From the IMG/VR virus record IMGVR_UViG_3300044452_000161: a stretch of DNA of 64,000 nucleotides. One strand, given 5' to 3'. This document shows, piece after piece, positions 1 to 64,000 of this stretch. The position numbers and the translations under genes are program-made. This DNA comes from a virus. Numbering within the stretch: position 1 is the first letter of the stretch; each line of letters opens with the position of its first letter. The notes beneath the pieces were generated by a model that ran no database searches, was not told where the DNA came from, and was given only the letters and a program-made list of their open reading frames with translations.

Positions 1-205
1 CACCATGAATGGTTCCTTTAATAGGTTTATCATCCAGTTCCATCCCGTCTGCGCCTGCGTCAACTGCCTCACAATACGTCTTTAGGACATCCAAAAACGA
101 AACGTTGACGTGCTCATGAGGTTCTTCGGTAAGCCTTAAAACGGTCCCGAACTCTCCGCAGTTATGGATAGATTCAACGTCGTTCAGGTTAATGTTTACC
201 TTCAT

Positions 206-520
206 CTAGGTAGTTCCCTCTTCAGATAGAGATCGTTTCTGCCAAATGTTCTGGATGATCGACCTCAAGTGTTCGGGGACTGGTAAGACTGTGACCAAAA
301 CACCGTCTGATTTTGAAAAGGTGAAAATACCTGACGGAGTTACTTTGTAGTAAGCGTTTCGCTCAATCGACATCCTATCCAAGTAGCGTCTTAGTTGCCC
401 TGAACACTCGGTGCTGTCGATGCCGTCAAGTGCCCGCTCCACTTCACGTTCGGCTGCTTTCTTGGGAAGCCCCAGGCGTTCACGAATTCGCTTTACGGCG
501 TGGCGACTAATGGTTGGCAT
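206..520 (-). CDS. hypothetical phage protein (N-terminal SRHAVKRIRER motif)
   Basis: 104 aa ORF in co-oriented leftward run of small genes. Confidence 0.75.
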   Translation of the reverse strand: MPTISRHAVKRIRERLGLPKKAAEREVERALDGIDSTECSGQLRRYLDRMSIERNAYYKVTPSGIFTFSKSDGVLVTVLPVPEHLRSIIQNIWQKRSLSEEGTT

Positions 521-556
521 TGCTTGTAACGGGCTTTTTCCTGAATTTTGCCATCA

Positions 557-814
557 CTAAACTGCCTTCCTTAATATGGTTATAGTTTCCACCGCATCTT
601 CATCATTTTCGGACCAATCGTAAGCACAGACTCCTTCTGCGGCGTCCTTCAAAGGTGTCAAGGTTTGGCCCACAAGAAGGGAATACATGTCCCATAAAGA
701 TGCGTTAAGTGCTGTAGATTCGTCCATTTTTCTTTCAAGAAATCGAAGCCGTTCGTGTTTGTCTTCAATCTCTTGAGCGTGACGCATTACGTCCCTTGCA
801 TTTGGAATTTTCAT
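557..814 (-). CDS. hypothetical protein
   Basis: 85 aa ORF, GGAG RBS upstream, tightly packed. Confidence 0.75.
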   Translation of the reverse strand: MKIPNARDVMRHAQEIEDKHERLRFLERKMDESTALNASLWDMYSLLVGQTLTPLKDAAEGVCAYDWSENDEDAVETITILRKAV

Positions 815-884
815 GATACACTCCTTGTCTTGCTTTAGTTAACGTCTGGGGTACGAGCACACGCTTTGGTATCTGGCGATCCCA

Positions 885-1121
885 TCACAGACTTCCGTAG
901 GCAAACATGACGCCAACGCCACCAATGAAGCCAACCATGATCATTAGAAGGGCTATCGTAATGCCAGTCCCAACGCGCAAATGACGAGCGGATTCCAAAC
1001 CTTCTTCATGCCCTTTGGCGTGCGCTGCATCGTATACAGCAACAACAGCTTCCGCGATCTCGGTGTCGCCTTTGAGTTTCTTGTATAGATCAATCTCTGT
1101 TGTATCAGGTCGGTTATCCAT
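885..1121 (-). CDS. small membrane protein
   Basis: 78 aa, C-terminal hydrophobic helix, GGAGG RBS. Confidence 0.75.
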   Translation of the reverse strand: MDNRPDTTEIDLYKKLKGDTEIAEAVVAVYDAAHAKGHEEGLESARHLRVGTGITIALLMIMVGFIGGVGVMFAYGSL

Positions 1122-1142
1122 TGTTCCCTCCTTTAGTCACGG

Positions 1143-1370
1143 TTATCGAACAATTTTTGGTTCTTCTGGACATTCAATAACGAGACGCGCGCCGCACTTC
1201 AGAATTGGTTTATGGGGGCTGTATGTAAGACGAGACCCGGCTGGAAGTTCCACCTCATGACAGTACGTTCCTTTTCCGCTTTTGCTGCTTGCAATGCGAA
1301 CAGGCGCTGCGTCTTCGCCACGTCGAACGTTCTGAGAAATCGTCTGCTTGTTGATGCTGACATAGTACAT
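1143..1370 (-). CDS. conserved-type phage hypothetical protein
   Basis: 75 aa with HEV..P..YSP.KP..CGAR motif recalled from small phage proteins. Confidence 0.75.
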   Translation of the reverse strand: MYYVSINKQTISQNVRRGEDAAPVRIASSKSGKGTYCHEVELPAGSRLTYSPHKPILKCGARLVIECPEEPKIVR

Positions 1371-1373
1371 AGA

Positions 1374-1610
1374 TCAACTATCTCCCTCAGCGTTGCTGCC
1401 ATTCTTTGCATCGACAAATTCGAGGTCCATGGAGATACCAGTCGCGTAGCTAATCTCACCGATATCTCGCAAAGTTATATCTCGCTTTCCTTGCAACATT
1501 TCCCATTGTTGTTTCGTGGGTTGTTTGTGGGATAAGTAGAACGCGTATGCCAACGAACCACGTACACTAATCTCGAACAAATCTGCACGGTCAGTGTCAT
1601 TGTAAAGCAT
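1374..1610 (-). CDS. hypothetical protein
   Basis: 78 aa ORF abutting neighbours. Confidence 0.65.
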   Translation of the reverse strand: MLYNDTDRADLFEISVRGSLAYAFYLSHKQPTKQQWEMLQGKRDITLRDIGEISYATGISMDLEFVDAKNGSNAEGDS

Positions 1611-1639
1611 ATTGGACCCCTTTCGAGCGTCGTTGGATT

Positions 1640-1840
1640 TCAGATAAGGCCCTTGTCGTATGCCATCACAACGTCCGTGGTTAGTTGGACATATTCACCA
1701 CGCAATGGAGCCGCCTCATCGATTTCGAAGCGCGACTTTGGTATCCAAATATCCGGACCGTCTTCTTCTTCTCTGACGCATACCGCAGCATCTGTTTCGA
1801 ATTGATATTGGACTTGAATATTTACCAAGCTAAGGGCCAT
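1640..1840 (-). CDS. hypothetical protein (IWIPKS motif)
   Basis: start moved to MALSL ATG at 1840 to avoid overlap; 66 aa. Confidence 0.7.
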   Translation of the reverse strand: MALSLVNIQVQYQFETDAAVCVREEEDGPDIWIPKSRFEIDEAAPLRGEYVQLTTDVVMAYDKGLI

Positions 1841-1850
1841 GGATTCTCTC

Positions 1851-2060
1851 CTAGCGTTTGTTGTTTGCGGTTTCTGGGAAATGGGTATCAAGATATTGTC
1901 GTATCTCTGCAGCCGAACGCGCATCTATCTTGGCACTAATCAGTATCGTACCCGATCCGTCGTAGTGTCCTCCGGCGAGACGGTATCCACCATCGTCGTC
2001 ATCGATACTCATCTGCGGCTGGCCCGCACCATTACGTCCGGCTGTCAAATAAAGTCCCAA
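1851..2060 (-). CDS. hypothetical protein
   Basis: 69 aa ORF in operon-like run. Confidence 0.6.
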   Translation of the reverse strand: MGLYLTAGRNGAGQPQMSIDDDDGGYRLAGGHYDGSGTILISAKIDARSAAEIRQYLDTHFPETANNKR

Positions 2061-2071
2061 TTCGTTTCTCC

Positions 2072-2308
2072 CTATTTTGCCAACGTATCGCGTGCGATCT
2101 TTGCGGACACATTATCCGGATCGCGCTCCGCAATCTCTTCCAACGCCTCTCGCATCAGGGTGGCTTTAGCCAACAACGGATCGAACATGATGCACATGGC
2201 GTTGTATTGTTGTTTCTCGTTGAGGCTGTTCCAGAAGGCGTCCGCTTCTGCCATATCTATGACCAGCGTCCCTTCTTCGTTGATGTATGCGCCTTTATTC
2301 GCTTGCAT
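2072..2308 (-). CDS. hypothetical protein
   Basis: 78 aa, GGAGG RBS. Confidence 0.7.
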   Translation of the reverse strand: MQANKGAYINEEGTLVIDMAEADAFWNSLNEKQQYNAMCIMFDPLLAKATLMREALEEIAERDPDNVSAKIARDTLAK

Positions 2309-2311
2309 TGT

Positions 2312-2602
2312 TTATTCCTCCGCTTCGCGCTGAACAGAGGCTTGCCATCCTGTATGTTCAAATTTTGGGGTCACGCTCTGCATCAAGGGTGTTCCGTGAT
2401 CAGGGAAAGAACACAGCCGATAATGAACGCCGCTCTGATAAACACCGAACAAAGTAATTGGCCAATCGTCGTATCCCCCTTCATGTTTCCAAGCATCCAC
2501 TAGAGACCAATTCCCAATGATGTCCGGATAGTGTTCTTCCATTAAATGGTTGAGTTTATCCTGCATCCTGCCAGTCAACTTTGGTTTGCGCATTTCAACC
2601 AT
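2312..2602 (-). CDS. hypothetical protein
   Basis: start moved to MVEMRK ATG at 2602, just downstream of methylase stop. Confidence 0.65.
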   Translation of the reverse strand: MVEMRKPKLTGRMQDKLNHLMEEHYPDIIGNWSLVDAWKHEGGYDDWPITLFGVYQSGVHYRLCSFPDHGTPLMQSVTPKFEHTGWQASVQREAEE

Positions 2603-2607
2603 ATCGG

Positions 2608-3258
2608 TCACGCCGCCAGTGGTGAGGACTCCGCAAAGGACCCCCACTGATCTGCCATTGCTTTCGCGATCCCGGGGAAGAACCGGCTGCGTTCTTTCCA
2701 GCGATCCGCACCGGGGCTGGCCTTGTGGACGCTGTCGCGCGCGGTTGTGCCATCAAGTGTTCCAGTGGGAACAAGATTGGGGAGGCCACGCAGCCACAAA
2801 CATGTCCGCTTCTTTTCGTTGTCTGGTCCTTCAGGATCGTCTCCGAACTGCCACGGCTGGATCGACTGAGAGAATGGCTGGTAGTTACGGATGCGCACCT
2901 TCGCGTGTTTGTGCATCACTGGGTTCTCTACCGCGACCATCGGGATGGATGTGTTCCAGCAATCAGAGAAAAGGGCAGCCCCTGCTTCCAGTTCATCCCA
3001 CATCTCGTCGCGAGTACGACCGGGAGGCGGTTGATGTAACCACCGCACGCCACTGTTACAGAGACGGGTGCATGGTGGATGCATCACGCAGAGTAGGTCC
3101 CATGTCTCCCAATTCATAACGTCTCGGACGTCGCCAACAATATGACGATTGGAAGGACGCTCCGCTGGAAGGATGTCACAACTCCACGCGTCATGTCCTG
3201 CTTCGAGGAACGCGTCCCGCACGACGCCTGATTGTTCACAGCCGATGAGTACTCGCAT
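2608..3258 (-). CDS. DNA cytosine methyltransferase-like protein (phage type)
   Basis: MRVLIGCEQSG (SAM-binding-like), HPPCT (catalytic PC), VENPV motifs. Confidence 0.75.
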   Translation of the reverse strand: MRVLIGCEQSGVVRDAFLEAGHDAWSCDILPAERPSNRHIVGDVRDVMNWETWDLLCVMHPPCTRLCNSGVRWLHQPPPGRTRDEMWDELEAGAALFSDCWNTSIPMVAVENPVMHKHAKVRIRNYQPFSQSIQPWQFGDDPEGPDNEKKRTCLWLRGLPNLVPTGTLDGTTARDSVHKASPGADRWKERSRFFPGIAKAMADQWGSFAESSPLAA

Positions 3259-3269
3259 CGTCCTGCCTC

Positions 3270-3437
3270 TCAGTCCAACATCATTTGCGCGGTGATCATG
3301 ACGGCTTCCTCACGGGTGAACCCGGCGTACTCAAACTCTTTCACCGTTTTGAAATAAAGTTCCGCGATCTCTTTCAGGAGATCACTTTCAGAGACTGCAG
3401 CGATCTCTTCCCGCATCTGCGTAATTTGGTTCAGCAT
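3270..3437 (-). CDS. hypothetical protein
   Basis: GGAGGG RBS before ATG 3437; 55 aa. Confidence 0.65.
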   Translation of the reverse strand: MLNQITQMREEIAAVSESDLLKEIAELYFKTVKEFEYAGFTREEAVMITAQMMLD

Positions 3438-3689
3438 ATCTGTGGCACCCTCCATGAGGTTCGAATCGATGACACAGATATGTCAGAATTAATGACGATA
3501 GGCAAGAAGAAATGACGCCAGACACCGGGCGTTAGGTGGTTACGTTTGTAACTGCTTGTGTGTTTTGTGATCACAAATCTATCGAGAGCGCGCGCAGTTG
3601 GAGAGCGGTAAGATAGTGGATCAGGAGGGGAGGCAAAAATGGGGGAGGAGAGTAGGCTTGTATTAGATCGCCTCTAGGGTGTGCTAAAA

Positions 3690-4630
3690 TAAGTCATTTT
3701 GTGATCAAATGTTACGTTTTGTAATACACCAGCTAAGTCATTGTTTTTATTGGGGTGGGGGTGTAACACCTCTGGAACTTATTGAAATCATTAGATATTT
3801 GATACACCAGCATAAGGCACTGATTTTAAACGATATGTTTGAAAAAGGGTGTAACGCCTCTGGAAGTATCTGAAAACATTAGTTAAAAATTCGGGCAGTG
3901 ATACACCGATTTGAGTTAATTCGAAGAACAAAAGCGGAACTGATCACGAAAACACTGGTGTATCAAAAATCGTTTAGAATCAACGGGTTCTGGAGGTGTT
4001 ACACCCGTTTTAAAGAAAATCGTTTAAAATCAACGTTGTAGGGTGGTGTAACGAAAATTGTTTGAAATCAATGGGTTGTGGAGGTGTTACACCTGATGCA
4101 CCAGGTGAGAGTAAAGAAAAGTATAATGAAATCATATATTTATGGATTTGGTCGGTGTGCGGGTGTATCTGGTGTATCAAATTTGGTCCCCCGGCATATA
4201 GATTCTATTTTATTTACGCGGGACGGGACGCGTCGCAGGCGCTTATTTTGGAGGCGTTAGCGGGTCGTTGCGATAGGAGCGAAGCTCGTAAATAAAATAA
4301 ATTTCATATTTGACTGACGGTAGATAGATACACCTGTTACACCCTTTTTGACTAAGTATTTGAAATCATTGAATTTGTCTCTTGCCGAAAGGTGTATCAC
4401 CTCTGGAAGCCTTTGATTCGAAAGGATTCTTGGTGCATATGGGTAAGTCCTTGTTTTCGAACGTTATTCCGAAAATCTGGTGTATCACCTCTGGAAGCCA
4501 TTGATTCGAAAGGATTTTTGATACACCCGCCTAAGTGATTGTTTTTTCAGGATTTTGTTCCAAAAGGGTGTATCACCTCTGGAAGCCATTGAATTTAAAG
4601 GAGTTTTTCTGGAGGGGTGTTACACCCGGG
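3690..4630. repeat. AT-rich iteron-like array of GGTGTWWCACCTCYRGAA repeats in both orientations (putative origin or packaging-related site)
   Basis: copies at 3760, 3848, 3988(rc), 4077(rc), 4391, 4479, 4567, 4607(rc) plus half sites; no credible ORF. Confidence 0.8.
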
Positions 4631-4818
4631 TTTCGGTCGTGAAAATTGGTCTATGCCCGCGTTAGCGGGGCGGGGATTGGGACTTAGGAGTTAGCGCTTA
4701 GGACTTAGGACTTAGAAGGTGCCCGCGTCAGCGGGTCGTTCCATTCCGTCGGTTTCATTGACATTTGTCATTTTAAATGACACGATTTCTGCAACAGACG
4801 TAATGGTCGAGCAGAACC

Positions 4819-5397
4819 GTGAACTTCCCCCAACGTCCGCAATGGAACGATCCTCAAGTAAAGGATGAGGCCGCAAAAGCGGTGTTCGACGACTTTCGGT
4901 CGTGGGCATTGTCTCGTGGTGTTATTGAGGATGGTGAAGACGACGCACAAGTCCTCGCGGCGCTCTCATTCGCTCTGTACTCCGGCGCGGATGGTTATGG
5001 TGCCGCTCGTGAATTGGAAAGAGCATTTCAATGGCCTTCGGATGGGAAGCTCGTTGATATCCTCTCCATCGCTTATCGCCGAATGGTGTTTATCGTCCCG
5101 CACTTCGTTCGTGAATGGGTCATGGAAAACAATGTTCGGTTTCCGGCGGACAAAGGGGTTCTTATCTGTTTCCGTCGCCACGGCTCACTAGAGGCGAAAG
5201 GAGTGGTGATCGAGATCATCTCTCGCGAGGCTCGAGCCATCGTTAAGGTTGGGAAGAAGGACAAGCCTTCACATATCTCGGTGAACGCGGAGGACGTCGT
5301 TAACCATCTTCAAATTGTTTCTCTGTCCGGTAAGCCTAAACCACCAACTGGTGGATCGCCCGCTAACGCGGGCCATTCGAAAGTTGAAAAGCCATGA
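4819..5397 (+). CDS. hypothetical protein
   Basis: 192 aa; stop overlaps start of resolvase (ATGA). Confidence 0.75.
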   Translation: MNFPQRPQWNDPQVKDEAAKAVFDDFRSWALSRGVIEDGEDDAQVLAALSFALYSGADGYGAARELERAFQWPSDGKLVDILSIAYRRMVFIVPHFVREWVMENNVRFPADKGVLICFRRHGSLEAKGVVIEIISREARAIVKVGKKDKPSHISVNAEDVVNHLQIVSLSGKPKPPTGGSPANAGHSKVEKP

Positions 5398-5912
5398 GCC
5401 ACACGATTATCGGGGTGGACCCTGGCAACAACGGAGCAATCGCGATCCTTGACCCAGACGAAGCGGTCATGCGCATCGTTGATATGCCGACATTCGAGTA
5501 CGAGACCACTAAGAGACGTGTGAAGATCGATCCGTTCGGTATTTCACGCTCGCTAACCGAACAACCGGTTTCGAACCTGTACATTGAAGATGTTAACGCT
5601 TCACCACAGATGGGGGTCGTTTCTGCGTTCTCCTTTGGTGAAGGCAAAGGCATTCTTCTAGGTGCTGCTGCCGCGCTTGGTATCCCGACCACATTGGTCA
5701 AGCCTACGCAGTGGAAGAAGCAGATGCGCGTACCCGCAGATAAGCGGGCAACCGTGCAACGTGCATCTCAATTGTTCCCGGCAATTGCCTCCCAGTTCAA
5801 AGGCCCTCGTGGTGGGGTTTTTGACGGGAGGGCGGAAGCCTGTCTTGTCGCTCTTTACGGAGCCATGGAGGTGGGACGTACACCCACAAAGCCTATTGAG
5901 GCGTGGGTTTAA
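5394..5912 (+). CDS. ruvC: RuvC-like Holliday junction resolvase
   Basis: IIGVDPG, IEDV...MGVVSAFSFG, PTQWKK, DGRAEA motifs. Confidence 0.9.
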   Translation: MSHTIIGVDPGNNGAIAILDPDEAVMRIVDMPTFEYETTKRRVKIDPFGISRSLTEQPVSNLYIEDVNASPQMGVVSAFSFGEGKGILLGAAAALGIPTTLVKPTQWKKQMRVPADKRATVQRASQLFPAIASQFKGPRGGVFDGRAEACLVALYGAMEVGRTPTKPIEAWV

Positions 5913-5942
5913 TCGGCCTTCGAATTTTGAAAGGGAGCCGGG

Positions 5943-6233
5943 ATGAGAAAGTCCTGTCGCGATGTGCATCCGGATGAGCATTTCAATGATTACTATGATG
6001 AAGAAGAAGAGTTTTATGATGACAGTGTAGCGGCGGAGTTTGTTGAAACTGGGCCAGCCTTTGCACCGGTTTGGACAGGGCTATTAGATGCTGAAGGTGA
6101 ACCAATTCTACGCCACCCAATTACAGTTCGGGTTGGCTTTCACCCGGAGCACCGCCGCTACCACACACCTACCCTAGAGACAGACGATATTCCTACATCT
6201 GAGGCTGTCGTTGGTTGGGTATACGAGGCATAA
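5943..6233 (+). CDS. acidic hypothetical protein
   Basis: 96 aa, GGAG RBS. Confidence 0.7.
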   Translation: MRKSCRDVHPDEHFNDYYDEEEEFYDDSVAAEFVETGPAFAPVWTGLLDAEGEPILRHPITVRVGFHPEHRRYHTPTLETDDIPTSEAVVGWVYEA

Positions 6234-6234
6234 C

Positions 6235-6528
6235 ATGGGAAAAAGTAACGACAGTTTCTCTACTGATTTTTCGACATCCTATCCCCAGGTTCTGTTGATT
6301 TGTGAGACGGGTTCTCAGGTCCATATGTTCCGAAGGTTGATGGGAGATCATTGGATGATCCGACAGATGGGTGCCTCCCTATCAGGTCACCGACTGCACG
6401 CGATCTTCCTTTGCGGTAAAGCAGCGGAATTATCCCAGAATTGGGTAGACATACATCTACGTCCGAGACTTGCGTCAGGATGTACTGACAATATCTTTTA
6501 TCTTGATCATGCCTCCTTTGCCAAATGA
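6235..6528 (+). CDS. hypothetical protein
   Basis: ATG at 6235 directly after previous stop. Confidence 0.65.
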   Translation: MGKSNDSFSTDFSTSYPQVLLICETGSQVHMFRRLMGDHWMIRQMGASLSGHRLHAIFLCGKAAELSQNWVDIHLRPRLASGCTDNIFYLDHASFAK

Positions 6529-6754
6529 GAAGCATGAGATTTTTGCCCACGCCATCGCCCGTGGAAATGATCCGCTAACTGCATTCATAGTCTTGGGGCG
6601 AACACCCAACCCAGGTGTTGCGGAAGCGCTCGCCTCTAACCGTGCAATTCAGGAACGCATCCTTGAATTAATCCCGCAGTACGAAGACCAGCTTCCACGA
6701 GGGGTTGCGAAGCAAATAATTGACAGAGTGAAGGCCAAATCATGGCACGTCTAG
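6509..6754 (+). CDS. terminase small subunit-like HTH protein (short paralogue)
   Basis: LPNEKHEIFAHAIARG mirrors N-terminus of next gene. Confidence 0.6.
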   Translation: MPPLPNEKHEIFAHAIARGNDPLTAFIVLGRTPNPGVAEALASNRAIQERILELIPQYEDQLPRGVAKQIIDRVKAKSWHV

Positions 6755-7284
6755 AGAACCCAAAACATGAGGAGTACGCACTTCTGCTGGCCCAAGGGCT
6801 GACGCAGAAGAAAGCTTACGTGCAAGCAGGGTATTCAGACAATCCGCAAGCTGCGTCCAAGCTAGCCCAAGCGCCTAAATTCAAGAAGCGTGTTAAAGAG
6901 CTAAAGCAAGAAATAGCTCAGCAAATTCAAACAGCTATGGCGGAGCCATCTGTTGAAAATTGGGAGAGCCTGTCTGAGATGGGCCTGACCATGGAATGGG
7001 TCGCCCGACAGTATCAAGAAGTGTACAAGCAATCTCTCGACGCTGGAGCCTTTGCTCCTGCCAATACTGCTTTGCAGAATATCCAAAAGCTCATTGAAAT
7101 GGAGAACGACGCTAAGGGGGCTGAGGACACCTCGAAAGACGCATTGATCCCTGTTTCCGCTGTGACTGAGATGCTGACAGATATGCGTGGCGTGTTTGAG
7201 GCAAAGGCTAACGCAGAAGCGTCTATCGAAGTCGGTGAGCAACTTCTCGAAGACATGAAGGACATTACCCCCGATGCTGGATAA
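6742..7284 (+). CDS. terS: terminase small subunit
   Basis: LENPKHEEYALLLAQGLTQKKAYVQAGYS HTH motif; directly upstream of terL. Confidence 0.75.
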   Translation: MARLENPKHEEYALLLAQGLTQKKAYVQAGYSDNPQAASKLAQAPKFKKRVKELKQEIAQQIQTAMAEPSVENWESLSEMGLTMEWVARQYQEVYKQSLDAGAFAPANTALQNIQKLIEMENDAKGAEDTSKDALIPVSAVTEMLTDMRGVFEAKANAEASIEVGEQLLEDMKDITPDAG

Positions 7285-8956
7285 TGGGGGTGTTCTCATA
7301 ACTCAGGATGAGCGGGCACAGTATCGGAAGCTGCTGTCAGAGCTAGAGTTCTACATTGAAAAGATCGATGACCACATCCTGGGTAAGGCTGTGCTTCCCT
7401 CAGAGGTTTTGGCGAGTTTTGAGTCCAGACTTGGCACGTCTGATCCAGCCGCAGCTTTACGTGCGTTTCAATCCATGCGGACGGCTTACGATGAAGAATA
7501 CGATGAAAAGCTACGCTACGCGGCGCAGTTTCGTTTCTCTCCGTTCTGCGAGTACATGCGGCGCGAAGAAGTCCCAGCACAGCACCACGAATTTCTGATC
7601 GATCACCTTGAAGAAATTCATGAGTACGCCGCCACACGGGGCAAAAACGGAATCGAAAGACTGGCCATATCACTTCCGCCAGGATCGGCGAAGACGTCTT
7701 ACAGTTCCCACCGTTTTCCTGCTTGGCATTTAGGCCGTCGCCCCAATGATCGGTGGCTTCAGGGGGCACACACCCAAACATTCGCCAAAGACCGACTAGG
7801 CAAGGTTGTTCGCAACCTGGTCCAAGAGAAACGTTATCTGGATGTGTTCTCTGAGATGTCGCTGTCGATTGGTAGTTCTGCAGCGGATTATTTCGAATTC
7901 ACTGCGGGACACGGGTACTACAAAGCCGTGGGTGTAGGTGTGGGTATCTCTGGATACCGTTCCGATATCAGCGGGATCGACGATCCAATTGCGTCTCGCG
8001 AAGATGCTGAAAGCCCTACAGTAAGAAGAAAATTGAAAGACTGGTACGAGGATGACTTTGGGACGCGACCCATGCCAGGATCGCCTTTGTTCATCGTCGC
8101 AACTCGCTGGCATGAAGATGATTTGATTGGTGCTCAGCTAACCAAAGAGAAAGAGGGTAAGGGCGATAAGTTTGTTGTTGTTAATATCCCTGCGCTCGCT
8201 AACGCGGATGATCCGCTCGGGCGCACTGAGGGAGAAGGTCTCTGGCCTGAAGTCTTCGGGACTGAATTCTACCTAAACAAAAAGCGGTCAATGACCGGAC
8301 GCTCTTGGAACAGCCTTTACCAGGGCAATCCAGTTGACGAAGAGGGAGGCGTCCTAAAGCGGGAAGACGTTCGACGATACCAAAACATGCCTGCCGATGT
8401 CATTGAAAATGGCGAGGTGGTCAAGAAGATCGTCAAGAAGATCAGTTTGTCCGTTGACTGTGCTGAGAAAGCTACCCAGCGATCAGACTACACAGCTTGT
8501 ACAGTTTGGATCGAGACCACCGATAAGAAGCACTATCTGGTGCACGCAGACCGCACGAAGAAAGAGTTCGTCGAAATGGTCGAATGGATAGAGACCATCG
8601 CAAGAACTTGGCAGGTCAATCAGATACTTGTGGAAGACCGAGGGGCAGGTACTCAGTACATTCAGGTGAGAGAAAAAGCACCAGGACCCGCACCGGTTAT
8701 CTCTATTGCTACCCAACAGAAGTCCAAAGAGTTCCGGTTTGATGGTGTCACGCCGATGTTCGCTGCTGGGGAAGTGTTTCTGCCGGATACTGGTACAGAT
8801 TGGATAGCCGATATCGAGGCAGAACTATTCGCATTCCCCAATGGACGGAATGATGACTACGTGGACAGTGTTTCCCAATATTTGGCAAAAGCGCGTGAAC
8901 AATCTGGAAACAGGCGCGGTGTACGTAAGATGCGTAGTTCTACGTACGCTCGTTAG
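7274..8956 (+). CDS. terL: terminase large subunit
   Basis: Walker A PPGSAKT, Walker B GIDDP, ATRWHEDD, C-terminal nuclease DDYVDS. Confidence 0.95.
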   Translation: MLDNGGVLITQDERAQYRKLLSELEFYIEKIDDHILGKAVLPSEVLASFESRLGTSDPAAALRAFQSMRTAYDEEYDEKLRYAAQFRFSPFCEYMRREEVPAQHHEFLIDHLEEIHEYAATRGKNGIERLAISLPPGSAKTSYSSHRFPAWHLGRRPNDRWLQGAHTQTFAKDRLGKVVRNLVQEKRYLDVFSEMSLSIGSSAADYFEFTAGHGYYKAVGVGVGISGYRSDISGIDDPIASREDAESPTVRRKLKDWYEDDFGTRPMPGSPLFIVATRWHEDDLIGAQLTKEKEGKGDKFVVVNIPALANADDPLGRTEGEGLWPEVFGTEFYLNKKRSMTGRSWNSLYQGNPVDEEGGVLKREDVRRYQNMPADVIENGEVVKKIVKKISLSVDCAEKATQRSDYTACTVWIETTDKKHYLVHADRTKKEFVEMVEWIETIARTWQVNQILVEDRGAGTQYIQVREKAPGPAPVISIATQQKSKEFRFDGVTPMFAAGEVFLPDTGTDWIADIEAELFAFPNGRNDDYVDSVSQYLAKAREQSGNRRGVRKMRSSTYAR

Positions 8957-9069
8957 TATTACTTTTGTTTGGGTCCTTCCGCATTGGAAGCTTCGATACT
9001 ATGACCGGAAACAAAGCCAAGAAAACCAAAATCAGAACGAAAAATTCAATCATACTCTTACGCCTTTCT

Positions 9070-9303
9070 TTACGACGACAATCCCGACAGGACTGCTATC
9101 TCTACACGGTCGAGTAAGTTCGCAGGATAACGGGCTTGTTCAAGTTCAAACCATGAAACCTGTTTTCTAATGTGATTGCCACCAGTAGACGCTGAAAGCA
9201 CAAGTCCTGAACTTCCTACATACCATTCAGCAAACACACCGTAGTTTTCTTCCCAGTTTGACACGCGTTCTGCAGACGCTTTGAGGATTGCAATATTTGG
9301 CAC
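9070..9303 (-). CDS. hypothetical protein
   Basis: 77 aa, GTG start with GGAGG RBS. Confidence 0.65.
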   Translation of the reverse strand: MPNIAILKASAERVSNWEENYGVFAEWYVGSSGLVLSASTGGNHIRKQVSWFELEQARYPANLLDRVEIAVLSGLSS

Positions 9304-9317
9304 GATAATAACCCTCC

Positions 9318-9509
9318 CTACCGCACTGCGTTCAGGGCGGCATTGATGCGCGTTATTTGTTCAATGTCGCAGCTACCTTCGCCAAGTATCCTGCTCAACT
9401 GACCATGCATACTATCCGACGTTTCTGTATAGCAGAAGTACTTCAGGAGTCGGGCTAACGCGTCCTCTTCAAGAACTGTCATTTCAAGCGTAATCCGTTT
9501 GTCTGCCAT
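9318..9509 (-). CDS. hypothetical protein
   Basis: 63 aa in leftward run. Confidence 0.7.
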   Translation of the reverse strand: MADKRITLEMTVLEEDALARLLKYFCYTETSDSMHGQLSRILGEGSCDIEQITRINAALNAVR

Positions 9510-9511
9510 AG

Positions 9512-9886
9512 CTAAGCCCCTTTTCGTTCGTACCCAGTATGACGCCCAACAGGGGCCATCGTCTGAGTTTTCATGTCGTTGAAAAACTCTTCGTTGAAGC
9601 GTTTTATTGTGTATGCGTGCCTACCTGCAAAATAGACGGCAGCGGCAGCGCCTTGCATCACCACTACAACGTCGCCTGTAGTCATACTTGCGCCGCCAAT
9701 CCCGCCGAAGCCTAAGGCTGTTGACCCCCATGTTTGCGGGAAAAGGTGAACGTCTATTTCGCCTTCATGTGGTCGGCGTTCGCTTTTCGATCCGTCTCGT
9801 CGCTCGAACTCGATGTCCGGCAAATCGCGATCAATCGCCCTTGTAACTGACATCGCCAATGAAGTGATTGGGTCTCCTGCACGCAT
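9512..9886 (-). CDS. conserved-type phage hypothetical protein
   Basis: 124 aa with FPQTWGSTALGFGG motif. Confidence 0.75.
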   Translation of the reverse strand: MRAGDPITSLAMSVTRAIDRDLPDIEFERRDGSKSERRPHEGEIDVHLFPQTWGSTALGFGGIGGASMTTGDVVVVMQGAAAAVYFAGRHAYTIKRFNEEFFNDMKTQTMAPVGRHTGYERKGA

Positions 9887-9899
9887 GATTTAATACACC

Positions 9900-10133
9900 C
9901 TATGAAGATAGTTCTTGCGCTTTGAATTCTGCGGTGATGGGCTGCATGTCTAGCCCAAGGTATCTCACCTTGATCATTGGCTTATGTCCCGCAGCCCGGT
10001 TGCAGTTCGGATCAGTGTAAACAACGTGCATCGGCACATCGGGACGCGATTTCAAATACACCACATCCCCCACTTCGGCTTTTTTGGCGATGTGGCGCTT
10101 TTCGTAGCATTCCACTTTGAACATGTGCGGCAT
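9900..10133 (-). CDS. hypothetical protein
   Basis: 77 aa. Confidence 0.65.
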   Translation of the reverse strand: MPHMFKVECYEKRHIAKKAEVGDVVYLKSRPDVPMHVVYTDPNCNRAAGHKPMIKVRYLGLDMQPITAEFKAQELSS

Positions 10134-10145
10134 GTCATTGGTCCT

Positions 10146-10355
10146 TTATGCAGACAGGTGTTCGATTACGCGATGCGGACCCCAAGCACAGTTGGGATGT
10201 GGATCGCCGCTCTGCTTCATTACCCGCACAACGCGCTTCCCTTTTTTCTCGGCCAGCATCATGTCGCCGTTGATGTTGTAGTAGATGCAGGTTGTGTCGA
10301 ACTGTTCGCCTGTTTTCACATCCTCAACTCGATAGTCTTTGAAACGCTCAATCAT
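10146..10355 (-). CDS. hypothetical protein
   Basis: start moved to MIERF ATG at 10355. Confidence 0.6.
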   Translation of the reverse strand: MIERFKDYRVEDVKTGEQFDTTCIYYNINGDMMLAEKKGKRVVRVMKQSGDPHPNCAWGPHRVIEHLSA

Positions 10356-10368
10356 TCTTTTTGGGGTA

Positions 10369-10521
10369 TCACTCTGTCGTCTCATAGAATCCGGGCTCGA
10401 CAAACCCCTGCGTGGCTTCATCGTAGGTAAAGCCTGCTGCTTCTAAGGCCGCGATAACCTTATTGATTGTATCCTCGTCGGCCTCAAATCGAGCTTCGTT
10501 GATGTAGATGATGTGTTTCAT
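10369..10521 (-). CDS. 50 aa hypothetical protein (not in ORF track)
   Basis: MKHIIYINEARFEADEDTINKVIAALEAAGFTYDEATQGFVEPGFYETTE; GGAG RBS; first gene of leftward run. Confidence 0.7.
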   Translation of the reverse strand: MKHIIYINEARFEADEDTINKVIAALEAAGFTYDEATQGFVEPGFYETTE

Positions 10522-11232
10522 AGGGCGGCTCCTGTAACGGTATGACATTTAAAATGACATGATTCGACTTGGGGGGCAACAAAAAATAACAATTCAACAA
10601 GTAACGAGATGCACTAGTCTGACATTGAATCAGTGGCGGAGGGAAAAAATTCCAAAAATGCCTCTCTGGAAGAAAAATTTACCGAATCACTTGATCGCCT
10701 GACGCAAAGATTCGCGCCGATTCCCCGGTTAGTGCCCGATGTGCCTTTTTGTACAACACGTGCTTTTCGATGTGCCAATTTGTCATTTGAAAAGGGGGCT
10801 ACACACCACCGCTCGTAAGTTATTGATTTTAAACGCGATAAAAAGTCACATGAACGAAAATATGTGACAAAAGTACGAATTTAGCACATTTAAGAGTGGC
10901 GTATGATCTCCCGGAAGCCGGGAATCGGTGATTCTCCAGGCTATGCAGGGAGCGAGTGGTTGACCCTTAGTGATTCGTTTGGGTTGAAAAGTTCTTCAAA
11001 ATGGGGAATATTTCCCGCTGACGCGGGCAGGGACCCTCTGAAATTGATGATGGGGCGGGAACCTGTTAAAACGATGTCAGGGACCCTAACGAATTGAAGA
11101 CTGGGTACCCCTCGTTTTAGGCAACAAGCCGCAGACGAAGCGGCATACGTGCCGTGTTTGTTGACAAGCCAATTCAGGGCCTATCAATAGTCGGTTCGAC
11201 CGCGCCTGAGAGGTGCGGAATGGAGGAATGCT

Positions 11233-11589
11233 TTGGCAAACGTCAAAGATGAATGGTGGCACACGTCAGAAGACGGACGCCGGATAGGCTGGATATGGCC
11301 TGAAGACTTTGAGGCGATCCTTGAGGCCCGATACGGGCATAGAAAGTGGATCAAAGGCTTCTGTGAGGACTTTGGGTATTCAAGGTCGACCGTTGATCGA
11401 TGGAAGCTAGGCCAGGAGCCAATCCCCAAACATGTTGCCCAAATCCTGGAAATGATAAGTGCGATGACCTCACGTAAGATTCCACTTGAAAAGATACAGG
11501 CAGACTGGCTCCCGCTCTCGCCGAATACTTCCAAAGGACGGAAGCCTACTTCAGAAGATCGTATCCGTGATATGGTCAACAAGCTCTGA
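11233..11589 (+). CDS. HTH-containing putative transcription regulator
   Basis: FCEDFGYSRSTVDRWKLG resembles a Cro/XRE helix-turn-helix; GGAGG RBS, TTG start. Confidence 0.6.
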   Translation: MANVKDEWWHTSEDGRRIGWIWPEDFEAILEARYGHRKWIKGFCEDFGYSRSTVDRWKLGQEPIPKHVAQILEMISAMTSRKIPLEKIQADWLPLSPNTSKGRKPTSEDRIRDMVNKL

Positions 11590-11747
11590 CAGTGTGGGAG
11601 CGGTGATCGAATGTATCATGACGTGATACACCCGCTGACGCGGGCCATTGCCAATTCACCATGTTACAAAGATACCAGGGTTGTCATACGACAACTTAGC
11701 AATGTTCTGTGTGCAGACGTGGTGTCTCAGCCTGATTGACGGTCGAG

Positions 11748-11841
11748 TTTTGACGAGTCGCTGTTTTTACGTTTTCTCGTTTTGACGATCTCACGATTTT
11801 TGACGATGGATCAGTTTTGACGAGTCGTCATTTTTTGACAC
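11748..11841 (+). repeat. TTTTGACGA short direct repeats
   Basis: copies at 11748, 11780, 11798, 11815 and variant TTTTGACAC at 11833. Confidence 0.8.
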
Positions 11842-12208
11842 GAGCAGGCTTTGATTTTCGGAAATCAAACAAAAAATAGAGTTTTTGTTGGGCAGGTTCC
11901 GCTGTGTCCGCGAGGGTCGGTCCAAGGGTCTGATGGAGACTTGCCGTTCACCTAGCCGCCCGCGTATTCCGTTTGGCTATACTGTAGACTAGTGTGATTC
12001 TATGTGACAATGCAAGCAAAAATGACAACGCATTTTCACACGATCCGAAACGATTCACGTTTTCGCCTTACCTCACAATCCGCCGAAAGGCGTTTATATC
12101 TTTCGGCGCGTTCCTCTTTTGTGGCGTAGATGGAATCGCCTGAATAGTCTTTCAGGATCAAGTCTAAGTCTGTTTCAGATATGGGCGGGTGTAGATCAAC
12201 AACGTTTG

Positions 12209-12379
12209 TCATTGATCCACCTCACAAGACAAAACACCGTTGATTTGATCCGCAAAGGCTTGCCAATCTAGGACGCGCGCGGCGCAATCTTGCGGCGTCA
12301 AATCGTGGTCCAGAACCGCGACCGCGTTGCCGTGTGGTATTGCAGCGGTGAGGAAAAGGGCAAGGGTTTGGGCTAACAT
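12209..12379 (-). CDS. small secreted or membrane hypothetical protein
   Basis: start moved to MLAQT ATG 12379 with GGAG RBS; hydrophobic N-terminus. Confidence 0.65.
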   Translation of the reverse strand: MLAQTLALFLTAAIPHGNAVAVLDHDLTPQDCAARVLDWQAFADQINGVLSCEVDQ

Positions 12380-12485
12380 GTGGTGACTCCTTTCAAGGGA
12401 AAAAGGCGCGCTGACGCGCGCCCTATCGGTTAGAAATGCCCCAGCACGACAAGCATGCATGCGGCGAAAAAGAGAATAATCACAT

Positions 12486-13235
12486 TCAAGCGGCAACCCT
12501 TTCGGCAAAGGCTTTAACTTTGGCCTTGCTACCATGTGCGGGGATAAAGACGCTTGCCTTGTTTGGGCTAGACGTTCCACCGCACGCGAGACATTGCGCG
12601 CAGTTTACTTTTTTTCCGGCCTCTTCACTAGCAGGGCAAAGGAATTCGCCGCGCGCGTGTTTTTCCGCGAACGTTCCGACTCGGAATGTGCGGTAACCCA
12701 TTGCTTGCGCCGCTAGCGCCTCACAAGCGGAGTCGGCGCTTGCCATGCAATACTTTGCAAAGCCAGGGTCACAATTCAACCATTGGTGAGTGTAACCCGT
12801 GCCCTTGTCAGCGTGAACCAAAGCACATTCCCAAACCCAAAGCGGGACGGCGGCAGGGTCACCATATGCGCCCAAACGGACATTACGTTGCGCGAGGTGA
12901 AGCTTTCCTAAATCCGCAGCAAGTGGATACTTACCCGCGCGGTAGGTTTTCCAGACGCTAAGCGGCGCTTGAAACACTGTCACATAGCAAGAACGCGAAA
13001 CGTTCTTACCGTCTACAATTTCACCACGATGCGGACACTTGCCACAGATCGATTCATCATCGCCAGTGTGAATGGCTTCATGAGGTGCAATGTCTTGACG
13101 CAAAATCCACGTTTGAATCAGATTGCCGGTTTTTGCGTTTTGGGAAGAACGACCTTTGATACCGGTTGCAATGACCACGATAGGCTTACCGTCTATCTCG
13201 CTAGGGCCTTCCCACAAAATTACTCCGTTTGCCAT
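12486..13235 (-). CDS. Cys-rich putative metal/Fe-S-binding phage protein
   Basis: CGKCPHR..CYV, VRLGAYGDP, YTHQW, CPAS...NCAQCLACGG motifs; 249 aa. Confidence 0.8.
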   Translation of the reverse strand: MANGVILWEGPSEIDGKPIVVIATGIKGRSSQNAKTGNLIQTWILRQDIAPHEAIHTGDDESICGKCPHRGEIVDGKNVSRSCYVTVFQAPLSVWKTYRAGKYPLAADLGKLHLAQRNVRLGAYGDPAAVPLWVWECALVHADKGTGYTHQWLNCDPGFAKYCMASADSACEALAAQAMGYRTFRVGTFAEKHARGEFLCPASEEAGKKVNCAQCLACGGTSSPNKASVFIPAHGSKAKVKAFAERVAA

Positions 13236-13238
13236 GTG

Positions 13239-13481
13239 TTAACCCTCCACACTTGTGGTTGAGAGTTTTTCAATGACCCAATCTACTTCGATTCCGTATT
13301 CGTTTATCAGATTGACGAGGTCTTCTTCGTTTTTTGGTTCGTCACAGTCATAGGCACCCGCGACCCAATCCATATCGTCAAGCAAGGCTTTTTCAGCGCT
13401 TTGTCTGTTTTGGAATATGTGACCGGGTCCAATCGTTCCGATTACGTAGTCAGACCTTACTATTACAATGTATCCAGCCAT
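13239..13481 (-). CDS. hypothetical protein
   Basis: 80 aa, GAGG RBS, own promoter upstream. Confidence 0.75.
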   Translation of the reverse strand: MAGYIVIVRSDYVIGTIGPGHIFQNRQSAEKALLDDMDWVAGAYDCDEPKNEEDLVNLINEYGIEVDWVIEKLSTTSVEG

Positions 13482-13501
13482 GTCAGTTTTCCTCTATATA
13501 G

Positions 13502-13612
13502 CGTTTCGGTATTGTCAGAATAAGTGACACATGGGTGAGTCGCAAGAACAAAATGTCACATTTTGTGATTGACGAATGTTAGCGAATCGGACAAATTCAA
13601 CTTACCGAAACG
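13502..13612. promoter_or_regulatory. divergent sigma70-type promoter pair with TGTCA-N7-TGACA box (13513-13529), GANTC sites and ACCGAAACG leader motifs
   Basis: minus strand TTGCGA-17-TATTCT; plus strand TTGACG(13569)-17-CAAATT. Confidence 0.65.
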
Positions 13613-13633
13613 CCAAATGAAAGGTTTACTGAC

Positions 13634-13759
13634 ATGGCACCACATTCACATATGCATGAACATTTCCCTCGCGGGCGGCATGGCGGAAAAGACGCTCGCC
13701 GCGCCGCACGACGCCTTAAACACGCTCAGCGCGCCCTTTTCGCGGGTACATACTCATGA
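13634..13759 (+). CDS. 41 aa basic hypothetical protein (not in ORF track)
   Basis: MAPHSHMHEHFPRGRHGGKDARRAARRLKHAQRALFAGTYS; AAAGG RBS; ATGA overlap with next gene. Confidence 0.65.
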   Translation: MAPHSHMHEHFPRGRHGGKDARRAARRLKHAQRALFAGTYS

Positions 13760-14061
13760 GCACATATCCCCGTCCAAAAACGCTTGATCCTAGCCTAGTG
13801 GCGATTTTGTTGGACGCTGTAGGCACGCAATTTTTGACTGTGGAATATGTCAAAAAAGACGGGAACATAGGCCGCACGAATGGCTTGCTACGCGCCACGT
13901 CGCGCCTTGTGGGCAATGCACGGGGGCAGACACAAGGAAACGCAATGAAGGATCGCGGGCAAGTGTGGATTGCCAAAAGTCGCGGGGGAAGCGCGAGCTT
14001 CTTTCTTGATCGTGTGACCTCAATTCAGTGTCGCGGGGCAGGAATAGACGCACGCGCCTAA
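13756..14061 (+). CDS. hypothetical protein (FLTVEYVKKDG motif, SH3/WYL-like fold possible)
   Basis: 101 aa; motif typical of small early phage proteins. Confidence 0.75.
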   Translation: MSTYPRPKTLDPSLVAILLDAVGTQFLTVEYVKKDGNIGRTNGLLRATSRLVGNARGQTQGNAMKDRGQVWIAKSRGGSASFFLDRVTSIQCRGAGIDARA

Positions 14062-14082
14062 CGGCTTCAAAAAGAATGACAT

Positions 14083-14105
14083 GGCCCGCTAACGCGGGCC
14101 TTTTC
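14083..14105 (+). terminator. intrinsic terminator
   Basis: GGCCCGC-TAAC-GCGGGCC followed by TTTT. Confidence 0.75.
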
Positions 14106-14318
14106 ACTTACACGCGCCAGAAAATATGGCCAGATTCCGCACTCCTAGCCCGTCCCCTACTTGCCTTGTCGGCTTTCCTGACCTCACATACACAGTAATG
14201 CGATTCTAGCTGTCTGATCAATCACAATAAGACAGATTTTGTGACAAATTGTACTTGCGGCAGGCAAGCGAATCGGACACAGTGAGGATACCGAAACGCA
14301 AATCATGGGAATTGACCA

Positions 14319-14570
14319 ATGAGTAACGAACAGAAAACACGCCTTGTAAACGTAACCGCTACGATGATTTCTGACCTTGCCGCCACCGTGCGTGTGCCCA
14401 GTGATGTCACGGATGATCAAGTGTTAGAATGGTATCGGGACAACGGCGCGTCCGGAGAATTCATTGAGGACGGATGGGGCGCTTGGGAATGGGGAAGTGC
14501 AAGCTCTGTAGAGACCAATGAGGTAGAGGATGGTGCGGCCATCCACGATCTCACGGGGGAATTTGCGTGA
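14319..14570 (+). CDS. acidic hypothetical protein
   Basis: 83 aa downstream of GANTC-type promoter. Confidence 0.75.
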   Translation: MSNEQKTRLVNVTATMISDLAATVRVPSDVTDDQVLEWYRDNGASGEFIEDGWGAWEWGSASSVETNEVEDGAAIHDLTGEFA

Positions 14571-15139
14571 TGTTGGAAGAGGTGAAATTCAGTGTAACGT
14601 TCACTGCGTCGTGTGATGTGGAATACGCACCGACAGAACAACGGCAGCGATTCAGTAATTACATCGAAAGGGCTATATCTGAAGGGTGGACTGAATTTGG
14701 TATTGATTTGATAGATGCCACGGTGGGGCGAACTGTACCAGAGTCAGAAATCTACGGCACAAATCTGCAACCTGATCCGTTAGAGCTATTGGATCACAGC
14801 ACCGTAGCGGAGAACGCTATGTGTTTGTGGGAAGCCTATTTGGACGCAGGACCTGTAGAGACGCCAGACACCACCGAAGGATGGCTCAAAAGCCTTCGAT
14901 TGTGGCACGAAAGTGTGGGGTTTGCCGAGGCGCGTACCCATTTGTCGCGGTTTGCTGTGTCTGTAGAGAAAGCATTCGAAGAGGCGACAGCGGCAGGCTA
15001 CGGTGATCCGTTTGATTGGGAATTCTGCCCTTGGTTTTTGTCTGCCTGTATTGATTGGACAGCAAGCACTCCGACGCTGAACCCGGATTATTTGAAGCTA
15101 TCAAAAGCAATTGGAAAGGCGTTTGGCAATGCGGCCTGA
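14567..15139 (+). CDS. hypothetical protein
   Basis: 190 aa, GTGA overlap with previous gene. Confidence 0.75.
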   Translation: MMLEEVKFSVTFTASCDVEYAPTEQRQRFSNYIERAISEGWTEFGIDLIDATVGRTVPESEIYGTNLQPDPLELLDHSTVAENAMCLWEAYLDAGPVETPDTTEGWLKSLRLWHESVGFAEARTHLSRFAVSVEKAFEEATAAGYGDPFDWEFCPWFLSACIDWTASTPTLNPDYLKLSKAIGKAFGNAA

Positions 15140-15368
15140 CTTTGAAATCCTGAACTATTGGACCATGTGGCTTGTATATCCCAAGACAGAAGCAGCAGCA
15201 GAACATGCAAAGATAGTGTTCCCTGACAGGGAGTGGCTTGGGCCAATGGTGGCGTGTGAGGCGTGTCAACTAGAGAGTACCGCACAACGGCTGCGAGCAG
15301 ATGGTTTCATTGTATCTGTTGATGGTGCAACGGGGGCGATACCGGACGTGTTACCTATGTTTGCCTAA
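15129..15368 (+). CDS. hypothetical protein
   Basis: start moved to MRPDF ATG 15129. Confidence 0.65.
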   Translation: MRPDFEILNYWTMWLVYPKTEAAAEHAKIVFPDREWLGPMVACEACQLESTAQRLRADGFIVSVDGATGAIPDVLPMFA

Positions 15369-15445
15369 GAGATGTCATAAATACTTGCCTAATGGGCGCG
15401 AATCTTGTAAGAATAACTTACCGAAACGCTCATTAGGACAAGTCT

Positions 15446-15691
15446 ATGGCATACGCAAATATCAATCTAACAATTGAAACAAAGGCCGCTTCGTTTGATA
15501 TTGAGGTGGTTGCAGAGGGTGAAATCGTGACCGGGGGAAGCAATCGCTACGGTAGCGATGAGCCAGCTTACTGTGAGGTGCAGGATATGAGGGTTTATCG
15601 CAAAGACTTCTCACCTCTTCCGCCAATGCTGCGCGATCACATTCTTGATCGATACGATGATATCCTCACGGATCATATCGTCCACGCTTAA
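15446..15691 (+). CDS. hypothetical protein
   Basis: 81 aa, AGGA RBS, own promoter. Confidence 0.75.
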   Translation: MAYANINLTIETKAASFDIEVVAEGEIVTGGSNRYGSDEPAYCEVQDMRVYRKDFSPLPPMLRDHILDRYDDILTDHIVHA

Positions 15692-16492
15692 CTAAGCAAA
15701 AACAATCTAAGTGTTTAGGGCCTTCCCTGCGTGACAGCAGCGGAAGGCTTTGCTGTGTCTTGTATCAAGTAAAGCGTAGAAGAAATGTGTTGACAAACCT
15801 GGAATCAAAGAGGGACCCAACGGGGGGTATGGGGGTGGGGTGATTCGCGCGCGTAGGTGCTACACGAATTTATGTGGCGTACTTGATGGAATCCGGGGGA
15901 CCCTGGAGAAACTGGCACCCCCCTTTGTTCATGAAATATGCCGTTAAAAAAAAAATTTCGGAGTTATCAAAATGGTGTTGCTGAAATGTCACAATTTATG
16001 ACAAGGCGAGATGATCAGCGGCAATGTTGACGTTTTGACCCGTTGTTCAGTCAGAAATATTGACATTTTAGGGGGGTTGGACTAAGTCAGGTTCACCGAA
16101 ACACCTTTTCCCCCCTCATTTTCACGATTTTTAGGGCCTCGAGGTAACCAATCCGGCGAATTTTGTCCGCTGTAAAAACCTCTAGAAGGCCATTTGACAG
16201 AAATACTGTCATTTTTGCGTTGACGGGTAAGTAAGAATCACTTAAACACATCTTCACGGACGCCAATCGCGGTGTTCGGTGATAGGTACGCCTGGCGGTG
16301 ACAGCAAATCTGGCAGGTGGTGAGTAATAGGATTGTTTCACTAACCATGAGGCAGTCTCGCCAGTTTGGCGAACGTTTTTTGACATAGATGTGTGGTGCA
16401 TCGTTTATATTCTGAAAACACAACTGGAACGAGTTGTGTACACTTGTAGGACGACACGTTTCGACGCCGAGAGCCGATAATCGAGTGAATTT

Positions 16493-16569
16493 GGGGCGTT
16501 GGTCTAGCGGTCGAGGATACTGCACTTTCAATGCGGTGGTCACGGGTTCGAATCCCGTACGCCCTACCA
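16493..16569 (+). tRNA. tRNA-Glu(TTC)
   Basis: cloverleaf, loop CT-TTC-AA, encoded CCA. Confidence 0.92.
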
Positions 16570-16574
16570 TTATT

Positions 16575-16677
16575 CAGATACTTTGCAGGTGCACTCCTCG
16601 ATGTTTTGTTCAGTTTCCATCGAGTTTGAGCGGGCGTTTCGGTCATTCTCCGCTCGAGTGCATCTTTGAAGTGTCTG
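16575..16677 (+). ncRNA. three-way-junction structured RNA candidate
   Basis: long terminal stem enclosing CTCGATG/CATCGAG and GAGCGG/CCGCTC helices; strand assumed from flanking tRNAs. Confidence 0.5.
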
Positions 16678-16684
16678 TTAATTT

Positions 16685-16760
16685 GGTGTCATAGCTCAGT
16701 TGGTAGAGCACCCGGCTCATATCTGGGAGCGCGGTGGTTCGAACCCACCTGACACCACCA
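16685..16760 (+). tRNA. tRNA-Met(CAT), elongator-like
   Basis: cloverleaf, loop CT-CAT-AT, CCA. Confidence 0.88.
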
Positions 16761-16862
16761 AACACAAGTTCCTGGTACAGAGGTCCTCAAAACTCGGTTT
16801 TCGAAGACCGACAACCCTCTGTTAAAACGCTCGGGTCGAAGGCGGGTAGTGCCCATAACGAA

Positions 16863-17135
16863 TACGACGTAGCTCAATCGAAAGCCAAACGTCAGTATGA
16901 AAGGCCTAGAAAACGGCGAGATAAGGCTCCCAGTAGGCGTGATCGTAACAAATGCAAGGTGTAAGAAACGTTGAGCGGGTTAAACGCCCGACAGACGATC
17001 CCGAACGAACAGGGAGATAAGGCGCTCGGAGTACGAAAGTTCGAGTACTACTGATTGTAGCGAGTCGCGGGTAGAGCACCAGCATTCACATTGCATCAGG
17101 GCTGGAGATGCGGGGTTCGAGGCCCGCCGTCGTTG
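16863..17135 (+). ncRNA. tRNA-like RNA with about 190-nt D-loop insertion and 17-nt anticodon loop
   Basis: ACGACG/CGTCGT acceptor, GCTC/GAGC D stem, CCAGC/GCTGG stem, TTCGA T loop. Confidence 0.6.
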
Positions 17136-17193
17136 CCGATTAGGTTTGCAGTCTGCGCAGACGATTATAGCCGGGTTAACACGGCGAAAGATA

Positions 17194-17260
17194 TGACGTT
17201 CTGGCTTCGTCGGCAGAGGAAGCTGGAGTGGAATCTAAGGTTCGAGTCCTTAGGGCGTCA
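17194..17260 (+). ncRNA. tRNA-like element lacking one arm
   Basis: TGACGTT/GGCGTCA acceptor, CTAAGG-TTCGAGT-CCTTAG T arm, single internal hairpin. Confidence 0.5.
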
Positions 17261-17273
17261 GGCAAACCTATAT

Positions 17274-17349
17274 CAGGGTGTAGCTCAGTTGGTAGAGTGC
17301 CGCACTTGGAATGCGGAGGTCGTCGGATCGTGACCGACCACCCTGACCA
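17274..17349 (+). tRNA. tRNA-Pro(TGG)
   Basis: cloverleaf, loop CT-TGG-AA, CCA. Confidence 0.92.
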
Positions 17350-17706
17350 AACTCAAACGATGTCGTCCGAAACCGTTCCTAGAACCGTTCGGAGGGCTAT
17401 CGACTGCGCGGTGGCATCCCTGCAGGTAGTACCTGTGAACGTCGCAGTATAAAATGGGTCGCCACACTAACAGAAAACTCGCTTACTCCGGAGTATTACC
17501 TCCCGAGGCGCATAGGTAAGACGCAGTATAGCGGGGGTTTGGTTGGAGTTTGTAGCTGGGGAGCAGACTAGCCTCAGCATCCAAGTTTCGGAGAGACTGC
17601 GCCGAGAGGGGCCGCGCCATAGTTTACTCCAAGTAGTTCACATTCAGCGCCGAAGTATGTCCCCCTGTGTGATTGAAAAGGCTTCTGATCAAACCATTCA
17701 CCCTTT

Positions 17707-17782
17707 TGCGGGATGGAGAAGTAGTCATCTCGCTTGGTTCATGTCCAAGAGATCGTCGGTGCAAATCCGGCTCCCGCAACCA
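17707..17782 (+). tRNA. tRNA-Met(CAT), initiator-like body
   Basis: body resembles bacterial fMet tRNA but T1-A72 is paired and the anticodon stem lacks three G-C pairs. Confidence 0.8.
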
Positions 17783-17930
17783 TTCTGAAATAGCCTGCCC
17801 TCTCCTTCACACCCTCCCGGCAGGTGAACCTCCGGTGCCCAAACCGCAGTCCTCGCGGGCGTCCGAAAGGGCAGACGTTGGTGTCACGTTTTACCTGGCA
17901 CCAAGAGTAGGCTCGGAGGAAAAAATCTAT

Positions 17931-18033
17931 ACTGGCGTAGCTCAGAGGTAGAGCGCTGAGACGTAAACACTCTCGGAGACGCAGAGACACGGGCAGCACA
18001 CCGTGTTGGGTTCAAATCCCGCCGCCAGTTCCA
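17931..18033 (+). ncRNA. aberrant tRNA-like RNA (9-nt anticodon loop, extra arm)
   Basis: perfect acceptor ACTGGCG/CGCCAGT plus TCCA, canonical D arm, TTCAAAT T loop. Confidence 0.65.
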
Positions 18034-18051
18034 ACCCCGAAAATGTAACCC

Positions 18052-18603
18052 TTGGAGGATTATTTTATGTTAGCTGGTATCTTTGCCTTGGGTTTCTGGC
18101 CCTTGGCGTTCTTTGTTCTGTGTATTGCAGGCCTTTTCTGGGGCACAATCGCAGAGTCAGCCGTTGGACTAGCCATCGTCATTGCGATTGCTGTAGCGGC
18201 AGCAACTTTTTCTGGATACGACCCCCTTGGGTATCTTTTCCAGTCCCCGTCTCTATTCTTTTCGGGAGTGGTTCTTTACCTCCTGCTGGGCCTTGGATGG
18301 GCTGGTTGGAAATGGCGACGCTACTTGAAAAAGCCTGAGATTTTCAAACAGATTTCTCAAGCCAAACAGGACTTTTTCGACCAGTCTCCGTCACTGAGTA
18401 TTGATGACTTCATGGACAGTGAACTTTACCCAGACGTAGCTTGGCTTTCGAACAACAAAGATCGGATCATTAGCTGGTGGATGATGTGGCCACTGTCTGC
18501 ATTCTGGTATGTCCTCGGCGACATGCTCGTCGAAGCCTTCAACTGGCTGTACGGCAAGACAGCAGGCTTGTTCCGAAGCATCAGCCGATCAACGATTTCA
18601 TAG
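18052..18603 (+). CDS. membrane protein
   Basis: 183 aa with multiple hydrophobic segments; GGAGG RBS suggests ATG at 18067. Confidence 0.8.
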   Translation: MEDYFMLAGIFALGFWPLAFFVLCIAGLFWGTIAESAVGLAIVIAIAVAAATFSGYDPLGYLFQSPSLFFSGVVLYLLLGLGWAGWKWRRYLKKPEIFKQISQAKQDFFDQSPSLSIDDFMDSELYPDVAWLSNNKDRIISWWMMWPLSAFWYVLGDMLVEAFNWLYGKTAGLFRSISRSTIS

Positions 18604-18749
18604 ATTTTTTGCCGGAGCACGGCGCATCAACTGACGCGCATTCCTTCTCGGATGTAAGTCGCGTCAACTTTTCAGATATACGTCAAAGCGTATATTCATC
18701 AGTTATACGCTTCAGCGTATGGAGCTTTATGATCCGTAACACATAATCG

Positions 18750-19253
18750 ATGTTTATGTGTTATCGACCATAAAACTATGGAATTCCCTTCGGGGAATGG
18801 GCTGTATGAGGTCCTTAGAATATGACCGGGTGACCGGAGAAAAGGGAAAGGCGCTCCCCGCGTCCCCGCCTGAAAAGGTTCAATCATACAAACTCCGATC
18901 CACTTCGCCGGTAGCAGTGCCCCGTAGCGTTGTGTGTCCAGCCCCAACTGGGCAATAGTCGGTAAGTTTGGGAACCCGGTCCGAAAGGATAAGTGAAGCC
19001 TCAAAAGGGCGGATCGAAGTAGATTGGCGTCTACACCCTGTTCATGCCAGCCAAACGAACGATGAGGATTAAGGAGTAGATCGAACACAGTCCAACTGTT
19101 CGCGCAGAAGGGCGAGAGATCATCATGAACGAGGAAGGGCCGACAAGGCCCCCATCCGTGAAATGACGTCGACTAGGCCGCAAGCCGAAAGACATAGATA
19201 CGTGTTGTATTCTTGGTCTAACAAGACTGGGAGCAACCGAGCCAGCACGTGTC
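18750..19253 (+). ncRNA. large structured ncRNA candidate (ROOL/GOLLD-class hypothesis)
   Basis: about 500 nt without credible plus-strand ORF, many hairpins, inside tRNA cluster. Confidence 0.5.
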
Positions 19254-19265
19254 AGGGGTTAAACT

Positions 19266-19340
19266 ACGTTAGTAGCTCATTTGGATAGAGCAACAGTCTG
19301 ATAAAACTGTGGGTAGTGGGTTCAATTCCCATCTTACGTC
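19266..19340 (+). tRNA. tRNA-Ile(GAT)-like with 8-nt anticodon loop (atypical or pseudo)
   Basis: ACAGT-CTGATAAA-ACTGT arm; acceptor with one T-T mismatch; no encoded CCA. Confidence 0.6.
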
Positions 19341-19344
19341 AAAA

Positions 19345-19811
19345 AGCAAAAGACTGGCTCGGTGTCGCGTGAAAGGTGATTAATGCCCGGCTCTTCGGAG
19401 AACTGGGTGGGTTGGAGGCCGCAAGCCAAAGACCTTTGTTCAAGATCAATTCGTAGATCGTTAGCGCGGTCGAACTGCTCGCAAGGCAGACGTGGAGAGA
19501 CAGGACGATTATCGCGACATGACAGGACTACAGCCTTGGTCCTCAAAAACGGCATCACTGAGTGGTACATTGGCACCCTTGACGGGGCCAACGTGGATAT
19601 CTCCTAACCAAGCCTGTAGCAGGGTCCTTGGATACGGGTAGGTAAAGCTATCTCATGGCGACGGTGTAATCTCAGCCGCTGCTACCCATAATCAGCTTTT
19701 TCTGGGGTGACCGGACGCAGGCTTTAGGCTCGTAACCGGGTCTGCGGTCCTATTCTCTCACAGGGCGAACCGGGCGGAGTGAGAGCCGCCCCCACTTATC
19801 CGGCCCCACCA
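19345..19811 (+). ncRNA. second large structured ncRNA candidate ending in CCCCACCA
   Basis: TGTCGCG/CGCGACA enclosing multiple hairpins; GGGG-(TGA)-CCGG pairs with terminal CCGGCCCC. Confidence 0.45.
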
Positions 19812-19849
19812 AAAGAAGCTGTTCAATGAAAGAGTTAAGGAGTGGAGAT

Positions 19850-20089
19850 ATGAAGGTACGACTTACTGTAACGGTCGATATAGAAGACCCAAATTACTAC
19901 CCTTTGGACGAAAATGGATGGGCCTGCGGCGATCCTATCGACAAATTGGATCGAGACGAGGTTGGACAGTATGTATCCGAAGCTATCCTGACTTGGGGTG
20001 GATCAGGACCTCCCCATGGTGTCTTCAATCCTTCGAACATCAACTCCGTCCGTGTACAAGGTACCAACTTCGACACAACGTATCAGTGA
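19850..20089 (+). CDS. hypothetical protein
   Basis: GGAG RBS before MKVRL. Confidence 0.7.
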   Translation: MKVRLTVTVDIEDPNYYPLDENGWACGDPIDKLDRDEVGQYVSEAILTWGGSGPPHGVFNPSNINSVRVQGTNFDTTYQ

Positions 20090-20100
20090 GGAAATCATCT

Positions 20101-20334
20101 ATGATCGACATCAAGCGCGCCGTCACAGGCGGCAGAAAAGTGGTTTTCTCTCATTATGCTGATGGAGACCTTTGGTATAAAACTGAGTTTGGTGAACAGT
20201 TTCCAGTACCGGTCAGCGATGCGGGAACAGCAACTTTTCACGCCAAAGACAAAGCACTCTTGTTCATGCGCTATATGCGTAAGTGGAACGAAAACACTAC
20301 GGCACAAACGATGGAACGTTTGGCCTGTGTCTGA
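20101..20334 (+). CDS. conserved-type phage hypothetical protein
   Basis: MIDIK start, GAGG RBS; LWYKTEFGEQFPVPV..G.ATF...DKA..FMRYMRK motif. Confidence 0.75.
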   Translation: MIDIKRAVTGGRKVVFSHYADGDLWYKTEFGEQFPVPVSDAGTATFHAKDKALLFMRYMRKWNENTTAQTMERLACV

Positions 20335-20344
20335 TCCCTTCGGG

Positions 20345-20416
20345 GATAAAACGCACGTATATCTACGGAGCTTGGATGATTTCTGGACCCGGGGGCGGTA
20401 CCCGGCGGCTCCACCA
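20345..20416 (+). ncRNA. ssrA: tmRNA acceptor piece (permuted two-piece gene); 5' end approximate
   Basis: T arm with GGCGGTA loop then CGGCTCC-A-CCA; pairs with GGGGCCG at 20511 giving G3-U70. Confidence 0.85.
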
Positions 20417-20510
20417 CGTGCACACTGTTCTCAAAACTGCCTTGGAAAGACACGCGAGACGATGCATGCCTCTCGTTTGTTCGCGGAAAAATCTACAGTG
20501 TGTACTTGAT

Positions 20511-20720
20511 GGGGCCGATATAGGATCGACAGGGTTTGAAGGGAAAGTGGCGTGTCGGTGAGAAACCACCGTTATCGGTTCAAAAACCATAGTTGCAAAT
20601 GTAAACGCAGCACCATCGGAGATGGCACTTGCAGCCTAACGCTTGTCGTTACGCTGCCTGAAAGCTTCCCTCCATTGGGCTTCCCGGCGTGCCTAGAAAC
20701 AGAAACGTCGGACCAGTTTC
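20511..20720 (+). ncRNA. ssrA: tmRNA coding piece; tag (A)ANVNAAPSEMALAA* at 20595-20639; 3' end approximate
   Basis: GGGGCCGATATAGGATCGAC 5' end; ATAGTTGCA resume context; LAA terminus. Confidence 0.88.
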
Positions 20721-21052
20721 TCTAGAGGGTTGAGTTCCCCACACAATATGAGTGGTGCATCATCTTCGGTATCGCCGAAACCGCGTTTGACGCAGGTAAC
20801 CGCATACCCAGTTGAACGACAAGAATATTGGAAACCCAACTCGCCGCCGGGCGTGTGACTTAGCGGGTTACAAATAGGTATCACACACCTTTTCGAACGA
20901 GAAGCGGTGGTGGCCCCGTTGGTAGGGCCATCCTTGACTTGCCGCCTCGTCTCTCCGGCTCCGTGAGAGAACTTAGTGAACGGGCCGCGCACGTAGTATA
21001 ACTCCGAAACCGTCCGCAGCGAAATGTGGAGCCGGAGCCGTTACCGGCAGAT

Positions 21053-21262
21053 TTACTTCTTACCCTTACGGCCTTTGGAACTTGGCAGTTTGGAAAGAGG
21101 ACGCTTCTTGAGGCCGATGGCTACACGAAGTTCGTTCACATAGTTCTCGGCTTTTTCGAGTTCTTGCATCGCAAGAGCTTTCTTCTTGTCGGCGATTGCC
21201 TGGGTCAGTTCGTCCAGTTCGCCGATGTCGAGAGAGGAAATGTCGATTGATTTGTTAGCCAT
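21053..21262 (-). CDS. truncated H-NS-like protein (oligomerisation domain plus basic tail)
   Basis: IDISSLDIGELDELTQAIADKKK...ELEKAE pattern of H-NS/HvrA N-termini; no DNA-binding C domain. Confidence 0.6.
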   Translation of the reverse strand: MANKSIDISSLDIGELDELTQAIADKKKALAMQELEKAENYVNELRVAIGLKKRPLSKLPSSKGRKGKK

Positions 21263-21316
21263 GAGTTTCATCCAGTTTCTTGAGACTGGATTGCGATAGC
21301 AGGAAAGGTCTCCGAC

Positions 21317-22324
21317 ATGAATACCCAAATCTACCGGACAACCGCTGGTTCTTTCTTGTTTGGTGCATCAACGCCTTCGTCAGATCGCGATTACAAGTCG
21401 GTTCATCTGCCAGATGCGCGTTCAATCCTGTTGGGAACAGCGAACAAAGTGAGTGATAAGAGCACTGGAGGTAAGGATCGGAAGAACTCAGCCGATGATG
21501 TTGATGAGACGTCTTTTCCGCTTCAAAAGTACCTCAAAAATCTTGCGAGTATGGAAACCAATGCCATCGAAATTTTGTTTTCATATCGTCTAGAAGATTT
21601 TCCCGATGATGGAACGTTCGGATGGTATATTTGGAACGAAATCTATCAAAATCGGATGAGAATTCTCAACAGCAACAAGCAGAGCTTTCTTGGATACGCC
21701 AAGGCGCAGGCCATGAGGTACAGCGTTCGAGGAGAACGTCTGAAAGCGCTGAAAGCAATAATTGAATTCCTGAAGTCCCAGGATGCTTCAGCCCGGATCA
21801 GAGACCTCAATCTCAGCCCTGTGTTGTGGGAATTTGAAGGAATTCGAGTGCATGATCGGCAAATTCGCGATCAAAACGGCAGTTTTTACGCGATGCCGCA
21901 CATTTGTGTTCACGGGAGGCAAACACCGATCACTTCTACTGTGTCAGAAGCGCTGAAAGTCTACGAAAAGCCTTTGAAGAACGCGAGCCATCGAGCCGAA
22001 GCGGCTGTAGAGGATGGAGCGGACTGGAAAGGCATGTATCATGCTCAACGGATCGTACACGAAGGCATAGAGTTGTTTTCGACAGGTAACCTTGTCTTTC
22101 CTTGCCGACACGCTCCGTATTACCTTGATATTCGAAACGGTGTTATTTCTCTTGATGAGGTTTTGAACCGTTTTGACGAGTCTTTACTTGAACTCGAAGG
22201 AATAGACCCAGCGAAACACTTTCGAAGCCACGCCGATCACAAGTGGATCGATGAGTTTGTTTATGCTGCGCATGAACAGCAGGTCGTTTCTGCATACGAA
22301 AGTAACATTATTCAAGAACAATAG
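21317..22324 (+). CDS. Pol-beta superfamily nucleotidyltransferase (RlaP-like)
   Basis: GSFLFGASTPSSDRDYK catalytic motif; helical C-terminus WKGMYHAQRI. Confidence 0.8.
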   Translation: MNTQIYRTTAGSFLFGASTPSSDRDYKSVHLPDARSILLGTANKVSDKSTGGKDRKNSADDVDETSFPLQKYLKNLASMETNAIEILFSYRLEDFPDDGTFGWYIWNEIYQNRMRILNSNKQSFLGYAKAQAMRYSVRGERLKALKAIIEFLKSQDASARIRDLNLSPVLWEFEGIRVHDRQIRDQNGSFYAMPHICVHGRQTPITSTVSEALKVYEKPLKNASHRAEAAVEDGADWKGMYHAQRIVHEGIELFSTGNLVFPCRHAPYYLDIRNGVISLDEVLNRFDESLLELEGIDPAKHFRSHADHKWIDEFVYAAHEQQVVSAYESNIIQEQ

Positions 22325-22504
22325 GCCTTTGGCACGCGGTTAGAAGGATGTGCCATCCGACGGGGAAGTACCAACGCCGACTGAGTTGCATCTACAGTTC
22401 GCGGTCCGTGAGACCCTAGGAGTGAGCCGGGCATTAGGAGGGGCCATCCACGCGGTCCCGCACCCGGTAGGCGTGGGTACGGCGGTGCTGCAACACCGTC
22501 CTAT

Positions 22505-22593
22505 GGGTAGGTTCAGCCGCTGGTCGCGGCATGCGGGTTGTAACCCCGTTCCGTGTAATGCGGGCGCAGTTCGATTCTAGCACCTACCCACCA
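22505..22593 (+). tRNA. tRNA-Tyr(GTA), non-canonical 8/4-like fold
   Basis: loop TT-GTA-AC, long variable arm, 8-bp acceptor, 4-bp bulged T stem, A-CCA. Confidence 0.75.
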
Positions 22594-22601
22594 GTTTTCA
22601 C

Positions 22602-22677
22602 GTGCAGGTAGCTCAGTTGGTAGAGCGCGGGATTGAAGTTTCTGGCGTCGGGGGTTCGAGTCCCTCTCTGCACACCA
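22602..22677 (+). tRNA. tRNA-Phe(GAA)
   Basis: cloverleaf, CCA. Confidence 0.9.
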
Positions 22678-22832
22678 ATTCGCAAAGGGCATCAGGAGAG
22701 CGTTTGCCGCAAGCACATAGCTCTTCTTTCGGCGGCGGTGTCAGCGGCGACACCGTAACTCACGAGGCCTGTGAAGGCCGCTCCGAACCCCTGGGCTAAG
22801 GAAGCGCCGCTAGTGAGATTTAACAAGGAGGT

Positions 22833-23471
22833 GTGATGTCCAAACGTTCTGACTTTATTCGTATCGAGAAGGACAAGTACATGACCCCGGCTGAGGGTGC
22901 CACACCTCTTATTCGCTTTTTGCCAACCGGCATCTTCCACTACGTTGAGCCGTGTGCTGCGCAAGGTGGGCTTGTTGCACATTTTCTCCATCAATCTGGT
23001 GGGCGTTCTCGCTGCACCCACATGTCAGATATTGAACCAGAGATCGCTTCTATCAAGCGAATGGATGCCAGAAACCTTGGTCCTGAGCACCTCTTTGATG
23101 CGGACTTGATAATTACGAACCCGCCTTGGGATCGATCTAAGAAGTCCGGGTATCTGCTGCACGAATTGATCGAGGTATTTTCTAACCTGCGGCCTACCTG
23201 GTTGTTGTTTGACAGTGACTGGGTCCAGACAGTCCAAGCGGGTCCTTACATGTCGAGATTGGTGGCAACCGTGTCTGTTGGACGCCTGAAGTGGATGCCT
23301 GGAACCAAACATACCGGAAAAGACAATTGCCAGTGGCACCTGTTCGCGAAGAACGCACGAGAGATCACTGATGCACCAGAGCACTTCGGTCGAAATGTGG
23401 GTCCATATCCTCACTTTGTTAGTCGATACATGCGATTGGCATACCGTGAGAGGGTGACAGAAGCAGCATAA
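22833..23471 (+). CDS. DNA N6-adenine methyltransferase-like protein
   Basis: DKYMTP, EPCAAQG (motif I-like), IITNPPW (motif IV). Confidence 0.8.
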   Translation: MMSKRSDFIRIEKDKYMTPAEGATPLIRFLPTGIFHYVEPCAAQGGLVAHFLHQSGGRSRCTHMSDIEPEIASIKRMDARNLGPEHLFDADLIITNPPWDRSKKSGYLLHELIEVFSNLRPTWLLFDSDWVQTVQAGPYMSRLVATVSVGRLKWMPGTKHTGKDNCQWHLFAKNAREITDAPEHFGRNVGPYPHFVSRYMRLAYRERVTEAA

Positions 23472-23474
23472 TTT

Positions 23475-23550
23475 ACCCGGGTAGCTCAGTGGTAGAGCGG
23501 CGTCCTTACACGTCGTGACAGCGGTGGTTCGATCCCACCTCCGGGTACCA
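23475..23550 (+). tRNA. tRNA-Val(TAC)
   Basis: cloverleaf with one anticodon-stem mismatch, CCA. Confidence 0.88.
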
Positions 23551-23557
23551 AACAGAT

Positions 23558-23633
23558 GGGGCCTTAGCTCAGCGGTAGCAGCGCTTGCTCGACACGCAAG
23601 AGGTCACTGGTTCGATCCCAGTAGGCCCCACCA
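23558..23633 (+). tRNA. tRNA-Val(GAC)
   Basis: cloverleaf, CCA. Confidence 0.9.
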
Positions 23634-23669
23634 AACAATCTAGAAAACCTAGTTTTCTCCAAGTTTCTT

Positions 23670-23743
23670 GGGGGACGTCTATGGGTAGCGGCTGATCCTT
23701 GCAAGATTGGCGTCACGGGGTTCGATTCCCCGGTCTTCCACCA
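23670..23743 (+). tRNA. tRNA-Ala(TGC) with reduced D arm
   Basis: loop CT-TGC-AA, G3-U70, A73-CCA. Confidence 0.75.
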
Positions 23744-23750
23744 TCATCAT

Positions 23751-23826
23751 TCGGGTGTAGCTCAGTTGGTAGAGCAAACGGCTGTTAACCGTTGTGTCGG
23801 GGGTTCGAAACCCTCCTCCCGAGCCA
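23751..23826 (+). tRNA. tRNA-Asn(GTT)
   Basis: cloverleaf, G73-CCA. Confidence 0.92.
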
Positions 23827-23844
23827 ATTCAAAAGGAGTGCCTC

Positions 23845-23964
23845 ATGGTAACGTTTCTTATCGGTGTCGCTGTCGGCACTTTCATCCCAACCCCTTACCA
23901 AGCTGCGATCCACGCAGTTGTGAAGAAGGCGTGGACCTGGTTTACGTCTTTGACGAAATCTTGA
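23845..23964 (+). CDS. 39 aa membrane peptide (not in ORF track)
   Basis: MVTFLIGVAVGTFIPTPYQAAIHAVVKKAWTWFTSLTKS; AAGGAG RBS. Confidence 0.65.
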   Translation: MVTFLIGVAVGTFIPTPYQAAIHAVVKKAWTWFTSLTKS

Positions 23965-24163
23965 CTAACGGCCTGTAGAGGCCTATCAACATGGCATTCG
24001 CATGTGTAGTACCCCTACAAGTGCGTTTCGGTGGCGTTTTCGTGAGAGGTGTGCGCCTGAAAAACCTCTCACATTATTTTTGCCTTGTGATGTAAGTAAT
24101 ATTGACACACTTTGGGTGTTCATGTATTGTTTTACTAACAAATGAGGCCTGGCGTCACATAAA

Positions 24164-24502
24164 ATGTCAAAGAAAGAAACCGCTTTCTGTCCGACGTGTG
24201 GAAGACCAAATCCCATACGGCACTCTCCTGAATGGCTTATAGCTAGCTTTCGCGGGGTCATGGCTAAGATTCTGGCGTGCTTGATACAGTGTCGCAGAGA
24301 ACATCGGGCAGCGACAAAAGATGAACTCATCTTGTCCGCTTACCCTGACCACGGAGACGAGCCACCTATTGGTGGTGGCGATGTGGTTATTCAAACAATC
24401 CAACAAGCTCGCAAAAGGCTTCAGAAGATGGGTTGGGACGTTGTTGGGCCTAAGACGACAGGACATGGATACATGCTTGTATCCCTGGAACGAAACCTTT
24501 GA
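24164..24502 (+). CDS. zinc-knuckle plus winged-helix-like putative regulator
   Basis: CPTC; TKDELILSAY...IQQARKRL..GW....GHGY resembles OmpR-type wHTH. Confidence 0.6.
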   Translation: MSKKETAFCPTCGRPNPIRHSPEWLIASFRGVMAKILACLIQCRREHRAATKDELILSAYPDHGDEPPIGGGDVVIQTIQQARKRLQKMGWDVVGPKTTGHGYMLVSLERNL

Positions 24503-24503
24503 T

Positions 24504-24578
24504 GGACCGGTAGCTCAGCGGTAGAGCGGGGGACTCTTAATCCCTGTGTCGTGGGTTCAACCCCCACCCGGTTCTCCA
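24504..24578 (+). tRNA. tRNA-Lys(CTT)
   Basis: cloverleaf, CCA. Confidence 0.9.
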
Positions 24579-24598
24579 CAGTAAGAAACGGGACTCCG

Positions 24599-24895
24599 AT
24601 GCTTGTACCTATTATCGCATTTTGTGCCATTATTGATGGTGATGTTACGCAATATTGCACAACCATCGAGGACACCAAAAACACCTACCAAGTGGTGAAA
24701 GAATGCGAAAAGCGTGCAACGGAAGTCAAAGATTCTCGTCTCATCCAGTTCCAAGCCATTGAAAATATTCGGAGACAGATTGGACCGGTGTGGGACAACA
24801 AGATGTCCTTCGATCTTTTCTGCATAGATGAAAAGAATGTCAGTGACTTTTTGCTGAAGAAATACGGAATTTTAGCCGACGATGTGGCTATATAG
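24599..24895 (+). CDS. hypothetical protein
   Basis: start moved to MLVPII (the track start lies inside the tRNA). Confidence 0.65.
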   Translation: MLVPIIAFCAIIDGDVTQYCTTIEDTKNTYQVVKECEKRATEVKDSRLIQFQAIENIRRQIGPVWDNKMSFDLFCIDEKNVSDFLLKKYGILADDVAI

Positions 24896-24983
24896 TCTGG
24901 TGACGGAACGGTAACGTGTCGGATTGCAAATCCGAAGCCTCTTAAACCTCAGAGTACGGGTTCGAGTCCCGTCCAGACTTCCA
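24894..24983 (+). tRNA. tRNA-Cys(GCA) with long variable arm
   Basis: loop TT-GCA-AA, U73-CCA, 20-nt variable region. Confidence 0.85.
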
Positions 24984-24987
24984 ATAT

Positions 24988-25064
24988 GCTGGTCAAGTGT
25001 TGCAGGTGTACACGTGTGGTTGTGGACCACACATAGAAGGGTTCGAGTCCCTCGGCCAGTTCCA
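24988..25064 (+). tRNA. tRNA-His(GTG), no G-1, U73
   Basis: loop TT-GTG-GA; base before position 1 is T; T-CCA end. Confidence 0.82.
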
Positions 25065-25085
25065 ATGAATTGTAACGACAGGAGT

Positions 25086-25136
25086 ATGTCTATGCCCAGG
25101 AAAGGCAAAGGCTACGGCAAAGGTAAGAAGAAATAG
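25086..25136 (+). CDS. 16 aa basic micropeptide MSMPRKGKGYGKGKKK
   Basis: AGGAG RBS; fills gap between two tRNAs. Confidence 0.45.
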   Translation: MSMPRKGKGYGKGKKK

Positions 25137-25211
25137 GCCCTACGCGCGTCTGGTGATGCGACCCGGCTGTCTACCGGGTGAGGGTGGGTTCGATTCCCCC
25201 TAGGGTCGCCA
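25136..25211 (+). tRNA. tRNA-Asp(GTC)
   Basis: CCCGG-CTGTCTA-CCGGG, G73-CCA. Confidence 0.85.
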
Positions 25212-25230
25212 CAAAACGCGGAGGGAGGCC

Positions 25231-25581
25231 ATGATTGTTCTGATCACTGGTGATCGAGACTACCGAAATCAACGTGAAATGTGGGCCGTTCTTGATCGTG
25301 TCCATGCACAGCAACCGTTTAGCTACTTAGTTCACGGTGATCAAAGTGGCGCTGATCAAATGTCCCATCGATGGGCCAAGAAACGGGGCGTTCCGCCTGT
25401 GGCAATGGAAGCACTGCGGGACGTTGAAGGACCAGATGCTGGACCAATTCGAAACGGCAGAATGTTAGAGTTCGCAAAGCCTTATCTGGTTATTGCTTTC
25501 AGCGGAGGTCGAGGGACCAACAATATGATTAAACAGGCGGTAGACAAGGGTATCCCTGTAATCGACGTGGAGGACTTATGA
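25231..25581 (+). CDS. SLOG-family (DUF2493-like) protein
   Basis: LITGDRDY, VHGDQSGAD, GPIRNGRML, AFSGGRGTNNMI motifs. Confidence 0.85.
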   Translation: MIVLITGDRDYRNQREMWAVLDRVHAQQPFSYLVHGDQSGADQMSHRWAKKRGVPPVAMEALRDVEGPDAGPIRNGRMLEFAKPYLVIAFSGGRGTNNMIKQAVDKGIPVIDVEDL

Positions 25582-26021
25582 CCTTTGGATTTACGCAGTT
25601 TAGTGTGGCGGTGACGTTGGGAACAGTTTTGGGTTTTGGATACCTCCAAGGACAAAGCACATTCCCTGCCGCAAAGCCTTATGAGAATGCTGCCGTAAAA
25701 TCCTTTGAACAGACAGATAGTGGGTACGACTTTGTAGCCAGTTTTCGTCAAACAACATGCGAACTCGTTCGCCTGGGTGTAAGGGGAGATGATTTCGGTA
25801 TTTGGAAAGAAATCAAATTCTCGCACAACGATGACGAAGAAGATCGCGTAAAGGGCTGGGAAATCATCGACATATCTCTTGACGTTCCAGAACACGATTA
25901 TGACGTCATTGAAATCCGCATGAGACATCTCTGCGACGATGCATTTGTAGACAGCGTTCTTGCGGCGTGGGACGTCAGCAACGAACAAATAACATCCTTG
26001 GGCCAGCGGAACTGGTGGTGA
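25578..26021 (+). CDS. hypothetical protein with N-terminal membrane anchor
   Basis: 147 aa; 3' end overlaps tRNA-Arg-like gene. Confidence 0.7.
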   Translation: MTFGFTQFSVAVTLGTVLGFGYLQGQSTFPAAKPYENAAVKSFEQTDSGYDFVASFRQTTCELVRLGVRGDDFGIWKEIKFSHNDDEEDRVKGWEIIDISLDVPEHDYDVIEIRMRHLCDDAFVDSVLAAWDVSNEQITSLGQRNWW

Positions 26022-26068
26022 GCTTGCGAAGCTCGCTTACGAAGGTTCGACTCCTTCCCTGAGGGCCA
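25996..26068 (+). tRNA. tRNA-Arg(GCG), atypical D arm
   Basis: TGAGC-TTGCGAA-GCTCG arm, GAAGG-TTCGACT-CCTTC T arm, G-CCA. Confidence 0.65.
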
Positions 26069-26078
26069 CCATTAATAT

Positions 26079-26154
26079 GCGGGCTTAGCTCAATCGGTAG
26101 AGCGCCACCTTGCCAAGGTGGAGGTAGCGGGATCGTAACCCGCAGTCCGCTCCA
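26079..26154 (+). tRNA. tRNA-Gly(GCC)
   Basis: cloverleaf, U73-CCA. Confidence 0.92.
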
Positions 26155-26163
26155 ACTATCTGT

Positions 26164-26237
26164 TGGGATGTAGCCAAGTGGTAAGGCAAGAGGCTTTGGT
26201 CCTCTGATCGGCGGTTCGAATCCTCCCATCCCAACCA
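26164..26237 (+). tRNA. tRNA-Gln(TTG)
   Basis: cloverleaf, T1-A72, CCA. Confidence 0.9.
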
Positions 26238-26244
26238 ACCTTTC

Positions 26245-26318
26245 GCGGGCGTAGCTCAGTGGTAGAGCATCGGGTTTCCACCCCGTGTGCGTGAGTTCGA
26301 TCCTCATCGTCCGCTCCA
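26245..26318 (+). tRNA. tRNA-Gly(TCC)
   Basis: cloverleaf, U73-CCA. Confidence 0.9.
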
Positions 26319-26459
26319 ACAAAATAAGTCGACTTAGTCGACTTCGAGTTCCTCCTTGAGCCAAGGCACGATTGGCTATGACGGGATGGATAGGTAGCCC
26401 CTCAGGCTCGGGTAGGACCGTAACATCCTCGCGTGGTTCCACGGTAAGAGCCACATTTT

Positions 26460-26535
26460 TGTGGCGTAGCTCAGTTGGTAGAGCGCCGAGCCGATAACTC
26501 GGAGGTCGTGGGATCGTGACCCACCGCCACAACCA
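26460..26535 (+). tRNA. tRNA-Ile(GAT)
   Basis: cloverleaf, CCA. Confidence 0.92.
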
Positions 26536-26543
26536 GGTTTTTT

Positions 26544-26630
26544 GCGGATGTGGCGGAATTGGCAGACGCGCTAGGCTTAGGTCCTAGTGTCCCTCGTGAC
26601 GTGGAGGTTCGACCCCTCTCATCCGTACCA
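26544..26630 (+). tRNA. tRNA-Leu(TAG)
   Basis: type II cloverleaf, A73-CCA. Confidence 0.92.
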
Positions 26631-26637
26631 TTATTTT

Positions 26638-26714
26638 GCGGTCGTGGCGAAATGGTAAACGCAGCAGGCTTAAACCCTGTACATCTGCGGGTTCGACCCC
26701 CGCCGACCGTACCA
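26638..26714 (+). tRNA. tRNA-Leu(TAA) with short variable region
   Basis: Leu-type D arm, loop CT-TAA-AC, 6-nt variable loop. Confidence 0.85.
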
Positions 26715-26715
26715 T

Positions 26716-26790
26716 GGTCCTGTAGCTCAGTGGTAGAGCGGGGCGCTCATAACGCTTTGGTCGCAGGTTCGATCCCTGCCGGGACCACCA
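26716..26790 (+). tRNA. tRNA-Ile2(CAT)-like
   Basis: body resembles bacterial lysidine-modified Ile2 tRNA; loop CT-CAT-AA. Confidence 0.8.
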
Positions 26791-26797
26791 AGGAAAT

Positions 26798-26873
26798 GCT
26801 GTCATAGCTCAGTTGGTAGAGCAGCGAACTTGTAATTCGAAGGCCCGGGGTTCGATCCCTCGTGACAGCACCA
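26798..26873 (+). tRNA. tRNA-Thr(TGT)
   Basis: cloverleaf, CCA. Confidence 0.9.
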
Positions 26874-26879
26874 AAACAT

Positions 26880-26965
26880 GTGGGAGTGGCGAAATGGTAG
26901 ACGCGCCAGGTTCAAATTCTGGTGTCCTTAGCGGCGTGCGGGTTCGATCCCCGCTTCCCATACCA
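26880..26965 (+). tRNA. tRNA-Leu(CAA)
   Basis: type II cloverleaf, CCA. Confidence 0.92.
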
Positions 26966-26971
26966 ATCAAT

Positions 26972-27058
26972 GGAAAGTGAACTCAGCGGGTGCTGGGGAC
27001 TGGTTGCTAACCAGATCGGACTTTAGGGTCTGGGGATCGAGACCTCCTCTTTCCGCCA
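26972..27058 (+). tRNA. tRNA-Ser(GCT)
   Basis: type II cloverleaf, G73-CCA. Confidence 0.9.
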
Positions 27059-27059
27059 T

Positions 27060-27146
27060 GGACAGTAAACTGGGGAGGTCCCCGGGACCGCCTTGAAAGC
27101 GGAGCGCACATTCGTGTGTGGGGTTCGAGTCCTCTGCTGTCTGCCA
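27060..27146 (+). tRNA. tRNA-Ser(TGA)
   Basis: type II cloverleaf, G73-CCA. Confidence 0.9.
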
Positions 27147-27152
27147 AATCTT

Positions 27153-27229
27153 GGACCGGTAGCTCAGTTGGTCAGAGCGGTTGACTTTTAATCTTCGCGT
27201 CGGGGGTTCAAATCCCTCCCGGTTCACCA
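27153..27229 (+). tRNA. tRNA-Lys(TTT)
   Basis: loop CT-TTT-AA; two T-T mismatches in anticodon stem; CCA. Confidence 0.85.
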
Positions 27230-27556
27230 ACCTGTTTCGTTCTTCTCTAAACAGAACTCACCGATGTATTTTCGAAATGAATCCGTTAGTTCTTTTTTCT
27301 CGGAATCTACGAATAGAACGGGTTGATTGTAAGCTACGTGGACGACAGTGCGAAGAATAGTTTCTCTAAGGTCGTCTCCACCAGATTGGATGGACACCGA
27401 CTTCATAACATCTTCTTTGGGATGCATTGACTGACGTGTTACCATGATCTGTTCAGCAACATTGACGAGATCGGCACAGTTAATCTGCACTTCGTCAGCG
27501 TAGACGGGAAACCCAAAAAGAACTCCCGATATGGATGCGATAACCGTGTTTCTCAC
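27224..27556 (-). CDS. putative secreted hypothetical protein
   Basis: GTG start 27556 with GGAG RBS; signal-peptide-like VIASISGVLFGFPVYA; antisense to tRNA cluster. Confidence 0.65.
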   Translation of the reverse strand: MRNTVIASISGVLFGFPVYADEVQINCADLVNVAEQIMVTRQSMHPKEDVMKSVSIQSGGDDLRETILRTVVHVAYNQPVLFVDSEKKELTDSFRKYIGEFCLEKNETGW

Positions 27557-27631
27557 CGTTTCTTCTCCCTTTTGATATATGGTTACATATCTAACCATCA
27601 TTTTGATACATTCAAATATATCAGCGAATAC

Positions 27632-27707
27632 GCTTCCGTAGCTCAGTGGACAGAGCGCCGGTCTTCTACACCGGGCGTCGTGGGTTCGAATCCTACCGGG
27701 AGTACCA
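27632..27707 (+). tRNA. tRNA-Arg(TCT)
   Basis: cloverleaf, CCA. Confidence 0.92.
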
Positions 27708-27714
27708 TTTTCAT

Positions 27715-27789
27715 ATGAGTGTAGCTCAGGGGTAGAGCAGCGGTCTCCAAAACCGCGTGTCGGGGGTTCGAATCCCTCCACTCATGCCA
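27715..27789 (+). tRNA. tRNA-Trp(CCA)
   Basis: cloverleaf, G73-CCA. Confidence 0.92.
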
Positions 27790-27851
27790 ATTGGGTACCT
27801 TCTGAGTTGTAGAAGGCTAAGCCGCCCGGCTGAAAGCGGGCAGGGCCTTTT

Positions 27852-27928
27852 GCTGTCGTAGCTCAGGTGGTTAGAGCGCGTTCTTGGTATGGACGAGGTC
27901 ATTGGTTCGAAACCAGTCGACAGCACCA
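27852..27928 (+). tRNA. tRNA-Thr(GGT)
   Basis: cloverleaf, CCA. Confidence 0.9.
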
Positions 27929-28026
27929 AGTTATCCACAGTAATGTTCGCTCTATGTTCTTGTCGAATCGTTCCAGAAATGGCATGTAAGAATTGCTAGC
28001 GTCGAGCCGCTCGGCTCCGCGACACA

Positions 28027-28218
28027 ATGCGTAAACGGTATGACATTGAGGGCGACCTTTCATTGGTTACAGCCCGCCTGCACGAGCTAGCGATATGCGG
28101 CATCGATGCAGGGAATTTGAATGATATTCGCCGCCTTACTGAGGCGGTGAATACGCTTGTAAGAGAAGCGGACATGTATGCTCCGCAAATCATTAATTTT
28201 CCTGCCGATGGAAGGTGA
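28027..28218 (+). CDS. hypothetical protein
   Basis: 63 aa. Confidence 0.55.
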   Translation: MRKRYDIEGDLSLVTARLHELAICGIDAGNLNDIRRLTEAVNTLVREADMYAPQIINFPADGR

Positions 28219-28296
28219 ACTCAGTAGGTACTGAGGCTCGCTTCGAAAGCGATGCGGACTTTCGAGTCTGGGGATCGAGACCTCCGCCTTCTGCCA
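28210..28296 (+). tRNA. tRNA-Ser(CGA)
   Basis: type II cloverleaf, G73-CCA. Confidence 0.88.
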
Positions 28297-28319
28297 TACC
28301 GACACCGAAGGAGTTCAAC

Positions 28320-28709
28320 ATGAGTGAACCAACTCTCTACATTTTGATGCGCACTGATCTCGAATCTATGAATCCAGGTAAGGGGATGGCGCAAGCAGCC
28401 CACGCAGCAAATCAATTCGTTCACGAGTATTCCAAGCTTTCAGAATTTGGTGACTGGGCAAAACAAGCAGAGGGTTTTGGGACAACCATCGTACTAGGTG
28501 GAGGTAATGAAGAAGATATTGCGAGAGTGGCCTCAGACTGCGCTTACCGAGAAGGTTTTGTGGCTGGACTGGTTCGCGATCCAACTTATCCGGTCAAAGA
28601 CGGGGAGGCCGTTCACCTAATCAGTCTGGTGACATGTGCATACGTTTTCACGCCATGCCGGATCACAAACCCAGTCCACGAACTTCAGGACTTGTGCCTA
28701 CATCATTGA
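28320..28709 (+). CDS. pth2: peptidyl-tRNA hydrolase type 2
   Basis: LYILMRTDLESMNPGKGMAQAAHAA, GTTIVL, VRDPTY motifs; AAGGAG RBS at true start 28320. Confidence 0.85.
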   Translation: MSEPTLYILMRTDLESMNPGKGMAQAAHAANQFVHEYSKLSEFGDWAKQAEGFGTTIVLGGGNEEDIARVASDCAYREGFVAGLVRDPTYPVKDGEAVHLISLVTCAYVFTPCRITNPVHELQDLCLHH

Positions 28710-28722
28710 AAGGAGTTTTGTG

Positions 28723-29214
28723 ATGTTGCGAGAAAAGAAAGTACAAGAAATCAAAGAGTACCTGACATCGGTCTCGATGGAGTCCAAGGTGTATATCGGG
28801 TGCGATAGCTCGCGTCATCGCAACAAGCAGGATGAATGGTTCGCGTCTTATACAACGGCGGTCGTTGTGCATATCAACAACTCGAACGGTTGTCGTGTGT
28901 TCTGTGATACCGAAGTTTTGAGAGACTATGACCAAAGAGAGGATCGACCAGCCCTCCGAATGATGAACGAAGCCTATAAAGCTGTTGAAGCATACGAGCA
29001 GCTTGAGGAAGAACTCATCGACCGAGATGTTGAAGTACACTTGGACATCAACGCGGACCCTAAGCACGGATCAAACTGCGCTCTAGGGGCTGCCAGAGGC
29101 ATTGTACTCGGCTCTACGGGACGACCTGTAAGGGTTAAGCCTGATGCTTTCGCAGCTTCGTACGCTGCAGACCATGGCGTTAGACAAGGCTTCAACCGCC
29201 GTAGAGCGGCTTAA
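28723..29214 (+). CDS. RNase H-like (YkuK-type) protein
   Basis: VYIGCDS, TAVVVH, RMMNEA, EVHLDIN, KPDAFAASYAAD motifs; AGGAG RBS. Confidence 0.85.
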   Translation: MLREKKVQEIKEYLTSVSMESKVYIGCDSSRHRNKQDEWFASYTTAVVVHINNSNGCRVFCDTEVLRDYDQREDRPALRMMNEAYKAVEAYEQLEEELIDRDVEVHLDINADPKHGSNCALGAARGIVLGSTGRPVRVKPDAFAASYAADHGVRQGFNRRRAA

Positions 29215-29228
29215 GGCCAACAAAAAAT

Positions 29229-29315
29229 GGACGGTGAACTGATCAGGTGATCAGCATCGCTTGGAAAGCGATTGGGGCCAACGAGCCTGGGGATCGAGAC
29301 CTCCGCCCTCCGCCA
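29229..29315 (+). tRNA. tRNA-Ser(GGA)
   Basis: type II cloverleaf, G73-CCA. Confidence 0.9.
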
Positions 29316-29539
29316 TTTGTGTTTTCAGAATAGATTTACTGGCTATCGGAATCACTTAGATTTCGGCAGTCTGTAGGCAACGCCACGGCACTTCGTGCGA
29401 TCACACACGCACATCCTTCGTGGTGCAGTAAGTTGGCGGCTATCCATGATCAACGATATAACATCAAAACACTACATGTAGTTGTTCATTAAAACATCCT
29501 TAGCTGCTATTGTGTTAACCGAGCAGTAAGGTCGGCATA

Positions 29540-30235
29540 ATGCTGGAAGACAGTATATCGAAGTTAGGTCTACTCGCGCTATCGAGAGTGGCGCGCCAAG
29601 GCCTATCTGTACGTGCCACAGAAGATATTGAGTTGTTTGAGGCATCTCTCCGAGACATCGGGAAGAAAGAAAACTACCCGATGTTGTCCCCAAGGTGGCA
29701 GGAGATACCCAAGGGGCATGCTTTCGGGCTTATCTTAAGCGATCCTGACGGAAATGTTATCGGAGGTGTCGCGGCACGTTATGTTGACCTTGGTAAAGGC
29801 ACATTGGCTGATCATATCAAGTCGACGTACAAACGCATTTACGGCGGTGGCGTACGAGACGCTGTAGAAGTACGTGTCGAGATCGCATACGAGGTGAGAG
29901 GCACTGTTGTTTATCTGGGTGAGCTTTATCTAGATAAGAATTGGCAGCGTGGTCGAGTAAACACTTCGGCACTGTTGTTTTACATGCAGTATCTTTGTGT
30001 GATGAAGTGGCGACCTGATTACCTATACGGATTCATACGTAACAAAGGCATCCACAGAAGCCCGTGGTATGGTTTCTCCAATCAGACGCATGGCTCTGTG
30101 CAATGGTTGGTAGACGTCTCTGATAGAGGCGAAGAAGAGTGTTTGGTCATTTCTCGACCGGCAGACTTGGCATCTGCCGGTGACCATTTCTTCACTCACA
30201 AAGACGAATTTCCTAAATCGGAAAGCAATAGCTAA
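29540..30235 (+). CDS. GNAT-fold / N-acyltransferase-like protein
   Basis: VVYLGELYLDKNWQRG...LL...W.PDYLYGF resembles GNAT motif A/B layout; weak. Confidence 0.5.
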   Translation: MLEDSISKLGLLALSRVARQGLSVRATEDIELFEASLRDIGKKENYPMLSPRWQEIPKGHAFGLILSDPDGNVIGGVAARYVDLGKGTLADHIKSTYKRIYGGGVRDAVEVRVEIAYEVRGTVVYLGELYLDKNWQRGRVNTSALLFYMQYLCVMKWRPDYLYGFIRNKGIHRSPWYGFSNQTHGSVQWLVDVSDRGEEECLVISRPADLASAGDHFFTHKDEFPKSESNS

Positions 30236-30977
30236 GGATGAACCTGTTTCCATTTGGTGTGTGACCAGGCAATTGTATACGCATGAAATCCACACCATGA
30301 GTGATGTCCAGGTCATAGTCTGAGGCGATTGTTGCTCTCAGAGGTTGGCTGAACACCGGTACCTCAGACAAAGACGCAACATAGTATGTTTTCGCCAACT
30401 CTCGTTGATCATTGGCAGTCATCTTGTCGATCACACGGGAACGAAAGTCGTTCGTGTCAGTTGAGTTTAACTCCATCGAAGCCATGCTTAGAGGACCCAT
30501 TCGCATAGGCACAACTGTTTCGTCTTTCTCCTTTGGAATACCAATCCAATCGAATGCTTGTTCTACCTTGTTGTCTCCGAGTAACAGTCCTCTAGTCGAA
30601 TACCACCAAGAAATAACATCTCCAGGGCCGGGACGGCTGCCTTGCACAGATAACCGTGTTTGAACGATTCCAAGAATCTCCTGAATGATCTTTGTGGTTT
30701 GTTCCTCGACCATGCCTCCCTTCGGCTGCAGATGCGATGAGACTGACACAGTACCAGAACCGGACATAAGCTCTTCCATAGAGCTTCCTGTTACCTCTGA
30801 TACTATCTTTAGTGTCGTCGCACTGGGCGTAGGAACCCTTGCGTTTGAGTTACGCGCTTTTGAAAAAATCTGTGAAAAGTAACCGTCTTCCTTCCCGCAA
30901 GCACGGCTAACTGTTGTGTTGGAGACTCCCTTCGTTCGGAAGATAGACTCCCATCTCAATAATACATTTCTATCCAT
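30213..30977 (-). CDS. HTH regulator with C-terminal putative ligand-binding domain
   Basis: N-terminal VSNTTVSRACGKEDGYFSQIF...PSATTLKIVSEVTGSSMEEL is XRE-like; C-terminal about 150 aa alpha/beta domain. Confidence 0.6.
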   Translation of the reverse strand: MDRNVLLRWESIFRTKGVSNTTVSRACGKEDGYFSQIFSKARNSNARVPTPSATTLKIVSEVTGSSMEELMSGSGTVSVSSHLQPKGGMVEEQTTKIIQEILGIVQTRLSVQGSRPGPGDVISWWYSTRGLLLGDNKVEQAFDWIGIPKEKDETVVPMRMGPLSMASMELNSTDTNDFRSRVIDKMTANDQRELAKTYYVASLSEVPVFSQPLRATIASDYDLDITHGVDFMRIQLPGHTPNGNRFILSYCFPI

Positions 30978-31181
30978 GCCAAGGTTGTAGCACTTTGGAT
31001 ATATCCAAGCAATACCTATTTATAGTTGACCATTTTCGCGCATCGCAGCATAAAGGAATCAATCGGAGATAGGTAAAACTTGTCTGGGGGATTTTGATTG
31101 AGAAAGATGGTCTTTCTCAGGGGGATTTTTCAGACATCCTGCGTGCTGGTGGGTTCTTTGGATTAGGTATGGAGTTCCTTA

Positions 31182-31472
31182 GTGACTAACTTGACTACAA
31201 CTGTGCTTCTTTCAACAGAGTTCGTACGCACTGAAACGCAGGATTCTGAAGGAAATCAAAACGTCCAATACACACTGGAAAAAAGTACACCCTTTGGTCG
31301 ACTTTCTTCAACAGCAAATGTGTGCCGCAAGGTCTATGAAAGTGCAGGGGCAGCACAGATGGACGGAAAAATTTTTGTGCAGCTTGCTGAGCGATTGAAT
31401 GCGGAAGAGACGAACATGTTGGTGATGTATTCAGCAAATACGCAGTTCGGACTCGATCAAATGATCGCATAG
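31182..31472 (+). CDS. hypothetical protein
   Basis: 96 aa, GTG start with GGAG upstream. Confidence 0.6.
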   Translation: MTNLTTTVLLSTEFVRTETQDSEGNQNVQYTLEKSTPFGRLSSTANVCRKVYESAGAAQMDGKIFVQLAERLNAEETNMLVMYSANTQFGLDQMIA

Positions 31473-31519
31473 ATAATCACGTGGAGCGGCGTCACAAAGG
31501 TTGACGTCGCTACCCAAAT

Positions 31520-31536
31520 TGTCACAAATATTGACA
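31520..31536. promoter_or_regulatory. TGTCA-N7-TGACA operator-like palindrome upstream of portal
   Basis: TGTCACAAATATTGACA; right half is TTGACA. Confidence 0.6.
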
Positions 31537-31579
31537 TCCGCCCCCCTATCCAGTAGATTTTGAGAAGATTACATAGGCC

Positions 31580-33247
31580 TTGTGGCTGTCCTCAAATCTG
31601 CCGTTAGGGCGACCTTTATCCGTGACAACAGTACTTAATCCGAAGGCGAAAGCCATTGCCGACGCCGTGTACGCGTCCTCTCCAGCCGTGCATCCTGACT
31701 ATGTCTACTGGTCCCCGGTGTGGCAGATGATCCGGGACGCTGAGATCGGAGAGATTGAAATCAAGCGGAAAGGGCAAACATATTTGCCCAAACTCCAAGG
31801 ACACGACGACAAGCAGTACCTTTCGTACCTGCATCGCGCCGTTTTCTTTAACATGACAGCCAAGACCCTAAGCGCTCTGTACGGAACAATGTTTCGGCGC
31901 AATCCAAAGGTCACTGGTCTGTCTAAAGCGCTTATGCGTCGATCCAAGAAATTCTCCAAAGACGGGATGTCTTTGCACCTGACTGCCAAAACTGCTGCGA
32001 AAGAAGTTTTGTCTGTCGGGCGATTTGGCATGCTTGTAGATGCGGCTCCTTCGGGGCGAGGAGGGGCTTACGTCGCCACGTACACCGCAGAGAACATCAT
32101 TGACTGGAAGATGACTGAAGTGGGAGGCGAGTGGCGCTTCTCTCGCGTTATCCTTCGAGAGATATCGTATGATGATAGCTTTGCGGCAACGATGCATGAG
32201 TTCAAGGTTCGTTACCGAGTTCTTCGTCTTATGCCTGTAGCGGACGGCACCTATGTATACGAACAGCACATATACGAAGACCGTGAACTAACGGGCACAG
32301 TAGACGTAGACGCAGCGCCCGACGATATATTGGTTCCGACCGTTCGTGGTCAAAAATTAGATTACATTCCTTTTGTCATTCTTGGACCGTTCACGAACCA
32401 TCCTGATGTTCAGAAACCACCTATACTCGACATCGTAACACTCAACTTGAGTCACTACTTGTCGTACGCTCAGCTTGAGCAAGGACGCTTCTACACTGCC
32501 AATCCCGTTTACACTGTTTCCAGCGGTGTCGCTGATGACAGCACAGGCGAGTACTATGTTGGACCTGATGTTGTTTGGGAATTGGGCAAAGACGGTAAGG
32601 CCGCAATTCTCGAATTCAATGGTCATGGGCTTAGAACGCTAGAGAACGCACTGGATCAGAAAGAGTCCCAGATATCTGCAATCGGCGGACGTATGATGCC
32701 TGGACACTCTCGTGGAGCCGCTGAATCTGATAACGCGTTGCGTTTGAAAGAGTCCAACGAACAAACGCTGCTCCAAAATCTCTCTGACACCACGGATGAG
32801 GGTTTTACCCAAACAATGAAATGGTGGGCAGACTGGAACAACGAGTCTGTAGATTCAATCGATAACATAGAGTTTGAAGTAAACCGGGACTTCTTGATCC
32901 GGAATGTTGGTGCTCGCGAGTTCCGGGCGATCCATCAAATGTATGCCGATGGTGCAATTCCAGTAGACGTTCTCTATGAGTACCTTCGCCGCGCCGAGGT
33001 TGTTCCAGATTGGATGGAGTTGGACGAGTTTAAGAGGCTTCTGGAAGACTCTAAGCAGTTCCCTAATGTTGTGGACGTTCTGGCAAGAATGAACAACTTC
33101 CCGGACGCAGAGACGATGTTTGAATACATCAACCAGATTCAGAAAAACGGACCTCAGGAAGTTCAACCGGCTGCAAATGATCCGGATGATCCATCAATCC
33201 CTCGACAAGTAACTGATCTACGTTCGGCACAAGCGAGGGGAAGATAA
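31580..33247 (+). CDS. portal protein (DUF4055-type); start uncertain (alternative GTG 31622)
   Basis: YLPKL...YL.RAVFFNMT..TL..L.G, GRFGMLVD, IPFV, PPILDI..LNLSHY motifs; first gene of head module. Confidence 0.9.
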   Translation: MWLSSNLPLGRPLSVTTVLNPKAKAIADAVYASSPAVHPDYVYWSPVWQMIRDAEIGEIEIKRKGQTYLPKLQGHDDKQYLSYLHRAVFFNMTAKTLSALYGTMFRRNPKVTGLSKALMRRSKKFSKDGMSLHLTAKTAAKEVLSVGRFGMLVDAAPSGRGGAYVATYTAENIIDWKMTEVGGEWRFSRVILREISYDDSFAATMHEFKVRYRVLRLMPVADGTYVYEQHIYEDRELTGTVDVDAAPDDILVPTVRGQKLDYIPFVILGPFTNHPDVQKPPILDIVTLNLSHYLSYAQLEQGRFYTANPVYTVSSGVADDSTGEYYVGPDVVWELGKDGKAAILEFNGHGLRTLENALDQKESQISAIGGRMMPGHSRGAAESDNALRLKESNEQTLLQNLSDTTDEGFTQTMKWWADWNNESVDSIDNIEFEVNRDFLIRNVGAREFRAIHQMYADGAIPVDVLYEYLRRAEVVPDWMELDEFKRLLEDSKQFPNVVDVLARMNNFPDAETMFEYINQIQKNGPQEVQPAANDPDDPSIPRQVTDLRSAQARGR

Positions 33248-33248
33248 A

Positions 33249-33449
33249 ATGCCTGCCATTCAAGCGTCTGTTTTTCATGAACTTGTATATGAAATGCGCC
33301 AATTGAAGAAGGTTGTATCCAGGCCCGTATCGGGGTTGGCCTATATGGGCCTGTCCTGTGTAAGATGCGGGCGCGTTTCTGAAACAGAAATGTGTTCACA
33401 TACAGACTGCGCGGCGCAAGCAAGCACCCTTCGAGGCGACGCTTTATGA
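33249..33449 (+). CDS. small Cys-containing hypothetical protein
   Basis: 66 aa between portal and next gene; CVRC..C...C. Confidence 0.5.
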   Translation: MPAIQASVFHELVYEMRQLKKVVSRPVSGLAYMGLSCVRCGRVSETEMCSHTDCAAQASTLRGDAL

Positions 33450-33652
33450 AGGTCAGGTATGGGTTGAACCCGGACTTTGCGGATTTCGATGAGTTGGATT
33501 CAGATGTTCTGGAGGCTTTCGAAGATTACGACTCAGGTTCCATAACTTTAGATGAATTGGCTATCCTTGTGGGTGCGGAGGCAGCAGAACAGCACGCTTC
33601 AATGCATTCCGATACGTACTTTCAATTGTTAGACGATCCGGAGTTTTTGTGA
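33446..33652 (+). CDS. acidic hypothetical protein
   Basis: MKVRY start with GAGG RBS. Confidence 0.6.
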   Translation: MKVRYGLNPDFADFDELDSDVLEAFEDYDSGSITLDELAILVGAEAAEQHASMHSDTYFQLLDDPEFL

Positions 33653-33856
33653 CTCGCTAAGACATTTTTGCTTGCATTACCGACCGAACCGTCAGTATAC
33701 TTGACATTTTATCTGCGTTTGGTTATTGATGCTGTCAATGGAGCTACTTTGTTGCAGAAGCTCCGCCAGAGGGTATCCGCTCTCGCATTGCATCGGGGAT
33801 GCAGTTTTTCTTCAGCATAAGGACACCTTGCGGGGCAAGGTAGTAGTACACGCAGT

Positions 33857-34660
33857 ATGGCAACGCTTACATATCCGACTCTTGCGGACGTTCCTGAGGA
33901 CCTTCGGGAAGCAGTATCGGAAGGGGATGATGGTCAGTTCACAGTAAAGGTAGCACCGCAGGTAAAAATTGCGGAGTTCAGAGACAACAATATCAAGGTG
34001 GTACAAGAGCGCGACAATCTGGTCGCAAAAATGACCGCCTACGAGCAGGTTACCGGAGTATCCTTAGAGGACTTCGAAAACGGAAAACTCGATGATTTCG
34101 CGAGTATGTTGACCTCGCTTCGCGAAACGAAACAACGGGTCGAGGATGGCAATCTAATCGAGAGCACATCACTCGAAGAAGCTGCAAATCAGCGTGTTGC
34201 TGATGCGCAGAAGCAAATTAAAGAACAACTCGCCGCAATGGCGAAAGACCGAGACGCTCACGCAGAGCGAGCACGATCAGCCGAAGAAGCTGCAGACCGA
34301 ATGAAGGTCGAAAACGCTCTTCGTTTGGTAGCAGGTGATCCAGATGTGGCCATGCTTGAAAAAGCTGTAACCCATGTCTTGAACGAAGCACAGGCTGTGT
34401 TCCGCGTGGAGGAAGGCAAGATTGTTCCGAAATCAGGCGATGGAACAATCCTATACGGGTCAGACGGGATCAACCCGATGACCATGAAGGAATGGTTAAT
34501 CAAGTATCGTGAAGACAACGATTTCTTGTTCAAAGGATCACAAGGCGGTGGTGCGGCAGGTAATGACCAAAAGCTCGCCGGACGGATCACACAGGCTGAA
34601 TTGGAGGCGATGTCTCCACAACAGCGCATCAACTACGCCCGTAAACACGGGCTTGCATAA
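33857..34660 (+). CDS. capsid scaffolding protein
   Basis: coiled-coil, EFRDNN, LFK.SQGGGA motif; directly upstream of MCP. Confidence 0.8.
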   Translation: MATLTYPTLADVPEDLREAVSEGDDGQFTVKVAPQVKIAEFRDNNIKVVQERDNLVAKMTAYEQVTGVSLEDFENGKLDDFASMLTSLRETKQRVEDGNLIESTSLEEAANQRVADAQKQIKEQLAAMAKDRDAHAERARSAEEAADRMKVENALRLVAGDPDVAMLEKAVTHVLNEAQAVFRVEEGKIVPKSGDGTILYGSDGINPMTMKEWLIKYREDNDFLFKGSQGGGAAGNDQKLAGRITQAELEAMSPQQRINYARKHGLA

Positions 34661-34698
34661 CTGAATTAACCTTAGGGCGCTTATTTTGCGCCCTTAGG

Positions 34699-34715
34699 TG
34701 TCACAAATACTGACA
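34699..34715. promoter_or_regulatory. TGTCA-N7-TGACA palindrome upstream of major capsid gene
   Basis: TGTCACAAATACTGACA after a terminator-like hairpin at 34671-34698. Confidence 0.6.
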
Positions 34716-34863
34716 CAATTGCCTGCGGTGCAAGCTAAAGTGTCAAGACGCAATGTCTGCGGCAGCAAGGGCTGAGCCGTCGACGTGCTTCAGGCTCGGG
34801 GAGCCTGCCTCACAGCCCACTCCGAACCAACTGAAGCAACCTCTATTTTTGGGAGAAATCGAC

Positions 34864-35790
34864 GTGATTACCCTTTTGGAAGCCGCAAAGCACAATAACG
34901 GTGAAGTGCTTCGCAACACAATTATCGAGCACTTCGCTCGTTCCTCGGACTTGCTGCGCGCGACGCCGTTTATCGACGTTCCAGGCGGTGCATATGTTTA
35001 CAACCGTGAAGGCGTTCTACCAGGTGTAGCGTTCCGTGGTGTAAACCAGTCCTACACACCAACACATGGAATCGTTAACCCGCAGACAGAAACTCTGCGC
35101 ATCTCCGGTGGCGAACTGGTTGTCGACAAGGCAATCTTGAAAATGCAGGGCGACGATGTACGCTCTCGCAACGAACTGATGCAGGTCAAGTCTCTGGCTC
35201 TGAAGCTTGGTGACAAGATCATCAACGGTGACTCCACATCGAACGCACTTGAATTCGATGGTCTCCGCAAGCGCATCACAGGCGATCAGCTTATGGACGC
35301 AGGTAGCACAGACGGCGGCGACGCACTGTCTGTTGGTCTTCTTCGTGACCTTATCGACCAGGTGGACGAACCAACTCACCTGATCATGTCAAAGAAGATG
35401 CGCAACCTTCTTTCTGCGGCTGCTACCGATACAACAATCGGTGGTTACATCGCATACGACAAGGACGAGTTCGGTCGTCGTGTCACAATGTTTGACGGAC
35501 TTCCTATCCTCGTAACCGACTATAACGGTCAGGACGAGCAAGTGATCTCCTTCAACGAAGTCGGTTCCGGTGGTGCCACCGCAACTGCAACATCCATCTA
35601 CTGTGTCAAGTTCGGCGACGAAGGTGTTGTTGGCCTTCAGAACGGAACCATGGAGGTTAACGACCTCGGCGAGATGGAAAGCAAGCCTGCGATGCTGACA
35701 CGCGTTGAATGGCTTGTTGGAATGGCCGCTCTGCACGGTCGTTCTGCAGCACGCCTTCGCGGCATCGCGAACGCCGCAGTCGTCAAGTAA
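34864..35790 (+). CDS. major capsid protein
   Basis: ITLLEAAK...PFIDV.GGAY.YNRE..LPGVAFRGVN, EFDGLRKRI; GTG start with GGAG RBS; strong codon bias. Confidence 0.92.
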   Translation: MITLLEAAKHNNGEVLRNTIIEHFARSSDLLRATPFIDVPGGAYVYNREGVLPGVAFRGVNQSYTPTHGIVNPQTETLRISGGELVVDKAILKMQGDDVRSRNELMQVKSLALKLGDKIINGDSTSNALEFDGLRKRITGDQLMDAGSTDGGDALSVGLLRDLIDQVDEPTHLIMSKKMRNLLSAAATDTTIGGYIAYDKDEFGRRVTMFDGLPILVTDYNGQDEQVISFNEVGSGGATATATSIYCVKFGDEGVVGLQNGTMEVNDLGEMESKPAMLTRVEWLVGMAALHGRSAARLRGIANAAVVK

Positions 35791-35857
35791 TTGATGGGGG
35801 TTAAACAGCCCCCAACTCACCCCTCCACCCCTTCAAGCTCAAGGAAAAATATCCGAA

Positions 35858-36289
35858 ATGGCTCGTTCCGAAGTAAACCGCATCTATGATGAAGCAACCA
35901 AGTTCCGCGCGCCGGGGTCGGCGGCGGTAACTTCCGCAGGCGCAATTGGCGTCGTAACTCTAGACAAAATGACCACTGCACGTGGTGATCTGAAAAACAA
36001 GCTCGGCGCAGAAGGCTACGAAGTGGTCATCGTCGTTGAGACGGCAGACACTCCAGCAACGGAAGAGTACAACTTCTCCGTTGAAGTAGGCGCCGCAGGT
36101 TCGGCATCTACTGTAGTAGCAGGTCCAATTAACTGCGACTCTCCTGGACAATTCGTTCTGTCCCTGGACGCAGCGACCATCGAAAAGTTGGACGCGAACT
36201 ATGTTGAGATGGAATTGAACCTGGCGTTCGGTGACACACCAACGAGCAACGAGAGCATCACGTTCTCCGCTTGGCTGATCTCAGCTTAA
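35858..36289 (+). CDS. minor capsid / decoration protein
   Basis: beta-rich 143 aa directly after MCP with similar codon bias. Confidence 0.65.
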   Translation: MARSEVNRIYDEATKFRAPGSAAVTSAGAIGVVTLDKMTTARGDLKNKLGAEGYEVVIVVETADTPATEEYNFSVEVGAAGSASTVVAGPINCDSPGQFVLSLDAATIEKLDANYVEMELNLAFGDTPTSNESITFSAWLISA

Positions 36290-36304
36290 ACCAAATTTGA
36301 TCGG

Positions 36305-36327
36305 GGGCGGCTATTGCCGCCCTTTTT
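36305..36327 (+). terminator. intrinsic terminator
   Basis: GGGCGGC-TATT-GCCGCCC-TTTTT. Confidence 0.8.
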
Positions 36328-36353
36328 CCCTTTCCCCCTGACGGAGAATCCCC

Positions 36354-36755
36354 GTGCAACCAATTACAAACGCCGCAACCCAAACAACTATCGTCACCGG
36401 ACCAGATGGTAGTACCTTTGAAACATCGATCCTCAATGCCCAAGAACTGGTTGGCCTTGCAAAAGGCTACAAAATGGGTAGCGCTACGGATGAACCGCCA
36501 GTTGATGAAGATGCTTCAGATGAACAATCAGGCCAAGCCGAACAGTCTAGCTCAACCGAAGCCGACGAACAGAAAACGTTGGTCGAGCAAATGGCATTCG
36601 AAAATGGCTATGCAACAATAGAAGAATACTTGAACACCTTTGACGTGGAATCGCTGCGCCATTTCGCAGCAGATCAGTTCGAAGAAAAGGTTCATCATAA
36701 GACTGGTAAAGAAACGTTGGTGGCTCGCATTATCGAGCTTGATAAGGCCGCATAA
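36354..36755 (+). CDS. hypothetical structural-module protein
   Basis: 133 aa, GGAG RBS, GTG start. Confidence 0.7.
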   Translation: MQPITNAATQTTIVTGPDGSTFETSILNAQELVGLAKGYKMGSATDEPPVDEDASDEQSGQAEQSSSTEADEQKTLVEQMAFENGYATIEEYLNTFDVESLRHFAADQFEEKVHHKTGKETLVARIIELDKAA

Positions 36756-36789
36756 AGTTACCCAGCACACCCTAATGTCTGCAAACTAC

Positions 36790-36813
36790 GCCGCCCATTT
36801 GGGCGGCTTTTTT
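36790..36813 (+). terminator. intrinsic terminator
   Basis: GCCGCCC-ATTT-GGGCGGC-TTTTTT. Confidence 0.8.
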
Positions 36814-36903
36814 CATGGGTGACCGTTCTGGTGGTCATCGTGACATTTTGCCAGTTTTGTGCTATACAAAAATCAATAATACGACCATTACGGGAGATGT
36901 GTC

Positions 36904-37089
36904 ATGTATGTTAAAATTTACGCACCAGATGGTGAAATGGTCGAAGTAACTCGTCAGAAAGCCGATGAGTTAATCCTCAATTTTGGATGGACTCAAAACG
37001 CTCCTGTTTTCGAAGACCCGGACGAAGGAAGTGACTGGTCCTTTGATGAAGAGGTCGTTGAAGATTCCGAAGAAGTTGACGACGAATAG
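36904..37089 (+). CDS. acidic hypothetical protein
   Basis: 61 aa, GGAG RBS. Confidence 0.7.
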   Translation: MYVKIYAPDGEMVEVTRQKADELILNFGWTQNAPVFEDPDEGSDWSFDEEVVEDSEEVDDE

Positions 37090-37109
37090 TCTATCAAGAG
37101 AGGTAGACT

Positions 37110-37556
37110 ATGAGCAACTTTGAAAATACGGATGGTCGTGACTTTGTGGGGCAGTTTGTGCTCTCCGAGTTGCGCGACATTCGAAAATCTCAGGAGGAGA
37201 GAGATAGAGAAACGCAACGATTGTTCGAACAGCGTGATCAGGAAACACGCGCTGTTCTCTCTCAAACACAAGCCTCTATTGCAGCATTGACCGAGGCTGT
37301 AACAGGTACCCAAACGCACCGGGATGCAATGCAAAAGAGCATCGACTCAATCATCGAAAAAGTTACAGATGTGCGAACTGACTTGGATGAGTTGATTTCT
37401 GAGAATGACATCAGTCGTAAGGTTGCCAGTTCTCGTTGGGATGGTCCTAAATCCATCATGCGAACAGTCATTTTCGTAGGTTCAACGGCTGCGGCGGTGG
37501 CTGCCATAATCTCGATAGCGCCTCATATGGGCACTATATTTACGGTAGGCCAGTAA
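37110..37556 (+). CDS. coiled-coil protein with C-terminal transmembrane helix
   Basis: heptad pattern then IFVGSTAAAVAAIISIA. Confidence 0.7.
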   Translation: MSNFENTDGRDFVGQFVLSELRDIRKSQEERDRETQRLFEQRDQETRAVLSQTQASIAALTEAVTGTQTHRDAMQKSIDSIIEKVTDVRTDLDELISENDISRKVASSRWDGPKSIMRTVIFVGSTAAAVAAIISIAPHMGTIFTVGQ

Positions 37557-37573
37557 CAACAACCACTATATAG

Positions 37574-38413
37574 ATGGAAGTCATCATGAACGATGATATC
37601 CTTGTAGCGGATGGGTTCTTGGAAGAACCATCGGAAGCTACTGAAGGAAAGAGTGCGAAAGCAATTCGACGCCAACAACGAAAAGAGGCTCGGAGGGCTA
37701 AGCAGGACAAAAGAAACCCCAAACCTCTAGAGCCAAGGACTGATCGTCAATCGCTGTACATAAACAGCATAAAAAACAGCGAACTCACTATAGCTATTGG
37801 GCCTGCTGGGGCAGGGAAAACGTATGTCCCTTCCCGAATATATGGCGAGATGGCTGCCGCTGGTGAGATTTCCAAGGTCTATATTGCAAGACCGAATGTT
37901 TCCAAAGCCAAACACAGAAATGGCTTCTTGCCGGGAAGTGCTGAAGAGAAAACCGCTCCCTGGCTGGTTCCGATTTTTGAAGGCCTCTCTGATGCGATGG
38001 GTTCTCAAACTTTTCAACAACTGAAGAACGGAAAGGTTTTTGAAGAGGTCCCATTCGAGTTCATCCAAGGCCGTACCTTCAAAGATGCAGCTTGCATTGT
38101 AGATGAAGCAGAGAACTTGGATTTGGATGATTTGTACATCACGCTCACACGTCAAGGCGAAAACCTGCGGATGGTACTGGCAGGCGACATCCATCAAGCC
38201 AGGATTCCAAACAGCGGACTGGCTGAAGTCGTGCAGATGGCACGCATGGATCATATGGAAGGTAATTCGGTGATTGAATTCACTGAAGATGACATCGTCA
38301 GAAGTCGCCAGGCGCGACAATGGGCAAAGGCTTTCCGAAATCATTGGGCAGATGGGGGCGACGCCTCAGGGTCTGTATTGGCGGATATGCCGTTGTTTGA
38401 AAGGGTAAGGTAG
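37574..38413 (+). CDS. phoH: PhoH-like ATPase
   Basis: GPAGAGKT, RPNV, GFLPG, PFEFIQGRTF, IVDEAENL, LTRQGE, GDIHQ. Confidence 0.95.
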   Translation: MEVIMNDDILVADGFLEEPSEATEGKSAKAIRRQQRKEARRAKQDKRNPKPLEPRTDRQSLYINSIKNSELTIAIGPAGAGKTYVPSRIYGEMAAAGEISKVYIARPNVSKAKHRNGFLPGSAEEKTAPWLVPIFEGLSDAMGSQTFQQLKNGKVFEEVPFEFIQGRTFKDAACIVDEAENLDLDDLYITLTRQGENLRMVLAGDIHQARIPNSGLAEVVQMARMDHMEGNSVIEFTEDDIVRSRQARQWAKAFRNHWADGGDASGSVLADMPLFERVR

Positions 38414-38414
38414 C

Positions 38415-38933
38415 ATGGCATTCTCATTCTCTGTTGAAGACGGGTCCGGAGTAGCGGATGCAACTTCGTACGTTTCGGTTCAGGACGCCGATGATATCCT
38501 TACCGTTAACATTCACGCAGGACCGGAATGGACGGCTGCGAGCAATGATGACAAGGAAAGGCTTCTTTCTTGGGCTTCGCGATATTTGGATGAACGTGCA
38601 CGGTGGTTCGGGACTAAAGCAGTAGAAACATCGGCTCTTCGTTGGCCTAGAAGCGGCGTCAAAGATCAAGACGACATAGAGATTTCAGACGACGTTATTC
38701 CTCGGCAATTGCAAATAGCAACGGCGGAGATGGCTCGATACCTGCTTTCTGACGACCGAAGCGTTGAGCGTGACCAAGATGGCCTCGAACGATTGAAGGC
38801 GGACACGATTGAGTTGGAATTTGCTGATGGTTATCGGCTACCGGCAGTTCCAAGTCACATTGGATATTTGATCAAAGGTTTGGGTACCATCGGCTCTGGT
38901 AATGGAACCACCTTTGCTCGGATCATTAGATAA
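38415..38933 (+). CDS. head-tail adaptor (DnaT-like domain)
   Basis: VEDGSGVADATSYVSV..AD, ALRWPR, IP..L..ATAE.A motifs. Confidence 0.8.
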   Translation: MAFSFSVEDGSGVADATSYVSVQDADDILTVNIHAGPEWTAASNDDKERLLSWASRYLDERARWFGTKAVETSALRWPRSGVKDQDDIEISDDVIPRQLQIATAEMARYLLSDDRSVERDQDGLERLKADTIELEFADGYRLPAVPSHIGYLIKGLGTIGSGNGTTFARIIR

Positions 38934-39319
38934 TGGGTTTCAAGTCTCTCATAGAACGTCAGGTCCAAGGGGCCATGAGAACACTGGGCACGGACAGTGA
39001 TGGGCTGGCACGTGCTCAGACGTATATCGAAGTTACTCAAGGCGTATATGATCCGGTTACGAGAAGCACCCAGGCGTCTACTGTCTCACATGCAGACGTT
39101 CCCATGGTCTTGGCACGATTTTCCATTGAAGACATGGACAGAGAAGTGCGGCCAAAAACAGACCGAAAACTACTGATTGCCGCATTGGACCTTACTCCCA
39201 TCCCAAAAGAAGATGACCGAGTGTTGTTGGAGGACGGAAGCACTTACGATGTAGTTCGCCTTATGTCTGATCCAGCATCGGCGCTTCATACAGTACATGT
39301 GAGATTCCGGTCAGTGTAG
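38933..39319 (+). CDS. head closure / stopper protein
   Basis: position; GVYDP, D.KLLIAA motifs. Confidence 0.7.
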   Translation: MGFKSLIERQVQGAMRTLGTDSDGLARAQTYIEVTQGVYDPVTRSTQASTVSHADVPMVLARFSIEDMDREVRPKTDRKLLIAALDLTPIPKEDDRVLLEDGSTYDVVRLMSDPASALHTVHVRFRSV

Positions 39320-39795
39320 TGTCTGTTGTTGTCAATGCGAATGAATTCATAAAAGGCCTTGAGGCATACGAAAAAAGGTTTCACCTTAAGTTCCGAAACC
39401 GAGTCTCTATGCTGGTCACAGAGGGCATGCTTAGACTGCTTCGAAAAACTCCGGTTCACACCGGGCAAGCGGTAATGAACTACGTTGCATCCGTTGGAAC
39501 TCCTTATGGTGGTTCGGCTAAACAAGCGGGGGAACCGGTGGAAGCCACAAACCGCCTTCGACTGGGGCAGGAAACGCTTAGAGGCCCAGCAGAGAGAGTA
39601 GCTCTAGCCACACTATCGTCAGTGAGTTTTGCCGATCCATACAAGACTTACTTCATCAGCAACAACGCTCCACACATAGGTGGACTGGAGTATGGTAGCC
39701 TTCCGGGCGATCCTTATACTCCTCGATCACCAGCAGGGATGTTTGGGGTCACATTGCAGGAGTTAAAGCTCCTACTAGCTAGCGGAAAAATCTAA
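39319..39795 (+). CDS. neck / tail completion protein (HK97 gp10-like)
   Basis: TPVHTGQA..NY, ISNNAPHI..LEYG..SP.GM. Confidence 0.75.
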   Translation: MSVVVNANEFIKGLEAYEKRFHLKFRNRVSMLVTEGMLRLLRKTPVHTGQAVMNYVASVGTPYGGSAKQAGEPVEATNRLRLGQETLRGPAERVALATLSSVSFADPYKTYFISNNAPHIGGLEYGSLPGDPYTPRSPAGMFGVTLQELKLLLASGKI

Positions 39796-40226
39796 TGACG
39801 CCGAACATGACAACAGCGGTCGAGACGCACTTCCAGACGTATATGGATACAAATCATCCTGGCGTTTCTGTTATCTATGACAACGTGGACATACCAAGTG
39901 ATGAATCTGTTTATGTTTTGATATCAATATTGGCGTCTGACGAGTCTGTTCCTGTAGGCATGGGTAAGACGGCGAAATCCAGAAACGTTGGTTTGATACA
40001 AGTAGACGCTATGTCCCCAAGTGGCATTGGTGCGGGCAGGGCGCAAGACTTGGCACAGGCTGCTGCCAATGCTTTTGCACGAATGGAGTTGTCCGTGCCG
40101 TCAGAAGGACAACTAACATTTGGCGATCCAACCGTAATTCCTGGAGAGGGGGATAAGACCACTTATCGCCGCATAATGCGTGTTCCTTATTCCTACGACT
40201 TTACGCTGCCAGTAAACAACGCCTAG
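39795..40226 (+). CDS. tail terminator protein
   Basis: position; GLIQVD..SP.G.G motif. Confidence 0.7.
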   Translation: MTPNMTTAVETHFQTYMDTNHPGVSVIYDNVDIPSDESVYVLISILASDESVPVGMGKTAKSRNVGLIQVDAMSPSGIGAGRAQDLAQAAANAFARMELSVPSEGQLTFGDPTVIPGEGDKTTYRRIMRVPYSYDFTLPVNNA

Positions 40227-40425
40227 GCGTTGTCACAAATTATCACACCGCTTGACCGTTTGGCTGCAAATATTGACTTTTGTAGCTGAAATAGATAGTG
40301 TGTGTGACACATAGCTAAGCTATGGACCAGCATGCTGACACTCGGCGGGGCCGTGCCGTCAGGTAACAACCCAGATTTACCCATTTGAGAGGCGTTGGCC
40401 TCCAAAAGCCAAGGAGGCTAACCGA

Positions 40426-41880
40426 GTGTCATTCGCTGATGCAAACCGTGCGAGCATCCGTGTCGTTGAAGAGAGCGTATGGGGAACCACGCCAGCGTCC
40501 GGAAACACACGAGAAATTCGCCTTACATCTTCTTCTCTTGCCGCAAACAAGGAAACCGCAATCTCTGACGAACTTCGTTCCGACCGCATGGTTTCGGATA
40601 TGTCGGAAGTTGCAGCGTCTTCTGGTGGCGACATTAACTTTGAATTCAGTGCAGGCGCACAAGACGAATTCATTGCTGCTATTCTCATGGGTGCATGGAC
40701 GCGCCCAATGGAGCGCGACTTTTTTAAAGGCGTGAATGTTGCAGTTGCTTCTACATCGACCTTTACTGTTTCAGGTGGTGATTACACAGATTACTTCGTC
40801 GTAGGCCGTCGCGTCCGTCTTGCCGGGTTCACAGACCCTGCTAACAGCACGTACCACGAAATCCAAGGTGTTGCGCACTCCGGCGGGGTTACGACCGTAA
40901 CTATCACTGACACCGACTTGGTAGTTGAAGCGGGAAGCGCAACCACTGCCGTGTTTGATGCCAACGACGTTGTCGTAATGTCAGATACGACCATTCAGGC
41001 AACAGCAAATGGTTTCTCTTCTACGGGAACTCCGTTTGCCACTGCGCGCGCAGCAGGACAACTTGTTCCTGGGCAAAAGATTCATGTCAGTGGTCTTACA
41101 GGCGCTGAAGGATATTTTACCATCGTCACGGTAGCAGACGATGAGATCACAACGAACCCTGTACCTGGTTCCGTGGTTTCTGCTGGTGACCCCGTCACAG
41201 TGAAAGGGTCGCTTCTGCGTAACCCAAGTGATGTTGCAAACATCATTCAGCGCATGTTCACTATCGAGACGGCTTTCTACGACATCAACCAGTATCAAAT
41301 CCAAACAGGTATGGTACCGGGCAGCATGTCCCTAGAGGTTTCTACGGGCGCAATCATCAACGGTACAATTGGGTTCCAAGGCCGCGAAACATCTATGAGC
41401 GGAACGGAAACACTCACGACCGGCGGTTACAATGTTCTGGATACTGTTCCAGGTGAAGTGGTCAACGCGACGACCAACATCGGCTCTTTGACCAAGAATG
41501 GGCTGGATCTGGCATCAGCTATTCAATCTTTGTCTCTAACGGTCGAAGGCAACCTTCGTACACAAAGCGCGATTGGTAGCAAGTTTGCCCGTGGTATTGG
41601 TGCAGGACGTCTGAACATCACCGGCAGCATGTCCGTCTATTTTGAAGACGCGGCTCTGTTCACAGACTTCTTGAACCACTCGACTGTCTCGCTCTCGTTC
41701 ACGATCACTGATGCAGATGGACAAGTTTACATTATCACGATCCCTGCATTGAAGATCGCTCAGAACCAAATTTCTCCAGAAGGCATCGACCAAGACGTCA
41801 TGGAGACAATTGAATTCACTGCGATCCGCGATCCTGACACCGACTGCCAAATCCAAATCGACCGTTTCTCGCCTGCTTAA
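40426..41880 (+). CDS. major tail tube protein with inserted beta domains
   Basis: EESVWGTTP...IRLTSSSL, GDINFEFS, SMSVYFEDAAL; GGAGG RBS, GTG start. Confidence 0.85.
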   Translation: MSFADANRASIRVVEESVWGTTPASGNTREIRLTSSSLAANKETAISDELRSDRMVSDMSEVAASSGGDINFEFSAGAQDEFIAAILMGAWTRPMERDFFKGVNVAVASTSTFTVSGGDYTDYFVVGRRVRLAGFTDPANSTYHEIQGVAHSGGVTTVTITDTDLVVEAGSATTAVFDANDVVVMSDTTIQATANGFSSTGTPFATARAAGQLVPGQKIHVSGLTGAEGYFTIVTVADDEITTNPVPGSVVSAGDPVTVKGSLLRNPSDVANIIQRMFTIETAFYDINQYQIQTGMVPGSMSLEVSTGAIINGTIGFQGRETSMSGTETLTTGGYNVLDTVPGEVVNATTNIGSLTKNGLDLASAIQSLSLTVEGNLRTQSAIGSKFARGIGAGRLNITGSMSVYFEDAALFTDFLNHSTVSLSFTITDADGQVYIITIPALKIAQNQISPEGIDQDVMETIEFTAIRDPDTDCQIQIDRFSPA

Positions 41881-41977
41881 GGCGAGGAGCACCCCGACAT
41901 CTTGAATTTCAAGAATGCCTAGGCCGGTGGGTGCAGTGTCGGGGCTGCGCCCACCAACTTCTCCCGACGAGGTTCAC

Positions 41978-42418
41978 ATGACTAAACAAACCCCAATCCC
42001 AGTAACAAATATCCATGCCATCTTCCAAACTGACAAAAACCTGGAAGAGAACGGCGCTTGGGTCACGGTTAACGAGCTATATGGTCTAAAGATCAAAGTT
42101 CGCCGTATTCGCTCTAAAGCTGCTTTGCAGGCATATGAGAACATCGTTCGAGAAACGTATGGCGAAGGCAAACTACGCCGTCCGCAAGACCTGAGCGAAG
42201 AGGATGCTACGGAAGTTACAAAGCGGCAGTTGGCAGAAGCGGTTTTGATCGACTGGAAGAATCTGCGCGACGTCGATACAGGCGAAACAATTCCGTACAG
42301 CAAAGAAGCCGCGTTGGAGCTTATGGAGGTCGATGACTTCCGTGAGTTTGTATTCCAAGCTGCCAATGAGCGTGACACTTTCCGCACTGCACATGATGAG
42401 GACGGTGAGGGAAACTAA
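41978..42418 (+). CDS. tail assembly chaperone (G-like)
   Basis: LEENGAWV, VLIDWK...YSKEAA; ends in slippery GGGAAAC. Confidence 0.8.
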   Translation: MTKQTPIPVTNIHAIFQTDKNLEENGAWVTVNELYGLKIKVRRIRSKAALQAYENIVRETYGEGKLRRPQDLSEEDATEVTKRQLAEAVLIDWKNLRDVDTGETIPYSKEAALELMEVDDFREFVFQAANERDTFRTAHDEDGEGN

Positions 42419-42810
42419 TCGCGTTCTTGAAGTGGCACCTGGAGAAAAGCAAAACCGCTTCAGATGATGCTTGGAAGAGAAAACTCTACGAAGAGGGCCA
42501 CATTAGTAAGTTGCCCACTTCTCTTCAAGAACGACAGCCCACCCTTTTTCCTGACTTGATTTGGGTATGGCAGGCATTCTGCTTACTAGATGGCCAACGC
42601 GCCACAGGACCCAACGGACCTATCCCGATATCTCTATCTGACATGGCTGCTTATCTCGAATTGGATGGGCGGTCAGACGATCCTGAATCGCGCCGACAAA
42701 TTCTCCGTTTCATCCCTCCACTAGATCGTTTCGCCCTACGGGATTTCTACGACCGTCAGGCGGCTGAAATGAAAAAAATAGCGAAGACAGGCACCAAAAG
42801 GCACCGCTAA
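42409..42810 (+). CDS. tail assembly chaperone -1 frameshift extension (GT-like)
   Basis: -1 frame open from the slippery site (LIAFLKWHLEK...) to 42810; P.L...VWQAF..L..QR...GP.PI motif. Confidence 0.75.
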   Translation, partial: GKLIAFLKWHLEKSKTASDDAWKRKLYEEGHISKLPTSLQERQPTLFPDLIWVWQAFCLLDGQRATGPNGPIPISLSDMAAYLELDGRSDDPESRRQILRFIPPLDRFALRDFYDRQAAEMKKIAKTGTKRHR

Positions 42811-45800
42811 TGGCTGAGACCCACGAACTTAGGTTGAAAATCGACGCCGCCGCAGCGAAGCGCGGTGGTAAGGAATTTTCTGCCGCCATTCGTGCCATTA
42901 TTCAGAATGTGCGTGACCTTGAACGGACTTCCACCGGAACGTTCGCCAAACTCCAGAAATCAATAAAAGACACGGCAAAGACTGCTGGTGGAAGCAAACT
43001 TCGGTTTGCTGACGCCACCATGAAAAAAGAACTTCGCGATATCATAAAACTTCATCGCGATCTTAATGCTGTAATGCGCCGAAGCCGAGATTGGGCGGCG
43101 AAGACAAGTACTGAGATGAAGAACTTGTCTGCTGCGTACAAGCAGGTACGTGGATCGTCTCGACAGGCTTTGACGCCTATCCAAGGATATCAACAAACCA
43201 CCAAGCTATTGGTGCAGGCAATTCGTCAATTGTCGAAGGTGCAAGCTGCACAGGCGCAACAAACGCGTGCACTGTCTCAGCAACAGCGTGCCACATCTAG
43301 TAGCGCTCGCGCTTTGGAGCGAGACATGCGGGCGGCGGGAAGTGCGACAAGCGCCGCTTCACGTTCTTTCCGCGAAGCGACTGGCAGCCTACGCGGCCTC
43401 GAGAATGCTTTCTCTGGCACATATCAGGCCGGTAGTCTTTTCCGCACGCTTCTTGGAAGTATAACTTTTGGCACTTTCACGCAGTCTGTTTATCAGGCCG
43501 GTAACGCTTTGGACCAATTCCGCGTTACCATGCAAGTGGCATCCGACACAGAACAGGAAGCTGCAGAGAACATTCAGTTCGTCAGCGATCTGGCACGTGA
43601 CTTGGGTACTTCTCTTCGTGGTGCCCGTGAAGACTTCTCCAAGTTTGCGGTATCATCAGACATTGCAGGCGTTTCTGCACAGACAACGCGAGATATTTTC
43701 AGTTCTGTAGCTATGGCGATGTCCGTTCTCGGTAAAGGGGCGGAAGACCAACGACTGGCATTTATGGCTTTGGAACAGATGATGTCGAAGGGCAAAGTCA
43801 GTTCTGAAGAACTTCGCCGTCAGTTGGGTGAACGTTTGCCAGGTGCCGTGAATATCATGGCAAAGGCTTTGAATGTTACTACTGGAGAATTGCAGGACCT
43901 TTTGAAGGCAGGTGCAATTGACTCCGCTGACGCGCTGCCGAAGTTCGCTCAAGAAGTTCGGACCATTTTTGGACCTGGGTTCCAATCCGCTACGCAGCGT
44001 GCTGGTTACAACATCGGAACGTTCCGAAACGAGATCGAGTTCTTCCTCGAAACCGCAGCACAGTCAGGACTGATGCAAGAGTTGGCTGTGCAGTTCCGTG
44101 AACTGACAGACGTTATGCGGTCGGGAGATGCTCAGGAAGCAGCAAGACTGTTGGGACGAGGTTTTGCTGACGCCGCCCGCATTGCGGGTGACGCTCTTCA
44201 GTTCATTGTGCAGAACATTGAAGAATTAGGTCGTGTCGCTAAGGCAATCTTTACGGGTGTTGTGATCAGGCAATCCCTGTTGATGTCCAATGCCTTGGTA
44301 TCTAGCGCTCAGCGCATGGTTGCTTTCACAGCCGCTATGGGGTCTTCCTCTGTTGCGGCTGCAAGCTATCAGGCGGGGATGGCTAGCAGCGCCGTTGCTA
44401 CAGGCGCGCTTGGTGCACAGGCAGCAACCACCACAACACAACTAACAGGCCTAGCAGCAGCACAGAGCCGTCTTGGTGCCTTGTCTCGTGGACTTAGTGC
44501 TTTCGCTGGACCTGCAGGACTGGCGTTTGCAGGTCTGTCGCTTCTGCCGATGTTGTTCCGCGAAACGTCTGTCGAGGCAGAAAGAGCGGCGTCTGATTAT
44601 GAAGATGCTATGCTCCGAATGGGTACGTCGTCTCTAAGCTTCATCACCCGCGCGCGTGAAGTGAATGAAGCATCAGACTTTGATAAGGTTCAACAAAATA
44701 TCTCCGACCTTATCAGGTCTTACGACGAACTGGATAAACTTCGTCGAAATGAATCTATCGTTAGTGGGGCGCTATCTGCGGCAGACAACCTTGAGCCATT
44801 TTCCTTGGCTAAAGGTGCACAGCGTGATGCCCTAACAGAACTTCGACAAGCAGCGGCAGAGTTTGTTACCTTTGGCGGCTCTATTCAGGAACAGTCCAAA
44901 CTTATCCCTGAATTGAGCCAGGCGTTTGATTTGGCCTTCCGTCGTGTTCCAGAGAGATCGGACGAGATCAAGGCACTTGATTCGGCTATCCAAGATTTCT
45001 TCAGAACTGTCGAAACGGGTGCAAGAAGTCAGAGCGCGGCGGAGAAGATCGCCGGGCCAGAAATAATCCAAAACATATACGATCAAGAAACCGCACTGCG
45101 AGAACTGCAGCGTGCCTTTGATGTAATCTTCACCGGACAATCTGCCGGAGGAATTGAGGATACGCCGCTTGGCAACCTCCAAGAGCTTCTAAACGCGTCG
45201 GGCGGCGACATGCTGACGCTTCTAGACAACTTGGAGCAATCTTTGACAGCGCTGGCAGGAACTGGAGACACAGCCGCTCTAAGCTTTCTGCAAAGCTTGC
45301 GAAACCAGATCGAAAGTTTCTCTGGAAGCCGCAACGATCTCACAGAGCTTCGCGACACGCTTCGAAAGGTAGTCGCTAACCTAGAGTCGAGTGACCTTGC
45401 AGCGCTTTCTGCTGCAGGCGGCATTATGCAGTTGATAGATGCCGCAGAGGGTGCCCACGACGCCCTAGATGCACAAGCAGCGGCAGCGGACGCCGCTAAT
45501 GCAACCTTGAACAATATCGCCGGGGCAATGGCGGGAGCCTCCGCAGAAACGCGAGGGTTGATCAACGAAGTTCAAGGCCTGATATCAGCGCTGCATCAAA
45601 TACCTAACATCCAGCTAAGCATGCGCCAAACTGTTCAGGGTGCTCTGGACGGGCTGAATGAACGCATTCGATTGGCTGGAATTACTGACCAAACAGAGAA
45701 CCGTGTTCAGCGTGAATTGTCGGGCAGTGATGCACTCCAGAAACTACGTCAAGATTATACACGTGCGACAGAACTTCTCGATGCTCAAGCAGGTTCCGGA

Positions 45801-47249
45801 AACCCAGCACTGCAAGGGCTGCGAGACGAGGTAACAAAAACCTATCAAGCATACCAAGACGGTGCAGCGAAGATTGAAGACGCGACACGCCGAGCGATCA
45901 AAGCTGAAGAAGCACAGAGAAAGAGTTTCAGAAAAGGAAGTAGAGGAGGAGGGGGAACCACTCCTACTCAAGAGGTCCTCAAAGATCGCAAGCGTTTGGT
46001 CGAAGAAACGCAACGCTATATTGCGGTAGCTCAAGCAGAGTATGATGTACTGGCACTACAAGCGACCGGGCAGCTTGAGTCTGCGCGTGCTGTAGAATTC
46101 CTTGCGGAGTCGATGGCCCTAGGCCGCGACATGAACGACGAGTTCACTGCTTCTTTGGTTCGTCAGATAGAAGAAGTTGAGCGTGTCAAAGAAGCCATGC
46201 TCACACTTGCGAACGATCCTGTCAAAGCTTGGATGGATTCCGTTCCGGGATGGCTGGAGGCTGGACAAGTAATTGAGAAAGATGTTGTCCAGAGTCTGAG
46301 TGACACGATCTCCAACTTCATTCAAACGGGCGAGTTGGATTTCCGAGGTTTGGCATCATCGATCATCTCTTCGATGGCTGATGTTATGGCGGATCAGGCT
46401 GTCAACTGGCTTCTAGAAACCTTTGGTCGCGGAGACGGGTTTGGTCTTGGCGGGTTCCTTCAAAAGACATTCGGAAAGCAAGACTCCCCAGAAGGACAAG
46501 CTCTGAGCCTATCCTCCCAAGTTGCTGGTCAAAATATTTCTGCAGCGATGATCAATGCCGGACAGGTTGTATCTCAGCAAATCCAGTCTGCAATGGTTTC
46601 GGGAGGTACGAGCACAGGAACAGCGATCCAGACTGCAGGTGCCACTACCGCTGCTACGGTGGGTGCCCAAGTACAGACCGCTGGTACGATTGCTGCGACC
46701 AACATGGGAACGCAGGTGCTTCAAGGTGGTACCGTAGCGGCTCAGCAGATGCATGCGGGTGTTACAGCAGGCGGAGCGAACGCAGCGGCACAGATCGCGG
46801 GATCAAATGCGGGTGGCGGGTTCTTGTCCGGAGGCGGGCTACTGGGAATTATCGCAGGATTCTTCTCAGAAGGGGGATACTCAAACAAGCCGGTTTCGAC
46901 TGGAGCAATTCCAGTTTCAGCGTTTATGAACGCTCCCGCTTATGCAGAAGGCACCGCCAATACATCCGGCGGTATGCCAGCAATTCTCCACGATAACGAA
47001 GCTGTCGTTCCGCTGAGCCGAGGTCGAAAAATCCCAGTCGACTTGTCCGGCTCTGGTGGCATGTCAGGAATTAGCGTTTCGTTCGGGGACATTAATGTGT
47101 CCGTCGAGACCGGGGGCGATATCGGAACAGCGGAACAAGGCGCAGTTATCGGTGAACAGATCGCCGCGACCATAGATTACCAAATCAATGAAAAACTGTC
47201 CCGTCACCTACAGTACGGTGGCATGCTATCGCCACGTGGTGGAGCCTAA
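42810..47249 (+). CDS. tail tape measure protein
   Basis: 1479 aa helical; QMMSKGKVSSEELRRQLGERLPGA tape-measure domain; position. Confidence 0.95.
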   Translation: MAETHELRLKIDAAAAKRGGKEFSAAIRAIIQNVRDLERTSTGTFAKLQKSIKDTAKTAGGSKLRFADATMKKELRDIIKLHRDLNAVMRRSRDWAAKTSTEMKNLSAAYKQVRGSSRQALTPIQGYQQTTKLLVQAIRQLSKVQAAQAQQTRALSQQQRATSSSARALERDMRAAGSATSAASRSFREATGSLRGLENAFSGTYQAGSLFRTLLGSITFGTFTQSVYQAGNALDQFRVTMQVASDTEQEAAENIQFVSDLARDLGTSLRGAREDFSKFAVSSDIAGVSAQTTRDIFSSVAMAMSVLGKGAEDQRLAFMALEQMMSKGKVSSEELRRQLGERLPGAVNIMAKALNVTTGELQDLLKAGAIDSADALPKFAQEVRTIFGPGFQSATQRAGYNIGTFRNEIEFFLETAAQSGLMQELAVQFRELTDVMRSGDAQEAARLLGRGFADAARIAGDALQFIVQNIEELGRVAKAIFTGVVIRQSLLMSNALVSSAQRMVAFTAAMGSSSVAAASYQAGMASSAVATGALGAQAATTTTQLTGLAAAQSRLGALSRGLSAFAGPAGLAFAGLSLLPMLFRETSVEAERAASDYEDAMLRMGTSSLSFITRAREVNEASDFDKVQQNISDLIRSYDELDKLRRNESIVSGALSAADNLEPFSLAKGAQRDALTELRQAAAEFVTFGGSIQEQSKLIPELSQAFDLAFRRVPERSDEIKALDSAIQDFFRTVETGARSQSAAEKIAGPEIIQNIYDQETALRELQRAFDVIFTGQSAGGIEDTPLGNLQELLNASGGDMLTLLDNLEQSLTALAGTGDTAALSFLQSLRNQIESFSGSRNDLTELRDTLRKVVANLESSDLAALSAAGGIMQLIDAAEGAHDALDAQAAAADAANATLNNIAGAMAGASAETRGLINEVQGLISALHQIPNIQLSMRQTVQGALDGLNERIRLAGITDQTENRVQRELSGSDALQKLRQDYTRATELLDAQAGSGNPALQGLRDEVTKTYQAYQDGAAKIEDATRRAIKAEEAQRKSFRKGSRGGGGTTPTQEVLKDRKRLVEETQRYIAVAQAEYDVLALQATGQLESARAVEFLAESMALGRDMNDEFTASLVRQIEEVERVKEAMLTLANDPVKAWMDSVPGWLEAGQVIEKDVVQSLSDTISNFIQTGELDFRGLASSIISSMADVMADQAVNWLLETFGRGDGFGLGGFLQKTFGKQDSPEGQALSLSSQVAGQNISAAMINAGQVVSQQIQSAMVSGGTSTGTAIQTAGATTAATVGAQVQTAGTIAATNMGTQVLQGGTVAAQQMHAGVTAGGANAAAQIAGSNAGGGFLSGGGLLGIIAGFFSEGGYSNKPVSTGAIPVSAFMNAPAYAEGTANTSGGMPAILHDNEAVVPLSRGRKIPVDLSGSGGMSGISVSFGDINVSVETGGDIGTAEQGAVIGEQIAATIDYQINEKLSRHLQYGGMLSPRGGA

Positions 47250-47596
47250 TGCCTTTAACAACGTTTCCCAACATACTACCTGACCGTTCTTCAAAACGAA
47301 CCAAGTTCAACCGAATCCTGAAAGCGGATTTCGGAGATGGGTACGGGCAAACCGCGCTGGATGGACTCAACACAGAAGTCGAAGAATGGGATTTATCGTT
47401 TAAGGATTACCCTGCTGCAGATGTGACAACAATCACTGACTTCTTAGATGCCCGTGCCAACAACGAGAGCTTTCTTTGGACCGCACCAGGCGATTTGGTT
47501 GAGAAAAAATGGAAGCAGTTGGACGAGTATGAAACCACGTTCCCGGGTCATGAAACAATGACACTTAAGGTTACCCTAAAAAGAGTTTACGTCTAA
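47249..47596 (+). CDS. distal tail protein (lambda gpM-like)
   Basis: ADFGDGYGQ...GLN, FLD....ESFLWT. Confidence 0.85.
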   Translation: MPLTTFPNILPDRSSKRTKFNRILKADFGDGYGQTALDGLNTEVEEWDLSFKDYPAADVTTITDFLDARANNESFLWTAPGDLVEKKWKQLDEYETTFPGHETMTLKVTLKRVYV

Positions 47597-48306
47597 TGAG
47601 TATAGAAGAAGAAGTACAGAAGCTGGATGGAGACGCTTTGGTGTCTCTGTATGTTCTGGACACGCAACCTTTGGGTGGAACAGATATCTTCCGGTTCACT
47701 ACTATGCAGGAAGGCGAAGCAGATGTAGTGCATGACGGATACACTTACCAGCCAATTGATATCGAAGCGACCGGCTTTGCATGGGACGGGCAGGGAGGGT
47801 TTCCTCAGCCGAAAATCCGCATTGCGAACATTGGTAATGTAATCAGTTCTGCAATTATTGGTTTCGGAGATATCGTCGGCTCCAAATTCATTCGTGTTCG
47901 TACCTTTGCACGACACTTGGATAACGGGTCCCATCCAGACCCTACAGCTATCTTTCCATATGAAATATTCACCGTTGATCAACGTACTTCACAGAACAAG
48001 ATGTTTGTTGAATGGAGGCTTAAGTCCTCACTTGAACATGGTGGCATAAAGCTCCCCCGACGCCAAGTTGTGCGAGATACCTGTACGCATTCTTATCGTA
48101 TCTACAACGGTGTAGATTTTGATTATCAAGATGCAACCTGCCCATACATTGGTGGAAGATTCTACGATGAAGAGGGTAATGTAACAACCATCGATAAAGA
48201 TGTGTGTGGGCGAAAGCTATCCGATTGTAAGGCTCGTGATCCTTATGGAAACGGCGTTCTCCCCTCTCGTGCTTTTCCTGGCGTGTCACGAAATAGAGTA
48301 TCGTAA
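47596..48306 (+). CDS. tail tip protein (lambda gpL-like)
   Basis: YQPIDIEATGF, LPRRQV..DTC, C.Y.G, DVCGR.LSDCKAR...FPG. Confidence 0.9.
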   Translation: MSIEEEVQKLDGDALVSLYVLDTQPLGGTDIFRFTTMQEGEADVVHDGYTYQPIDIEATGFAWDGQGGFPQPKIRIANIGNVISSAIIGFGDIVGSKFIRVRTFARHLDNGSHPDPTAIFPYEIFTVDQRTSQNKMFVEWRLKSSLEHGGIKLPRRQVVRDTCTHSYRIYNGVDFDYQDATCPYIGGRFYDEEGNVTTIDKDVCGRKLSDCKARDPYGNGVLPSRAFPGVSRNRVS

Positions 48307-49059
48307 ATGTTTGGCCCCGACGTAGACAAAGTTATCCTACAAGAAGCGTTGAAAACTTCTCAAGAAATCTGTGGAATTGTACAGAATGGTAAAGTTGTTT
48401 TCCTTCCCAACGAAAGCGAAGACCCAGAAGAACACTTCCTCTTAAGTACTATTCCTGATGATGCACAAGCAGTGTTTCACTCGCATCCAAACGGTCCGTT
48501 TTATCCGTCCAAACTTGACATGGAACAACAGTATGCTACGATGATCCCATGGGGCATTGCAGCATACTCCTCTATCGAAAGTGGAGTTTTCTGGTGGGGA
48601 GATGATGTTCCAATTCCTGAGTTAATTGGAAGACCATTTAGACATGGTGTTACCGATTGCTACGCACTAATCAAGGATTTTTATAAGCTTCAACACGGAG
48701 TGGATTTGCCTGAGTACCCACGCAGTTGGGAATGGTGGGACGAAGGTGAACGTCTGTATGAAGACGGATTTACGTCTGCTGGCTTTGTTGAAATAGATTC
48801 GTCTCTCATTGAACCCGGAGACGTGTTCCTAGCAGCCATTCGAAGCCCTACCTCCAACCATGGCGGAATATACTTGGGCAATGGTTTGATCCTCCACCAC
48901 ACCGCTGGACGGGGTGGATACGACAAGATGCGGCTCAGCAATGTTGAGCCAGGATCAAGGTGGTTCAAGTTTCTCTCCAAGGTTCTACGGTATGAAAACT
49001 CTCCAATTGACAGGACGCCTGGCCAAGGAGTTTGGCCCCGAGTTTCGGCTCGACATTAG
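48307..49059 (+). CDS. tail assembly protein (lambda gpK-like, JAB plus NlpC/P60)
   Basis: EICG, FHSHP...PSKLD, GRPFRHGVTDCY, NHGGIY. Confidence 0.9.
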   Translation: MFGPDVDKVILQEALKTSQEICGIVQNGKVVFLPNESEDPEEHFLLSTIPDDAQAVFHSHPNGPFYPSKLDMEQQYATMIPWGIAAYSSIESGVFWWGDDVPIPELIGRPFRHGVTDCYALIKDFYKLQHGVDLPEYPRSWEWWDEGERLYEDGFTSAGFVEIDSSLIEPGDVFLAAIRSPTSNHGGIYLGNGLILHHTAGRGGYDKMRLSNVEPGSRWFKFLSKVLRYENSPIDRTPGQGVWPRVSARH

Positions 49060-49669
49060 TTCGCCAGCGGAAGGTATCCGCGCGCTCTGTCACCAAATTC
49101 CAAACTTTGAGCCTGAACTCCGAAAAGGATCGTATCGCGTAACGATCCTCTACGATGACGCCGAGGATATGGACATCGATGCGGATGCGCTCGGTATCAA
49201 TCTCGGACGTGCATCTGGTTTTCGTGTCGAACCTGTTATTGCCGGTGCAAAGAAAAGCGGGCTGGGTAAGATCATTCTTGGTGGTCTTCTCATATTCAGC
49301 GCTTTCAGCTTTGCGCCCGTTGTAGGAGGTGCTGCAAACCTGTCCGCTGGTATTGGTGGTTCTACCATATTTACGTACAGCAACCTTGCGAACGTCGGTC
49401 TTATGATGGCCCTTCGCGGTGCCTCTTCAATTTTGACACCGACTGTCGAAACACCAGACACAGTCGAAGACGAAGACAGTTTCATCATCGATGCAACAGG
49501 GAACCTTGTTGAGCAGGGCCACGCGATCCCGCTGGTCTACGGCGAGTGCTTTACCGGCTCGGTTTTGGTCTCCAGCGGCATATCCCCAGAAGACATCGAA
49601 ATAACGACCGAAGTTGCGGCTGAGACAACACCGGAACTTATCCCCGACACCCACGCCGACGACGTATAG
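48992..49669 (+). CDS. tail assembly protein (lambda gpI-like)
   Basis: LTGRLAKEFG...SPAEGIRAL, QGHAIPLVYGE; start moved to MKTLQ. Confidence 0.85.
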   Translation: MKTLQLTGRLAKEFGPEFRLDISSPAEGIRALCHQIPNFEPELRKGSYRVTILYDDAEDMDIDADALGINLGRASGFRVEPVIAGAKKSGLGKIILGGLLIFSAFSFAPVVGGAANLSAGIGGSTIFTYSNLANVGLMMALRGASSILTPTVETPDTVEDEDSFIIDATGNLVEQGHAIPLVYGECFTGSVLVSSGISPEDIEITTEVAAETTPELIPDTHADDV

Positions 49670-49675
49670 GAATCC

Positions 49676-52600
49676 ATGAAAGACTTTGTAGACATCCAAG
49701 GCTTTAAGAAGGGTCAATCCGATCCTCCAGTTGAAGAGGCAAATACTCTTCGATCCAATTCTGTTGCAAAGCTGATCGATGTCATTTCGGAAGGGCCGTG
49801 TGAGGGCATTGTTGGAGGCACGAAAGGTGCTTATCTCGATGGAACTGTCATCACCAATGATGACGACACCTACAACTTTGAAGGCCTGCAACTTCAGGAA
49901 CGCCTGGGTGAGCCGGGGCAAGGTTGGGTTTGGGGCTTCCCGCAGGTCGAAAGCGAAGTCAACGTCGGTACTGAAGTAACCGCTGTCGCGCCGATCACAC
50001 GTACAATCAATGATCAAACTGCTGACGCCGTCCGTGTCAAGATCACCGTACCCCAACTTACAGACCTAGATACCGAAACAGGTGACCTTCGGGGCAGCCG
50101 TGTCGAGTTGGAGATTTTGCTGAAGACCGCAAGCGGACCCACATTCAACGTGGTCCACAACATGGTCATCGAAGGCAAGAACACGTCGACATATGAGCGA
50201 GGTGTTCGGATAGGCCTGCCGCCGGGACAGGGGCCGTGGGATATTCGTGTGCGTCGTGTAACACCGGACAGCACAACGTCTGACCTTTCCAACGCGACAT
50301 TCTGGTCTGGGTACACGCTCATCGTAGACGCCAAGATGCAGTATCCTGACACTGCGTATGCCGCGCTTATTGTTGATGCGCAGCAGTTTGGCTCTCGCGT
50401 TGCAGAACGTACCTACAAGTACCGTGGTATCATCTCGAGCGTTCCTAGCAACTATGATCCAATCACGCGGGTCTATACCGGCATCTGGGACGGCACTTTC
50501 AAGCAAGCCTGGCACAATAACCCTGCCTGGGTTTTGTACGACCTACTATCCAATAACCGATATGGTTTGGGAGACTTAATACCACCGTCTTCCATCGACC
50601 GATTTGGTCTCTACGCCATCGGACAATATTGTGACGAATTGGTGCCCGACGGCTTCGGCGGAACTGAGCCACGTTATACGTTCAACGGTGTTATTCGATC
50701 TCGAGAAGATGCGGCGAAAGTCTTGGACAATGTCGCATCGGTTTTCCGGGGGATGATCTATTGGGGCGCTGGCGCTGTCATGACGACAGCAGACCAACCT
50801 GGAACCCCTGCAAAGCTAGTCACACCAGCCAACGTAATCGACGGTGAATTCAATTATTCTGGTTCGCCGCTGTCTTCTCGGAGTTCCAGCGTAGCGGTCA
50901 CGTGGAATGACCCTGTCGACCTTGGTAAGTCATCTGTCATAATCGTCCAACGAGACGATCTTATACGAAAGTTCGGAGATCGCCGCCGCGAAGTGACTGC
51001 CGTTGGGTGTACTTCTCGTGGACAGGCACAGCGTGTCGCTGATTGGATTCTGTACACTGAAGAATATGAAACCGAGATGGTTTCGTACCAAGCCTCGCTG
51101 GACCACGCTGACGTCCGCCCTGGGCAGATTATCTCCATCGCAGACCCTTCTTATGCAGGCGCGCGTTTTGGTGGACGCCTTCGCTCGGCTACATCAGTTA
51201 GCAACGTCGCTACATTTGAACTTGATGGTCCTGTCACGATGCAGACCGGAGAGACCTATTCCATCACGGTCGTTGAACCTGACGGGTCGTTGACGTCATA
51301 CGACTTGGTGAATGAAGAAGCGACGGTAACAACAGTCACTGCGACCACAGACTTTGCAGCGGATTCGAACATTCCAATCGACAATGCTGTATGGATCGTA
51401 ACTGCGTCGGACGTCCAACCTCGTGAGTTCCGTGTCGTTTCCAATACGGAGAAGGCCAAGAACATCTACGAGATTACGGCGGTAATCTACAACAACAGCA
51501 AGTACGATTTCGTAGAACGCGACATCGACCTAGATGCCGGAGACTTCACTGTCTTTGACGACTACGTCGTGGTCAAACCTGTTACCGGGTTGACCGCTTC
51601 CACGTATCTCAAGCCACAAAGTGGGGGCGTATCCTCTCTTCGTTTTGTTCTTGGTTGGGACACGCCAACAGGAGTTTACAGCCAACGCTACCGAGTGTGG
51701 CTGACCGAGCCAAATGAAGCACGACGCCTTGTAGAAGTCACCGAAGCAACGAACATCGAGATTGCTGCGGAGCGAGCACTTGAGGGGTCATACACGATCA
51801 CTGTTCAAGCCGTGGGTCTCAATGACGCGGTTTCCCCGGTCGCCGAAATTGTTGTCGATACAACAGGAGTTTTCGCGCTTTCTCAGGCTCCTACAGGATG
51901 GACAGGAGAGGGCACTCTTGATGGTGTAATCCTAACTGGGGACGCCTCGACCAACCCTGCGTTCAAAGCATTCCGGATTTACGGTGCAACAGATGCAGAC
52001 CCGACTCTTATTTTCCTTGCGGATGTCAGCGAGGCTGTCTTTGTTCGTTTTTCTGGTGAAAGCGACAACATAACACGTTACAAAGTCAGTGAGATTGACC
52101 ACAACAGCGATGCCGGGTCGGCACTCACAGACTTTATCACGGTTTCGAAATTGGCTGACTTCACTGAAGTCGAAGGTCGCGTCGGAATTCTTGAAGCCAA
52201 CGAAACGGTCTTCTCCACGGCTGATCTCAATCTGGCTCTTCAGGACCTAACTGACCAAGCTTACAACGCTGAAGAGCGTACGCGAATTCAAGACCTCCTG
52301 CAGGCGGCGATTGACGGTGTGGAAGCCACACTGGAAACCGAATACCTTGTCGCTGCAGATGTCGACCTGGCGTTGGCACTGTTTCGACAAGAGCTTACCG
52401 CACAGCTTGGCCAGCGGAACCTTATCAACACTCCATACCCGTACACCGGATCATCGGACGTGTTCGGAGGTTGGAACAATCTTGTCGAAGACGCCAGCAT
52501 ACCAGTCTGGGCACCAGTTGGTGCCACATCTTTTCAAGCAACGAATACCTGGGCCTTCGAGACGCCAGTCATATCTGGCGACGCAGATGGGAAATCGTTC

Positions 52601-55600
52601 TCAATTGAGTTAGATTGTGAAACGCTAGGCGCTCCATCTGGCATACAGGTGGGAATATTTTCTGGTTCGGTAGGAGCGCCTAACCTCATCTCTTCTGTTG
52701 TCTTTCCGGGCAACGCCAACTGGACCGCTGTTTCTGATTCATTTGGGCCTCTGTCTGGAACAACGACTGAGTACTTTTTTGGTGTACGCGCCGCTGGAGC
52801 CGGAGAGGATGTTCGTTTCCGCAATCTGGTGATTTTGGACGACTCCGAGAAGGCAGGAATTTACTCCGACATTGAAACGGTCGAGGTCGCAGCGGCTAGC
52901 GCGAACCAAGCTATTGCGCAACAGAGCCTTGAGCTTCAGTCGAGCTTCAAACCAGGCGATTACATCATAACCAACTCTCCCCGGACCGGAACAATCAATC
53001 CTACCGGCCAATGGCAGAATGTAACAGTTGTCGCGAACCGTCCATCGAGCGCTCCATCTTTTGCAGAGTCCTTCCAAGTTGGAGGAACTGCTGCATACGA
53101 AAACCCACGTCGAATAGCGAACTTGAACGGCAGAACGTTGGAGTTCACGAGCCAAATAGATTTCACCAACGCCCCGTCGGGAGTTGTATTTGAAATTGTT
53201 GGAACGTTGTCCACTGATCTCTCTGACCCAAGCAATTCAGTCATTGAATCACACACGTTAAGCGGAAGTGGATGGACGGCGATAACTCATCGTTTTACGC
53301 CATCGGTAGACACTGTTAACTGGGTTCCGCGTCTTCGTTGTTTGAACGGTGGAGAGACAGCGGATTTCTACAACGCAGAACTCTTCGAGCAGACTGACGC
53401 TGAAATTGCCAACGCTGCGATCCAGCAGGAAGCATCAACGCGGGCGGCTGAAGACGCTTCTCAAGCTTCCTTGATAACGACACTGCAAAGCGATCTCACT
53501 GACGCTGAAACAGACATCTCTAATCTGAGTTCTGACCTATCGGTCAACTACTACACCAAAACACAAGTCTACACTCAGGCGCAGACGAATTCTCAGATCA
53601 GCAGCACGATTGCTGGTTATAACCTCGACCTGAACTCTGACTTCGCCAATTTGAAAGACGATGTACAAGATGCGGAGAGTGATATTTCCGGCATCAACTC
53701 CAATCTCAGCATCAATTATTATACCAAGGCTGAGACCGATGGTGAGATCAGTACAGGAGTCTCCCAAGGACTGGCGACTTACACAGTCAACTTGGGGGGA
53801 AGCAACGTAACGTTGCAGCAGCTTTCCTCGGCTGTCGATGGCGTGCGCGGTGAGTGGTCGGTTGTTGTCAACAACAACGGCGTTGTGTCCGGCATACAGT
53901 TGCTCTCCGAGCAGGTTGATGGTGGAGGTTCTTCAAGCCAACTCACCATTCAGGCTGACAAATTCCGCGTTGTTTCCAATACAGCATCCTCAACAAGTGG
54001 AGCAAAAACTCCGTTTGAAATCAGCGGTAGTTTCGTACGTCTATCGGGAGATGTGCTGATCGACGGCTCACTAACGTTGATCAGCGATATCAACAAAGGG
54101 TCGTTCGATAGCGCAACAGAAAGCCAACTCGATGACGCATCTGCTGATGCAGCAACGGCACAACTCGCCGCCAATGCCGCTCAGACCACGGCAGACAGTA
54201 AGCCAGATACGTACCGACAATCGTCTACACCGAGTTCCCCAAACACTGGGGATATCTGGATCGATACCTCCAACAACAAAGTAAAGCGTTACAACGGATC
54301 AAGTTGGCAGACCGCTGTTCTGGAGGCAGAAAGTGTTGTTGCAGGCTGGGTCTACACAGGTTCGCTGTCGGCTGCACAGGTTAATGCTGTTGCAATCAAT
54401 GCGAGCAGTATCAGCACAGGCACGCTGAATGCGTCTCGTCTGGCATTGAACGGCTCCTTTTTGGAAGTAGGCACCGGAGGCGTTCTACAAATTGCTGACG
54501 ACGCCATTGATACTGATCAGTTGGCGAATGACGCCGTAGGTTCGACGCAGCTTGCAAACGATGTTGTTAATGACATCCAAACCGGAGTGACCGATAGTGC
54601 ACAGGCGCTAACAGACGCTTCGAATGCACAGAGCGACGCCACACAAGCCATCGGCGATGCCGCTACCGCGCAGGCCACGGCGGACAGTAAGAATGAAACC
54701 TTTATCCAGTTCAGTGCTCCGACAGCGACCGGAGTTGGAGACCTTTGGTTTGATACTAGCGGCGGATTTGGTTCCTACATCCTGAAGCGCTGGAGTGGGT
54801 CGTCCTGGGTCGAGGCAACTATCCAGGCGTACGAAGTGCGTTCCGATTGGGTATATGCAGGGACACTAACAGCGTCACAGGTCAACGCTGTTGCGATCAA
54901 TGCAGGGTCTATTACGGCAGGCGTTCTCAGCGCGACTGTTCTGAACTTGAACGGCACGATGTTTACCGCCGCCGGTAACACACTAGAGATTGCTGACGAT
55001 GGTATCGACACTGCACAGATCGCGAACGACGCTATCGAAAACGCACAGATCGCGAACAACGCTGTTCAGTCAGATCAACTCAGTGCCAATGCTGTCACAG
55101 CAGGTAAAATCGCCGCCAATGCGGTGACGGCAACTGAAATCAATGTAACCAATCTTTCCGCCATCAACGCCGACCTTGGCACGATCACGGGCGGCTCGCT
55201 CGACATCGGCACGTCTTCGCAGGGCCTAGAAGTGAACGTGTTGGGCAAAGAAAACTCAGTCTATGCGAACCAAAACCATATCAATAACTATGCGCTGTAT
55301 GCTGAGAACCACTTCGACAACAACAGCTTTGCATCTGGGGCAATGTTCATCCGGTCGCACAATGGCTACACCTTGCAGATTGTGCAGACCGACAACGTGA
55401 CCAACAACGTCGCGGCTAGTATCCAAAACTCAGGATCGGGCGGCGGCAACGCCGAAATCGGCTGCGCAGGACTGACAGGTGGTTACGCGTTCGAAGCAAT
55501 TAGTGGTGGTTACTATGACACGTCGGGTGATGGTTATGCACCCTTCACCGGGAAACACGAGGCGTATATGCGCGCCAACCTCGAGGCACAAGTGCAGCCG

Positions 55601-56092
55601 GGAGATATCGTTTGTGACCGTATTGTTGTTGCTCGTAAAGGCGTTTCGGATGCAATCACCATTGTTAGACCATGCACCAAAGTAGCTGATAAAACGGCAG
55701 TTGGTGTGTATTCCAACACACGACCTGACACGGTTATACCTTCTGCCATGATTGACCGCGACAACATGGGCGGAAAACGCGGAAATGACTTTACCGAAGA
55801 CGATGTGAAAAAGCTTCGTAAAGCGCGTGACAAAACCATGCTGGAAAACCGTCGGGCAAACGCCAAGCTGATTTATATGAACTCACTTGGTGAAGGATTG
55901 GTCAATGTATGCGGACGCAACGGAGATTTCGAAGCAGGCGACCTTGTTGTGACCAGTGATTTGCCAGGTAAGGGCCAGAAGCAGGCTGACGACGTCATTC
56001 GAAACTATACTGTTGCTAAGGTCCGTGAGCCAGTGACGTTCTCACATCCTGATGAAGTTAAGACCGTGGCCTGCATCTACCTCTGCGGCTGA
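49676..56092 (+). CDS. central tail fibre / host specificity protein (lambda gpJ-like)
   Basis: DVISEGPCEGIV, YPDTAY, W..NPAWVLYD, EPRY..NG, GCTSRGQAQR; long C-terminal extension. Confidence 0.93.
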   Translation: MKDFVDIQGFKKGQSDPPVEEANTLRSNSVAKLIDVISEGPCEGIVGGTKGAYLDGTVITNDDDTYNFEGLQLQERLGEPGQGWVWGFPQVESEVNVGTEVTAVAPITRTINDQTADAVRVKITVPQLTDLDTETGDLRGSRVELEILLKTASGPTFNVVHNMVIEGKNTSTYERGVRIGLPPGQGPWDIRVRRVTPDSTTSDLSNATFWSGYTLIVDAKMQYPDTAYAALIVDAQQFGSRVAERTYKYRGIISSVPSNYDPITRVYTGIWDGTFKQAWHNNPAWVLYDLLSNNRYGLGDLIPPSSIDRFGLYAIGQYCDELVPDGFGGTEPRYTFNGVIRSREDAAKVLDNVASVFRGMIYWGAGAVMTTADQPGTPAKLVTPANVIDGEFNYSGSPLSSRSSSVAVTWNDPVDLGKSSVIIVQRDDLIRKFGDRRREVTAVGCTSRGQAQRVADWILYTEEYETEMVSYQASLDHADVRPGQIISIADPSYAGARFGGRLRSATSVSNVATFELDGPVTMQTGETYSITVVEPDGSLTSYDLVNEEATVTTVTATTDFAADSNIPIDNAVWIVTASDVQPREFRVVSNTEKAKNIYEITAVIYNNSKYDFVERDIDLDAGDFTVFDDYVVVKPVTGLTASTYLKPQSGGVSSLRFVLGWDTPTGVYSQRYRVWLTEPNEARRLVEVTEATNIEIAAERALEGSYTITVQAVGLNDAVSPVAEIVVDTTGVFALSQAPTGWTGEGTLDGVILTGDASTNPAFKAFRIYGATDADPTLIFLADVSEAVFVRFSGESDNITRYKVSEIDHNSDAGSALTDFITVSKLADFTEVEGRVGILEANETVFSTADLNLALQDLTDQAYNAEERTRIQDLLQAAIDGVEATLETEYLVAADVDLALALFRQELTAQLGQRNLINTPYPYTGSSDVFGGWNNLVEDASIPVWAPVGATSFQATNTWAFETPVISGDADGKSFSIELDCETLGAPSGIQVGIFSGSVGAPNLISSVVFPGNANWTAVSDSFGPLSGTTTEYFFGVRAAGAGEDVRFRNLVILDDSEKAGIYSDIETVEVAAASANQAIAQQSLELQSSFKPGDYIITNSPRTGTINPTGQWQNVTVVANRPSSAPSFAESFQVGGTAAYENPRRIANLNGRTLEFTSQIDFTNAPSGVVFEIVGTLSTDLSDPSNSVIESHTLSGSGWTAITHRFTPSVDTVNWVPRLRCLNGGETADFYNAELFEQTDAEIANAAIQQEASTRAAEDASQASLITTLQSDLTDAETDISNLSSDLSVNYYTKTQVYTQAQTNSQISSTIAGYNLDLNSDFANLKDDVQDAESDISGINSNLSINYYTKAETDGEISTGVSQGLATYTVNLGGSNVTLQQLSSAVDGVRGEWSVVVNNNGVVSGIQLLSEQVDGGGSSSQLTIQADKFRVVSNTASSTSGAKTPFEISGSFVRLSGDVLIDGSLTLISDINKGSFDSATESQLDDASADAATAQLAANAAQTTADSKPDTYRQSSTPSSPNTGDIWIDTSNNKVKRYNGSSWQTAVLEAESVVAGWVYTGSLSAAQVNAVAINASSISTGTLNASRLALNGSFLEVGTGGVLQIADDAIDTDQLANDAVGSTQLANDVVNDIQTGVTDSAQALTDASNAQSDATQAIGDAATAQATADSKNETFIQFSAPTATGVGDLWFDTSGGFGSYILKRWSGSSWVEATIQAYEVRSDWVYAGTLTASQVNAVAINAGSITAGVLSATVLNLNGTMFTAAGNTLEIADDGIDTAQIANDAIENAQIANNAVQSDQLSANAVTAGKIAANAVTATEINVTNLSAINADLGTITGGSLDIGTSSQGLEVNVLGKENSVYANQNHINNYALYAENHFDNNSFASGAMFIRSHNGYTLQIVQTDNVTNNVAASIQNSGSGGGNAEIGCAGLTGGYAFEAISGGYYDTSGDGYAPFTGKHEAYMRANLEAQVQPGDIVCDRIVVARKGVSDAITIVRPCTKVADKTAVGVYSNTRPDTVIPSAMIDRDNMGGKRGNDFTEDDVKKLRKARDKTMLENRRANAKLIYMNSLGEGLVNVCGRNGDFEAGDLVVTSDLPGKGQKQADDVIRNYTVAKVREPVTFSHPDEVKTVACIYLCG

Positions 56093-56193
56093 CCGTTCTA
56101 CTTACCCTCCTTGTCAACCATTCTGTCGTGTGTTAGTTATTATGACACATGGCGTAGAGATAATTATCTCCGCTCAACTTTCCGAGGAATTAC

Positions 56194-59100
56194 ATGTCTT
56201 CTTGGGTTCGTACCGGAACCGTAGACCTTACAAATGGGTCAACCACCGTCACAGGTAATGGCACTTCTTGGCTATCCGAAGTAAACGTCGGATGGGCTTT
56301 TGTTGGTGCGGACTCCGAACTTTACGAGATCACCGCAGTTGTCTCTGACACCGAGATTGAAATCGATAACGCGTACGCTGGCGTAACGACCACGTTCGCG
56401 CCTTATATTGTATTTCCGACTCTTGGCCTGGTGCGCGATCTGACGACTGAAGTCCAGGCACTCATTGCGGACTTTCAGTACGCTGTTGTGGGTTTCCGCA
56501 ACGCAAAAGCATTCTTCAATACGCAAGCTAACATGCTGGCGGATACCAACGACTATACCTTCTACCAGGCAGGGGACCTTGTATGGGGGGCAGGCATTCC
56601 ATATCAAGTTGCGCCCCAAGGTGCGACTGACCACGACGTCATCTCTGTATCTGGTGTTAAGTTTTACAGTAGTTTTGCGAATAGCAACGCGGTAGGTGCA
56701 CCAGTTCAGGGTCCTGCTGGGCCAGGGTTCACAGGAGGCACTTACAACAGCGGCGACGGCACCATTACGTTCACTTCCAACGATGGAATTGGCTTCACGA
56801 CCGGAGATGTCCGAGGCGAAGATGCGTATCAAGTATGGTTAGACGCGGGTAATACAGGAACCGTTAACGACTTCTTGGACGACCTGTCGCAGGGCGCGGT
56901 CGCTCTAGCGCAAGCCGCGCAGGTTCTGGCTGAAGCTGCAAGAGACGATGCACAGACTGCCGAGACAAACGCCGCCGCTTCTGCCGCAACTGCAGCGGGA
57001 CATGAAACTACTTCCGGAACGAACGCATCTAATGCGGCAACGAGTGCTGCAAACGCAAGCGCATCAGAGATTCTAGCCCAGAGATGGGCGGCTGAGGATG
57101 AAGACGTTGTCGTAAGCACAGGCCTTTATTCTGCACTTCACTATGCTGCGAAAGCTGCCGCCGATGCGGCGCTCACTGCAGCCGACTCCTCGTCCACCAG
57201 TGGCGATGTGTTACTTGCTCAAACATACCGCGACCAGGCGCAAGCAGCACTTACCAGCGTTGAAACCATTTTTGACAATTTCGATGATCGTTTCCTAGGA
57301 ACGAAGACAAGCGATCCGACGGTTGACAACGATGGCGATCCTATTGTCGCGGGGGCTGTATATTACAACAGCACAGCCGACGAAGTTCGCTTCTACAATG
57401 GTGCAACCTGGGATAGCCCAGAAGCGCAGGCAGCGACTAGCGCAGCAGCCGCGCTTGCCAGCCAAACCGCTGCCGCCTCTAGTGAAGCAAATGCTGCAAC
57501 CAGTGAATCCAATGCAGCAGCTAGCCAGACAGCCGCAGCCGGACACGCCAGCGATGCCGATGCTGATCGTATTGCAGCCGACCAACACCGTATCGATGCC
57601 GAAGCGGCAGAAACGGCTGCGGTAGCAGCACGCGTTTCTTCTGAGGCAGCCCGTGACCTAGCTGAAGATTGGGCAGAACAGCCGGAAGACGTTGAAGTCA
57701 CAACCGGAAAGTATTCAGCCCTTCACCATGCTGCAAAAGCTCTTACTGCGCAAACCGCAGCGGAGGCCGCACAGGCTGTCTCTCTTGTAGCACAAGCTGC
57801 TGCTGAAACAGCGGAAACCGATGCACAAACGGCCCAAGGATTGGCAGAAGCCGCTCGTGATGCGGCGCAGTTGGCTCAGACCGCAGCAGAAACTGCACGC
57901 AACCAGGCACAATCTGCTCAATCCGCTGCGGAAACTGCAGAGACTAACGCGGCAGGACACGAGAGTGCTGCGGATGCGGATAGAATAGCGGCTGAGGCAG
58001 CTAGAGTGGCAGCCCAAGCGGCACAGTCAGCAGCAGAAACCGCGCAGTCTGCATCCGAGACAGCACGTGACTTAGCACAGTCTTGGGCTGCTGAAGCTGA
58101 AGACGTAGTTGTCTCTGGAGGACTTTACTCCGCACTTCACTATGCAGCGAAAGCAGCGGCAGACCGCGCCCTTGCACAGACGGCGGCTAGCGATGCTGCA
58201 AACAGTGAGACGAATGCGAATGCATCTGCGGCTGCGGCGGCGAGTGCACTATCCTCAATCCAAGCCGTTTCTGTAGGTAACTTTGCCAATGATACAGCAG
58301 CGGATTCCGCAGCGCCGACAGCGCCGGTAGGGGCGTTCTACTTCAACACTACGACAGACACTCTTCGAGTGAAAACATCGTCTGGGTGGGATGACGCTGT
58401 TCTGGATGCAGGAGGGTTTCTTGCATCCGCTAACAACCTGTCTGAAATCACCAACGCAGCCACGGCACGCACAAACCTTGGACTTGGTAGCGCAGCCCTG
58501 AACAATACGGGCGACTTCGCTACAGCGGCACAGGGCACGAACGCCGACACCGCACATGGATGGGGTGATCACAGTGCAGCAGGCTACCTGACATCTGTTG
58601 CACAAGGTGACGTGACCCAGCATCAAAGTGCGTTGACGATCAACACCGCGCAGATCGGCGACTTGCCTGCATTTCTGACGTCGGTTGCTTTCGGGGATAT
58701 CGACAGTGGGGCAGTGATCACATCGGCAGAAGCGTTCGCGGACAGCGACGTGGTCTTGATGACGGCGGCGGCCATCGACGATCTGATCCTGTCGAAAGGG
58801 TACAGCGTCGTCGGTCACACGCATGTCATCGCAGACATCACAGACTTTACTGACAACAGCACGGATTGGGATACAGCCTTCGGATGGGGAGATCACAGTG
58901 GGGTATACCTGCCTATAGGGGGTGGCACGCTAACGGGTAACTTGGAACTGGGCACCGATGGCGCTGTTCTTACCATTCAGTCGTCTACAGCGGGCCGCGA
59001 AGTCACAATATACGGCGATAATAACGCGGAACTAAGACATAATGTCGGCGGTGCGCGTCTGCGAAGCGGGACAAACCAGCTTCTGCATATCGGGGGTACG

Positions 59101-62100
59101 GAAGACAGCTACGTATTTACGCAGGGTTACGACTTCGACATTCGCCCCGGTGTGGGCGATGCTACCATTGACGGTGTGCGTATCCTTACGACAGATGACG
59201 GGGCGACCTTTATCCCGAACAGTGAAAAGGGATCAGCCAACGGCGTGGCTACCTTGGACGGCAGCGGCAAGGTTACGCTGTCCCAGATGCCTGACGGCTT
59301 CGACAACTACGAAGAACACGCAGACTTCGCCAGCTTTCCCGGCACAGGCGTTGCCGCAACCATCTATGTGGCGTTGGATACGAACTATCTATATCGCTGG
59401 TCTGGGTCGCAGTACAACCAAGTTGGCGGCGGAGGCAGCGGTGTTAATGCGGTCGAACTGACACACACCAACGGCGTGATTGCGTTGGATGTATCAGCGG
59501 GTACACACTTCCGGTTTGACACAGATATTTACACCGGGGCCGATCCGACAGTTCCTATTCTTGAGTTTGACACAAGTTTCTCGTCAGGAACCAACAATCT
59601 ACCAGCGGGTCTGCAAGAAAACGACGATGTGTTTTTGTTGATCGGCAACGACAACGCGACCACGATCACTATTGACGAAGCTGGTTGGAACTTTGTGTGT
59701 CAGACACGGCGTAACAACCGATACATGCACGTCTACCACAAGCGCATGGGTCCCGAACCAGACGCCACATTCAGCACTAACTCTTCAACAGAAGACGGCT
59801 TCATTGCAGTCTATCGTGGTCTGAAGGTGAACCCAGCTACACTGACCGAACCTAATCCGGCGGTGGATTGGCCAGCGCCCGATGTGACGCTGGGTGCGGG
59901 CGGTCATGGAAGCGCTTTTACATTCGACACAACCACCACCAAGGGTGCGTCGATCCGGCGTAACTCACTATTCCTTTTTGAAGACGTTGTGTTCGATGCG
60001 ACACCGAAAGGTATCATCATCCAGACCGGTCCCGGCGATACCAACGATTACCTGTTCTGGATGGGTTGCCGTGACGACAACAGCAACATGGAAATCGGCC
60101 TGCAATACGAAAACAGTGCCATCACAAACGGCAATGGTATCGCAGAAGCTATCAACGACACAGTATTCGCGGGCAAGACGGTTGATATTTATGTCGCGGT
60201 GCAGGCACACCCCCATTGTGAATTGCGGGTGGCGATGTTCGAAGCAGGCGTGCTGATCTTCAACGAAGTGTATCAGGCCGACAACACTGCCGATGCAGCT
60301 TACAGCACCGGATGGTCGGAGAACCTTACGGGTGCAAATGTCGGGCAAGGATCGGCAGGATATCAACCTGTGCAGGTGCTTCAAAGTTCTGGGTTGATCG
60401 ACAACCAGCATAGCGGCATCACGTTGGGCGGGACTAAATTCTGGAACCAGCAAGTGCCGTGGCCAGAATTTTATGGTGTCCTAAACACGCCTGTCGCCAA
60501 CTGGAAGCATGAAGAAAACTATGGCACTGGTACTGTGTACACACCGTTTTCCACAGGTATCGCAGAACCTGTGTCTGTCGATCCTGCTTACCTGATCTTT
60601 AGTCAGCTTGGTCCTTCATCTGATGGGGTGGTTCCCGACTTCATGACACCGGATGACGATGGTGACTGGGACACTGAAAATTTTGTCGCAGGTGAAAGCA
60701 CCAACGCTGTTATCGCGTTCCACTCAGATGGTCGGATTACGGATGGCGAGTACCCTACATATTCCGTCCGGTACAACGCCCCGTACATTGGCGGTCATTA
60801 TGGCACAATCGGTCTGGAACTGTTGACCCTACAGCCATCCGAAACCGGCTATCGAAACTTCACAATCAACTTGTCAAACTTGCCTGACATCACTGAACCG
60901 GCAACGCTGGAATTGAATGTGCGCGATGCAGGTGGCGGGTTCGTAATCAATGGTCTGACCGGGTGGATCGGACAGGTGCCGCAGTGGAACAAGGTCGGCA
61001 AGTATTCGATCTTGCTGCTGCCGTCTGATGATGGCGTCTATGCGGTACATCTGGGCAGCGGCGAAGAAAAGACAGAACGGTTCCAAGCACAGACGCTGAC
61101 CCACGCAGCAGGTGCGGTGCAGGTCGATCTTGGTGCAGCCAACATGTTCACGTTCGCAGCGGACACCTACAACGCAGGCACACCGGAATTCATCGGGGCG
61201 AACCTTGCGTCGAACTTCAATCATGGTGATGCGACCCCTATTGGTGGTGCGCGACCGGGCGACATCTTGGTGCACGTGCACAGCAGCCACTTCGGCAGCG
61301 CCCCGGCACCGGGTGCCGATCCTAACGTGGACGATGGCCACCCCCAGAACTATCCATCGTGGGTGCGACTTGACGACGGTTCCGAGGGCACCGGCATCTA
61401 TGTATCTGCACACTTGATCACTGCCGACACCATTACATCGGGTGGCCAAGATTTGCGCGGCTGGACAGGCAACTATCCTGAACAGTGCACCATGTTGTTC
61501 CGTGGTGCGGCATGGCCGGTTGAAAGTTTTGCGTATGAGAACGCGGCCCCTGAAAACCCTATGCAGAGTGAAGCCGTCACCAAGGTAACAGAAGGCGCAC
61601 GGGCCTACCAATACTTCCACATGGGCGCACAATCGAACGACCGCTGGCAGAACGACAGTGGCATGGACGACATCGCGTTTGCTAACTACGATCAGGTCTA
61701 TCTGGAAAAGCGGGATAAAGGTGGCTTTGGTTCATCGCGCGATGTCTTTTCAGCCTTGTTCGAAGAACGTGCAGACAGCCCCACACGTGACACAGGAACG
61801 ACGCCATCGGTATCGGAAACGACTGCCGATAATATGTCGGATGCGACCCTATCCCACCGTGTGTCGTTCGCCCTTGCCCCCGGTGCATCTAGCGGTGTTC
61901 TGACCTACAATATCACGTTCGCCAACCGGCCCACAGGTGAGTACGCCCACGGCTACCTGTTCCTTGAGTTGAAAGATGCTCTACAGAACTTTGACTTTGG
62001 TGGTTCCGAAGAATGGCTAAACGATAACGAGCCAACGTTCACGATTCCCGGCCTGTACACAATTGAGTATTGGGTAAGCGACACCCAAACCCGATTGCTG

Positions 62101-64000
62101 TACCACAAGACCGCTCTGGGAGGATTGCCTTACGCCTCAGAGGCACAAGGAACGAACGCAGATACAGCTTTTGGTTGGGGCGATCACGCCGCAGCCGGTT
62201 ATCAACTAGAGCCAACGGAAGGCGCATTTCAAGACGGTGACAAAACCAAACTGGACGGCATTCAAGCGGGCGCAGAAGTTACTGACACCGCAGCCGTAAC
62301 CGCAGCCGGGGCGTTGATGGACAGTGAAGTTGTCAATCTCGCAGCGGTGAAGGCGTTTGATCCGGCAGACTACGCGACGGCGGCGCAAGGCGCACTGGCG
62401 GATAGCGCCCTTCAATCGGTGGCAGAAGGTGATGTGACACAGCATCAAGCCGCATTGTCGTTCACCGTGTCGCAGGTTTCCGACTTCGATCCTGCCAACT
62501 ACGCGGCGTTAGCAGGTGCAACGTTCACAGGCGACGTAACTCTAAACAACGCAGTAAATTTCTCTTCGAACAACCTGAACACCGACCATGAGGCCGCAAG
62601 TACTTCGAAAGGATTGCAGGTTTGGATGATGACAAACGCCTTTACGGGCGACCTTCCGAATTACTCACACAACACTGTCCTGCATTTTGGTTTAGACCAA
62701 GTCCGTTGGGCGGAACTCGCAGTACCCTTTGGGGACAACAGTTCGTTGTTTTTCCGGCAGCACACAGACAGTTCGGGAGTTACTGATTGGAAGGAAATTT
62801 GGAACGAAGCCACCTTTAATCCAGACAACTATGCGGCAAGGTCGGGTGCGACGTTCACAGGCACTGTAACAATCGACAATGCCGAGCCTACGCTTAAACT
62901 GACGGAAAATGATACAACCACGGCGGCACGACTTATACTGTCGGCTGGTGATCTTTTCATCCAATCCGGTGCACAAGGGGGTGGAGAAACTTCCGGTGCT
63001 GGAGATATAAGATTTTCTGGTTATTTCGCCAATGATATCGGTGAATTTCAGGTGCTTCATTCTGGGGCTTGGCGGGATATCTGGCACGAGGGAAACCTCA
63101 ACCCCACCAATTACGCAGCCTTGTCGGGTGCAACGTTCACAGGCGACGTAACCCTCTCAACCAACGCGGATACAATCTTTACGGTGACTGCGGGTGACGA
63201 ATCCAATGCAATTATTGACCTCGGGAAAACATCGGATACCGACGGTGCCCGCATTGCTTACGACCCAGATGAAAACCTGTGGTTCTCAACAGACTCTACC
63301 GAACGCTTGCGCTTAAAGAAAAACGGAGACGCGCTGTTTAGCGGTTCTGTGCAAACCACGGGCGACCTAACCGTCAGCAACGTAAACAATGATCTAGCCC
63401 GCATAGAAAGTGACAGTGACCGTGGACGTCTACGTCTGTACCGTGCCGGTGCAACCGCCTACGGTCAGATAATTCACGACGGCACAAACTTCACTTTGTC
63501 CACCACAGCCGGTGTGGTTAAGGCAGACGGTGCTGCGGAAGTAACCGGCGATCTGACCGTTGGCAACTTGGTGTTCGACAGCACAACGGCTATGGGCGCA
63601 AGCGAAGACAACTATGTCCTGACCTACGATCACGCGGCTGGAAAAATCGGTCTTGAAGCTGCGTCGGGTGGCGGGTCAGGTGGCTTGTCTTTCAGTACCA
63701 TTTCTAGCGCGACAACTGCGCTATCGGGAAGTGGTTACATTGCCGATACCACAGGTGGTGCATTCACTGTAACACTTCCTGCAACTCCAGTTGCCGGAGA
63801 CCGTGTTGTCATTACTGACGCGACCGGAGATTGGGGCACGAACAATCTAACAGTTGGTAGAAACTCCAGCACAATTGAAGGGTTGGCAGAAGACCTTGTT
63901 CTAAACGTTAGCGACTTGTACGTGACGCTTCTTTATAGCGGATTGACTTGGCAAGTTTACGCAGAAGCACGTTCTTACGATGGGACTGCACCGGTTACAG
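56194..64000 (+). CDS. giant tail fibre / adhesin, partial (at least 2602 aa, no stop in window)
   Basis: ATG 56194 after GAGGA; MSSWVRTGTVDLTNGSTTVTGNGTSW fibre N-terminus; frame open wherever spot-checked through 64000 and absent from the stop-delimited track. Confidence 0.85.
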   Translation, partial: MSSWVRTGTVDLTNGSTTVTGNGTSWLSEVNVGWAFVGADSELYEITAVVSDTEIEIDNAYAGVTTTFAPYIVFPTLGLVRDLTTEVQALIADFQYAVVGFRNAKAFFNTQANMLADTNDYTFYQAGDLVWGAGIPYQVAPQGATDHDVISVSGVKFYSSFANSNAVGAPVQGPAGPGFTGGTYNSGDGTITFTSNDGIGFTTGDVRGEDAYQVWLDAGNTGTVNDFLDDLSQGAVALAQAAQVLAEAARDDAQTAETNAAASAATAAGHETTSGTNASNAATSAANASASEILAQRWAAEDEDVVVSTGLYSALHYAAKAAADAALTAADSSSTSGDVLLAQTYRDQAQAALTSVETIFDNFDDRFLGTKTSDPTVDNDGDPIVAGAVYYNSTADEVRFYNGATWDSPEAQAATSAAAALASQTAAASSEANAATSESNAAASQTAAAGHASDADADRIAADQHRIDAEAAETAAVAARVSSEAARDLAEDWAEQPEDVEVTTGKYSALHHAAKALTAQTAAEAAQAVSLVAQAAAETAETDAQTAQGLAEAARDAAQLAQTAAETARNQAQSAQSAAETAETNAAGHESAADADRIAAEAARVAAQAAQSAAETAQSASETARDLAQSWAAEAEDVVVSGGLYSALHYAAKAAADRALAQTAASDAANSETNANASAAAAASALSSIQAVSVGNFANDTAADSAAPTAPVGAFYFNTTTDTLRVKTSSGWDDAVLDAGGFLASANNLSEITNAATARTNLGLGSAALNNTGDFATAAQGTNADTAHGWGDHSAAGYLTSVAQGDVTQHQSALTINTAQIGDLPAFLTSVAFGDIDSGAVITSAEAFADSDVVLMTAAAIDDLILSKGYSVVGHTHVIADITDFTDNSTDWDTAFGWGDHSGVYLPIGGGTLTGNLELGTDGAVLTIQSSTAGREVTIYGDNNAELRHNVGGARLRSGTNQLLHIGGTEDSYVFTQGYDFDIRPGVGDATIDGVRILTTDDGATFIPNSEKGSANGVATLDGSGKVTLSQMPDGFDNYEEHADFASFPGTGVAATIYVALDTNYLYRWSGSQYNQVGGGGSGVNAVELTHTNGVIALDVSAGTHFRFDTDIYTGADPTVPILEFDTSFSSGTNNLPAGLQENDDVFLLIGNDNATTITIDEAGWNFVCQTRRNNRYMHVYHKRMGPEPDATFSTNSSTEDGFIAVYRGLKVNPATLTEPNPAVDWPAPDVTLGAGGHGSAFTFDTTTTKGASIRRNSLFLFEDVVFDATPKGIIIQTGPGDTNDYLFWMGCRDDNSNMEIGLQYENSAITNGNGIAEAINDTVFAGKTVDIYVAVQAHPHCELRVAMFEAGVLIFNEVYQADNTADAAYSTGWSENLTGANVGQGSAGYQPVQVLQSSGLIDNQHSGITLGGTKFWNQQVPWPEFYGVLNTPVANWKHEENYGTGTVYTPFSTGIAEPVSVDPAYLIFSQLGPSSDGVVPDFMTPDDDGDWDTENFVAGESTNAVIAFHSDGRITDGEYPTYSVRYNAPYIGGHYGTIGLELLTLQPSETGYRNFTINLSNLPDITEPATLELNVRDAGGGFVINGLTGWIGQVPQWNKVGKYSILLLPSDDGVYAVHLGSGEEKTERFQAQTLTHAAGAVQVDLGAANMFTFAADTYNAGTPEFIGANLASNFNHGDATPIGGARPGDILVHVHSSHFGSAPAPGADPNVDDGHPQNYPSWVRLDDGSEGTGIYVSAHLITADTITSGGQDLRGWTGNYPEQCTMLFRGAAWPVESFAYENAAPENPMQSEAVTKVTEGARAYQYFHMGAQSNDRWQNDSGMDDIAFANYDQVYLEKRDKGGFGSSRDVFSALFEERADSPTRDTGTTPSVSETTADNMSDATLSHRVSFALAPGASSGVLTYNITFANRPTGEYAHGYLFLELKDALQNFDFGGSEEWLNDNEPTFTIPGLYTIEYWVSDTQTRLLYHKTALGGLPYASEAQGTNADTAFGWGDHAAAGYQLEPTEGAFQDGDKTKLDGIQAGAEVTDTAAVTAAGALMDSEVVNLAAVKAFDPADYATAAQGALADSALQSVAEGDVTQHQAALSFTVSQVSDFDPANYAALAGATFTGDVTLNNAVNFSSNNLNTDHEAASTSKGLQVWMMTNAFTGDLPNYSHNTVLHFGLDQVRWAELAVPFGDNSSLFFRQHTDSSGVTDWKEIWNEATFNPDNYAARSGATFTGTVTIDNAEPTLKLTENDTTTAARLILSAGDLFIQSGAQGGGETSGAGDIRFSGYFANDIGEFQVLHSGAWRDIWHEGNLNPTNYAALSGATFTGDVTLSTNADTIFTVTAGDESNAIIDLGKTSDTDGARIAYDPDENLWFSTDSTERLRLKKNGDALFSGSVQTTGDLTVSNVNNDLARIESDSDRGRLRLYRAGATAYGQIIHDGTNFTLSTTAGVVKADGAAEVTGDLTVGNLVFDSTTAMGASEDNYVLTYDHAAGKIGLEAASGGGSGGLSFSTISSATTALSGSGYIADTTGGAFTVTLPATPVAGDRVVITDATGDWGTNNLTVGRNSSTIEGLAEDLVLNVSDLYVTLLYSGLTWQVYAEARSYDGTAPVT

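What the first reader, a model, noticed from the sequence alone, without database searches (positions are those of the whole stretch)
18750..19253. About 500-nt ornate ncRNA candidate in an alphaproteobacterial phage tRNA cluster
Seen: opens with a GTTTATG/CATAAAC hairpin, contains GTCC-GAAA-GGAT and many other stems, and ends near GTATTCTTGGTC...GAGCAAC...AGCACGT. Established: ROOL and GOLLD are giant structured RNAs found beside phage tRNAs. The ends resemble my recollection of ROOL, which is unverified. ROOL is described mainly from Firmicutes/rumen samples, so a hit here would extend the family and a miss would suggest a new class.
Basis: partly seen in the sequence, partly recalled or inferred. 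Interest (0 to 1): 0.75.

Follow-up and report, generated by a model that had tools for sequence, protein, structure and literature searches.

The report
GOLLD RNA front half, roseophage
The flagged 500 bases are the front half of a roughly 900-base GOLLD RNA, a known giant phage RNA that assembles into RNA-only cages, so this is one more member of a described family and neither ROOL nor a new class.

Summary
The structured RNA is real, but it is GOLLD and not ROOL. Rfam's GOLLD model covers only the conserved 3' domain. It matches window 19197-19678 over its full length (126.5 bits, E 1e-34), below the curated cut-off of 150, so a default scan misses it. The flagged stretch, about 18783-19196, is the 5' domain, which Rfam does not model.

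The 5' domain is homologous to the sequence upstream of above-threshold GOLLD hits in four roseophages and in ten viral contigs. It shows strong covariation: 97 pairs, 90% canonical against 35-41% in slid controls. It has no conserved ORF. Its opening P1-P2 motif recurs in canonical 300-bit GOLLDs. A tRNA-like module with an 8-nt anticodon loop (19266-19340) sits in the linker, as in other GOLLDs. Contigs from RNA libraries cover 18794-19802.

Kretsch et al. 2025 already list GOLLD in these roseophages and in other alphaproteobacterial phages, so this is a new member of a known kind.

This scan has reported GOLLD RNAs on other DNA before. No look-alike of this 5' domain was noted outside this genome.

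The parts
18669..18696 (+). Weak sigma-70-like promoter (TTTTCA-16-TATATT) upstream of the leader; candidate start of the transcript
   Evidence: Consensus scan only: 9 of 12 matches, and the number of such sites is not above shuffles. Relatives carry much better promoters directly before the 5' domain. Inferred, not shown.
18723..18777 (+). Long imperfect leader hairpin (about 21 bp, loop TCGATGT).
   Evidence: MFE fold of 18700-18783. No homologue of 18604-18783 in any related locus. Specific to this window and outside the conserved RNA.
18783..18798 (+). P0 hairpin ATTCCC-TTCG-GGGAAT, first conserved helix in the roseophage subgroup
   Evidence: Read from alignment A2. The stem changes in a compensatory way: ATCCC/GGGAT, ATGCC/GGCAT, ACTCC/GGAGT, TCCCA/TGGGA. 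It is absent from the L133-L141 subgroup.
18783..19196 (+). GOLLD 5' domain (about 414 nt), the substance of the finding
   Evidence: nhmmer finds the homologous stretch directly upstream of GOLLD 3' domains in 15 loci (E 1e-6 to 4e-43). Profile hits also occur in Mesorhizobium, Erythrobacter and phiCbK phages. 97 alifold pairs are 90% canonical, against 35-41% with the partner slid, and 69 pairs covary against 24-32. Helix table. No conserved ORF.
18798..18881 (+). P1 hairpin (18798-18815) followed by a GNRA-capped hairpin (18824-18839) and AAAG. This opening motif is shared with canonical GOLLDs.
   Evidence: Positions 15-80 of the 5' profile match about 340 nt upstream of 293-305-bit GOLLD 3' domains in L187, L193, L153 and L254. 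The start of env-38 printed in Kretsch Suppl. Table 4 shows the same pattern by eye.
18979..18990 (+). GUCC-GAAA-GGAU hairpin with a GAAA loop that is invariant across homologues
   Evidence: Invariant columns in A2. Pairs 242-245/250-253 are 98% canonical.
19197..19253 (+).
   Evidence: Rfam RF02032 model positions 1-62. 21 pairs, 96-97% canonical, 11 covarying.
19266..19340 (+). tRNA-like module in the GOLLD linker, with the 8-nt anticodon loop CTGATAAA
   Evidence: ARAGORN and Rfam tRNA at 50.3 bits. It lies in the insert-tolerant linker of the GOLLD alignment. Homologous modules occupy the same place in 14 other loci.
19341..19678 (+). Remainder of the conserved GOLLD 3' domain, including the long-range pseudoknot CGGTGTCGCG...CGCGACATGA and the terminal GGTGTAATCTCAGCC
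   Evidence: Rfam RF02032 hit 19197-19678, model positions 1-416 of 416, 126.5 bits, E 1.2e-34. nhmmer to relatives reaches E down to 1e-89.
19679..19811 (+). Structured trailing segment after the GOLLD 3' end. Whether it belongs to the same RNA is not known.
   Evidence: Conserved directly after GOLLD in L110 (E 8e-14) and L009 (E 4e-7) but not in the other relatives. An adapter-flanked RNA-library contig spans 19670-19802.

Best explanation
Window 18783-19196 is the 5' domain of a GOLLD RNA whose whole gene spans about 18783-19678 on the + strand. That is roughly 900 nt, including a 75-nt tRNA-like module in the linker.

Shown here:
- it is non-coding;
- its 3' half is homologous to the GOLLD family model;
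- its 5' half is a conserved, covariation-supported fold always found directly upstream of a GOLLD 3' domain;
- it occurs in RNA libraries.

Inferred from the cryo-EM structure of GOLLD env-38 (Kretsch et al. 2025):
- The RNA assembles with copies of itself into a closed RNA-only cage.
- The 5' domains (this finding) form the two caps and the 3' domains form the rings.
- The linker, here carrying the tRNA-like module, points into the interior.

The biological role of the cage is not established for any GOLLD. The most likely role is in phage manipulation of tRNA use or translation during lytic growth, given its constant place in phage tRNA/tmRNA islands and the tethered tRNA module.
For: - Rfam GOLLD (RF02032) matches 19197-19678 over the full model 1-416 at E 1.2e-34. 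No other large-RNA family matches at E up to 10.
- Syntenic relatives score above the gathering cut-off: MD18 169.6 bits, DSS3_MAL1 160.5, V10 151.4, DSS3P8 150.7, L009 161.2.
- blastn aligns both halves of the window RNA to these relatives at 67-71% identity.
- The 5' half alone finds 15 loci, in each case directly upstream of the GOLLD 3' domain. A profile of it also hits Mesorhizobium (E 2.5e-13), Erythrobacter (E 6.7e-9) and phiCbK (E 2.3e-10, partial) phage GOLLD loci.
- Covariation: 85 pairs with 56 compensatory; 90% against 35-41% canonical cells and 69 against 24-32 covarying pairs compared with slid controls.
- The P1-P2 opening motif is shared with canonical GOLLDs of about 300 bits.
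- The 5' part is 414 nt, against 420 nt in env-38. A tRNA in the linker is a known GOLLD feature.
- Every frame has stop codons in every homologue, and there is no Pfam hit.
- Several relatives have a TTGACA/TTTACA-17-TATAAN promoter 10-20 nt before the 5' domain.
- Contigs from four RNA libraries, all 100% identical, cover 18794-19802. Single contigs bridge the 5' domain, the first 3' hairpin and the tRNA module, for example 18862-19331 and 19126-19388.
Against: - The Rfam score (126.5) is below the curated gathering score (150), so by Rfam's automatic rule this copy is not a family member.
- The single-sequence fold energy is not significant (z = -1.63).
- The covariation controls are lenient, because the structure was derived from the same alignment.
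- Beyond P1-P2, no sequence homology was detected between this 5' domain and that of canonical lake-type GOLLDs. env-38 could not be fetched for a formal alignment. Equivalence of this 5' domain to the solved cap domain is therefore inferred.
- The RNA-library data are assembled contigs. They cannot show ends, strand or level, and DNA carry-over is not excluded.
- Cage formation and function were not tested.
Confidence: 0.92

Rival explanations
1. The 5' stretch is a separate, undescribed large structured RNA gene that merely sits next to GOLLD. On this reading it is a companion RNA and not the GOLLD 5' domain.
For: Rfam's GOLLD model does not cover it. Apart from P1-P2 it shows no detectable sequence similarity to the 5' parts of canonical lake-type GOLLDs. 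GOLLD 5' regions are described as poorly conserved.
Against: It abuts the first 3' hairpin with no spacer in every locus (A2). The good promoters in relatives lie before it, not between the halves. RNA-library contigs bridge the junction. Its length matches the 420-nt 5' region of env-38. Its opening motif is at the same relative place in canonical GOLLDs.
Confidence: 0.04
2. It is a ROOL RNA or a ROOL-like relative.
For: Only the shared context: a large ornate RNA beside phage tRNAs.
Against: No ROOL match at E up to 10 with permissive filters on 18550-19900 or at gathering on the whole window. The motifs taken as ROOL-like are the first helix of the GOLLD model.
Confidence: 0.01
3. It is a structured spacer or leader of a polycistronic tRNA transcript that only guides processing. 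It has no function as a folded RNA of its own, or it is partly translated from the 129-aa minus-strand or 66-aa plus-strand ORF.
For: It lies inside a tRNA island and carries a tRNA-like module that RNase P or RNase Z could cut. ORFs of 66 and 129 aa overlap it.
Against: About 100 base pairs are maintained by compensatory change over sequences down to roughly 50-60% identity, far more than a processing spacer needs. The ORFs are not conserved, since every frame has stops in every homologue, and have no Pfam match. An RNA-library contig spans the tRNA module uncut (19126-19388).
Confidence: 0.03

Closest known systems
GOLLD RNA (Rfam RF02032; Weinberg et al. 2009; cryo-EM of env-38, PDB 9MEE, Kretsch et al. 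2025, PMC12286853)
   Same: Full-length match of the 3' domain model at E 1e-34. Two-domain layout of about 414 nt plus about 410 nt. A variable linker after the first 3' hairpin that carries a tRNA. Location in a phage tRNA island. The P1-P2 opening motif of the 5' domain.
   Different: The score is below Rfam's gathering cut-off (126.5 against 150). Beyond P1-P2 the 5' domain has no detectable sequence similarity to lake-type GOLLDs and belongs to a subclass found here in alphaproteobacterial phages and related viral contigs. Cage formation was not tested for this subclass.
GOLLD loci of roseophages MD18, DSS3_MAL1, DSS3P8 and vB_RpoS-V10 (listed, 3' domain only, in Kretsch et al. Supplementary File 3)
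   Same: Both halves are homologous at 67-71% identity. The same gene order is kept: tRNA-Met/Pro cluster, GOLLD, two-piece tmRNA, nucleotidyltransferase.
   Different: The window has a 183-aa ORF and a non-homologous leader inserted before GOLLD, and ORFs inserted before the tmRNA. Its linker tRNA has an 8-nt anticodon loop instead of the Arg(UCU)-like loop. DSS3P8 and V10 have no linker tRNA.
ROOL RNA (Rfam RF03087)
   Same: A large ornate phage RNA near tRNA islands that also forms RNA-only cages.
   Different: No sequence or structure match. [quoted passage not shown]

Membership tests
GOLLD (RF02032) | Significant full-length match to the family covariance model (conserved 3' domain with its pseudoknots) | tested here: met
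   Window 19197-19678, model positions 1-416 of 416, 126.5 bits, E 1.2e-34. The long-range pseudoknot strands are aligned with few non-canonical pairs.
GOLLD (RF02032) | Score at or above Rfam's curated gathering cut-off (150 bits) | tested here: not met
   126.5 bits, so there is no hit in gathering mode. This is an annotation threshold and not a structural feature. Orthologous loci in four roseophages and L009 score 150.7-169.6.
GOLLD (RF02032) | A large, less conserved 5' domain of about 400 nt directly upstream of the 3' domain on the same strand | tested here: met
   414 nt (18783-19196) abutting the first 3' hairpin, conserved and covarying in 15 loci. env-38 has residues 1-420.
GOLLD (RF02032) | 5' domain homologous to that of canonical or solved GOLLDs | tested here: inconclusive
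   Only the P1-P2 opening (profile positions 15-80) matches canonical 293-305-bit GOLLDs. The rest is not detectably similar. env-38 could not be fetched for alignment.
GOLLD (RF02032) | Variable linker after the first 3' hairpin, sometimes holding a tRNA | tested here: met
   A tRNA-like module at 19266-19340 lies in the linker. The same holds in 14 related loci, including phiCbK and the Mesorhizobium phage. The feature is stated in Kretsch et al..
GOLLD (RF02032) | Phage or prophage context near tRNA islands | tested here: met
   27 tRNAs plus a tmRNA lie in 16.5-28 kb of the window. The nearest relatives are Roseobacter-group phages.
GOLLD (RF02032) | Homo-oligomeric RNA-only nanocage (14-mer for env-38) | not testable with these tools
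   Needs an in vitro transcript and mass photometry or cryo-EM.
ROOL (RF03087) | Match to the family covariance model | tested here: not met
   No match at E up to 10 on 18550-19900 with permissive filters, and none at gathering on the whole window.

The most novel reading that the evidence does not exclude
The GOLLDs of alphaproteobacterial phages form a distinct structural subclass. They have a cap (5') domain of their own that shares only P1-P2 with the solved env-38/lake type. They also have a co-inherited, tRNA-shaped linker module that no longer decodes: its anticodon loops are degenerate, with 6-nt and 8-nt loops, G33, and no G1. On this reading the module serves as cargo, tether or enzyme handle inside the cage and not as a tRNA gene. 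If so, this subclass could give a cage of different geometry and a direct experimental handle on what GOLLD does with tRNA-binding factors.
Probability: 0.35. Interest if true: 0.5.

Novelty: new member of a known kind. Interest (0 to 1): 0.3.

Why it matters
It settles an attractive-looking 'new ornate RNA' as the unmodelled half of a known one.

It also shows a practical blind spot. Rfam models only the GOLLD 3' domain, and this copy falls under the gathering score, so standard annotation would leave about 900 nt of structured RNA unlabelled.

The 15-sequence alignment of the 5' domain, with about 70 covarying pairs, could seed a model for the alphaproteobacterial-phage type of GOLLD cap domain.

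The odd linker tRNA modules offer a modest lead on GOLLD function. The scan's wider question, what GOLLD cages are for, is not advanced by this locus alone.

Tried and rejected
- ROOL, OLE, raiA and RNase P: no Rfam match at E up to 10.
- Single-sequence folding: z = -1.63, not informative.
- Pattern TCGCCGG...CCGTAGCGT in viral contigs gave over 119 mostly chance loci. Only L110 was useful. Of the 8 hits to GGGCYGYATGAGGTCCT, 7 were chance.
- Fetching env-38 or a close relative for a formal alignment of 5' domains failed. There was no exact match in metagenome contigs or viral contigs. The 833-nt sequence printed in the paper's supplement was not typed in, because long strings may not be pasted. 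Only its first ~45 nt were compared by eye.
- Weinberg 2009 and Morgado 2020 are not held in the library, so their statements are cited only through Kretsch et al.
- The count of structure pairs was not used, because it needs a 523-character typed structure. The same controls were scripted instead.
- RNA-library contigs leave most of 16000-18790 and 19800-23000 uncovered.
- The supplementary tables of Kretsch et al. were searched for loop names (L11a, L21a/b) to map cage contacts onto this sequence. Nothing usable was found.
This is not counted as a match.

Full report
**What is there**

The window carries a phage tRNA island on the + strand at 16.5-28 kb: 27 tRNA genes and a two-piece alphaproteobacterial tmRNA at 20334-20709. 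At Rfam's gathering thresholds nothing is reported between 18030 and 19266 or between 19340 and 20334. With permissive filters on 18550-19900, the GOLLD model RF02032 matches 19197-19678 over its full length (positions 1-416 of 416) at 126.5 bits and E 1.2e-34. This is below the curated cut-off of 150. No ROOL, OLE, raiA or RNase P match appears at E up to 10.

They form the first hairpin of that model. The RF02032 model corresponds in extent to the conserved 3' region of GOLLD. In the solved env-38 RNA the 5' region is residues 1-420, the 3' region is 421-833, and a disordered linker lies at 497-538. The flagged stretch sits where the 5' region should be.

**Check of the observation**

GTTTATG (18752) and GTCCGAAAGGAT (18979) are present. 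CATAAAC is not; the sequence reads CATAAAAC at 18769. It is a hairpin of about 21 bp spanning 18723-18777. It lies in a leader (18604-18783) with no homologue in any related locus.

The minimum free energy of 18770-19256 is not better than shuffles (z = -1.63). The case for structure therefore rests on comparison with relatives.

**Relatives**

blastn finds both halves at 67-71% identity in Phaeobacter phage MD18, bacteriophage DSS3_MAL1, Roseobacter phage DSS3P8 and Ruegeria phage vB_RpoS-V10. In each of these phages the region is unannotated apart from an internal 'tRNA-Arg'. All four score above the GOLLD gathering cut-off, at 150.7-169.6 bits. The phage nucleotidyltransferase at 21317-22324 is 52% identical to those of MD18 and DSS3_MAL1. 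The window therefore comes from a more distant member of this group of roughly 150-kb Roseobacter phages.

Pattern scans of viral contigs added L009, L110 and L133-L141. The 5' half alone (18770-19196) finds all 15 loci by nhmmer (E 4e-43 to 7e-6), always directly upstream of the GOLLD 3' domain.

A profile of the 5' domain also hits upstream of the GOLLD 3' domain in three more phages:
- Mesorhizobium phage Cp1R7A-A1, E 2.5e-13
- Erythrobacter phage vB_EliS-L02, E 6.7e-9
- Caulobacter phage phiCbK, last third only, E 2.3e-10

It does not hit Vibrio phage PG07 or mycobacteriophage PegLeg.

In canonical lake-type GOLLDs (293-305 bits), only profile positions 15-80 match, about 340 nt before their 3' domain. 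This shared opening consists of the P1 hairpin, the sequence TAAGATAA, a GNRA-capped hairpin, and AAAG. The start of env-38 as printed in the paper shows the same pattern by eye.

**Structure**

On the 15-sequence alignment A2, RNAalifold predicts 85 pairs, 56 of which have compensatory double changes. With RIBOSUM scoring, the 5' domain has 97 pairs:
- 90.3% of cells are canonical, against 35-41% when the 3' partner is slid by 1-3 columns.
- 69 pairs covary, against 24-32 in the slid controls.

These controls are lenient, because the structure was derived from the same alignment, but the margin is large. The helices in window coordinates are listed.

The roseophage subgroup has an extra P0 hairpin at 18783-18798 with compensatory changes. 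The GUCC-GAAA-GGAU hairpin (18979-18990) has an invariant loop.

The region is not coding. Every reading frame has stop codons in every homologue, and the window's 129-aa minus-strand ORF is not conserved. The overlapping ORFs have no Pfam match.

**Transcription**

Several relatives carry good sigma-70 promoters 10-20 nt before the 5' domain:
- TTGACA-17-TAAGTG in DSS3P8 and V10
- TTGACA-17-TAGAAC in L009 and L140
- TTTACA-17-TATAAG in L135

No relative has one between the two halves. The window itself has only a weak candidate at 18669-18696.

Twelve runs hold at least half of the sampled words of 18770-19690. One is a marine metagenome and the rest are synthetic-community samples. Contigs from four RNA libraries, all 100% identical, cover 18794-19802. 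Single contigs span the 5' domain, the first 3' hairpin and the tRNA module, for example 18862-19331, 18924-19347 and 19126-19388. These are assembled contigs. They show presence in RNA libraries and continuity across the junction. They do not show ends, strand or level.

**The linker tRNA**

The module at 19266-19340 has a normal cloverleaf (Rfam tRNA, 50.3 bits) but an 8-nt anticodon loop. Fourteen related loci have a tRNA at the same place. Their nominal identities are Arg, Leu, Lys, Gly, Glu, 'SeC' and 'His(ATG)', and one has a 6-nt loop. They align as one family.

| | Linker tRNA modules | Free-standing tRNAs, same loci |
|---|---|---|
| Canonical 7-nt anticodon loop with U33 | 8 of 15 | 132 of 137 |
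| Starts with G1 | 3 of 15 | 95 of 137 |

Related sequences are not independent, so they are descriptive only.

**How it most likely works**

Shown: this is a non-coding RNA of about 900 nt with two domains, and it is conserved. Its 3' domain is a GOLLD 3' domain.

Inferred from Kretsch et al. 2025: GOLLD self-assembles into a closed RNA-only cage. The 5' domains form the caps, the 3' domains form the rings, and the linker faces the interior. Here the linker carries the tRNA-like module. The role of the cage is unknown for every GOLLD. Its location in the tRNA/tmRNA island and the tethered tRNA point to translation or tRNA handling during lytic growth.

**Comparison and novelty**

The supplementary GOLLD alignment of Kretsch et al. 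already lists the 3' domains of DSS3P8, V10, DSS3_MAL1 and MD18. It also lists phiCbK-like, Mesorhizobium, Erythrobacter, Vibrio and Mycobacterium phages. GOLLD in alphaproteobacterial phages is therefore in print, and this locus is a new member of a known kind.

Three things may not be in print:
- an explicit description of this 5' domain type;
- its limited similarity (P1-P2 only) to canonical GOLLD 5' domains;
- the degenerate anticodon loops of the linker modules.

Earlier notes of this scan report GOLLD RNAs on other DNA. No look-alike of this 5' domain was noted outside this genome.

Noticed in passing
window 19266-19340; L001 1961-2036; L110 7285-7357; L136 5757-5829; L140 7425-7495; L141 3680-3755; L142 738-811 and others: The tRNAs embedded in GOLLD linkers of this clade align as one homologous family despite different nominal anticodons. 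They often have non-canonical anticodon loops (8-nt, 6-nt, G33, TCA, ATG) and lack G1. 8 of 15 are canonical, against 132 of 137 free-standing tRNAs in the same loci.
   Followed up: partly
window 19679-19811: A structured segment of about 130 nt directly after the GOLLD 3' end is conserved in L110 (E 8e-14) and L009 (E 4e-7) but not in the other relatives. An adapter-flanked RNA-library contig spans 19670-19802. In DSS3P8 and V10 a weak tRNA-like hit (39.5 bits) sits at the corresponding place.
   Followed up: partly
L003 about 1470-1500; L009 about 1175-1215 (-); L140 about 6925-6960; L135 about 1965-2010; L133; L134: Near-consensus sigma-70 promoters (TTGACA or TTTACA, 17-nt spacer, TAnnnN) lie 10-20 nt upstream of the GOLLD 5' domain. 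This suggests that GOLLD is its own transcription unit in these phages.
   Followed up: partly
L136 about 5030-5100; L141 about 3185-3215: rRNA-leader-like boxA motifs (GCTCTTTGAAAA after a strong promoter in L136; a hairpin plus GTTCTTTGATAG in L141) lie upstream of GOLLD. This echoes an earlier scan note on Bacteroidota phages. The window has no clear equivalent.
   Followed up: partly
window 17931-18030: A 100-nt tRNA-like hit (Rfam tRNA, 35.6 bits) that ARAGORN does not call. It lies just before the 183-aa ORF that separates the tRNA cluster from GOLLD.
   Followed up: no
window 18052-18603 and 19826-20089: These ORFs (183 aa and 87 aa) have no Pfam match and flank GOLLD. They are absent from the corresponding places in MAL1, MD18, DSS3P8 and V10, where tRNA-Met, GOLLD and tmRNA are nearly contiguous.
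   Followed up: no
window 19176-19186 and 19417-19427: The hairpin motif GGCCGCAAGCC followed by (G)AAAGAC occurs at the end of the 5' domain and again in the 3' domain. Both copies are conserved in relatives, with compensatory stem changes.
   Followed up: partly

What the first reader, a model, noticed from the sequence alone, without database searches (positions are those of the whole stretch)
19345..19811. Second large structured RNA sharing a motif with the first and ending in a CCA-like terminus
Seen: AGGCCGCAAGCC(G)AAAGAC occurs at both 19175 and 19416. TGTCGCG/CGCGACA closes a multibranch domain, and GGAC-TACAG pairs with CTGTAG..GTCC. The last 110 nt are closed by GGGG-TGA-CCGG / CCGG-CCCC followed by ACCA, mimicking an acceptor end. 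Inference: 18750-19811 may be one approximately 1.06-kb GOLLD-like RNA with an internal tRNA, or two related RNAs.
Basis: partly seen in the sequence, partly recalled or inferred. Interest (0 to 1): 0.7.

Follow-up and report, generated by a model that had tools for sequence, protein, structure and literature searches.

The report
GOLLD RNA back half plus orphan tail
Most of the flagged stretch is the conserved back half of one roughly 900-base GOLLD RNA, a known giant phage RNA that builds RNA-only cages, while the last 130 bases with the "CCA end" are an unconserved spacer element for which I found no support as a tRNA-like end.

Summary
Window 19341-19678 is the conserved 3' domain of a GOLLD RNA (Rfam RF02032). 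It matches the whole model at 19197-19678 with E 1.7e-34 and 126.5 bits, below the curated cut-off of 150. Together with 18781-19265 and an embedded tRNA (19266-19340) it forms one gene of about 900 nt. That gene is homologous end to end to GOLLD genes of the roseophages DSS3_MAL1, MD18, DSS3P8 and vB_RpoS-V10, which pass the cut-off. This scan had already identified the front half of the same gene as GOLLD.

- **Shared motif:** it occurs exactly at 19175 and 19416. Both copies are CGCAA-loop hairpins that covary across GOLLD homologues.
- **TGTCGCG/CGCGACA helix:** it is real, with 98% of cells paired and 7 of 7 pairs covarying.
- **GGAC-TACAG / CTGTAG..GTCC pairing:** it is not conserved. 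GGAC pairs locally instead, in a pseudoknot.
- **Tail (19679-19821):** it starts after GOLLD's last conserved hairpin, in a spacer that differs in every relative. I found no homologue anywhere, and it matches no tRNA or tmRNA model. Its 108-nt fold is no more stable than shuffled sequence. The ACCA becomes partly paired inside a longer 23-nt inverted repeat.

This is a new member of a known family plus an orphan flank. In passing, 0 of 19 GOLLD-embedded tRNAs encode CCA, against 59 of 63 neighbouring free tRNAs.

The parts
18781..19265 (+). GOLLD 5' domain, outside the flagged range but part of the same gene. It ends with the motif-1 hairpin (19175-19193) and the first helix of the Rfam model (19197-19256).
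   Evidence: blastn homology to MAL1, MD18, DSS3P8 and V10 starts at window 18781; 5-way alignment; Rfam model position 1 lies at 19197; the motif-1 stem 19176-78/19184-86 is 96% paired with covariation in 17 GOLLDs.
19266..19340 (+). tRNA embedded in the GOLLD linker. It has an 8-nt anticodon loop, encodes no 3' CCA, and runs straight into the 3' domain.
   Evidence: Rfam tRNA 50.3 bits; ARAGORN reports an undetermined anticodon, gata; a linker tRNA sits at the same spot in 20 of the 28 loci listed; 0 of 19 distinct embedded tRNAs encode CCA.
19341..19678 (+). Conserved GOLLD 3' domain. It starts with the junction AAAAAGCAAAAGACTGGC (19341-58).
   Evidence: Rfam RF02032 E 1.7e-34; alignment of 25 GOLLD 3' domains; RNAalifold predicts 48 pairs, 37 with compensatory changes; helix coordinates mapped.
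19362..19520 (+). Inside it lie hairpin 19385-19408, the motif-2 hairpin (outer stem 19409-13 / 19431-35, inner stem 19417-19 / 19425-27, loop CGCAA), helix 19436-41 / 19503-08, and hairpins 19456-71 and 19475-89.
19524..19553 (+). Pseudoknot-type element. AGGAC 19524-28 pairs with GUCCU 19539-43, and GCC 19533-35 in its loop pairs with GGC 19551-53 across an A-rich stretch.
19662..19678 (+). Terminal GOLLD hairpin CGGU-GUAAUCUCA-GCCG, the last conserved element and the end of the Rfam model.
   Evidence: TAATCTCAGCC is invariant in all 25 aligned sequences. GGTGTAATCTCAGCC was the bait for the IMG/VR loci, but DSS3P8/V10 and the Rfam consensus show the same element independently. The closing pair at 19662/19678 covaries. 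All GOLLD matches in other loci that pass the cut-off end at this point.
19679..19821 (+). Orphan tail. It has an inverted repeat 19693-19715 / 19799-19821 that includes the stem GGGG(UGA)CCGGA / UCCGGCCCC. This encloses three hairpins (19716-46, 19747-66, 19772-91). ACCA lies at 19808-11. The loops CUCUCAC (19755-61) and GUGAGAG (19779-85) are complementary.
   Evidence: Folds; inverted repeat; repeats of this quality number 0.8 per 64 kb in shuffles against 15 clusters counted by the same method in the window. No homologue found; no Rfam, tRNA or tmRNA match.
19850..20334 (+). Two small ORFs, 19850-20089 (P0001) and 20101-20334 (P0002), that fill the rest of the 645-nt spacer before the tmRNA gene (20324-20730).
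   Evidence: Translations. P0002 matches PHROG 20427 (E 4.7e-25) and jumbo-phage proteins. P0001 has a single 56%-identical relative in a different coding context.

Best explanation
Positions 19341-19678 are the conserved 3' domain of a single GOLLD RNA gene that spans about 18781-19678 (roughly 900 nt). The gene lies in the tRNA/tmRNA island of a DSS3P8-like roseobacter phage. Its layout is a 5' domain, a linker carrying an embedded CCA-less tRNA (19266-19340), then the 3' domain.

The mechanism is inferred from homology and was not tested here. Cryo-EM of the GOLLD RNAs env-38 and Sag shows that copies of the RNA assemble through kissing loops and A-minor contacts into a closed RNA-only cage. 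The 3' domains form the ring, the 5' domains form the caps, and the linker with its tRNA faces the interior. The two copies of AGGCCGCAAGCC..AAAGAC are two instances of a CGCAA-loop hairpin module that GOLLD uses repeatedly.

The last 133-143 nt (19679-19821) are not part of GOLLD. They are a lineage-specific element closed by an inverted repeat, sitting in the hypervariable GOLLD-tmRNA spacer together with two small ORFs. No promoter or terminator was recognised there, so the tail is most likely transcribed by read-through. It is either a passenger of that insertion or, at most, an intercistronic processing or insulating stem. The ACCA is best read as coincidental rather than as a functional acceptor end.
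For: Shown here:
- Rfam GOLLD matches its full model (positions 1-416) at 19197-19678, E 1.7e-34.
- Homologous loci score 150.7-176.8 bits in MAL1, MD18, DSS3P8, V10 and a metagenome contig.
- 16 IMG/VR loci pass the cut-off with 157.6-234.9 bits.
- blastn homology to four cultured roseophages is continuous over window 18781-19677, or 18781-19536 for DSS3P8 and V10, with the same tRNA, GOLLD, tmRNA, nucleotidyltransferase gene order.
- RNAalifold gives 48 consensus pairs, 37 with compensatory changes.
- The closing helix is 98% paired, and both motif hairpins covary.
- The tail has no similarity to the spacers of relatives, to phage records, to 127 fetched loci or to other parts of the window.
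- The only other copies are 100% identical contigs of the same phage.
- Spacer length after GOLLD differs in every lineage: about 58-84, about 210, about 160-170, about 255-285 and 645 nt.
- Some GOLLD loci place an intrinsic terminator 10-20 nt after the terminal hairpin (L033 and L101), so the RNA can end there.

From the literature: the cage architecture and the linker tRNA (bioRxiv 10.1101/2024.12.08.627333; PMC12990946).
Against: - The window's copy scores below Rfam's gathering cut-off (126.5 against 150).
- No RNA data could be obtained, so the transcript ends, read-through into the tail, and cage formation by this particular RNA are all inferred.
- The inverted repeat closing the tail is rarer than chance for one given spot, at 0.8 per 64 kb in shuffles. 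The fold with flanks has z -2.1 on the + strand and -3.4 on the - strand. Some function for the tail therefore cannot be excluded.
- The tail's last 10 nt, GGCCCCACCA, equal the 3' end of the phage's tRNA-Val(GAC) and differ by one base from the tmRNA acceptor end.
Confidence: 0.8

Rival explanations
1. The tail is a tRNA-acceptor-like processing handle. The stem GGGG..CCCC plus ACCA would be recognised by RNase P, and perhaps by a CCA-adding or repair enzyme. Cleavage at its 5' side would release GOLLD with a defined 3' end. The downstream tRNA, pseudo-tRNA or minihelix seen in other GOLLD loci would do the same job there.
For: - All 26 free tRNA genes of this phage encode N-CCA.
- The tail ends with the same decamer as tRNA-Val(GAC).
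- In 12 of the 28 loci listed (about 9 distinct ones) a tRNA starts 11-149 nt after the GOLLD end, and 7 of them are within 11-47 nt.
- DSS3P8 and V10 have a pseudo-tRNA ending UCCA that starts 18 nt after GOLLD (Rfam tRNA 39.5 bits; sequence).
- MAL1, MD18, DSS3P8 and L035 have a hairpin followed by ACCA in the same spacer.
Against: - Neither the Rfam tRNA and tmRNA models at E up to 10 on 181 nt nor ARAGORN at relaxed settings sees anything tRNA-like.
- The 108-nt fold has z -0.74.
- With flanks the ACCA is partly paired.
- There is no significant similarity to any phage tRNA or to the tmRNA pieces.
- An unbiased count of 'stem then NCCA' after GOLLD gives 2 of 17 loci against 1.3 expected.
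- A repeat of one tRNA-end decamer somewhere in the window is expected by chance: my estimate is about 0.12 per end over 27 ends.
- tRNAs near GOLLD are expected anyway in a tRNA island.
Confidence: 0.1
2. The tail is an RNase III-type intercistronic processing stem. The roughly 23-bp imperfect helix 19693-19715 / 19799-19821 would separate the stable GOLLD RNA from the downstream two-ORF message, as the hairpins between phage T7 early genes do.
For: - The inverted repeat has 23-nt arms and is 78% complementary, which is rarer than chance.
- It sits exactly between a structured RNA and an ORF with a good ribosome-binding site (AAGGAG at 19837-42; sequence).
- No promoter-like or convincing terminator-like site lies between them, which argues for read-through transcription.
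Against: There is no conservation and no RNA ends. The helix is interrupted by bulges. Fold z is only -2.1 on the + strand. The analogy with T7 rests on general knowledge, not on a test.
Confidence: 0.1
3. The locus yields two RNAs. Processing at the embedded tRNA by RNase P and 3' nucleases would cut the GOLLD precursor into a 5' RNA (to 19265) and a 3' RNA (from 19341), as the reader's 'two RNAs' alternative suggests.
For: The embedded element scores as a tRNA (50.3 bits). tRNAs are the natural substrates of RNase P and of 3' processing enzymes.
Against: - The Rfam family model itself spans the tRNA site.
- 0 of 19 embedded tRNAs encode CCA against 59 of 63 free neighbours, so they are a distinct class that looks unsuited for release as working tRNAs.
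- The window's copy has an 8-nt anticodon loop.
- In Mycolicibacterium aubagnense the embedded pseudo-tRNA was not detected as a separate RNA (PMC6582537).
- Full-length GOLLD forms the cage with the linker inside (bioRxiv 10.1101/2024.12.08.627333).
Confidence: 0.08

Closest known systems
GOLLD RNA (Rfam RF02032; Weinberg et al. 2009; cryo-EM of env-38, PDB 9MEE, and of Streptococcus agalactiae GOLLD, PDB 9L0R/9LMF, as listed in PMC12990946)
   Same: It matches the full Rfam model and shares the covarying helices and the terminal GGUGUAAUCUCAGCC hairpin. It has a variable 5' domain plus a conserved 3' domain, a tRNA in the linker, and a position in a phage tRNA island. env-38 is likewise marine and lies downstream of a tRNA-Met.
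   Different: Its score is below the curated cut-off (126.5 against 150). The embedded tRNA has an 8-nt anticodon loop. Extra bases sit in the hairpin at 19601-19640. Oligomerisation of this particular RNA is untested.
GOLLD genes of the roseophages DSS3_MAL1 (MN602268), MD18 (MT270409), DSS3P8 (KT870145) and vB_RpoS-V10 (MH015255)
   Same: They are 67-71% identical over 756-897 nt. They have the same gene order: tRNA-Met, GOLLD, permuted tmRNA, nucleotidyltransferase. MAL1 and MD18 carry a tRNA at the same linker position.
   Different: Their spacer between GOLLD and tmRNA is 58-210 nt and unrelated to the window's 645-nt spacer. None has the tail or the two ORFs. GOLLD is not annotated in any of the four records.
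ROOL RNA (Rfam RF03087)
   Same: It is a large ornate phage RNA in tRNA islands that also forms RNA-only cages.
   Different: Its sequence and fold are unrelated. No Rfam match appeared in the region even at E up to 10.
tRNA-like 3' processing modules such as MALAT1-mascRNA, and RNase P minihelix substrates
   Same: Only the outline proposed for the tail: a stem followed by ACCA directly 3' of a large stable RNA.
   Different: No tRNA-like fold is detectable, there is no conservation, and the ACCA is paired in the longer fold. This resemblance comes from general knowledge and is a lead, not a test.

Membership tests
GOLLD RNA (RF02032) | Covariance-model score at or above Rfam's gathering cut-off of 150 bits | tested here: not met
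   126.5 bits, E 1.7e-34, full model 1-416. This is a curation cut-off rather than a biological feature. Homologous loci score 150.7-176.8 bits, and the shortfall sits in insertions and a few non-standard pairs.
GOLLD RNA (RF02032) | Homology to accepted members across the whole gene | tested here: met
   blastn finds 67-71% identity over window 18781-19677 to four phages whose loci pass the cut-off. An nhmmer profile of these sequences finds 26 further GOLLD loci, 16 of which were confirmed by Rfam at the cut-off.
GOLLD RNA (RF02032) | Conserved secondary structure of the 3' domain supported by covariation | tested here: met
   48 consensus pairs, 37 compensatory. The closing helix is 98% paired with 7 of 7 pairs covarying. 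The motif-2 hairpin is 89% paired.
GOLLD RNA (RF02032) | Two-domain layout with a variable linker that can hold a tRNA, located in a phage tRNA cluster | tested here: met
   tRNA at 19266-19340 between the domains; 28 tRNA/tmRNA genes in the window; a linker tRNA in 20 of the 28 loci listed.
GOLLD RNA (RF02032) | Assembly into a closed homo-oligomeric cage | not testable with these tools
   Known for env-38 and Sag GOLLD only (bioRxiv 10.1101/2024.12.08.627333; PMC12990946).
tRNA or tRNA-like structure (RF00005), applied to the tail 19704-19811 | Cloverleaf recognised by a tRNA covariance model or by ARAGORN | tested here: not met
   No tRNA-clan hit at E up to 10 in a 181-nt search. ARAGORN finds nothing even with introns allowed and lowered thresholds.
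tmRNA tRNA-like domain, applied to the tail | Match to tmRNA models, or significant similarity to the phage's own tmRNA pieces | tested here: not met
   No tmRNA-family hit. Local alignments to the acceptor and coding pieces are not better than shuffles (p 0.15 and 0.08). Only the 11-nt end CGGC(C/U)CCACCA is shared.

The most novel reading that the evidence does not exclude
The tail is this phage's version of a general arrangement in which a tRNA, pseudo-tRNA or CCA-ended acceptor mimic placed directly after GOLLD serves as the RNase P handle that sets the 3' end of the cage-forming RNA, as mascRNA does for MALAT1. The embedded tRNA, which lacks CCA in all 19 cases examined, would be deliberately kept unprocessed inside the cage.
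Probability: 0.1. Interest if true: 0.6.

Novelty: new member of a known kind. Interest (0 to 1): 0.3.

Why it matters
GOLLD is one of very few natural RNAs known to build closed RNA-only cages, and its function is still unknown. This copy adds little as a family member. It does show three things:
- Rfam's cut-off misses a genuine GOLLD.
- GOLLD is not annotated in the GenBank records of four cultured roseophages. Their hosts (Ruegeria pomeroyi DSS-3, Phaeobacter inhibens) are, to my knowledge, genetically tractable, which makes a usable experimental system.
- The conserved RNA ends at a fixed hairpin, after which each lineage differs.

The side observation may matter more than the tail. Embedded tRNAs never encode CCA, while their free neighbours almost always do. 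This bears directly on the open question of whether the caged tRNA is cargo, scaffold or a stored precursor.

Tried and rejected
- **Homologues of the tail:** nhmmer and blastn-short against 123 loci and the window, blastn against 50,697 phage records, and an exact 20-mer search in IMG/VR all found nothing.
- **Closing-stem pattern in 185,579 prokaryote genomes:** three hits in high-GC genomes whose interiors are unrelated, so they are chance matches.
- **The neighbouring ORF P0001 as an anchor:** it led only to 100% identical contigs of the same phage and to one unrelated coding context.
- **The nucleotidyltransferase as an anchor in IMG/VR:** no loci.
- **A clade-specific GOLLD pattern:** none in IMG/VR and one metagenome contig, L127. 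Its spacer is also unrelated.
- **Tail as a degenerate copy of a phage tRNA or of tmRNA pieces:** not better than shuffles.
- **'Stem followed by NCCA' as a recurrent feature after GOLLD:** not enriched, 2 of 17 loci against 1.3 expected.
- **Promoter or terminator in the tail:** no promoter-like site lies there. The only terminator-like site, at 19738-50, is weak.
- **The 21317 enzyme:** it is a Pol-beta-type nucleotidyltransferase (PHROG 388, E 2.3e-66; weak Pfam RlaP hit). It has no NCBIfam or PDB match. Nothing links it to CCA addition.

Full report
**What is at the coordinates.** The window carries 27 tRNA genes and a permuted alphaproteobacterial tmRNA gene. It is related to the roseobacter phages DSS3_MAL1, MD18, DSS3P8 and vB_RpoS-V10, which are 146-150 kb long.

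At Rfam's curated cut-offs nothing but the tRNA at 19266-19340 is reported in 18750-19811. A permissive scan then gives a full-length match of the GOLLD model (RF02032, model positions 1-416) at 19197-19678. The E-value is 1.7e-34 and the score 126.5 bits, against a cut-off of 150. The match begins before the tRNA and ends after it, and the tRNA sits in the model's unpaired linker.

The four cultured relatives have homologous loci that pass the cut-off, at 150.7-169.6 bits. A marine metagenome contig (L127) scores 176.8 bits. blastn homology to MAL1 and MD18 runs without a break over window 18781-19677. Gene order is the same in all: tRNA-Met, GOLLD, tmRNA, nucleotidyltransferase.

So the flagged "second RNA" is the back half of one GOLLD gene of about 900 nt. 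An earlier follow-up in this scan reached the same conclusion for the front half, and I confirmed it independently.

- **Shared motif.** It occurs exactly at 19175 and 19416 and nowhere else. Both copies are three-pair stems capped by a CGCAA loop and followed by an A-rich stretch.
  - Motif 2 is a hairpin of the Rfam consensus. On 25 GOLLD 3' domains it and its outer stem are 89% paired, with 7 of 8 pairs changing on both sides.
  - Motif 1 lies 3 nt upstream of the Rfam model start but is also conserved. On 17 GOLLDs it is 96% paired with covariation.
  - CGCAAG is about nine times denser in the GOLLD gene than in the rest of the window.
  - The near-identity of the two copies is particular to this phage. 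In MAL1 the two stems differ. The motif is therefore a reused building block and does not point to two related RNAs.
- **TGTCGCG/CGCGACA.** This is the long-range helix that closes the multibranch part of the 3' domain. It is 98.2% paired, all seven pairs covary, and no shuffle or slid register comes close.
- **GGAC-TACAG with CTGTA..GTCC.** The complementarity is present in this sequence, but in homologues only 47% of cells pair, no better than controls. AGGAC (19524-28) pairs instead with the nearby GUCCU (19539-43), 90% paired with covariation. GCC in the loop of that hairpin pairs with GGC at 19551-53, giving a pseudoknot-type element.
- **Closing stem of the last 110 nt and the ACCA.** Both are there as described, and the fold is the minimum-energy structure of 19704-19811.

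**Where GOLLD ends.** RNAalifold on the 25 sequences predicts 48 pairs, 37 with compensatory changes. The last is the closing pair of the terminal hairpin, at 19662/19678. Every GOLLD match in the other loci that passes the cut-off ends at the same point.

Some loci have a textbook intrinsic terminator 10-20 nt further on (L033 and L101). Others have a tRNA starting 11-47 nt further on. The conserved RNA thus ends at 19678, and the tail starts at 19679.

**The tail (19679-19821).** The spacer between GOLLD and tmRNA differs in every lineage:

| Lineage | Spacer after GOLLD |
|---|---|
| MAL1 | 58-84 nt |
| MD18 | about 210 nt |
| DSS3P8 / V10 | about 160-170 nt, with a pseudo-tRNA |
| L127 | about 255-285 nt |
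| Window | 645 nt |

In the window the spacer holds the tail and two small ORFs. One of them, P0002, belongs to a phage protein family also found in jumbo phages.

The tail has no detectable homologue. I searched the relatives' spacers, phage records, the fetched loci and the rest of the window, IMG/VR and prokaryote genomes. The only other copies are identical contigs of the same phage, so covariation cannot be tested.

No Rfam family, including tRNA and tmRNA, matches at E up to 10. ARAGORN finds nothing even at relaxed settings.

With the flanks the fold improves to z -2.1, or -3.4 on the opposite strand. The reason is a 23-nt inverted repeat (19693-19715 / 19799-19821) that extends the closing stem beyond the ACCA, which then becomes partly paired. 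Inverted repeats of that quality are rare in shuffles, at 0.8 per 64 kb, so the repeat itself is probably not an accident.

Inside it lie three hairpins. Two of their loops, CUCUCAC and GUGAGAG, are perfectly complementary.

**Is the ACCA an acceptor end?**

In favour:
- All 26 free tRNA genes of the phage encode N-CCA.
- The tail's last ten bases equal the 3' end of tRNA-Val(GAC) and differ by one base from the tmRNA acceptor end.
- tRNAs or tRNA-like elements often follow GOLLD closely in other loci.

Against:
- The model searches are negative, as described above.
- There is no significant similarity to any phage tRNA or to the tmRNA pieces.
- An unbiased count of "stem followed by NCCA" after GOLLD gives 2 of 17 loci against 1.3 expected.
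- One repeated tRNA-end decamer somewhere in a 64-kb window with 27 such ends is expected by chance (my estimate).

I rate the acceptor-handle reading at about 10% and the RNase III-stem reading at about 10%. The remainder goes to a passenger or otherwise undefined spacer element.

**How it most likely works.** By homology, this RNA should fold like the GOLLD RNAs solved by cryo-EM. In those, 3' domains form a ring and 5' domains form the caps of a closed 12- or 14-mer cage. The cage is held together by kissing loops and A-minor contacts, and the linker points inward (bioRxiv 10.1101/2024.12.08.627333; PMC12990946). This is established for env-38 and Sag GOLLD and inferred for the window. What the cage does is unknown.

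**A side result.** In the GOLLD loci collected here, none of 19 distinct embedded tRNAs encodes a 3' CCA, while 59 of 63 free tRNAs in the same stretches do. The embedded tRNAs run straight into the conserved AAAA(N)GCAAAG junction.

This fits the published idea that the caged tRNA is kept from maturing (PMC12990946). It also fits the failure to detect the embedded pseudo-tRNA as a separate RNA in a mycobacterium (PMC6582537). I did not find this contrast stated in the papers I read.

**Verdict.** The region is a genuine but sub-threshold member of a known family, plus an orphan flank with no support as a CCA-ended RNA.

Noticed in passing
window 19266-19340; linker tRNAs in L001, L002, L005, L014, L015, L018, L033, L039, L050, L055, L057, L070, L072, L080, L084, L101, L116, L118: 0 of 19 distinct tRNAs embedded in GOLLD linkers encode a 3' CCA, against 59 of 63 free-standing tRNAs in the same stretches. 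In the window all 26 free tRNAs end in N-CCA and only the embedded one does not. Embedded tRNAs carry at least nine different anticodons.
   Followed up: partly
L001:2376-2399, L002:2376-2428 and 2490-2515, L003:2424-2452, L035:457-500 (- strand): Between GOLLD and the next gene, several relatives carry a hairpin directly followed by (C/T)TCACCATG(A/G). In DSS3P8/V10 and L035 the 7-bp stem would have G3.U70 and A73, the alanine identity set. The meaning is unknown, and the window lacks the motif.
   Followed up: partly
L003:2358-2428 and L004:2358-2428: DSS3P8 and V10 have an unannotated pseudo-tRNA starting 18 nt after the GOLLD end (Rfam tRNA 39.5 bits; ARAGORN does not call it). It has a shortened anticodon loop and an encoded UCCA end.
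   Followed up: partly
window 19755-19761 and 19779-19785: The loops of two adjacent hairpins in the tail, CUCUCAC and GUGAGAG, are perfectly complementary over 7 nt. This could be a kissing interaction or an alternative hairpin.
   Followed up: no
L001, L002, L003, L004 (GenBank MN602268, MT270409, KT870145, MH015255): GOLLD is not annotated in any of the four cultured roseophage records. In MD18 a hypothetical minus-strand CDS (L002:2373-2558) is annotated across the GOLLD-tmRNA spacer, and tmRNA is annotated only in MAL1.
   Followed up: partly
window 20101-20334: The small ORF P0002 (77 aa, PHROG 20427) has 52-56% identical relatives in jumbo phages of Xanthomonas, Erwinia, Ralstonia, Serratia and Yersinia. 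Its 3' end overlaps the start of the tmRNA gene.
   Followed up: partly
window 18726-18774: A near-perfect hairpin (19 of 23 arm positions matching; ACACATAA.../...TTATGTGT) lies just upstream of the GOLLD 5' end. A promoter-like site sits at 18669-18696 and a terminator-like hairpin at 18709-18725.
   Followed up: no
L070:6278-6629 and L101:2259-2440: Unrelated IMG/VR phage contigs with GOLLD also carry tmRNA genes within a few kb, beta-type in L070 and permuted in L101. GOLLD and tmRNA therefore co-occur beyond the roseophage clade.
   Followed up: no

What the first reader, a model, noticed from the sequence alone, without database searches (positions are those of the whole stretch)
20345..29214. 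Ribosome-rescue and tRNA-recycling module: tmRNA, Pth2, RNase-H-like, SLOG and nucleotidyltransferase
Seen: all are co-oriented inside the tRNA array. Established: tmRNA frees stalled ribosomes and Pth recycles peptidyl-tRNA; YkuK-type and SLOG proteins lack defined roles but are linked to nucleic acid or nucleotide processing. Inference: a coordinated answer to translation-targeting abortive infection, implying a tRNA-related role for the YkuK-type nuclease.
Basis: partly seen in the sequence, partly recalled or inferred. Interest (0 to 1): 0.6.

Follow-up and report, generated by a model that had tools for sequence, protein, structure and literature searches.

The report
Phage tRNA island with YkuK nuclease
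A marine roseobacter phage carries a tmRNA and four accessory genes inside its 30-odd-tRNA cluster; only one of them, an uncharacterised RNase H-like nuclease (YkuK/DUF458), sits beside tRNA genes in many unrelated phages, giving this orphan enzyme family a testable tRNA-linked role.

Summary
All five named parts are real and co-oriented inside the tRNA array of a DSS3P8/RpAliso-like roseophage. They are a permuted tmRNA, an RlaP-type nucleotidyltransferase, a YAcAr SLOG protein, a divergent Pth2 and a YkuK/PF04308 nuclease. Two gene starts needed correcting. Four unusual tRNA-Ser genes missed by ARAGORN and Rfam extend the array and bracket the Pth2-YkuK pair.

The five-part "module" is synteny of one phage family, not a general co-occurring set. 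Outside that family, 63% of 90 YkuK loci lie within 100 nt of a tRNA, against 2.5% for Pth2 and 2.7% for the NTase. SLOG homologues sit mostly in small phages. Pth2-YkuK adjacency holds across the roseophage family and some more divergent uncultured contigs.

So the inferred tRNA-related role for YkuK is well supported by context, including one operon with CCA-adding enzyme, Thg1-like protein, Rnl1-type RNA ligase (annotated RNA ligase A) and Pnk. A single coordinated anti-abortive-infection machine is not supported. The ribosome-rescue and RNA-repair reading of tmRNA, Pth2 and RlaP is already published for mycobacteriophage arrays and jumbo phages. I found no paper on the YkuK-tRNA link.

The parts
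16493..29315 (+). tRNA array: 27 ARAGORN tRNAs plus 4 uncalled tRNA-Ser, all co-oriented, upstream of the portal gene (31580-33247)
20101..20334 (+). 77-aa gene (phrog_20427, function unknown) ending at the tmRNA start. Homologues sit between or beside Pth2 and YkuK in other contigs.
20324..20730 (+). Permuted two-piece tmRNA. The acceptor piece ends CCACCA at 20416 and the coding piece starts GGGGCCG at 20511. G3:U70 is present. Tag ANVNAAPSEMALAA.
21317..22324 (+). RlaP-type Pol-beta nucleotidyltransferase (invariant G11 S12, D23 x D25)
22833..23471 (+). Amino-methyltransferase-like protein with an NPPW motif; DNA or RNA target unresolved. Conserved in all roseophage-type arrays.
24164..24502 (+). 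Conserved 112-aa ORF of unknown function, syntenic in relatives
25231..25581 (+). YAcAr-family SLOG protein
25578..26021 (+). 147-aa ORF overlapping the SLOG stop; no family assigned
26972..27058 (+). tRNA-Ser(GCT): 8-bp acceptor, 6-bp D stem with 4-nt loop, long variable arm, 4-bp T stem, encoded CCA
27060..27146 (+). tRNA-Ser(TGA), same unusual shape
28027..28218 (+). 63-aa conserved small ORF upstream of Pth2
28210..28296 (+). tRNA-Ser(CGA), ending 23 nt before the Pth2 start
28320..28709 (+). Divergent Pth2-like peptidyl-tRNA hydrolase (129 aa). Invariant K21 and D87 align with what I recall as the catalytic Lys18 and Asp86 of 1xty.
28723..29214 (+). YkuK/DUF458 RNase H-like nuclease (163 aa). 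D28, E83 and D108 are invariant; D150 is present in at least 90% of 82 sequences.
29229..29315 (+). tRNA-Ser(GGA), starting 14 nt after the YkuK stop. The same arrangement occurs in L003.

Best explanation
This is the tRNA/tmRNA island of a new DSS3P8/RpAliso-like roseobacter siphophage. I read its protein genes as separate add-ons that share a transcriptional neighbourhood, not as one machine.

(1) The permuted tmRNA, working with host SmpB, and the Pth2-like hydrolase plausibly relieve stalled ribosomes and recycle peptidyl-tRNA during infection. This follows from family knowledge and is not shown here.

(2) The RlaP-type NTase plausibly adds lost 3' nucleotides to damaged RNA, together with Rnl1- and Rnl2-type ligases that the relative RpAliso encodes tens of kb away.

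(3) The SLOG protein has no specific tie to translation.

(4) The YkuK-like protein is a metal-dependent RNase H-fold nuclease whose gene is specifically wedded to tRNA genes across many phage lineages. I infer that it acts on phage tRNA or tmRNA transcripts. My odds are about 35% for cutting polycistronic pre-tRNA or trimming ends during maturation, and about 25% for trimming damaged tRNA ends ahead of repair.

The Pth2-YkuK bicistron, bracketed within 14-23 nt by tRNA-Ser genes, would be released as its own mRNA by tRNA processing. That step is inference.
For: Identity and synteny: RpAliso has the same order: an unannotated permuted tmRNA, NTase, methyltransferase-like gene, SLOG, Pth2, YkuK, portal. 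All six cultured relatives have Pth2 immediately followed by YkuK.

YkuK and tRNA:
- It lies inside the arrays of Stenotrophomonas DLP_6, Xanthomonas BUDD and Synechococcus BUCT-ZZ01. In BUCT-ZZ01 it comes right after a tmRNA and a tRNA-Leu.
- It lies 5-6 kb from the arrays of KVP40 and phiKT1024.
- Fisher combined p is 0.005 under a uniform null.
- In IMG/VR, 57 of 90 loci outside the roseophage type have a tRNA within 100 nt and 86 of 90 have a tRNA in the locus, with tRNAs almost all co-oriented. Pth2 gives 2 of 80 and the NTase 2 of 75 within 100 nt.
- 17 of 18 clusters at 70% identity have tRNAs in the flanks.
- 12 of 27 loci with 3 or fewer tRNAs still have one within 100 nt.
- In RHph_I1_18, YkuK precedes CCA-NTase, Thg1-like, RNA ligase A and Pnk.

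Enzyme: D28, E83, H106 and D108 are invariant, and D150 is present in at least 90% of 82 diverse sequences. The AF2 model has pLDDT 94.5 and an RNase H-like fold.

Stability: YkuK is 73% identical to RpAliso's copy, like the major capsid protein (73%) and above the portal protein (65%). It is present in every listed KVP40-like record.

The host class probably lacks the family: PF04308 is not found in Caulobacter or E. coli, only in B. subtilis and T. maritima among 14 control genomes.

Pth2: profile matches to solved Pth2 structures, with Lys and Asp conserved. RlaP: 30 of 32 homologues carry PF10127, and its biochemistry is described in PMC12776372. RNA ligases are present in RpAliso and three other YkuK phages.
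Against: - No biochemical or expression data exist for any part.
- Fold matches are generic (Argonaute PIWI, PhoExo I, EndoV, NurA and RNase H1 all at Z 7-8) and do not say whether the target is RNA or DNA.
- tRNA arrays are accessory-gene hot spots. 22% of other same-strand ORFs in the same loci also lie within 100 nt of a tRNA. Under a stricter null, the cultured-lineage test loses significance (p 0.16).
- Loci are not phylogenetically independent, so locus-count p-values are inflated.
- One YkuK cluster (L037/L038) has no tRNA nearby.
- The Pth2 match is far below NCBIfam's equivalog cut-off (28 against 126 bits).
- The RlaP Pfam score is borderline (24 against 23), and no ligase is adjacent.
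Confidence: 0.6

Rival explanations
1. One reading: tmRNA, Pth2, YkuK, SLOG and NTase form one coordinated counter-defence module against translation-targeting abortive infection (anticodon nucleases, tRNA-acetylating toxins).
For: - The whole arrangement is conserved across the roseophage family down to 36-60% protein identity.
- Pth2 directly followed by YkuK also recurs in more divergent contigs (L151, L153, L155, L159/160, L166), at times with the 77-aa gene that abuts the tmRNA here.
- YkuK sits with tRNA-repair genes in RHph_I1_18.
- RNA ligases are present in relatives.
- tmRNA plus a PTH2-like gene recur in mycobacteriophage cluster C arrays (PMC5966550).
- The concept is published for jumbo phages (PMC7824862).
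Against: - Of 35 fully flanked YkuK loci, only 9 have Pth2, 7 SLOG, 3 the NTase and 4 a tmRNA.
- Of 44 fully flanked Pth2 loci, only 10 have YkuK and 14 have any tRNA.
- NTase homologues (1540 phage records) and SLOG homologues (818 records) mostly sit in unrelated contexts.
- The RNA ligases lie tens of kb away, and there is no SmpB.
- Co-orientation is trivial in a region where everything is on one strand.
Confidence: 0.2
2. YkuK-like is a DNA-level nuclease (homing-type or recombination-promoting) that lives in tRNA arrays and drives their shuffling, like T4 SegB or the HNH genes of mycobacteriophage arrays.
For: - Nucleases known inside phage tRNA clusters are homing endonucleases (own knowledge for T4 SegB; HNH genes in PMC5966550).
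- The tRNA species flanking YkuK differ between lineages.
- A compact tRNA-Leu(UAA)-YkuK-tRNA-Met(CAU) cassette recurs in contigs with few tRNAs.
- The RNase H fold includes RuvC, transposases and integrases.
Against: - The gene is present at a fixed position in all six cultured roseophages and in all listed KVP40-like records, with no presence/absence polymorphism seen.
- It is as conserved as the capsid protein.
- It is a single 150-165-aa domain with no DNA-binding module.
- To my knowledge no known homing endonuclease family has this fold.
- Cellular homologues exist in Bacillus and Thermotoga.
Confidence: 0.12
3. YkuK-like attacks host RNA (host tRNAs or their precursors), and the phage's own near-complete tRNA set replaces what is destroyed.
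For: - YkuK phages examined whole carry 21-37 Rfam tRNA matches.
- 96% of YkuK loci hold tRNAs.
- The host class probably lacks the family.
Against: - There is no direct evidence.
- Many YkuK loci hold only 1-3 tRNAs within 20 kb.
- Nothing in the sequence suggests discrimination between host and phage tRNAs.
Confidence: 0.08

Closest known systems
DSS3P8-like roseophages (Roseobacter phage DSS3P8, Ruegeria phages vB_RpoS-V10 and RpAliso, DSS3_MAL1, Phaeobacter phage MD18, Rhodobacter phage RcXuper)
   Same: The gene order is the same: tmRNA, NTase, methyltransferase-like gene, SLOG, Pth2, YkuK, portal, inside the tRNA array. Protein identities to RpAliso run from 44% (NTase) to 73% (YkuK, major capsid protein).
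   Different: Only tRNAs match at the DNA level. tRNA content and order differ. This phage adds the 77-aa gene next to the tmRNA. The tmRNA is not annotated in RpAliso, and the MD18 paper reads the tRNAs only as codon adaptation (PMC7643831).
Mycobacteriophage cluster C tRNA arrays (Bxz1-like; the related Myrna) with tmRNA and a PTH2-like gene
   Same: A tmRNA and a Pth2-type hydrolase lie inside a large phage tRNA array and are read as extra ribosome-rescue factors (PMC5966550). Myrna gp84 is a weak Pth2 match.
   Different: The host phylum differs. That tmRNA is of the standard one-piece type, to my knowledge. No YkuK, RlaP or SLOG is reported in those arrays.
Jumbo-phage RNA-repair and ribosome-rescue gene sets (Iyer et al. 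2021, PMC7824862)
   Same: RlaP NTase with RNA ligases, CCA-adding enzyme, Thg1, PTH2 and YAcAr SLOG are all described there as phage counter-measures in RNA and NAD conflicts.
   Different: This is a phage of roughly 150 kb (by its relatives), not a jumbo phage. The genes are embedded in the tRNA array. My DUF458/YkuK literature search did not return that paper.
Bacillus subtilis YkuK / DUF458 (PF04308), RNase H1-like clade E (PMC3985635)
   Same: Same Pfam family, single-domain architecture and RNase H1-like acidic active-site residues.
   Different: The cellular protein is uncharacterised. The phage branch is tied to tRNA genes. I could not examine the cellular gene context.
Phage T4 tRNA region and Pnk-Rnl1 tRNA repair against PrrC
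   Same: A phage tRNA cluster with interspersed protein genes, and phage repair of cleaved tRNA. RHph_I1_18 places YkuK next to RNA ligase A and Pnk.
   Different: To my knowledge T4's cluster holds a GIY-YIG homing endonuclease (SegB), not an RNase H-like protein. T4's repair genes are not in the tRNA cluster.

Membership tests
Permuted (two-piece) tmRNA | Covariance-model match above the curated cut-off | tested here: met
   RF04321 scores 124.6 bits (cut-off 47) and RF01849 scores 117.2 bits (cut-off 50). ARAGORN calls a permuted tmRNA.
Permuted (two-piece) tmRNA | Alanine-type acceptor stem with G3:U70 and CCA, plus a tag reading frame ending in a hydrophobic AA-type degron and a stop | tested here: met
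   Read from the sequence. GGGGCCG (20511) pairs with CGGCTCC followed by ACCA (ending at 20416), which gives G3:U. The tag is ANVNAAPSEMALAA followed by TAA.
Permuted (two-piece) tmRNA | SmpB partner | tested here: not met
   PF01668 finds nothing in RpAliso, BUCT-ZZ01 or two complete IMG/VR relatives. The phage must borrow host SmpB. The window's own full genome was not available.
Pth2 (PF01981) | Profile match above the Pfam gathering score | tested here: met
   33.5 bits against 23. A profile of phage homologues hits solved Pth2 structures: 1xty at 2e-7, then 1rlk, 2zv3 and 1q7s.
Pth2 (PF01981) | Equivalog-level similarity to archaeal/eukaryal Pth2 | tested here: not met
   NCBIfam NF003314 scores 28 bits against a cut-off of 126. 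This is a divergent phage branch with its own DPTYPxxDG..H C-terminal half.
Pth2 (PF01981) | Catalytic Lys and Asp | tested here: met
   Invariant K21 and D87 align with K18 and D86 of 1xty. The catalytic role of those residues is from my own knowledge.
YkuK / DUF458 (PF04308) | Profile match above the gathering score, single domain | tested here: met
   57.3 bits against 25, covering 3-142 of 145 profile positions.
YkuK / DUF458 (PF04308) | RNase H-like fold with an acidic active-site tetrad | tested here: met
   The AF2 model has pLDDT 94.5. The best fold matches are all RNase H-like nucleases at Z 7-8. D28, E83 and D108 are invariant and D150 is present in at least 90% of 82 sequences.
YkuK / DUF458 (PF04308) | Nuclease activity and substrate | not testable with these tools
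   The papers I found report no biochemistry for any family member.
RlaP NTase (PF10127) | Profile match and Pol-beta NTase motifs (hG[GS], DxD) | tested here: met
   24 bits against 23, which is borderline. 30 of 32 homologues carry PF10127. G11, S12, D23 and D25 are invariant.
RlaP NTase (PF10127) | Genomic association with an RNA ligase | tested here: inconclusive
   RpAliso has PF09511 and PF09414 ligases at about 83 kb and 75 kb, with the NTase at about 6-7 kb. They are present in the genome but not adjacent. The window's own ligases were not seen.
YAcAr SLOG (PF10686) | Profile match above the gathering score | tested here: met
   67.1 bits against 28.2.
Single co-inherited functional module (the five parts) | Co-occurrence or adjacency beyond one phage family | tested here: not met
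   The parts occur together only in roseophage-type contigs. Elsewhere YkuK, Pth2, NTase and SLOG occur apart. Only Pth2-YkuK adjacency extends to some more divergent contigs.

The most novel reading that the evidence does not exclude
The YkuK/DUF458 family is a previously unrecognised tRNA-directed ribonuclease that phages bring with their tRNA genes. In the boldest version it clears host tRNAs (or licenses only phage tRNAs), which would make the phage's own tRNA set necessary.
Probability: 0.1. Interest if true: 0.85.

Novelty: new variant of a known kind. Interest (0 to 1): 0.5.

Why it matters
Phage tRNA arrays are now discussed as counter-defence devices, yet the protein genes woven into them are mostly unannotated. 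Separating array-specific residents from passengers shows which gene to study. YkuK/DUF458 is a conserved family (413 clusters at 50% identity) for which I found no reported function, in Bacillus, Thermotoga or phages. Its tie to tRNA genes makes one experiment obvious: a nuclease assay on pre-tRNA and damaged tRNA. Cultured, genetically tractable systems exist (Ruegeria pomeroyi DSS-3 phages, Vibrio phage KVP40). The result also tempers the idea that co-oriented neighbours in a tRNA array form one machine.

Tried and rejected
- Megablast to the phage collection matched only tRNAs, so there is no close DNA relative.
- No whole genome is held for the window.
- Single-protein IMG/VR scans found only 3 loci each. 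Alignments were needed.
- Sequence searches of YkuK and of the NTase (single sequence and profile) against PDB chains found nothing useful.
- Foldseek and VIA-align gave only generic RNase H-fold matches and no subfamily. EndoV-like or Argonaute-like specificity therefore cannot be claimed.
The cellular YkuK gene context therefore stayed unexamined.
- Promoter and terminator consensus scans were at chance level for promoters and did not define transcription units.
- The 77-aa protein stayed unidentified by Pfam, the ESM Atlas and PHROGs.
- The methyltransferase-like protein could not be assigned to a DNA or an RNA target.
- 97% of tRNAs in YkuK loci encode CCA. Without a matched control this does not separate the hypotheses.
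- An RNase Z-like role for YkuK gets no support from this, since these arrays encode CCA. That is inference only.

Full report
**What is there**

The window is phage DNA. A DUF4055 portal gene (31580-33247) and a GP7-type capsid gene (34753-35790) follow the region. ARAGORN finds 27 tRNAs and a permuted tmRNA between 16493 and 27928, all on the + strand, and Rfam confirms them.

- An RlaP-type NTase at 21317-22324.
- A YAcAr SLOG protein at 25231-25581.
- A Pth2-like protein.
- A PF04308 (YkuK/DUF458) protein.

Reading the sequence moves two starts. Pth2 begins at ATG 28320, behind GAAGGAG. YkuK begins at ATG 28723.

A 90-nt repeat family turned out to be four tRNA-Ser genes with anticodons GCT, TGA, CGA and GGA. 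Each has an 8-bp acceptor stem, a 6-bp D stem with a 4-nt loop, a long variable arm, a 4-bp T stem and an encoded CCA. ARAGORN and Rfam miss them here, but ARAGORN calls their homologues tRNA-Ser in related contigs. Two of them bracket the Pth2-YkuK pair at 23 nt and 14 nt. The pair therefore lies inside the array, which runs to 29315.

**Whose genome**

Only tRNAs match known phages at the DNA level. At the protein level the nearest relatives are the roughly 147-150-kb roseobacter siphophages DSS3P8, V10, DSS3_MAL1, RpAliso, MD18 and RcXuper.

RpAliso has the same order of genes: NTase, methyltransferase-like gene, SLOG, Pth2, YkuK, then portal. It also has an unannotated permuted tmRNA with tag ANENFAPVEMAVAA. 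All six cultured relatives place YkuK directly after Pth2. The five-part arrangement is thus a trait of this phage family.

**Do the parts travel together elsewhere?**

*Cultured phages.* YkuK homologues occur in 78 phage records.
- The gene lies inside the tRNA arrays of Stenotrophomonas DLP_6, Xanthomonas BUDD and Synechococcus BUCT-ZZ01. BUDD's 36 tRNAs are unannotated. In BUCT-ZZ01, YkuK comes directly after an unannotated permuted tmRNA and a tRNA-Leu, and a SLOG gene follows it.
- The gene lies 5-6 kb downstream of the arrays of KVP40 and phiKT1024.
- With whole-record tRNA maps, the chance of being that close is 0.05-0.11 per lineage. The combined p is 0.005. This weakens to 0.16 if only a third of each genome is treated as available to accessory genes.
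- In Rhizobium phage RHph_I1_18, YkuK heads a run of CCA-adding enzyme, Thg1-like enzyme, RNA ligase A and polynucleotide kinase, with two tRNAs downstream.

*IMG/VR.* An alignment-based scan found at least 588 relatives, and 80 loci were fetched. The table counts loci that lack the roseophage marker gene.

| Gene | Loci | tRNA within 100 nt | tRNA within 1 kb | Any tRNA in the locus |
|---|---|---|---|---|
| YkuK | 90 | 57 | 75 | 86 |
| Pth2 | 80 | 2 | 8 | 17 |
| NTase | 75 | 2 | 3 | 21 |

- The tRNAs near YkuK are almost all co-oriented with it.
- The pattern holds over 17 of 18 YkuK clusters at 70% identity.
- It also holds where tRNAs are scarce. Of 27 loci with three or fewer tRNAs, 12 have one within 100 nt, often as tRNA-Leu(UAA)-YkuK-tRNA-Met(CAU).
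- As a within-locus control, 22% of other same-strand ORFs lie within 100 nt of a tRNA.
- Locus counts are not independent events, so I rely on the breadth across clusters rather than on the p-values.

*The other parts.*
- SLOG homologues (818 records) are mostly in about 50-kb mycobacteriophages.
- NTase homologues (1540 records) are mostly in T4-like phages, next to genes annotated thioredoxin.
- Pth2 elsewhere sits near NAD-salvage, Macro, metallophosphoesterase, Thg1-like or RNA-ligase genes rather than tRNAs.
- Among fully flanked loci, 9 of 35 YkuK loci have Pth2, and 10 of 44 Pth2 loci have YkuK.
- Pth2-YkuK adjacency does extend to more divergent uncultured contigs. Three of them have a small gene between the two, and that gene is the homologue of the 77-aa gene that abuts the tmRNA in this window.

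**The proteins**

*YkuK.* D28, E83, H106 and D108 are invariant across 82 diverse sequences, and D150 is present in at least 90% of them. The protein folds with pLDDT 94.5 into an RNase H-like domain. Its best structural matches are Argonaute PIWI, PhoExo I, endonuclease V, NurA and RNase H1. They tie at Z 7-8, so the fold is confirmed but the substrate is not. Majorek et al. place DUF458 in the RNase H1 clade and describe it as uncharacterised. The family is small, at 413 clusters at 50% identity. Among 14 control genomes it appears only in B. subtilis and T. maritima, not in Caulobacter or E. coli. YkuK is as conserved between this phage and RpAliso as the major capsid protein (73%). It is present in every listed KVP40-like genome. 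Both points argue against a sporadic selfish element.

*Pth2.* It is divergent: 28 bits against an NCBIfam equivalog cut-off of 126. It keeps the Lys and Asp that align with K18 and D86 of the Sulfolobus enzyme.

*NTase.* It has the GS and DxD motifs, and nearly all of its homologues carry PF10127. A 2025 preprint shows that RlaP adds one or two nucleotides to damaged RNA 3' ends and restores repaired tRNA.

*Repair and rescue partners.* RpAliso and three other YkuK-bearing phages encode Rnl1-type and PF09414 RNA ligases elsewhere in their genomes. No SmpB was found in the relatives checked, so the tmRNA needs host SmpB.

**Reading**

The island is best seen as a tRNA/tmRNA transcription region that has collected translation-maintenance and other accessory genes. 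tmRNA with Pth2 for rescue and recycling, and RlaP with distant ligases for RNA repair, are plausible from family knowledge. Both ideas are already in the literature: mycobacteriophage cluster C arrays carry a tmRNA and a PTH2-like gene, and jumbo phages carry RlaP, CCA-adding enzyme, Thg1, PTH2 and YAcAr.

What my searches of the open literature and of this scan's notes did not turn up is the specific bond between YkuK and tRNA genes. That agrees with my reading.

I favour an RNA-directed role for YkuK on tRNA or tmRNA transcripts, either in maturation or in end-trimming before repair. The rivals are a DNA-level nuclease that shuffles arrays, and a nuclease directed at host tRNAs. None of these can be settled without a nuclease assay and knockouts.

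**Limits**

- The window's own full genome, the cellular YkuK neighbourhoods and the transcription units could not be examined.
- All functional statements are inference from homology and gene context.

Noticed in passing
window 26972-27058, 27060-27146, 28210-28296, 29229-29315: Four tRNA-Ser genes (GCT, TGA, CGA, GGA) are missed by both ARAGORN and Rfam. Each has an 8-bp acceptor, a 4-bp T stem, a 6-bp D stem with a 4-nt loop and a long variable arm, a shape that recalls tRNA-Sec or allo-tRNAs. They supply a full serine set that the automatic calls lack.
   Followed up: partly
window 20101-20334: A 77-aa gene (phrog_20427) ends where the tmRNA begins. Its homologues sit between or beside Pth2 and YkuK in uncultured contigs (L159/160, L166, L030/120, L142) and just after a tRNA-Arg in jumbo phage GAP32 (L171). 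No family or fold could be assigned.
   Followed up: partly
L025, L027, L039, L094 and partial copies in L024, L026, L042, L056, L085, L050, L066, L082: A mini-cassette tRNA-Leu(UAA)-YkuK-tRNA-Met(CAU), with spacers of 6-50 nt in most copies, recurs in IMG/VR contigs that have only 1-5 tRNAs in up to 20 kb.
   Followed up: partly
L001:475-818 (RpAliso), L012:6053-6471 (Synechococcus phage BUCT-ZZ01), L011 (Xanthomonas phage BUDD): Public records lack RNA annotation. RpAliso and BUCT-ZZ01 each carry an unannotated permuted tmRNA (tags ANENFAPVEMAVAA and ANDETFSMALAA). The fetched stretches of BUDD and BUCT-ZZ01 show no annotated tRNAs, yet ARAGORN finds 36 and 15 there.
   Followed up: yes
L013:97-4900 (Rhizobium phage RHph_I1_18): A run of YkuK-like gene, small ORF, CCA-adding enzyme, DUF1127, Thg1-like enzyme, RNA ligase A and polynucleotide kinase, followed by tRNA-Lys and tRNA-Gln. 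It looks like a compact tRNA-repair operon that includes YkuK.
   Followed up: partly
window 22833-23471: A 212-aa protein with an EPCAAQGG motif-I-like stretch and an IITNPPW motif IV, conserved in every roseophage-type array. It is annotated elsewhere as a DNA methyltransferase, but it has sub-threshold hints to RNA m2G methyltransferase families (PF01170, PF05175).
   Followed up: partly
L008:6463-7899 (KVP40.0300): In KVP40 the gene just upstream of YkuK is a 478-aa protein annotated as RNA-binding. I did not examine it.
   Followed up: no
window 19266-19340 and 17931-18030: ARAGORN calls a tRNA with a four-base anticodon (gata). Rfam gives a weak 100-nt tRNA match (35.6 bits) that ARAGORN does not call. 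Both are odd tRNA-like genes in the front part of the array.
   Followed up: no
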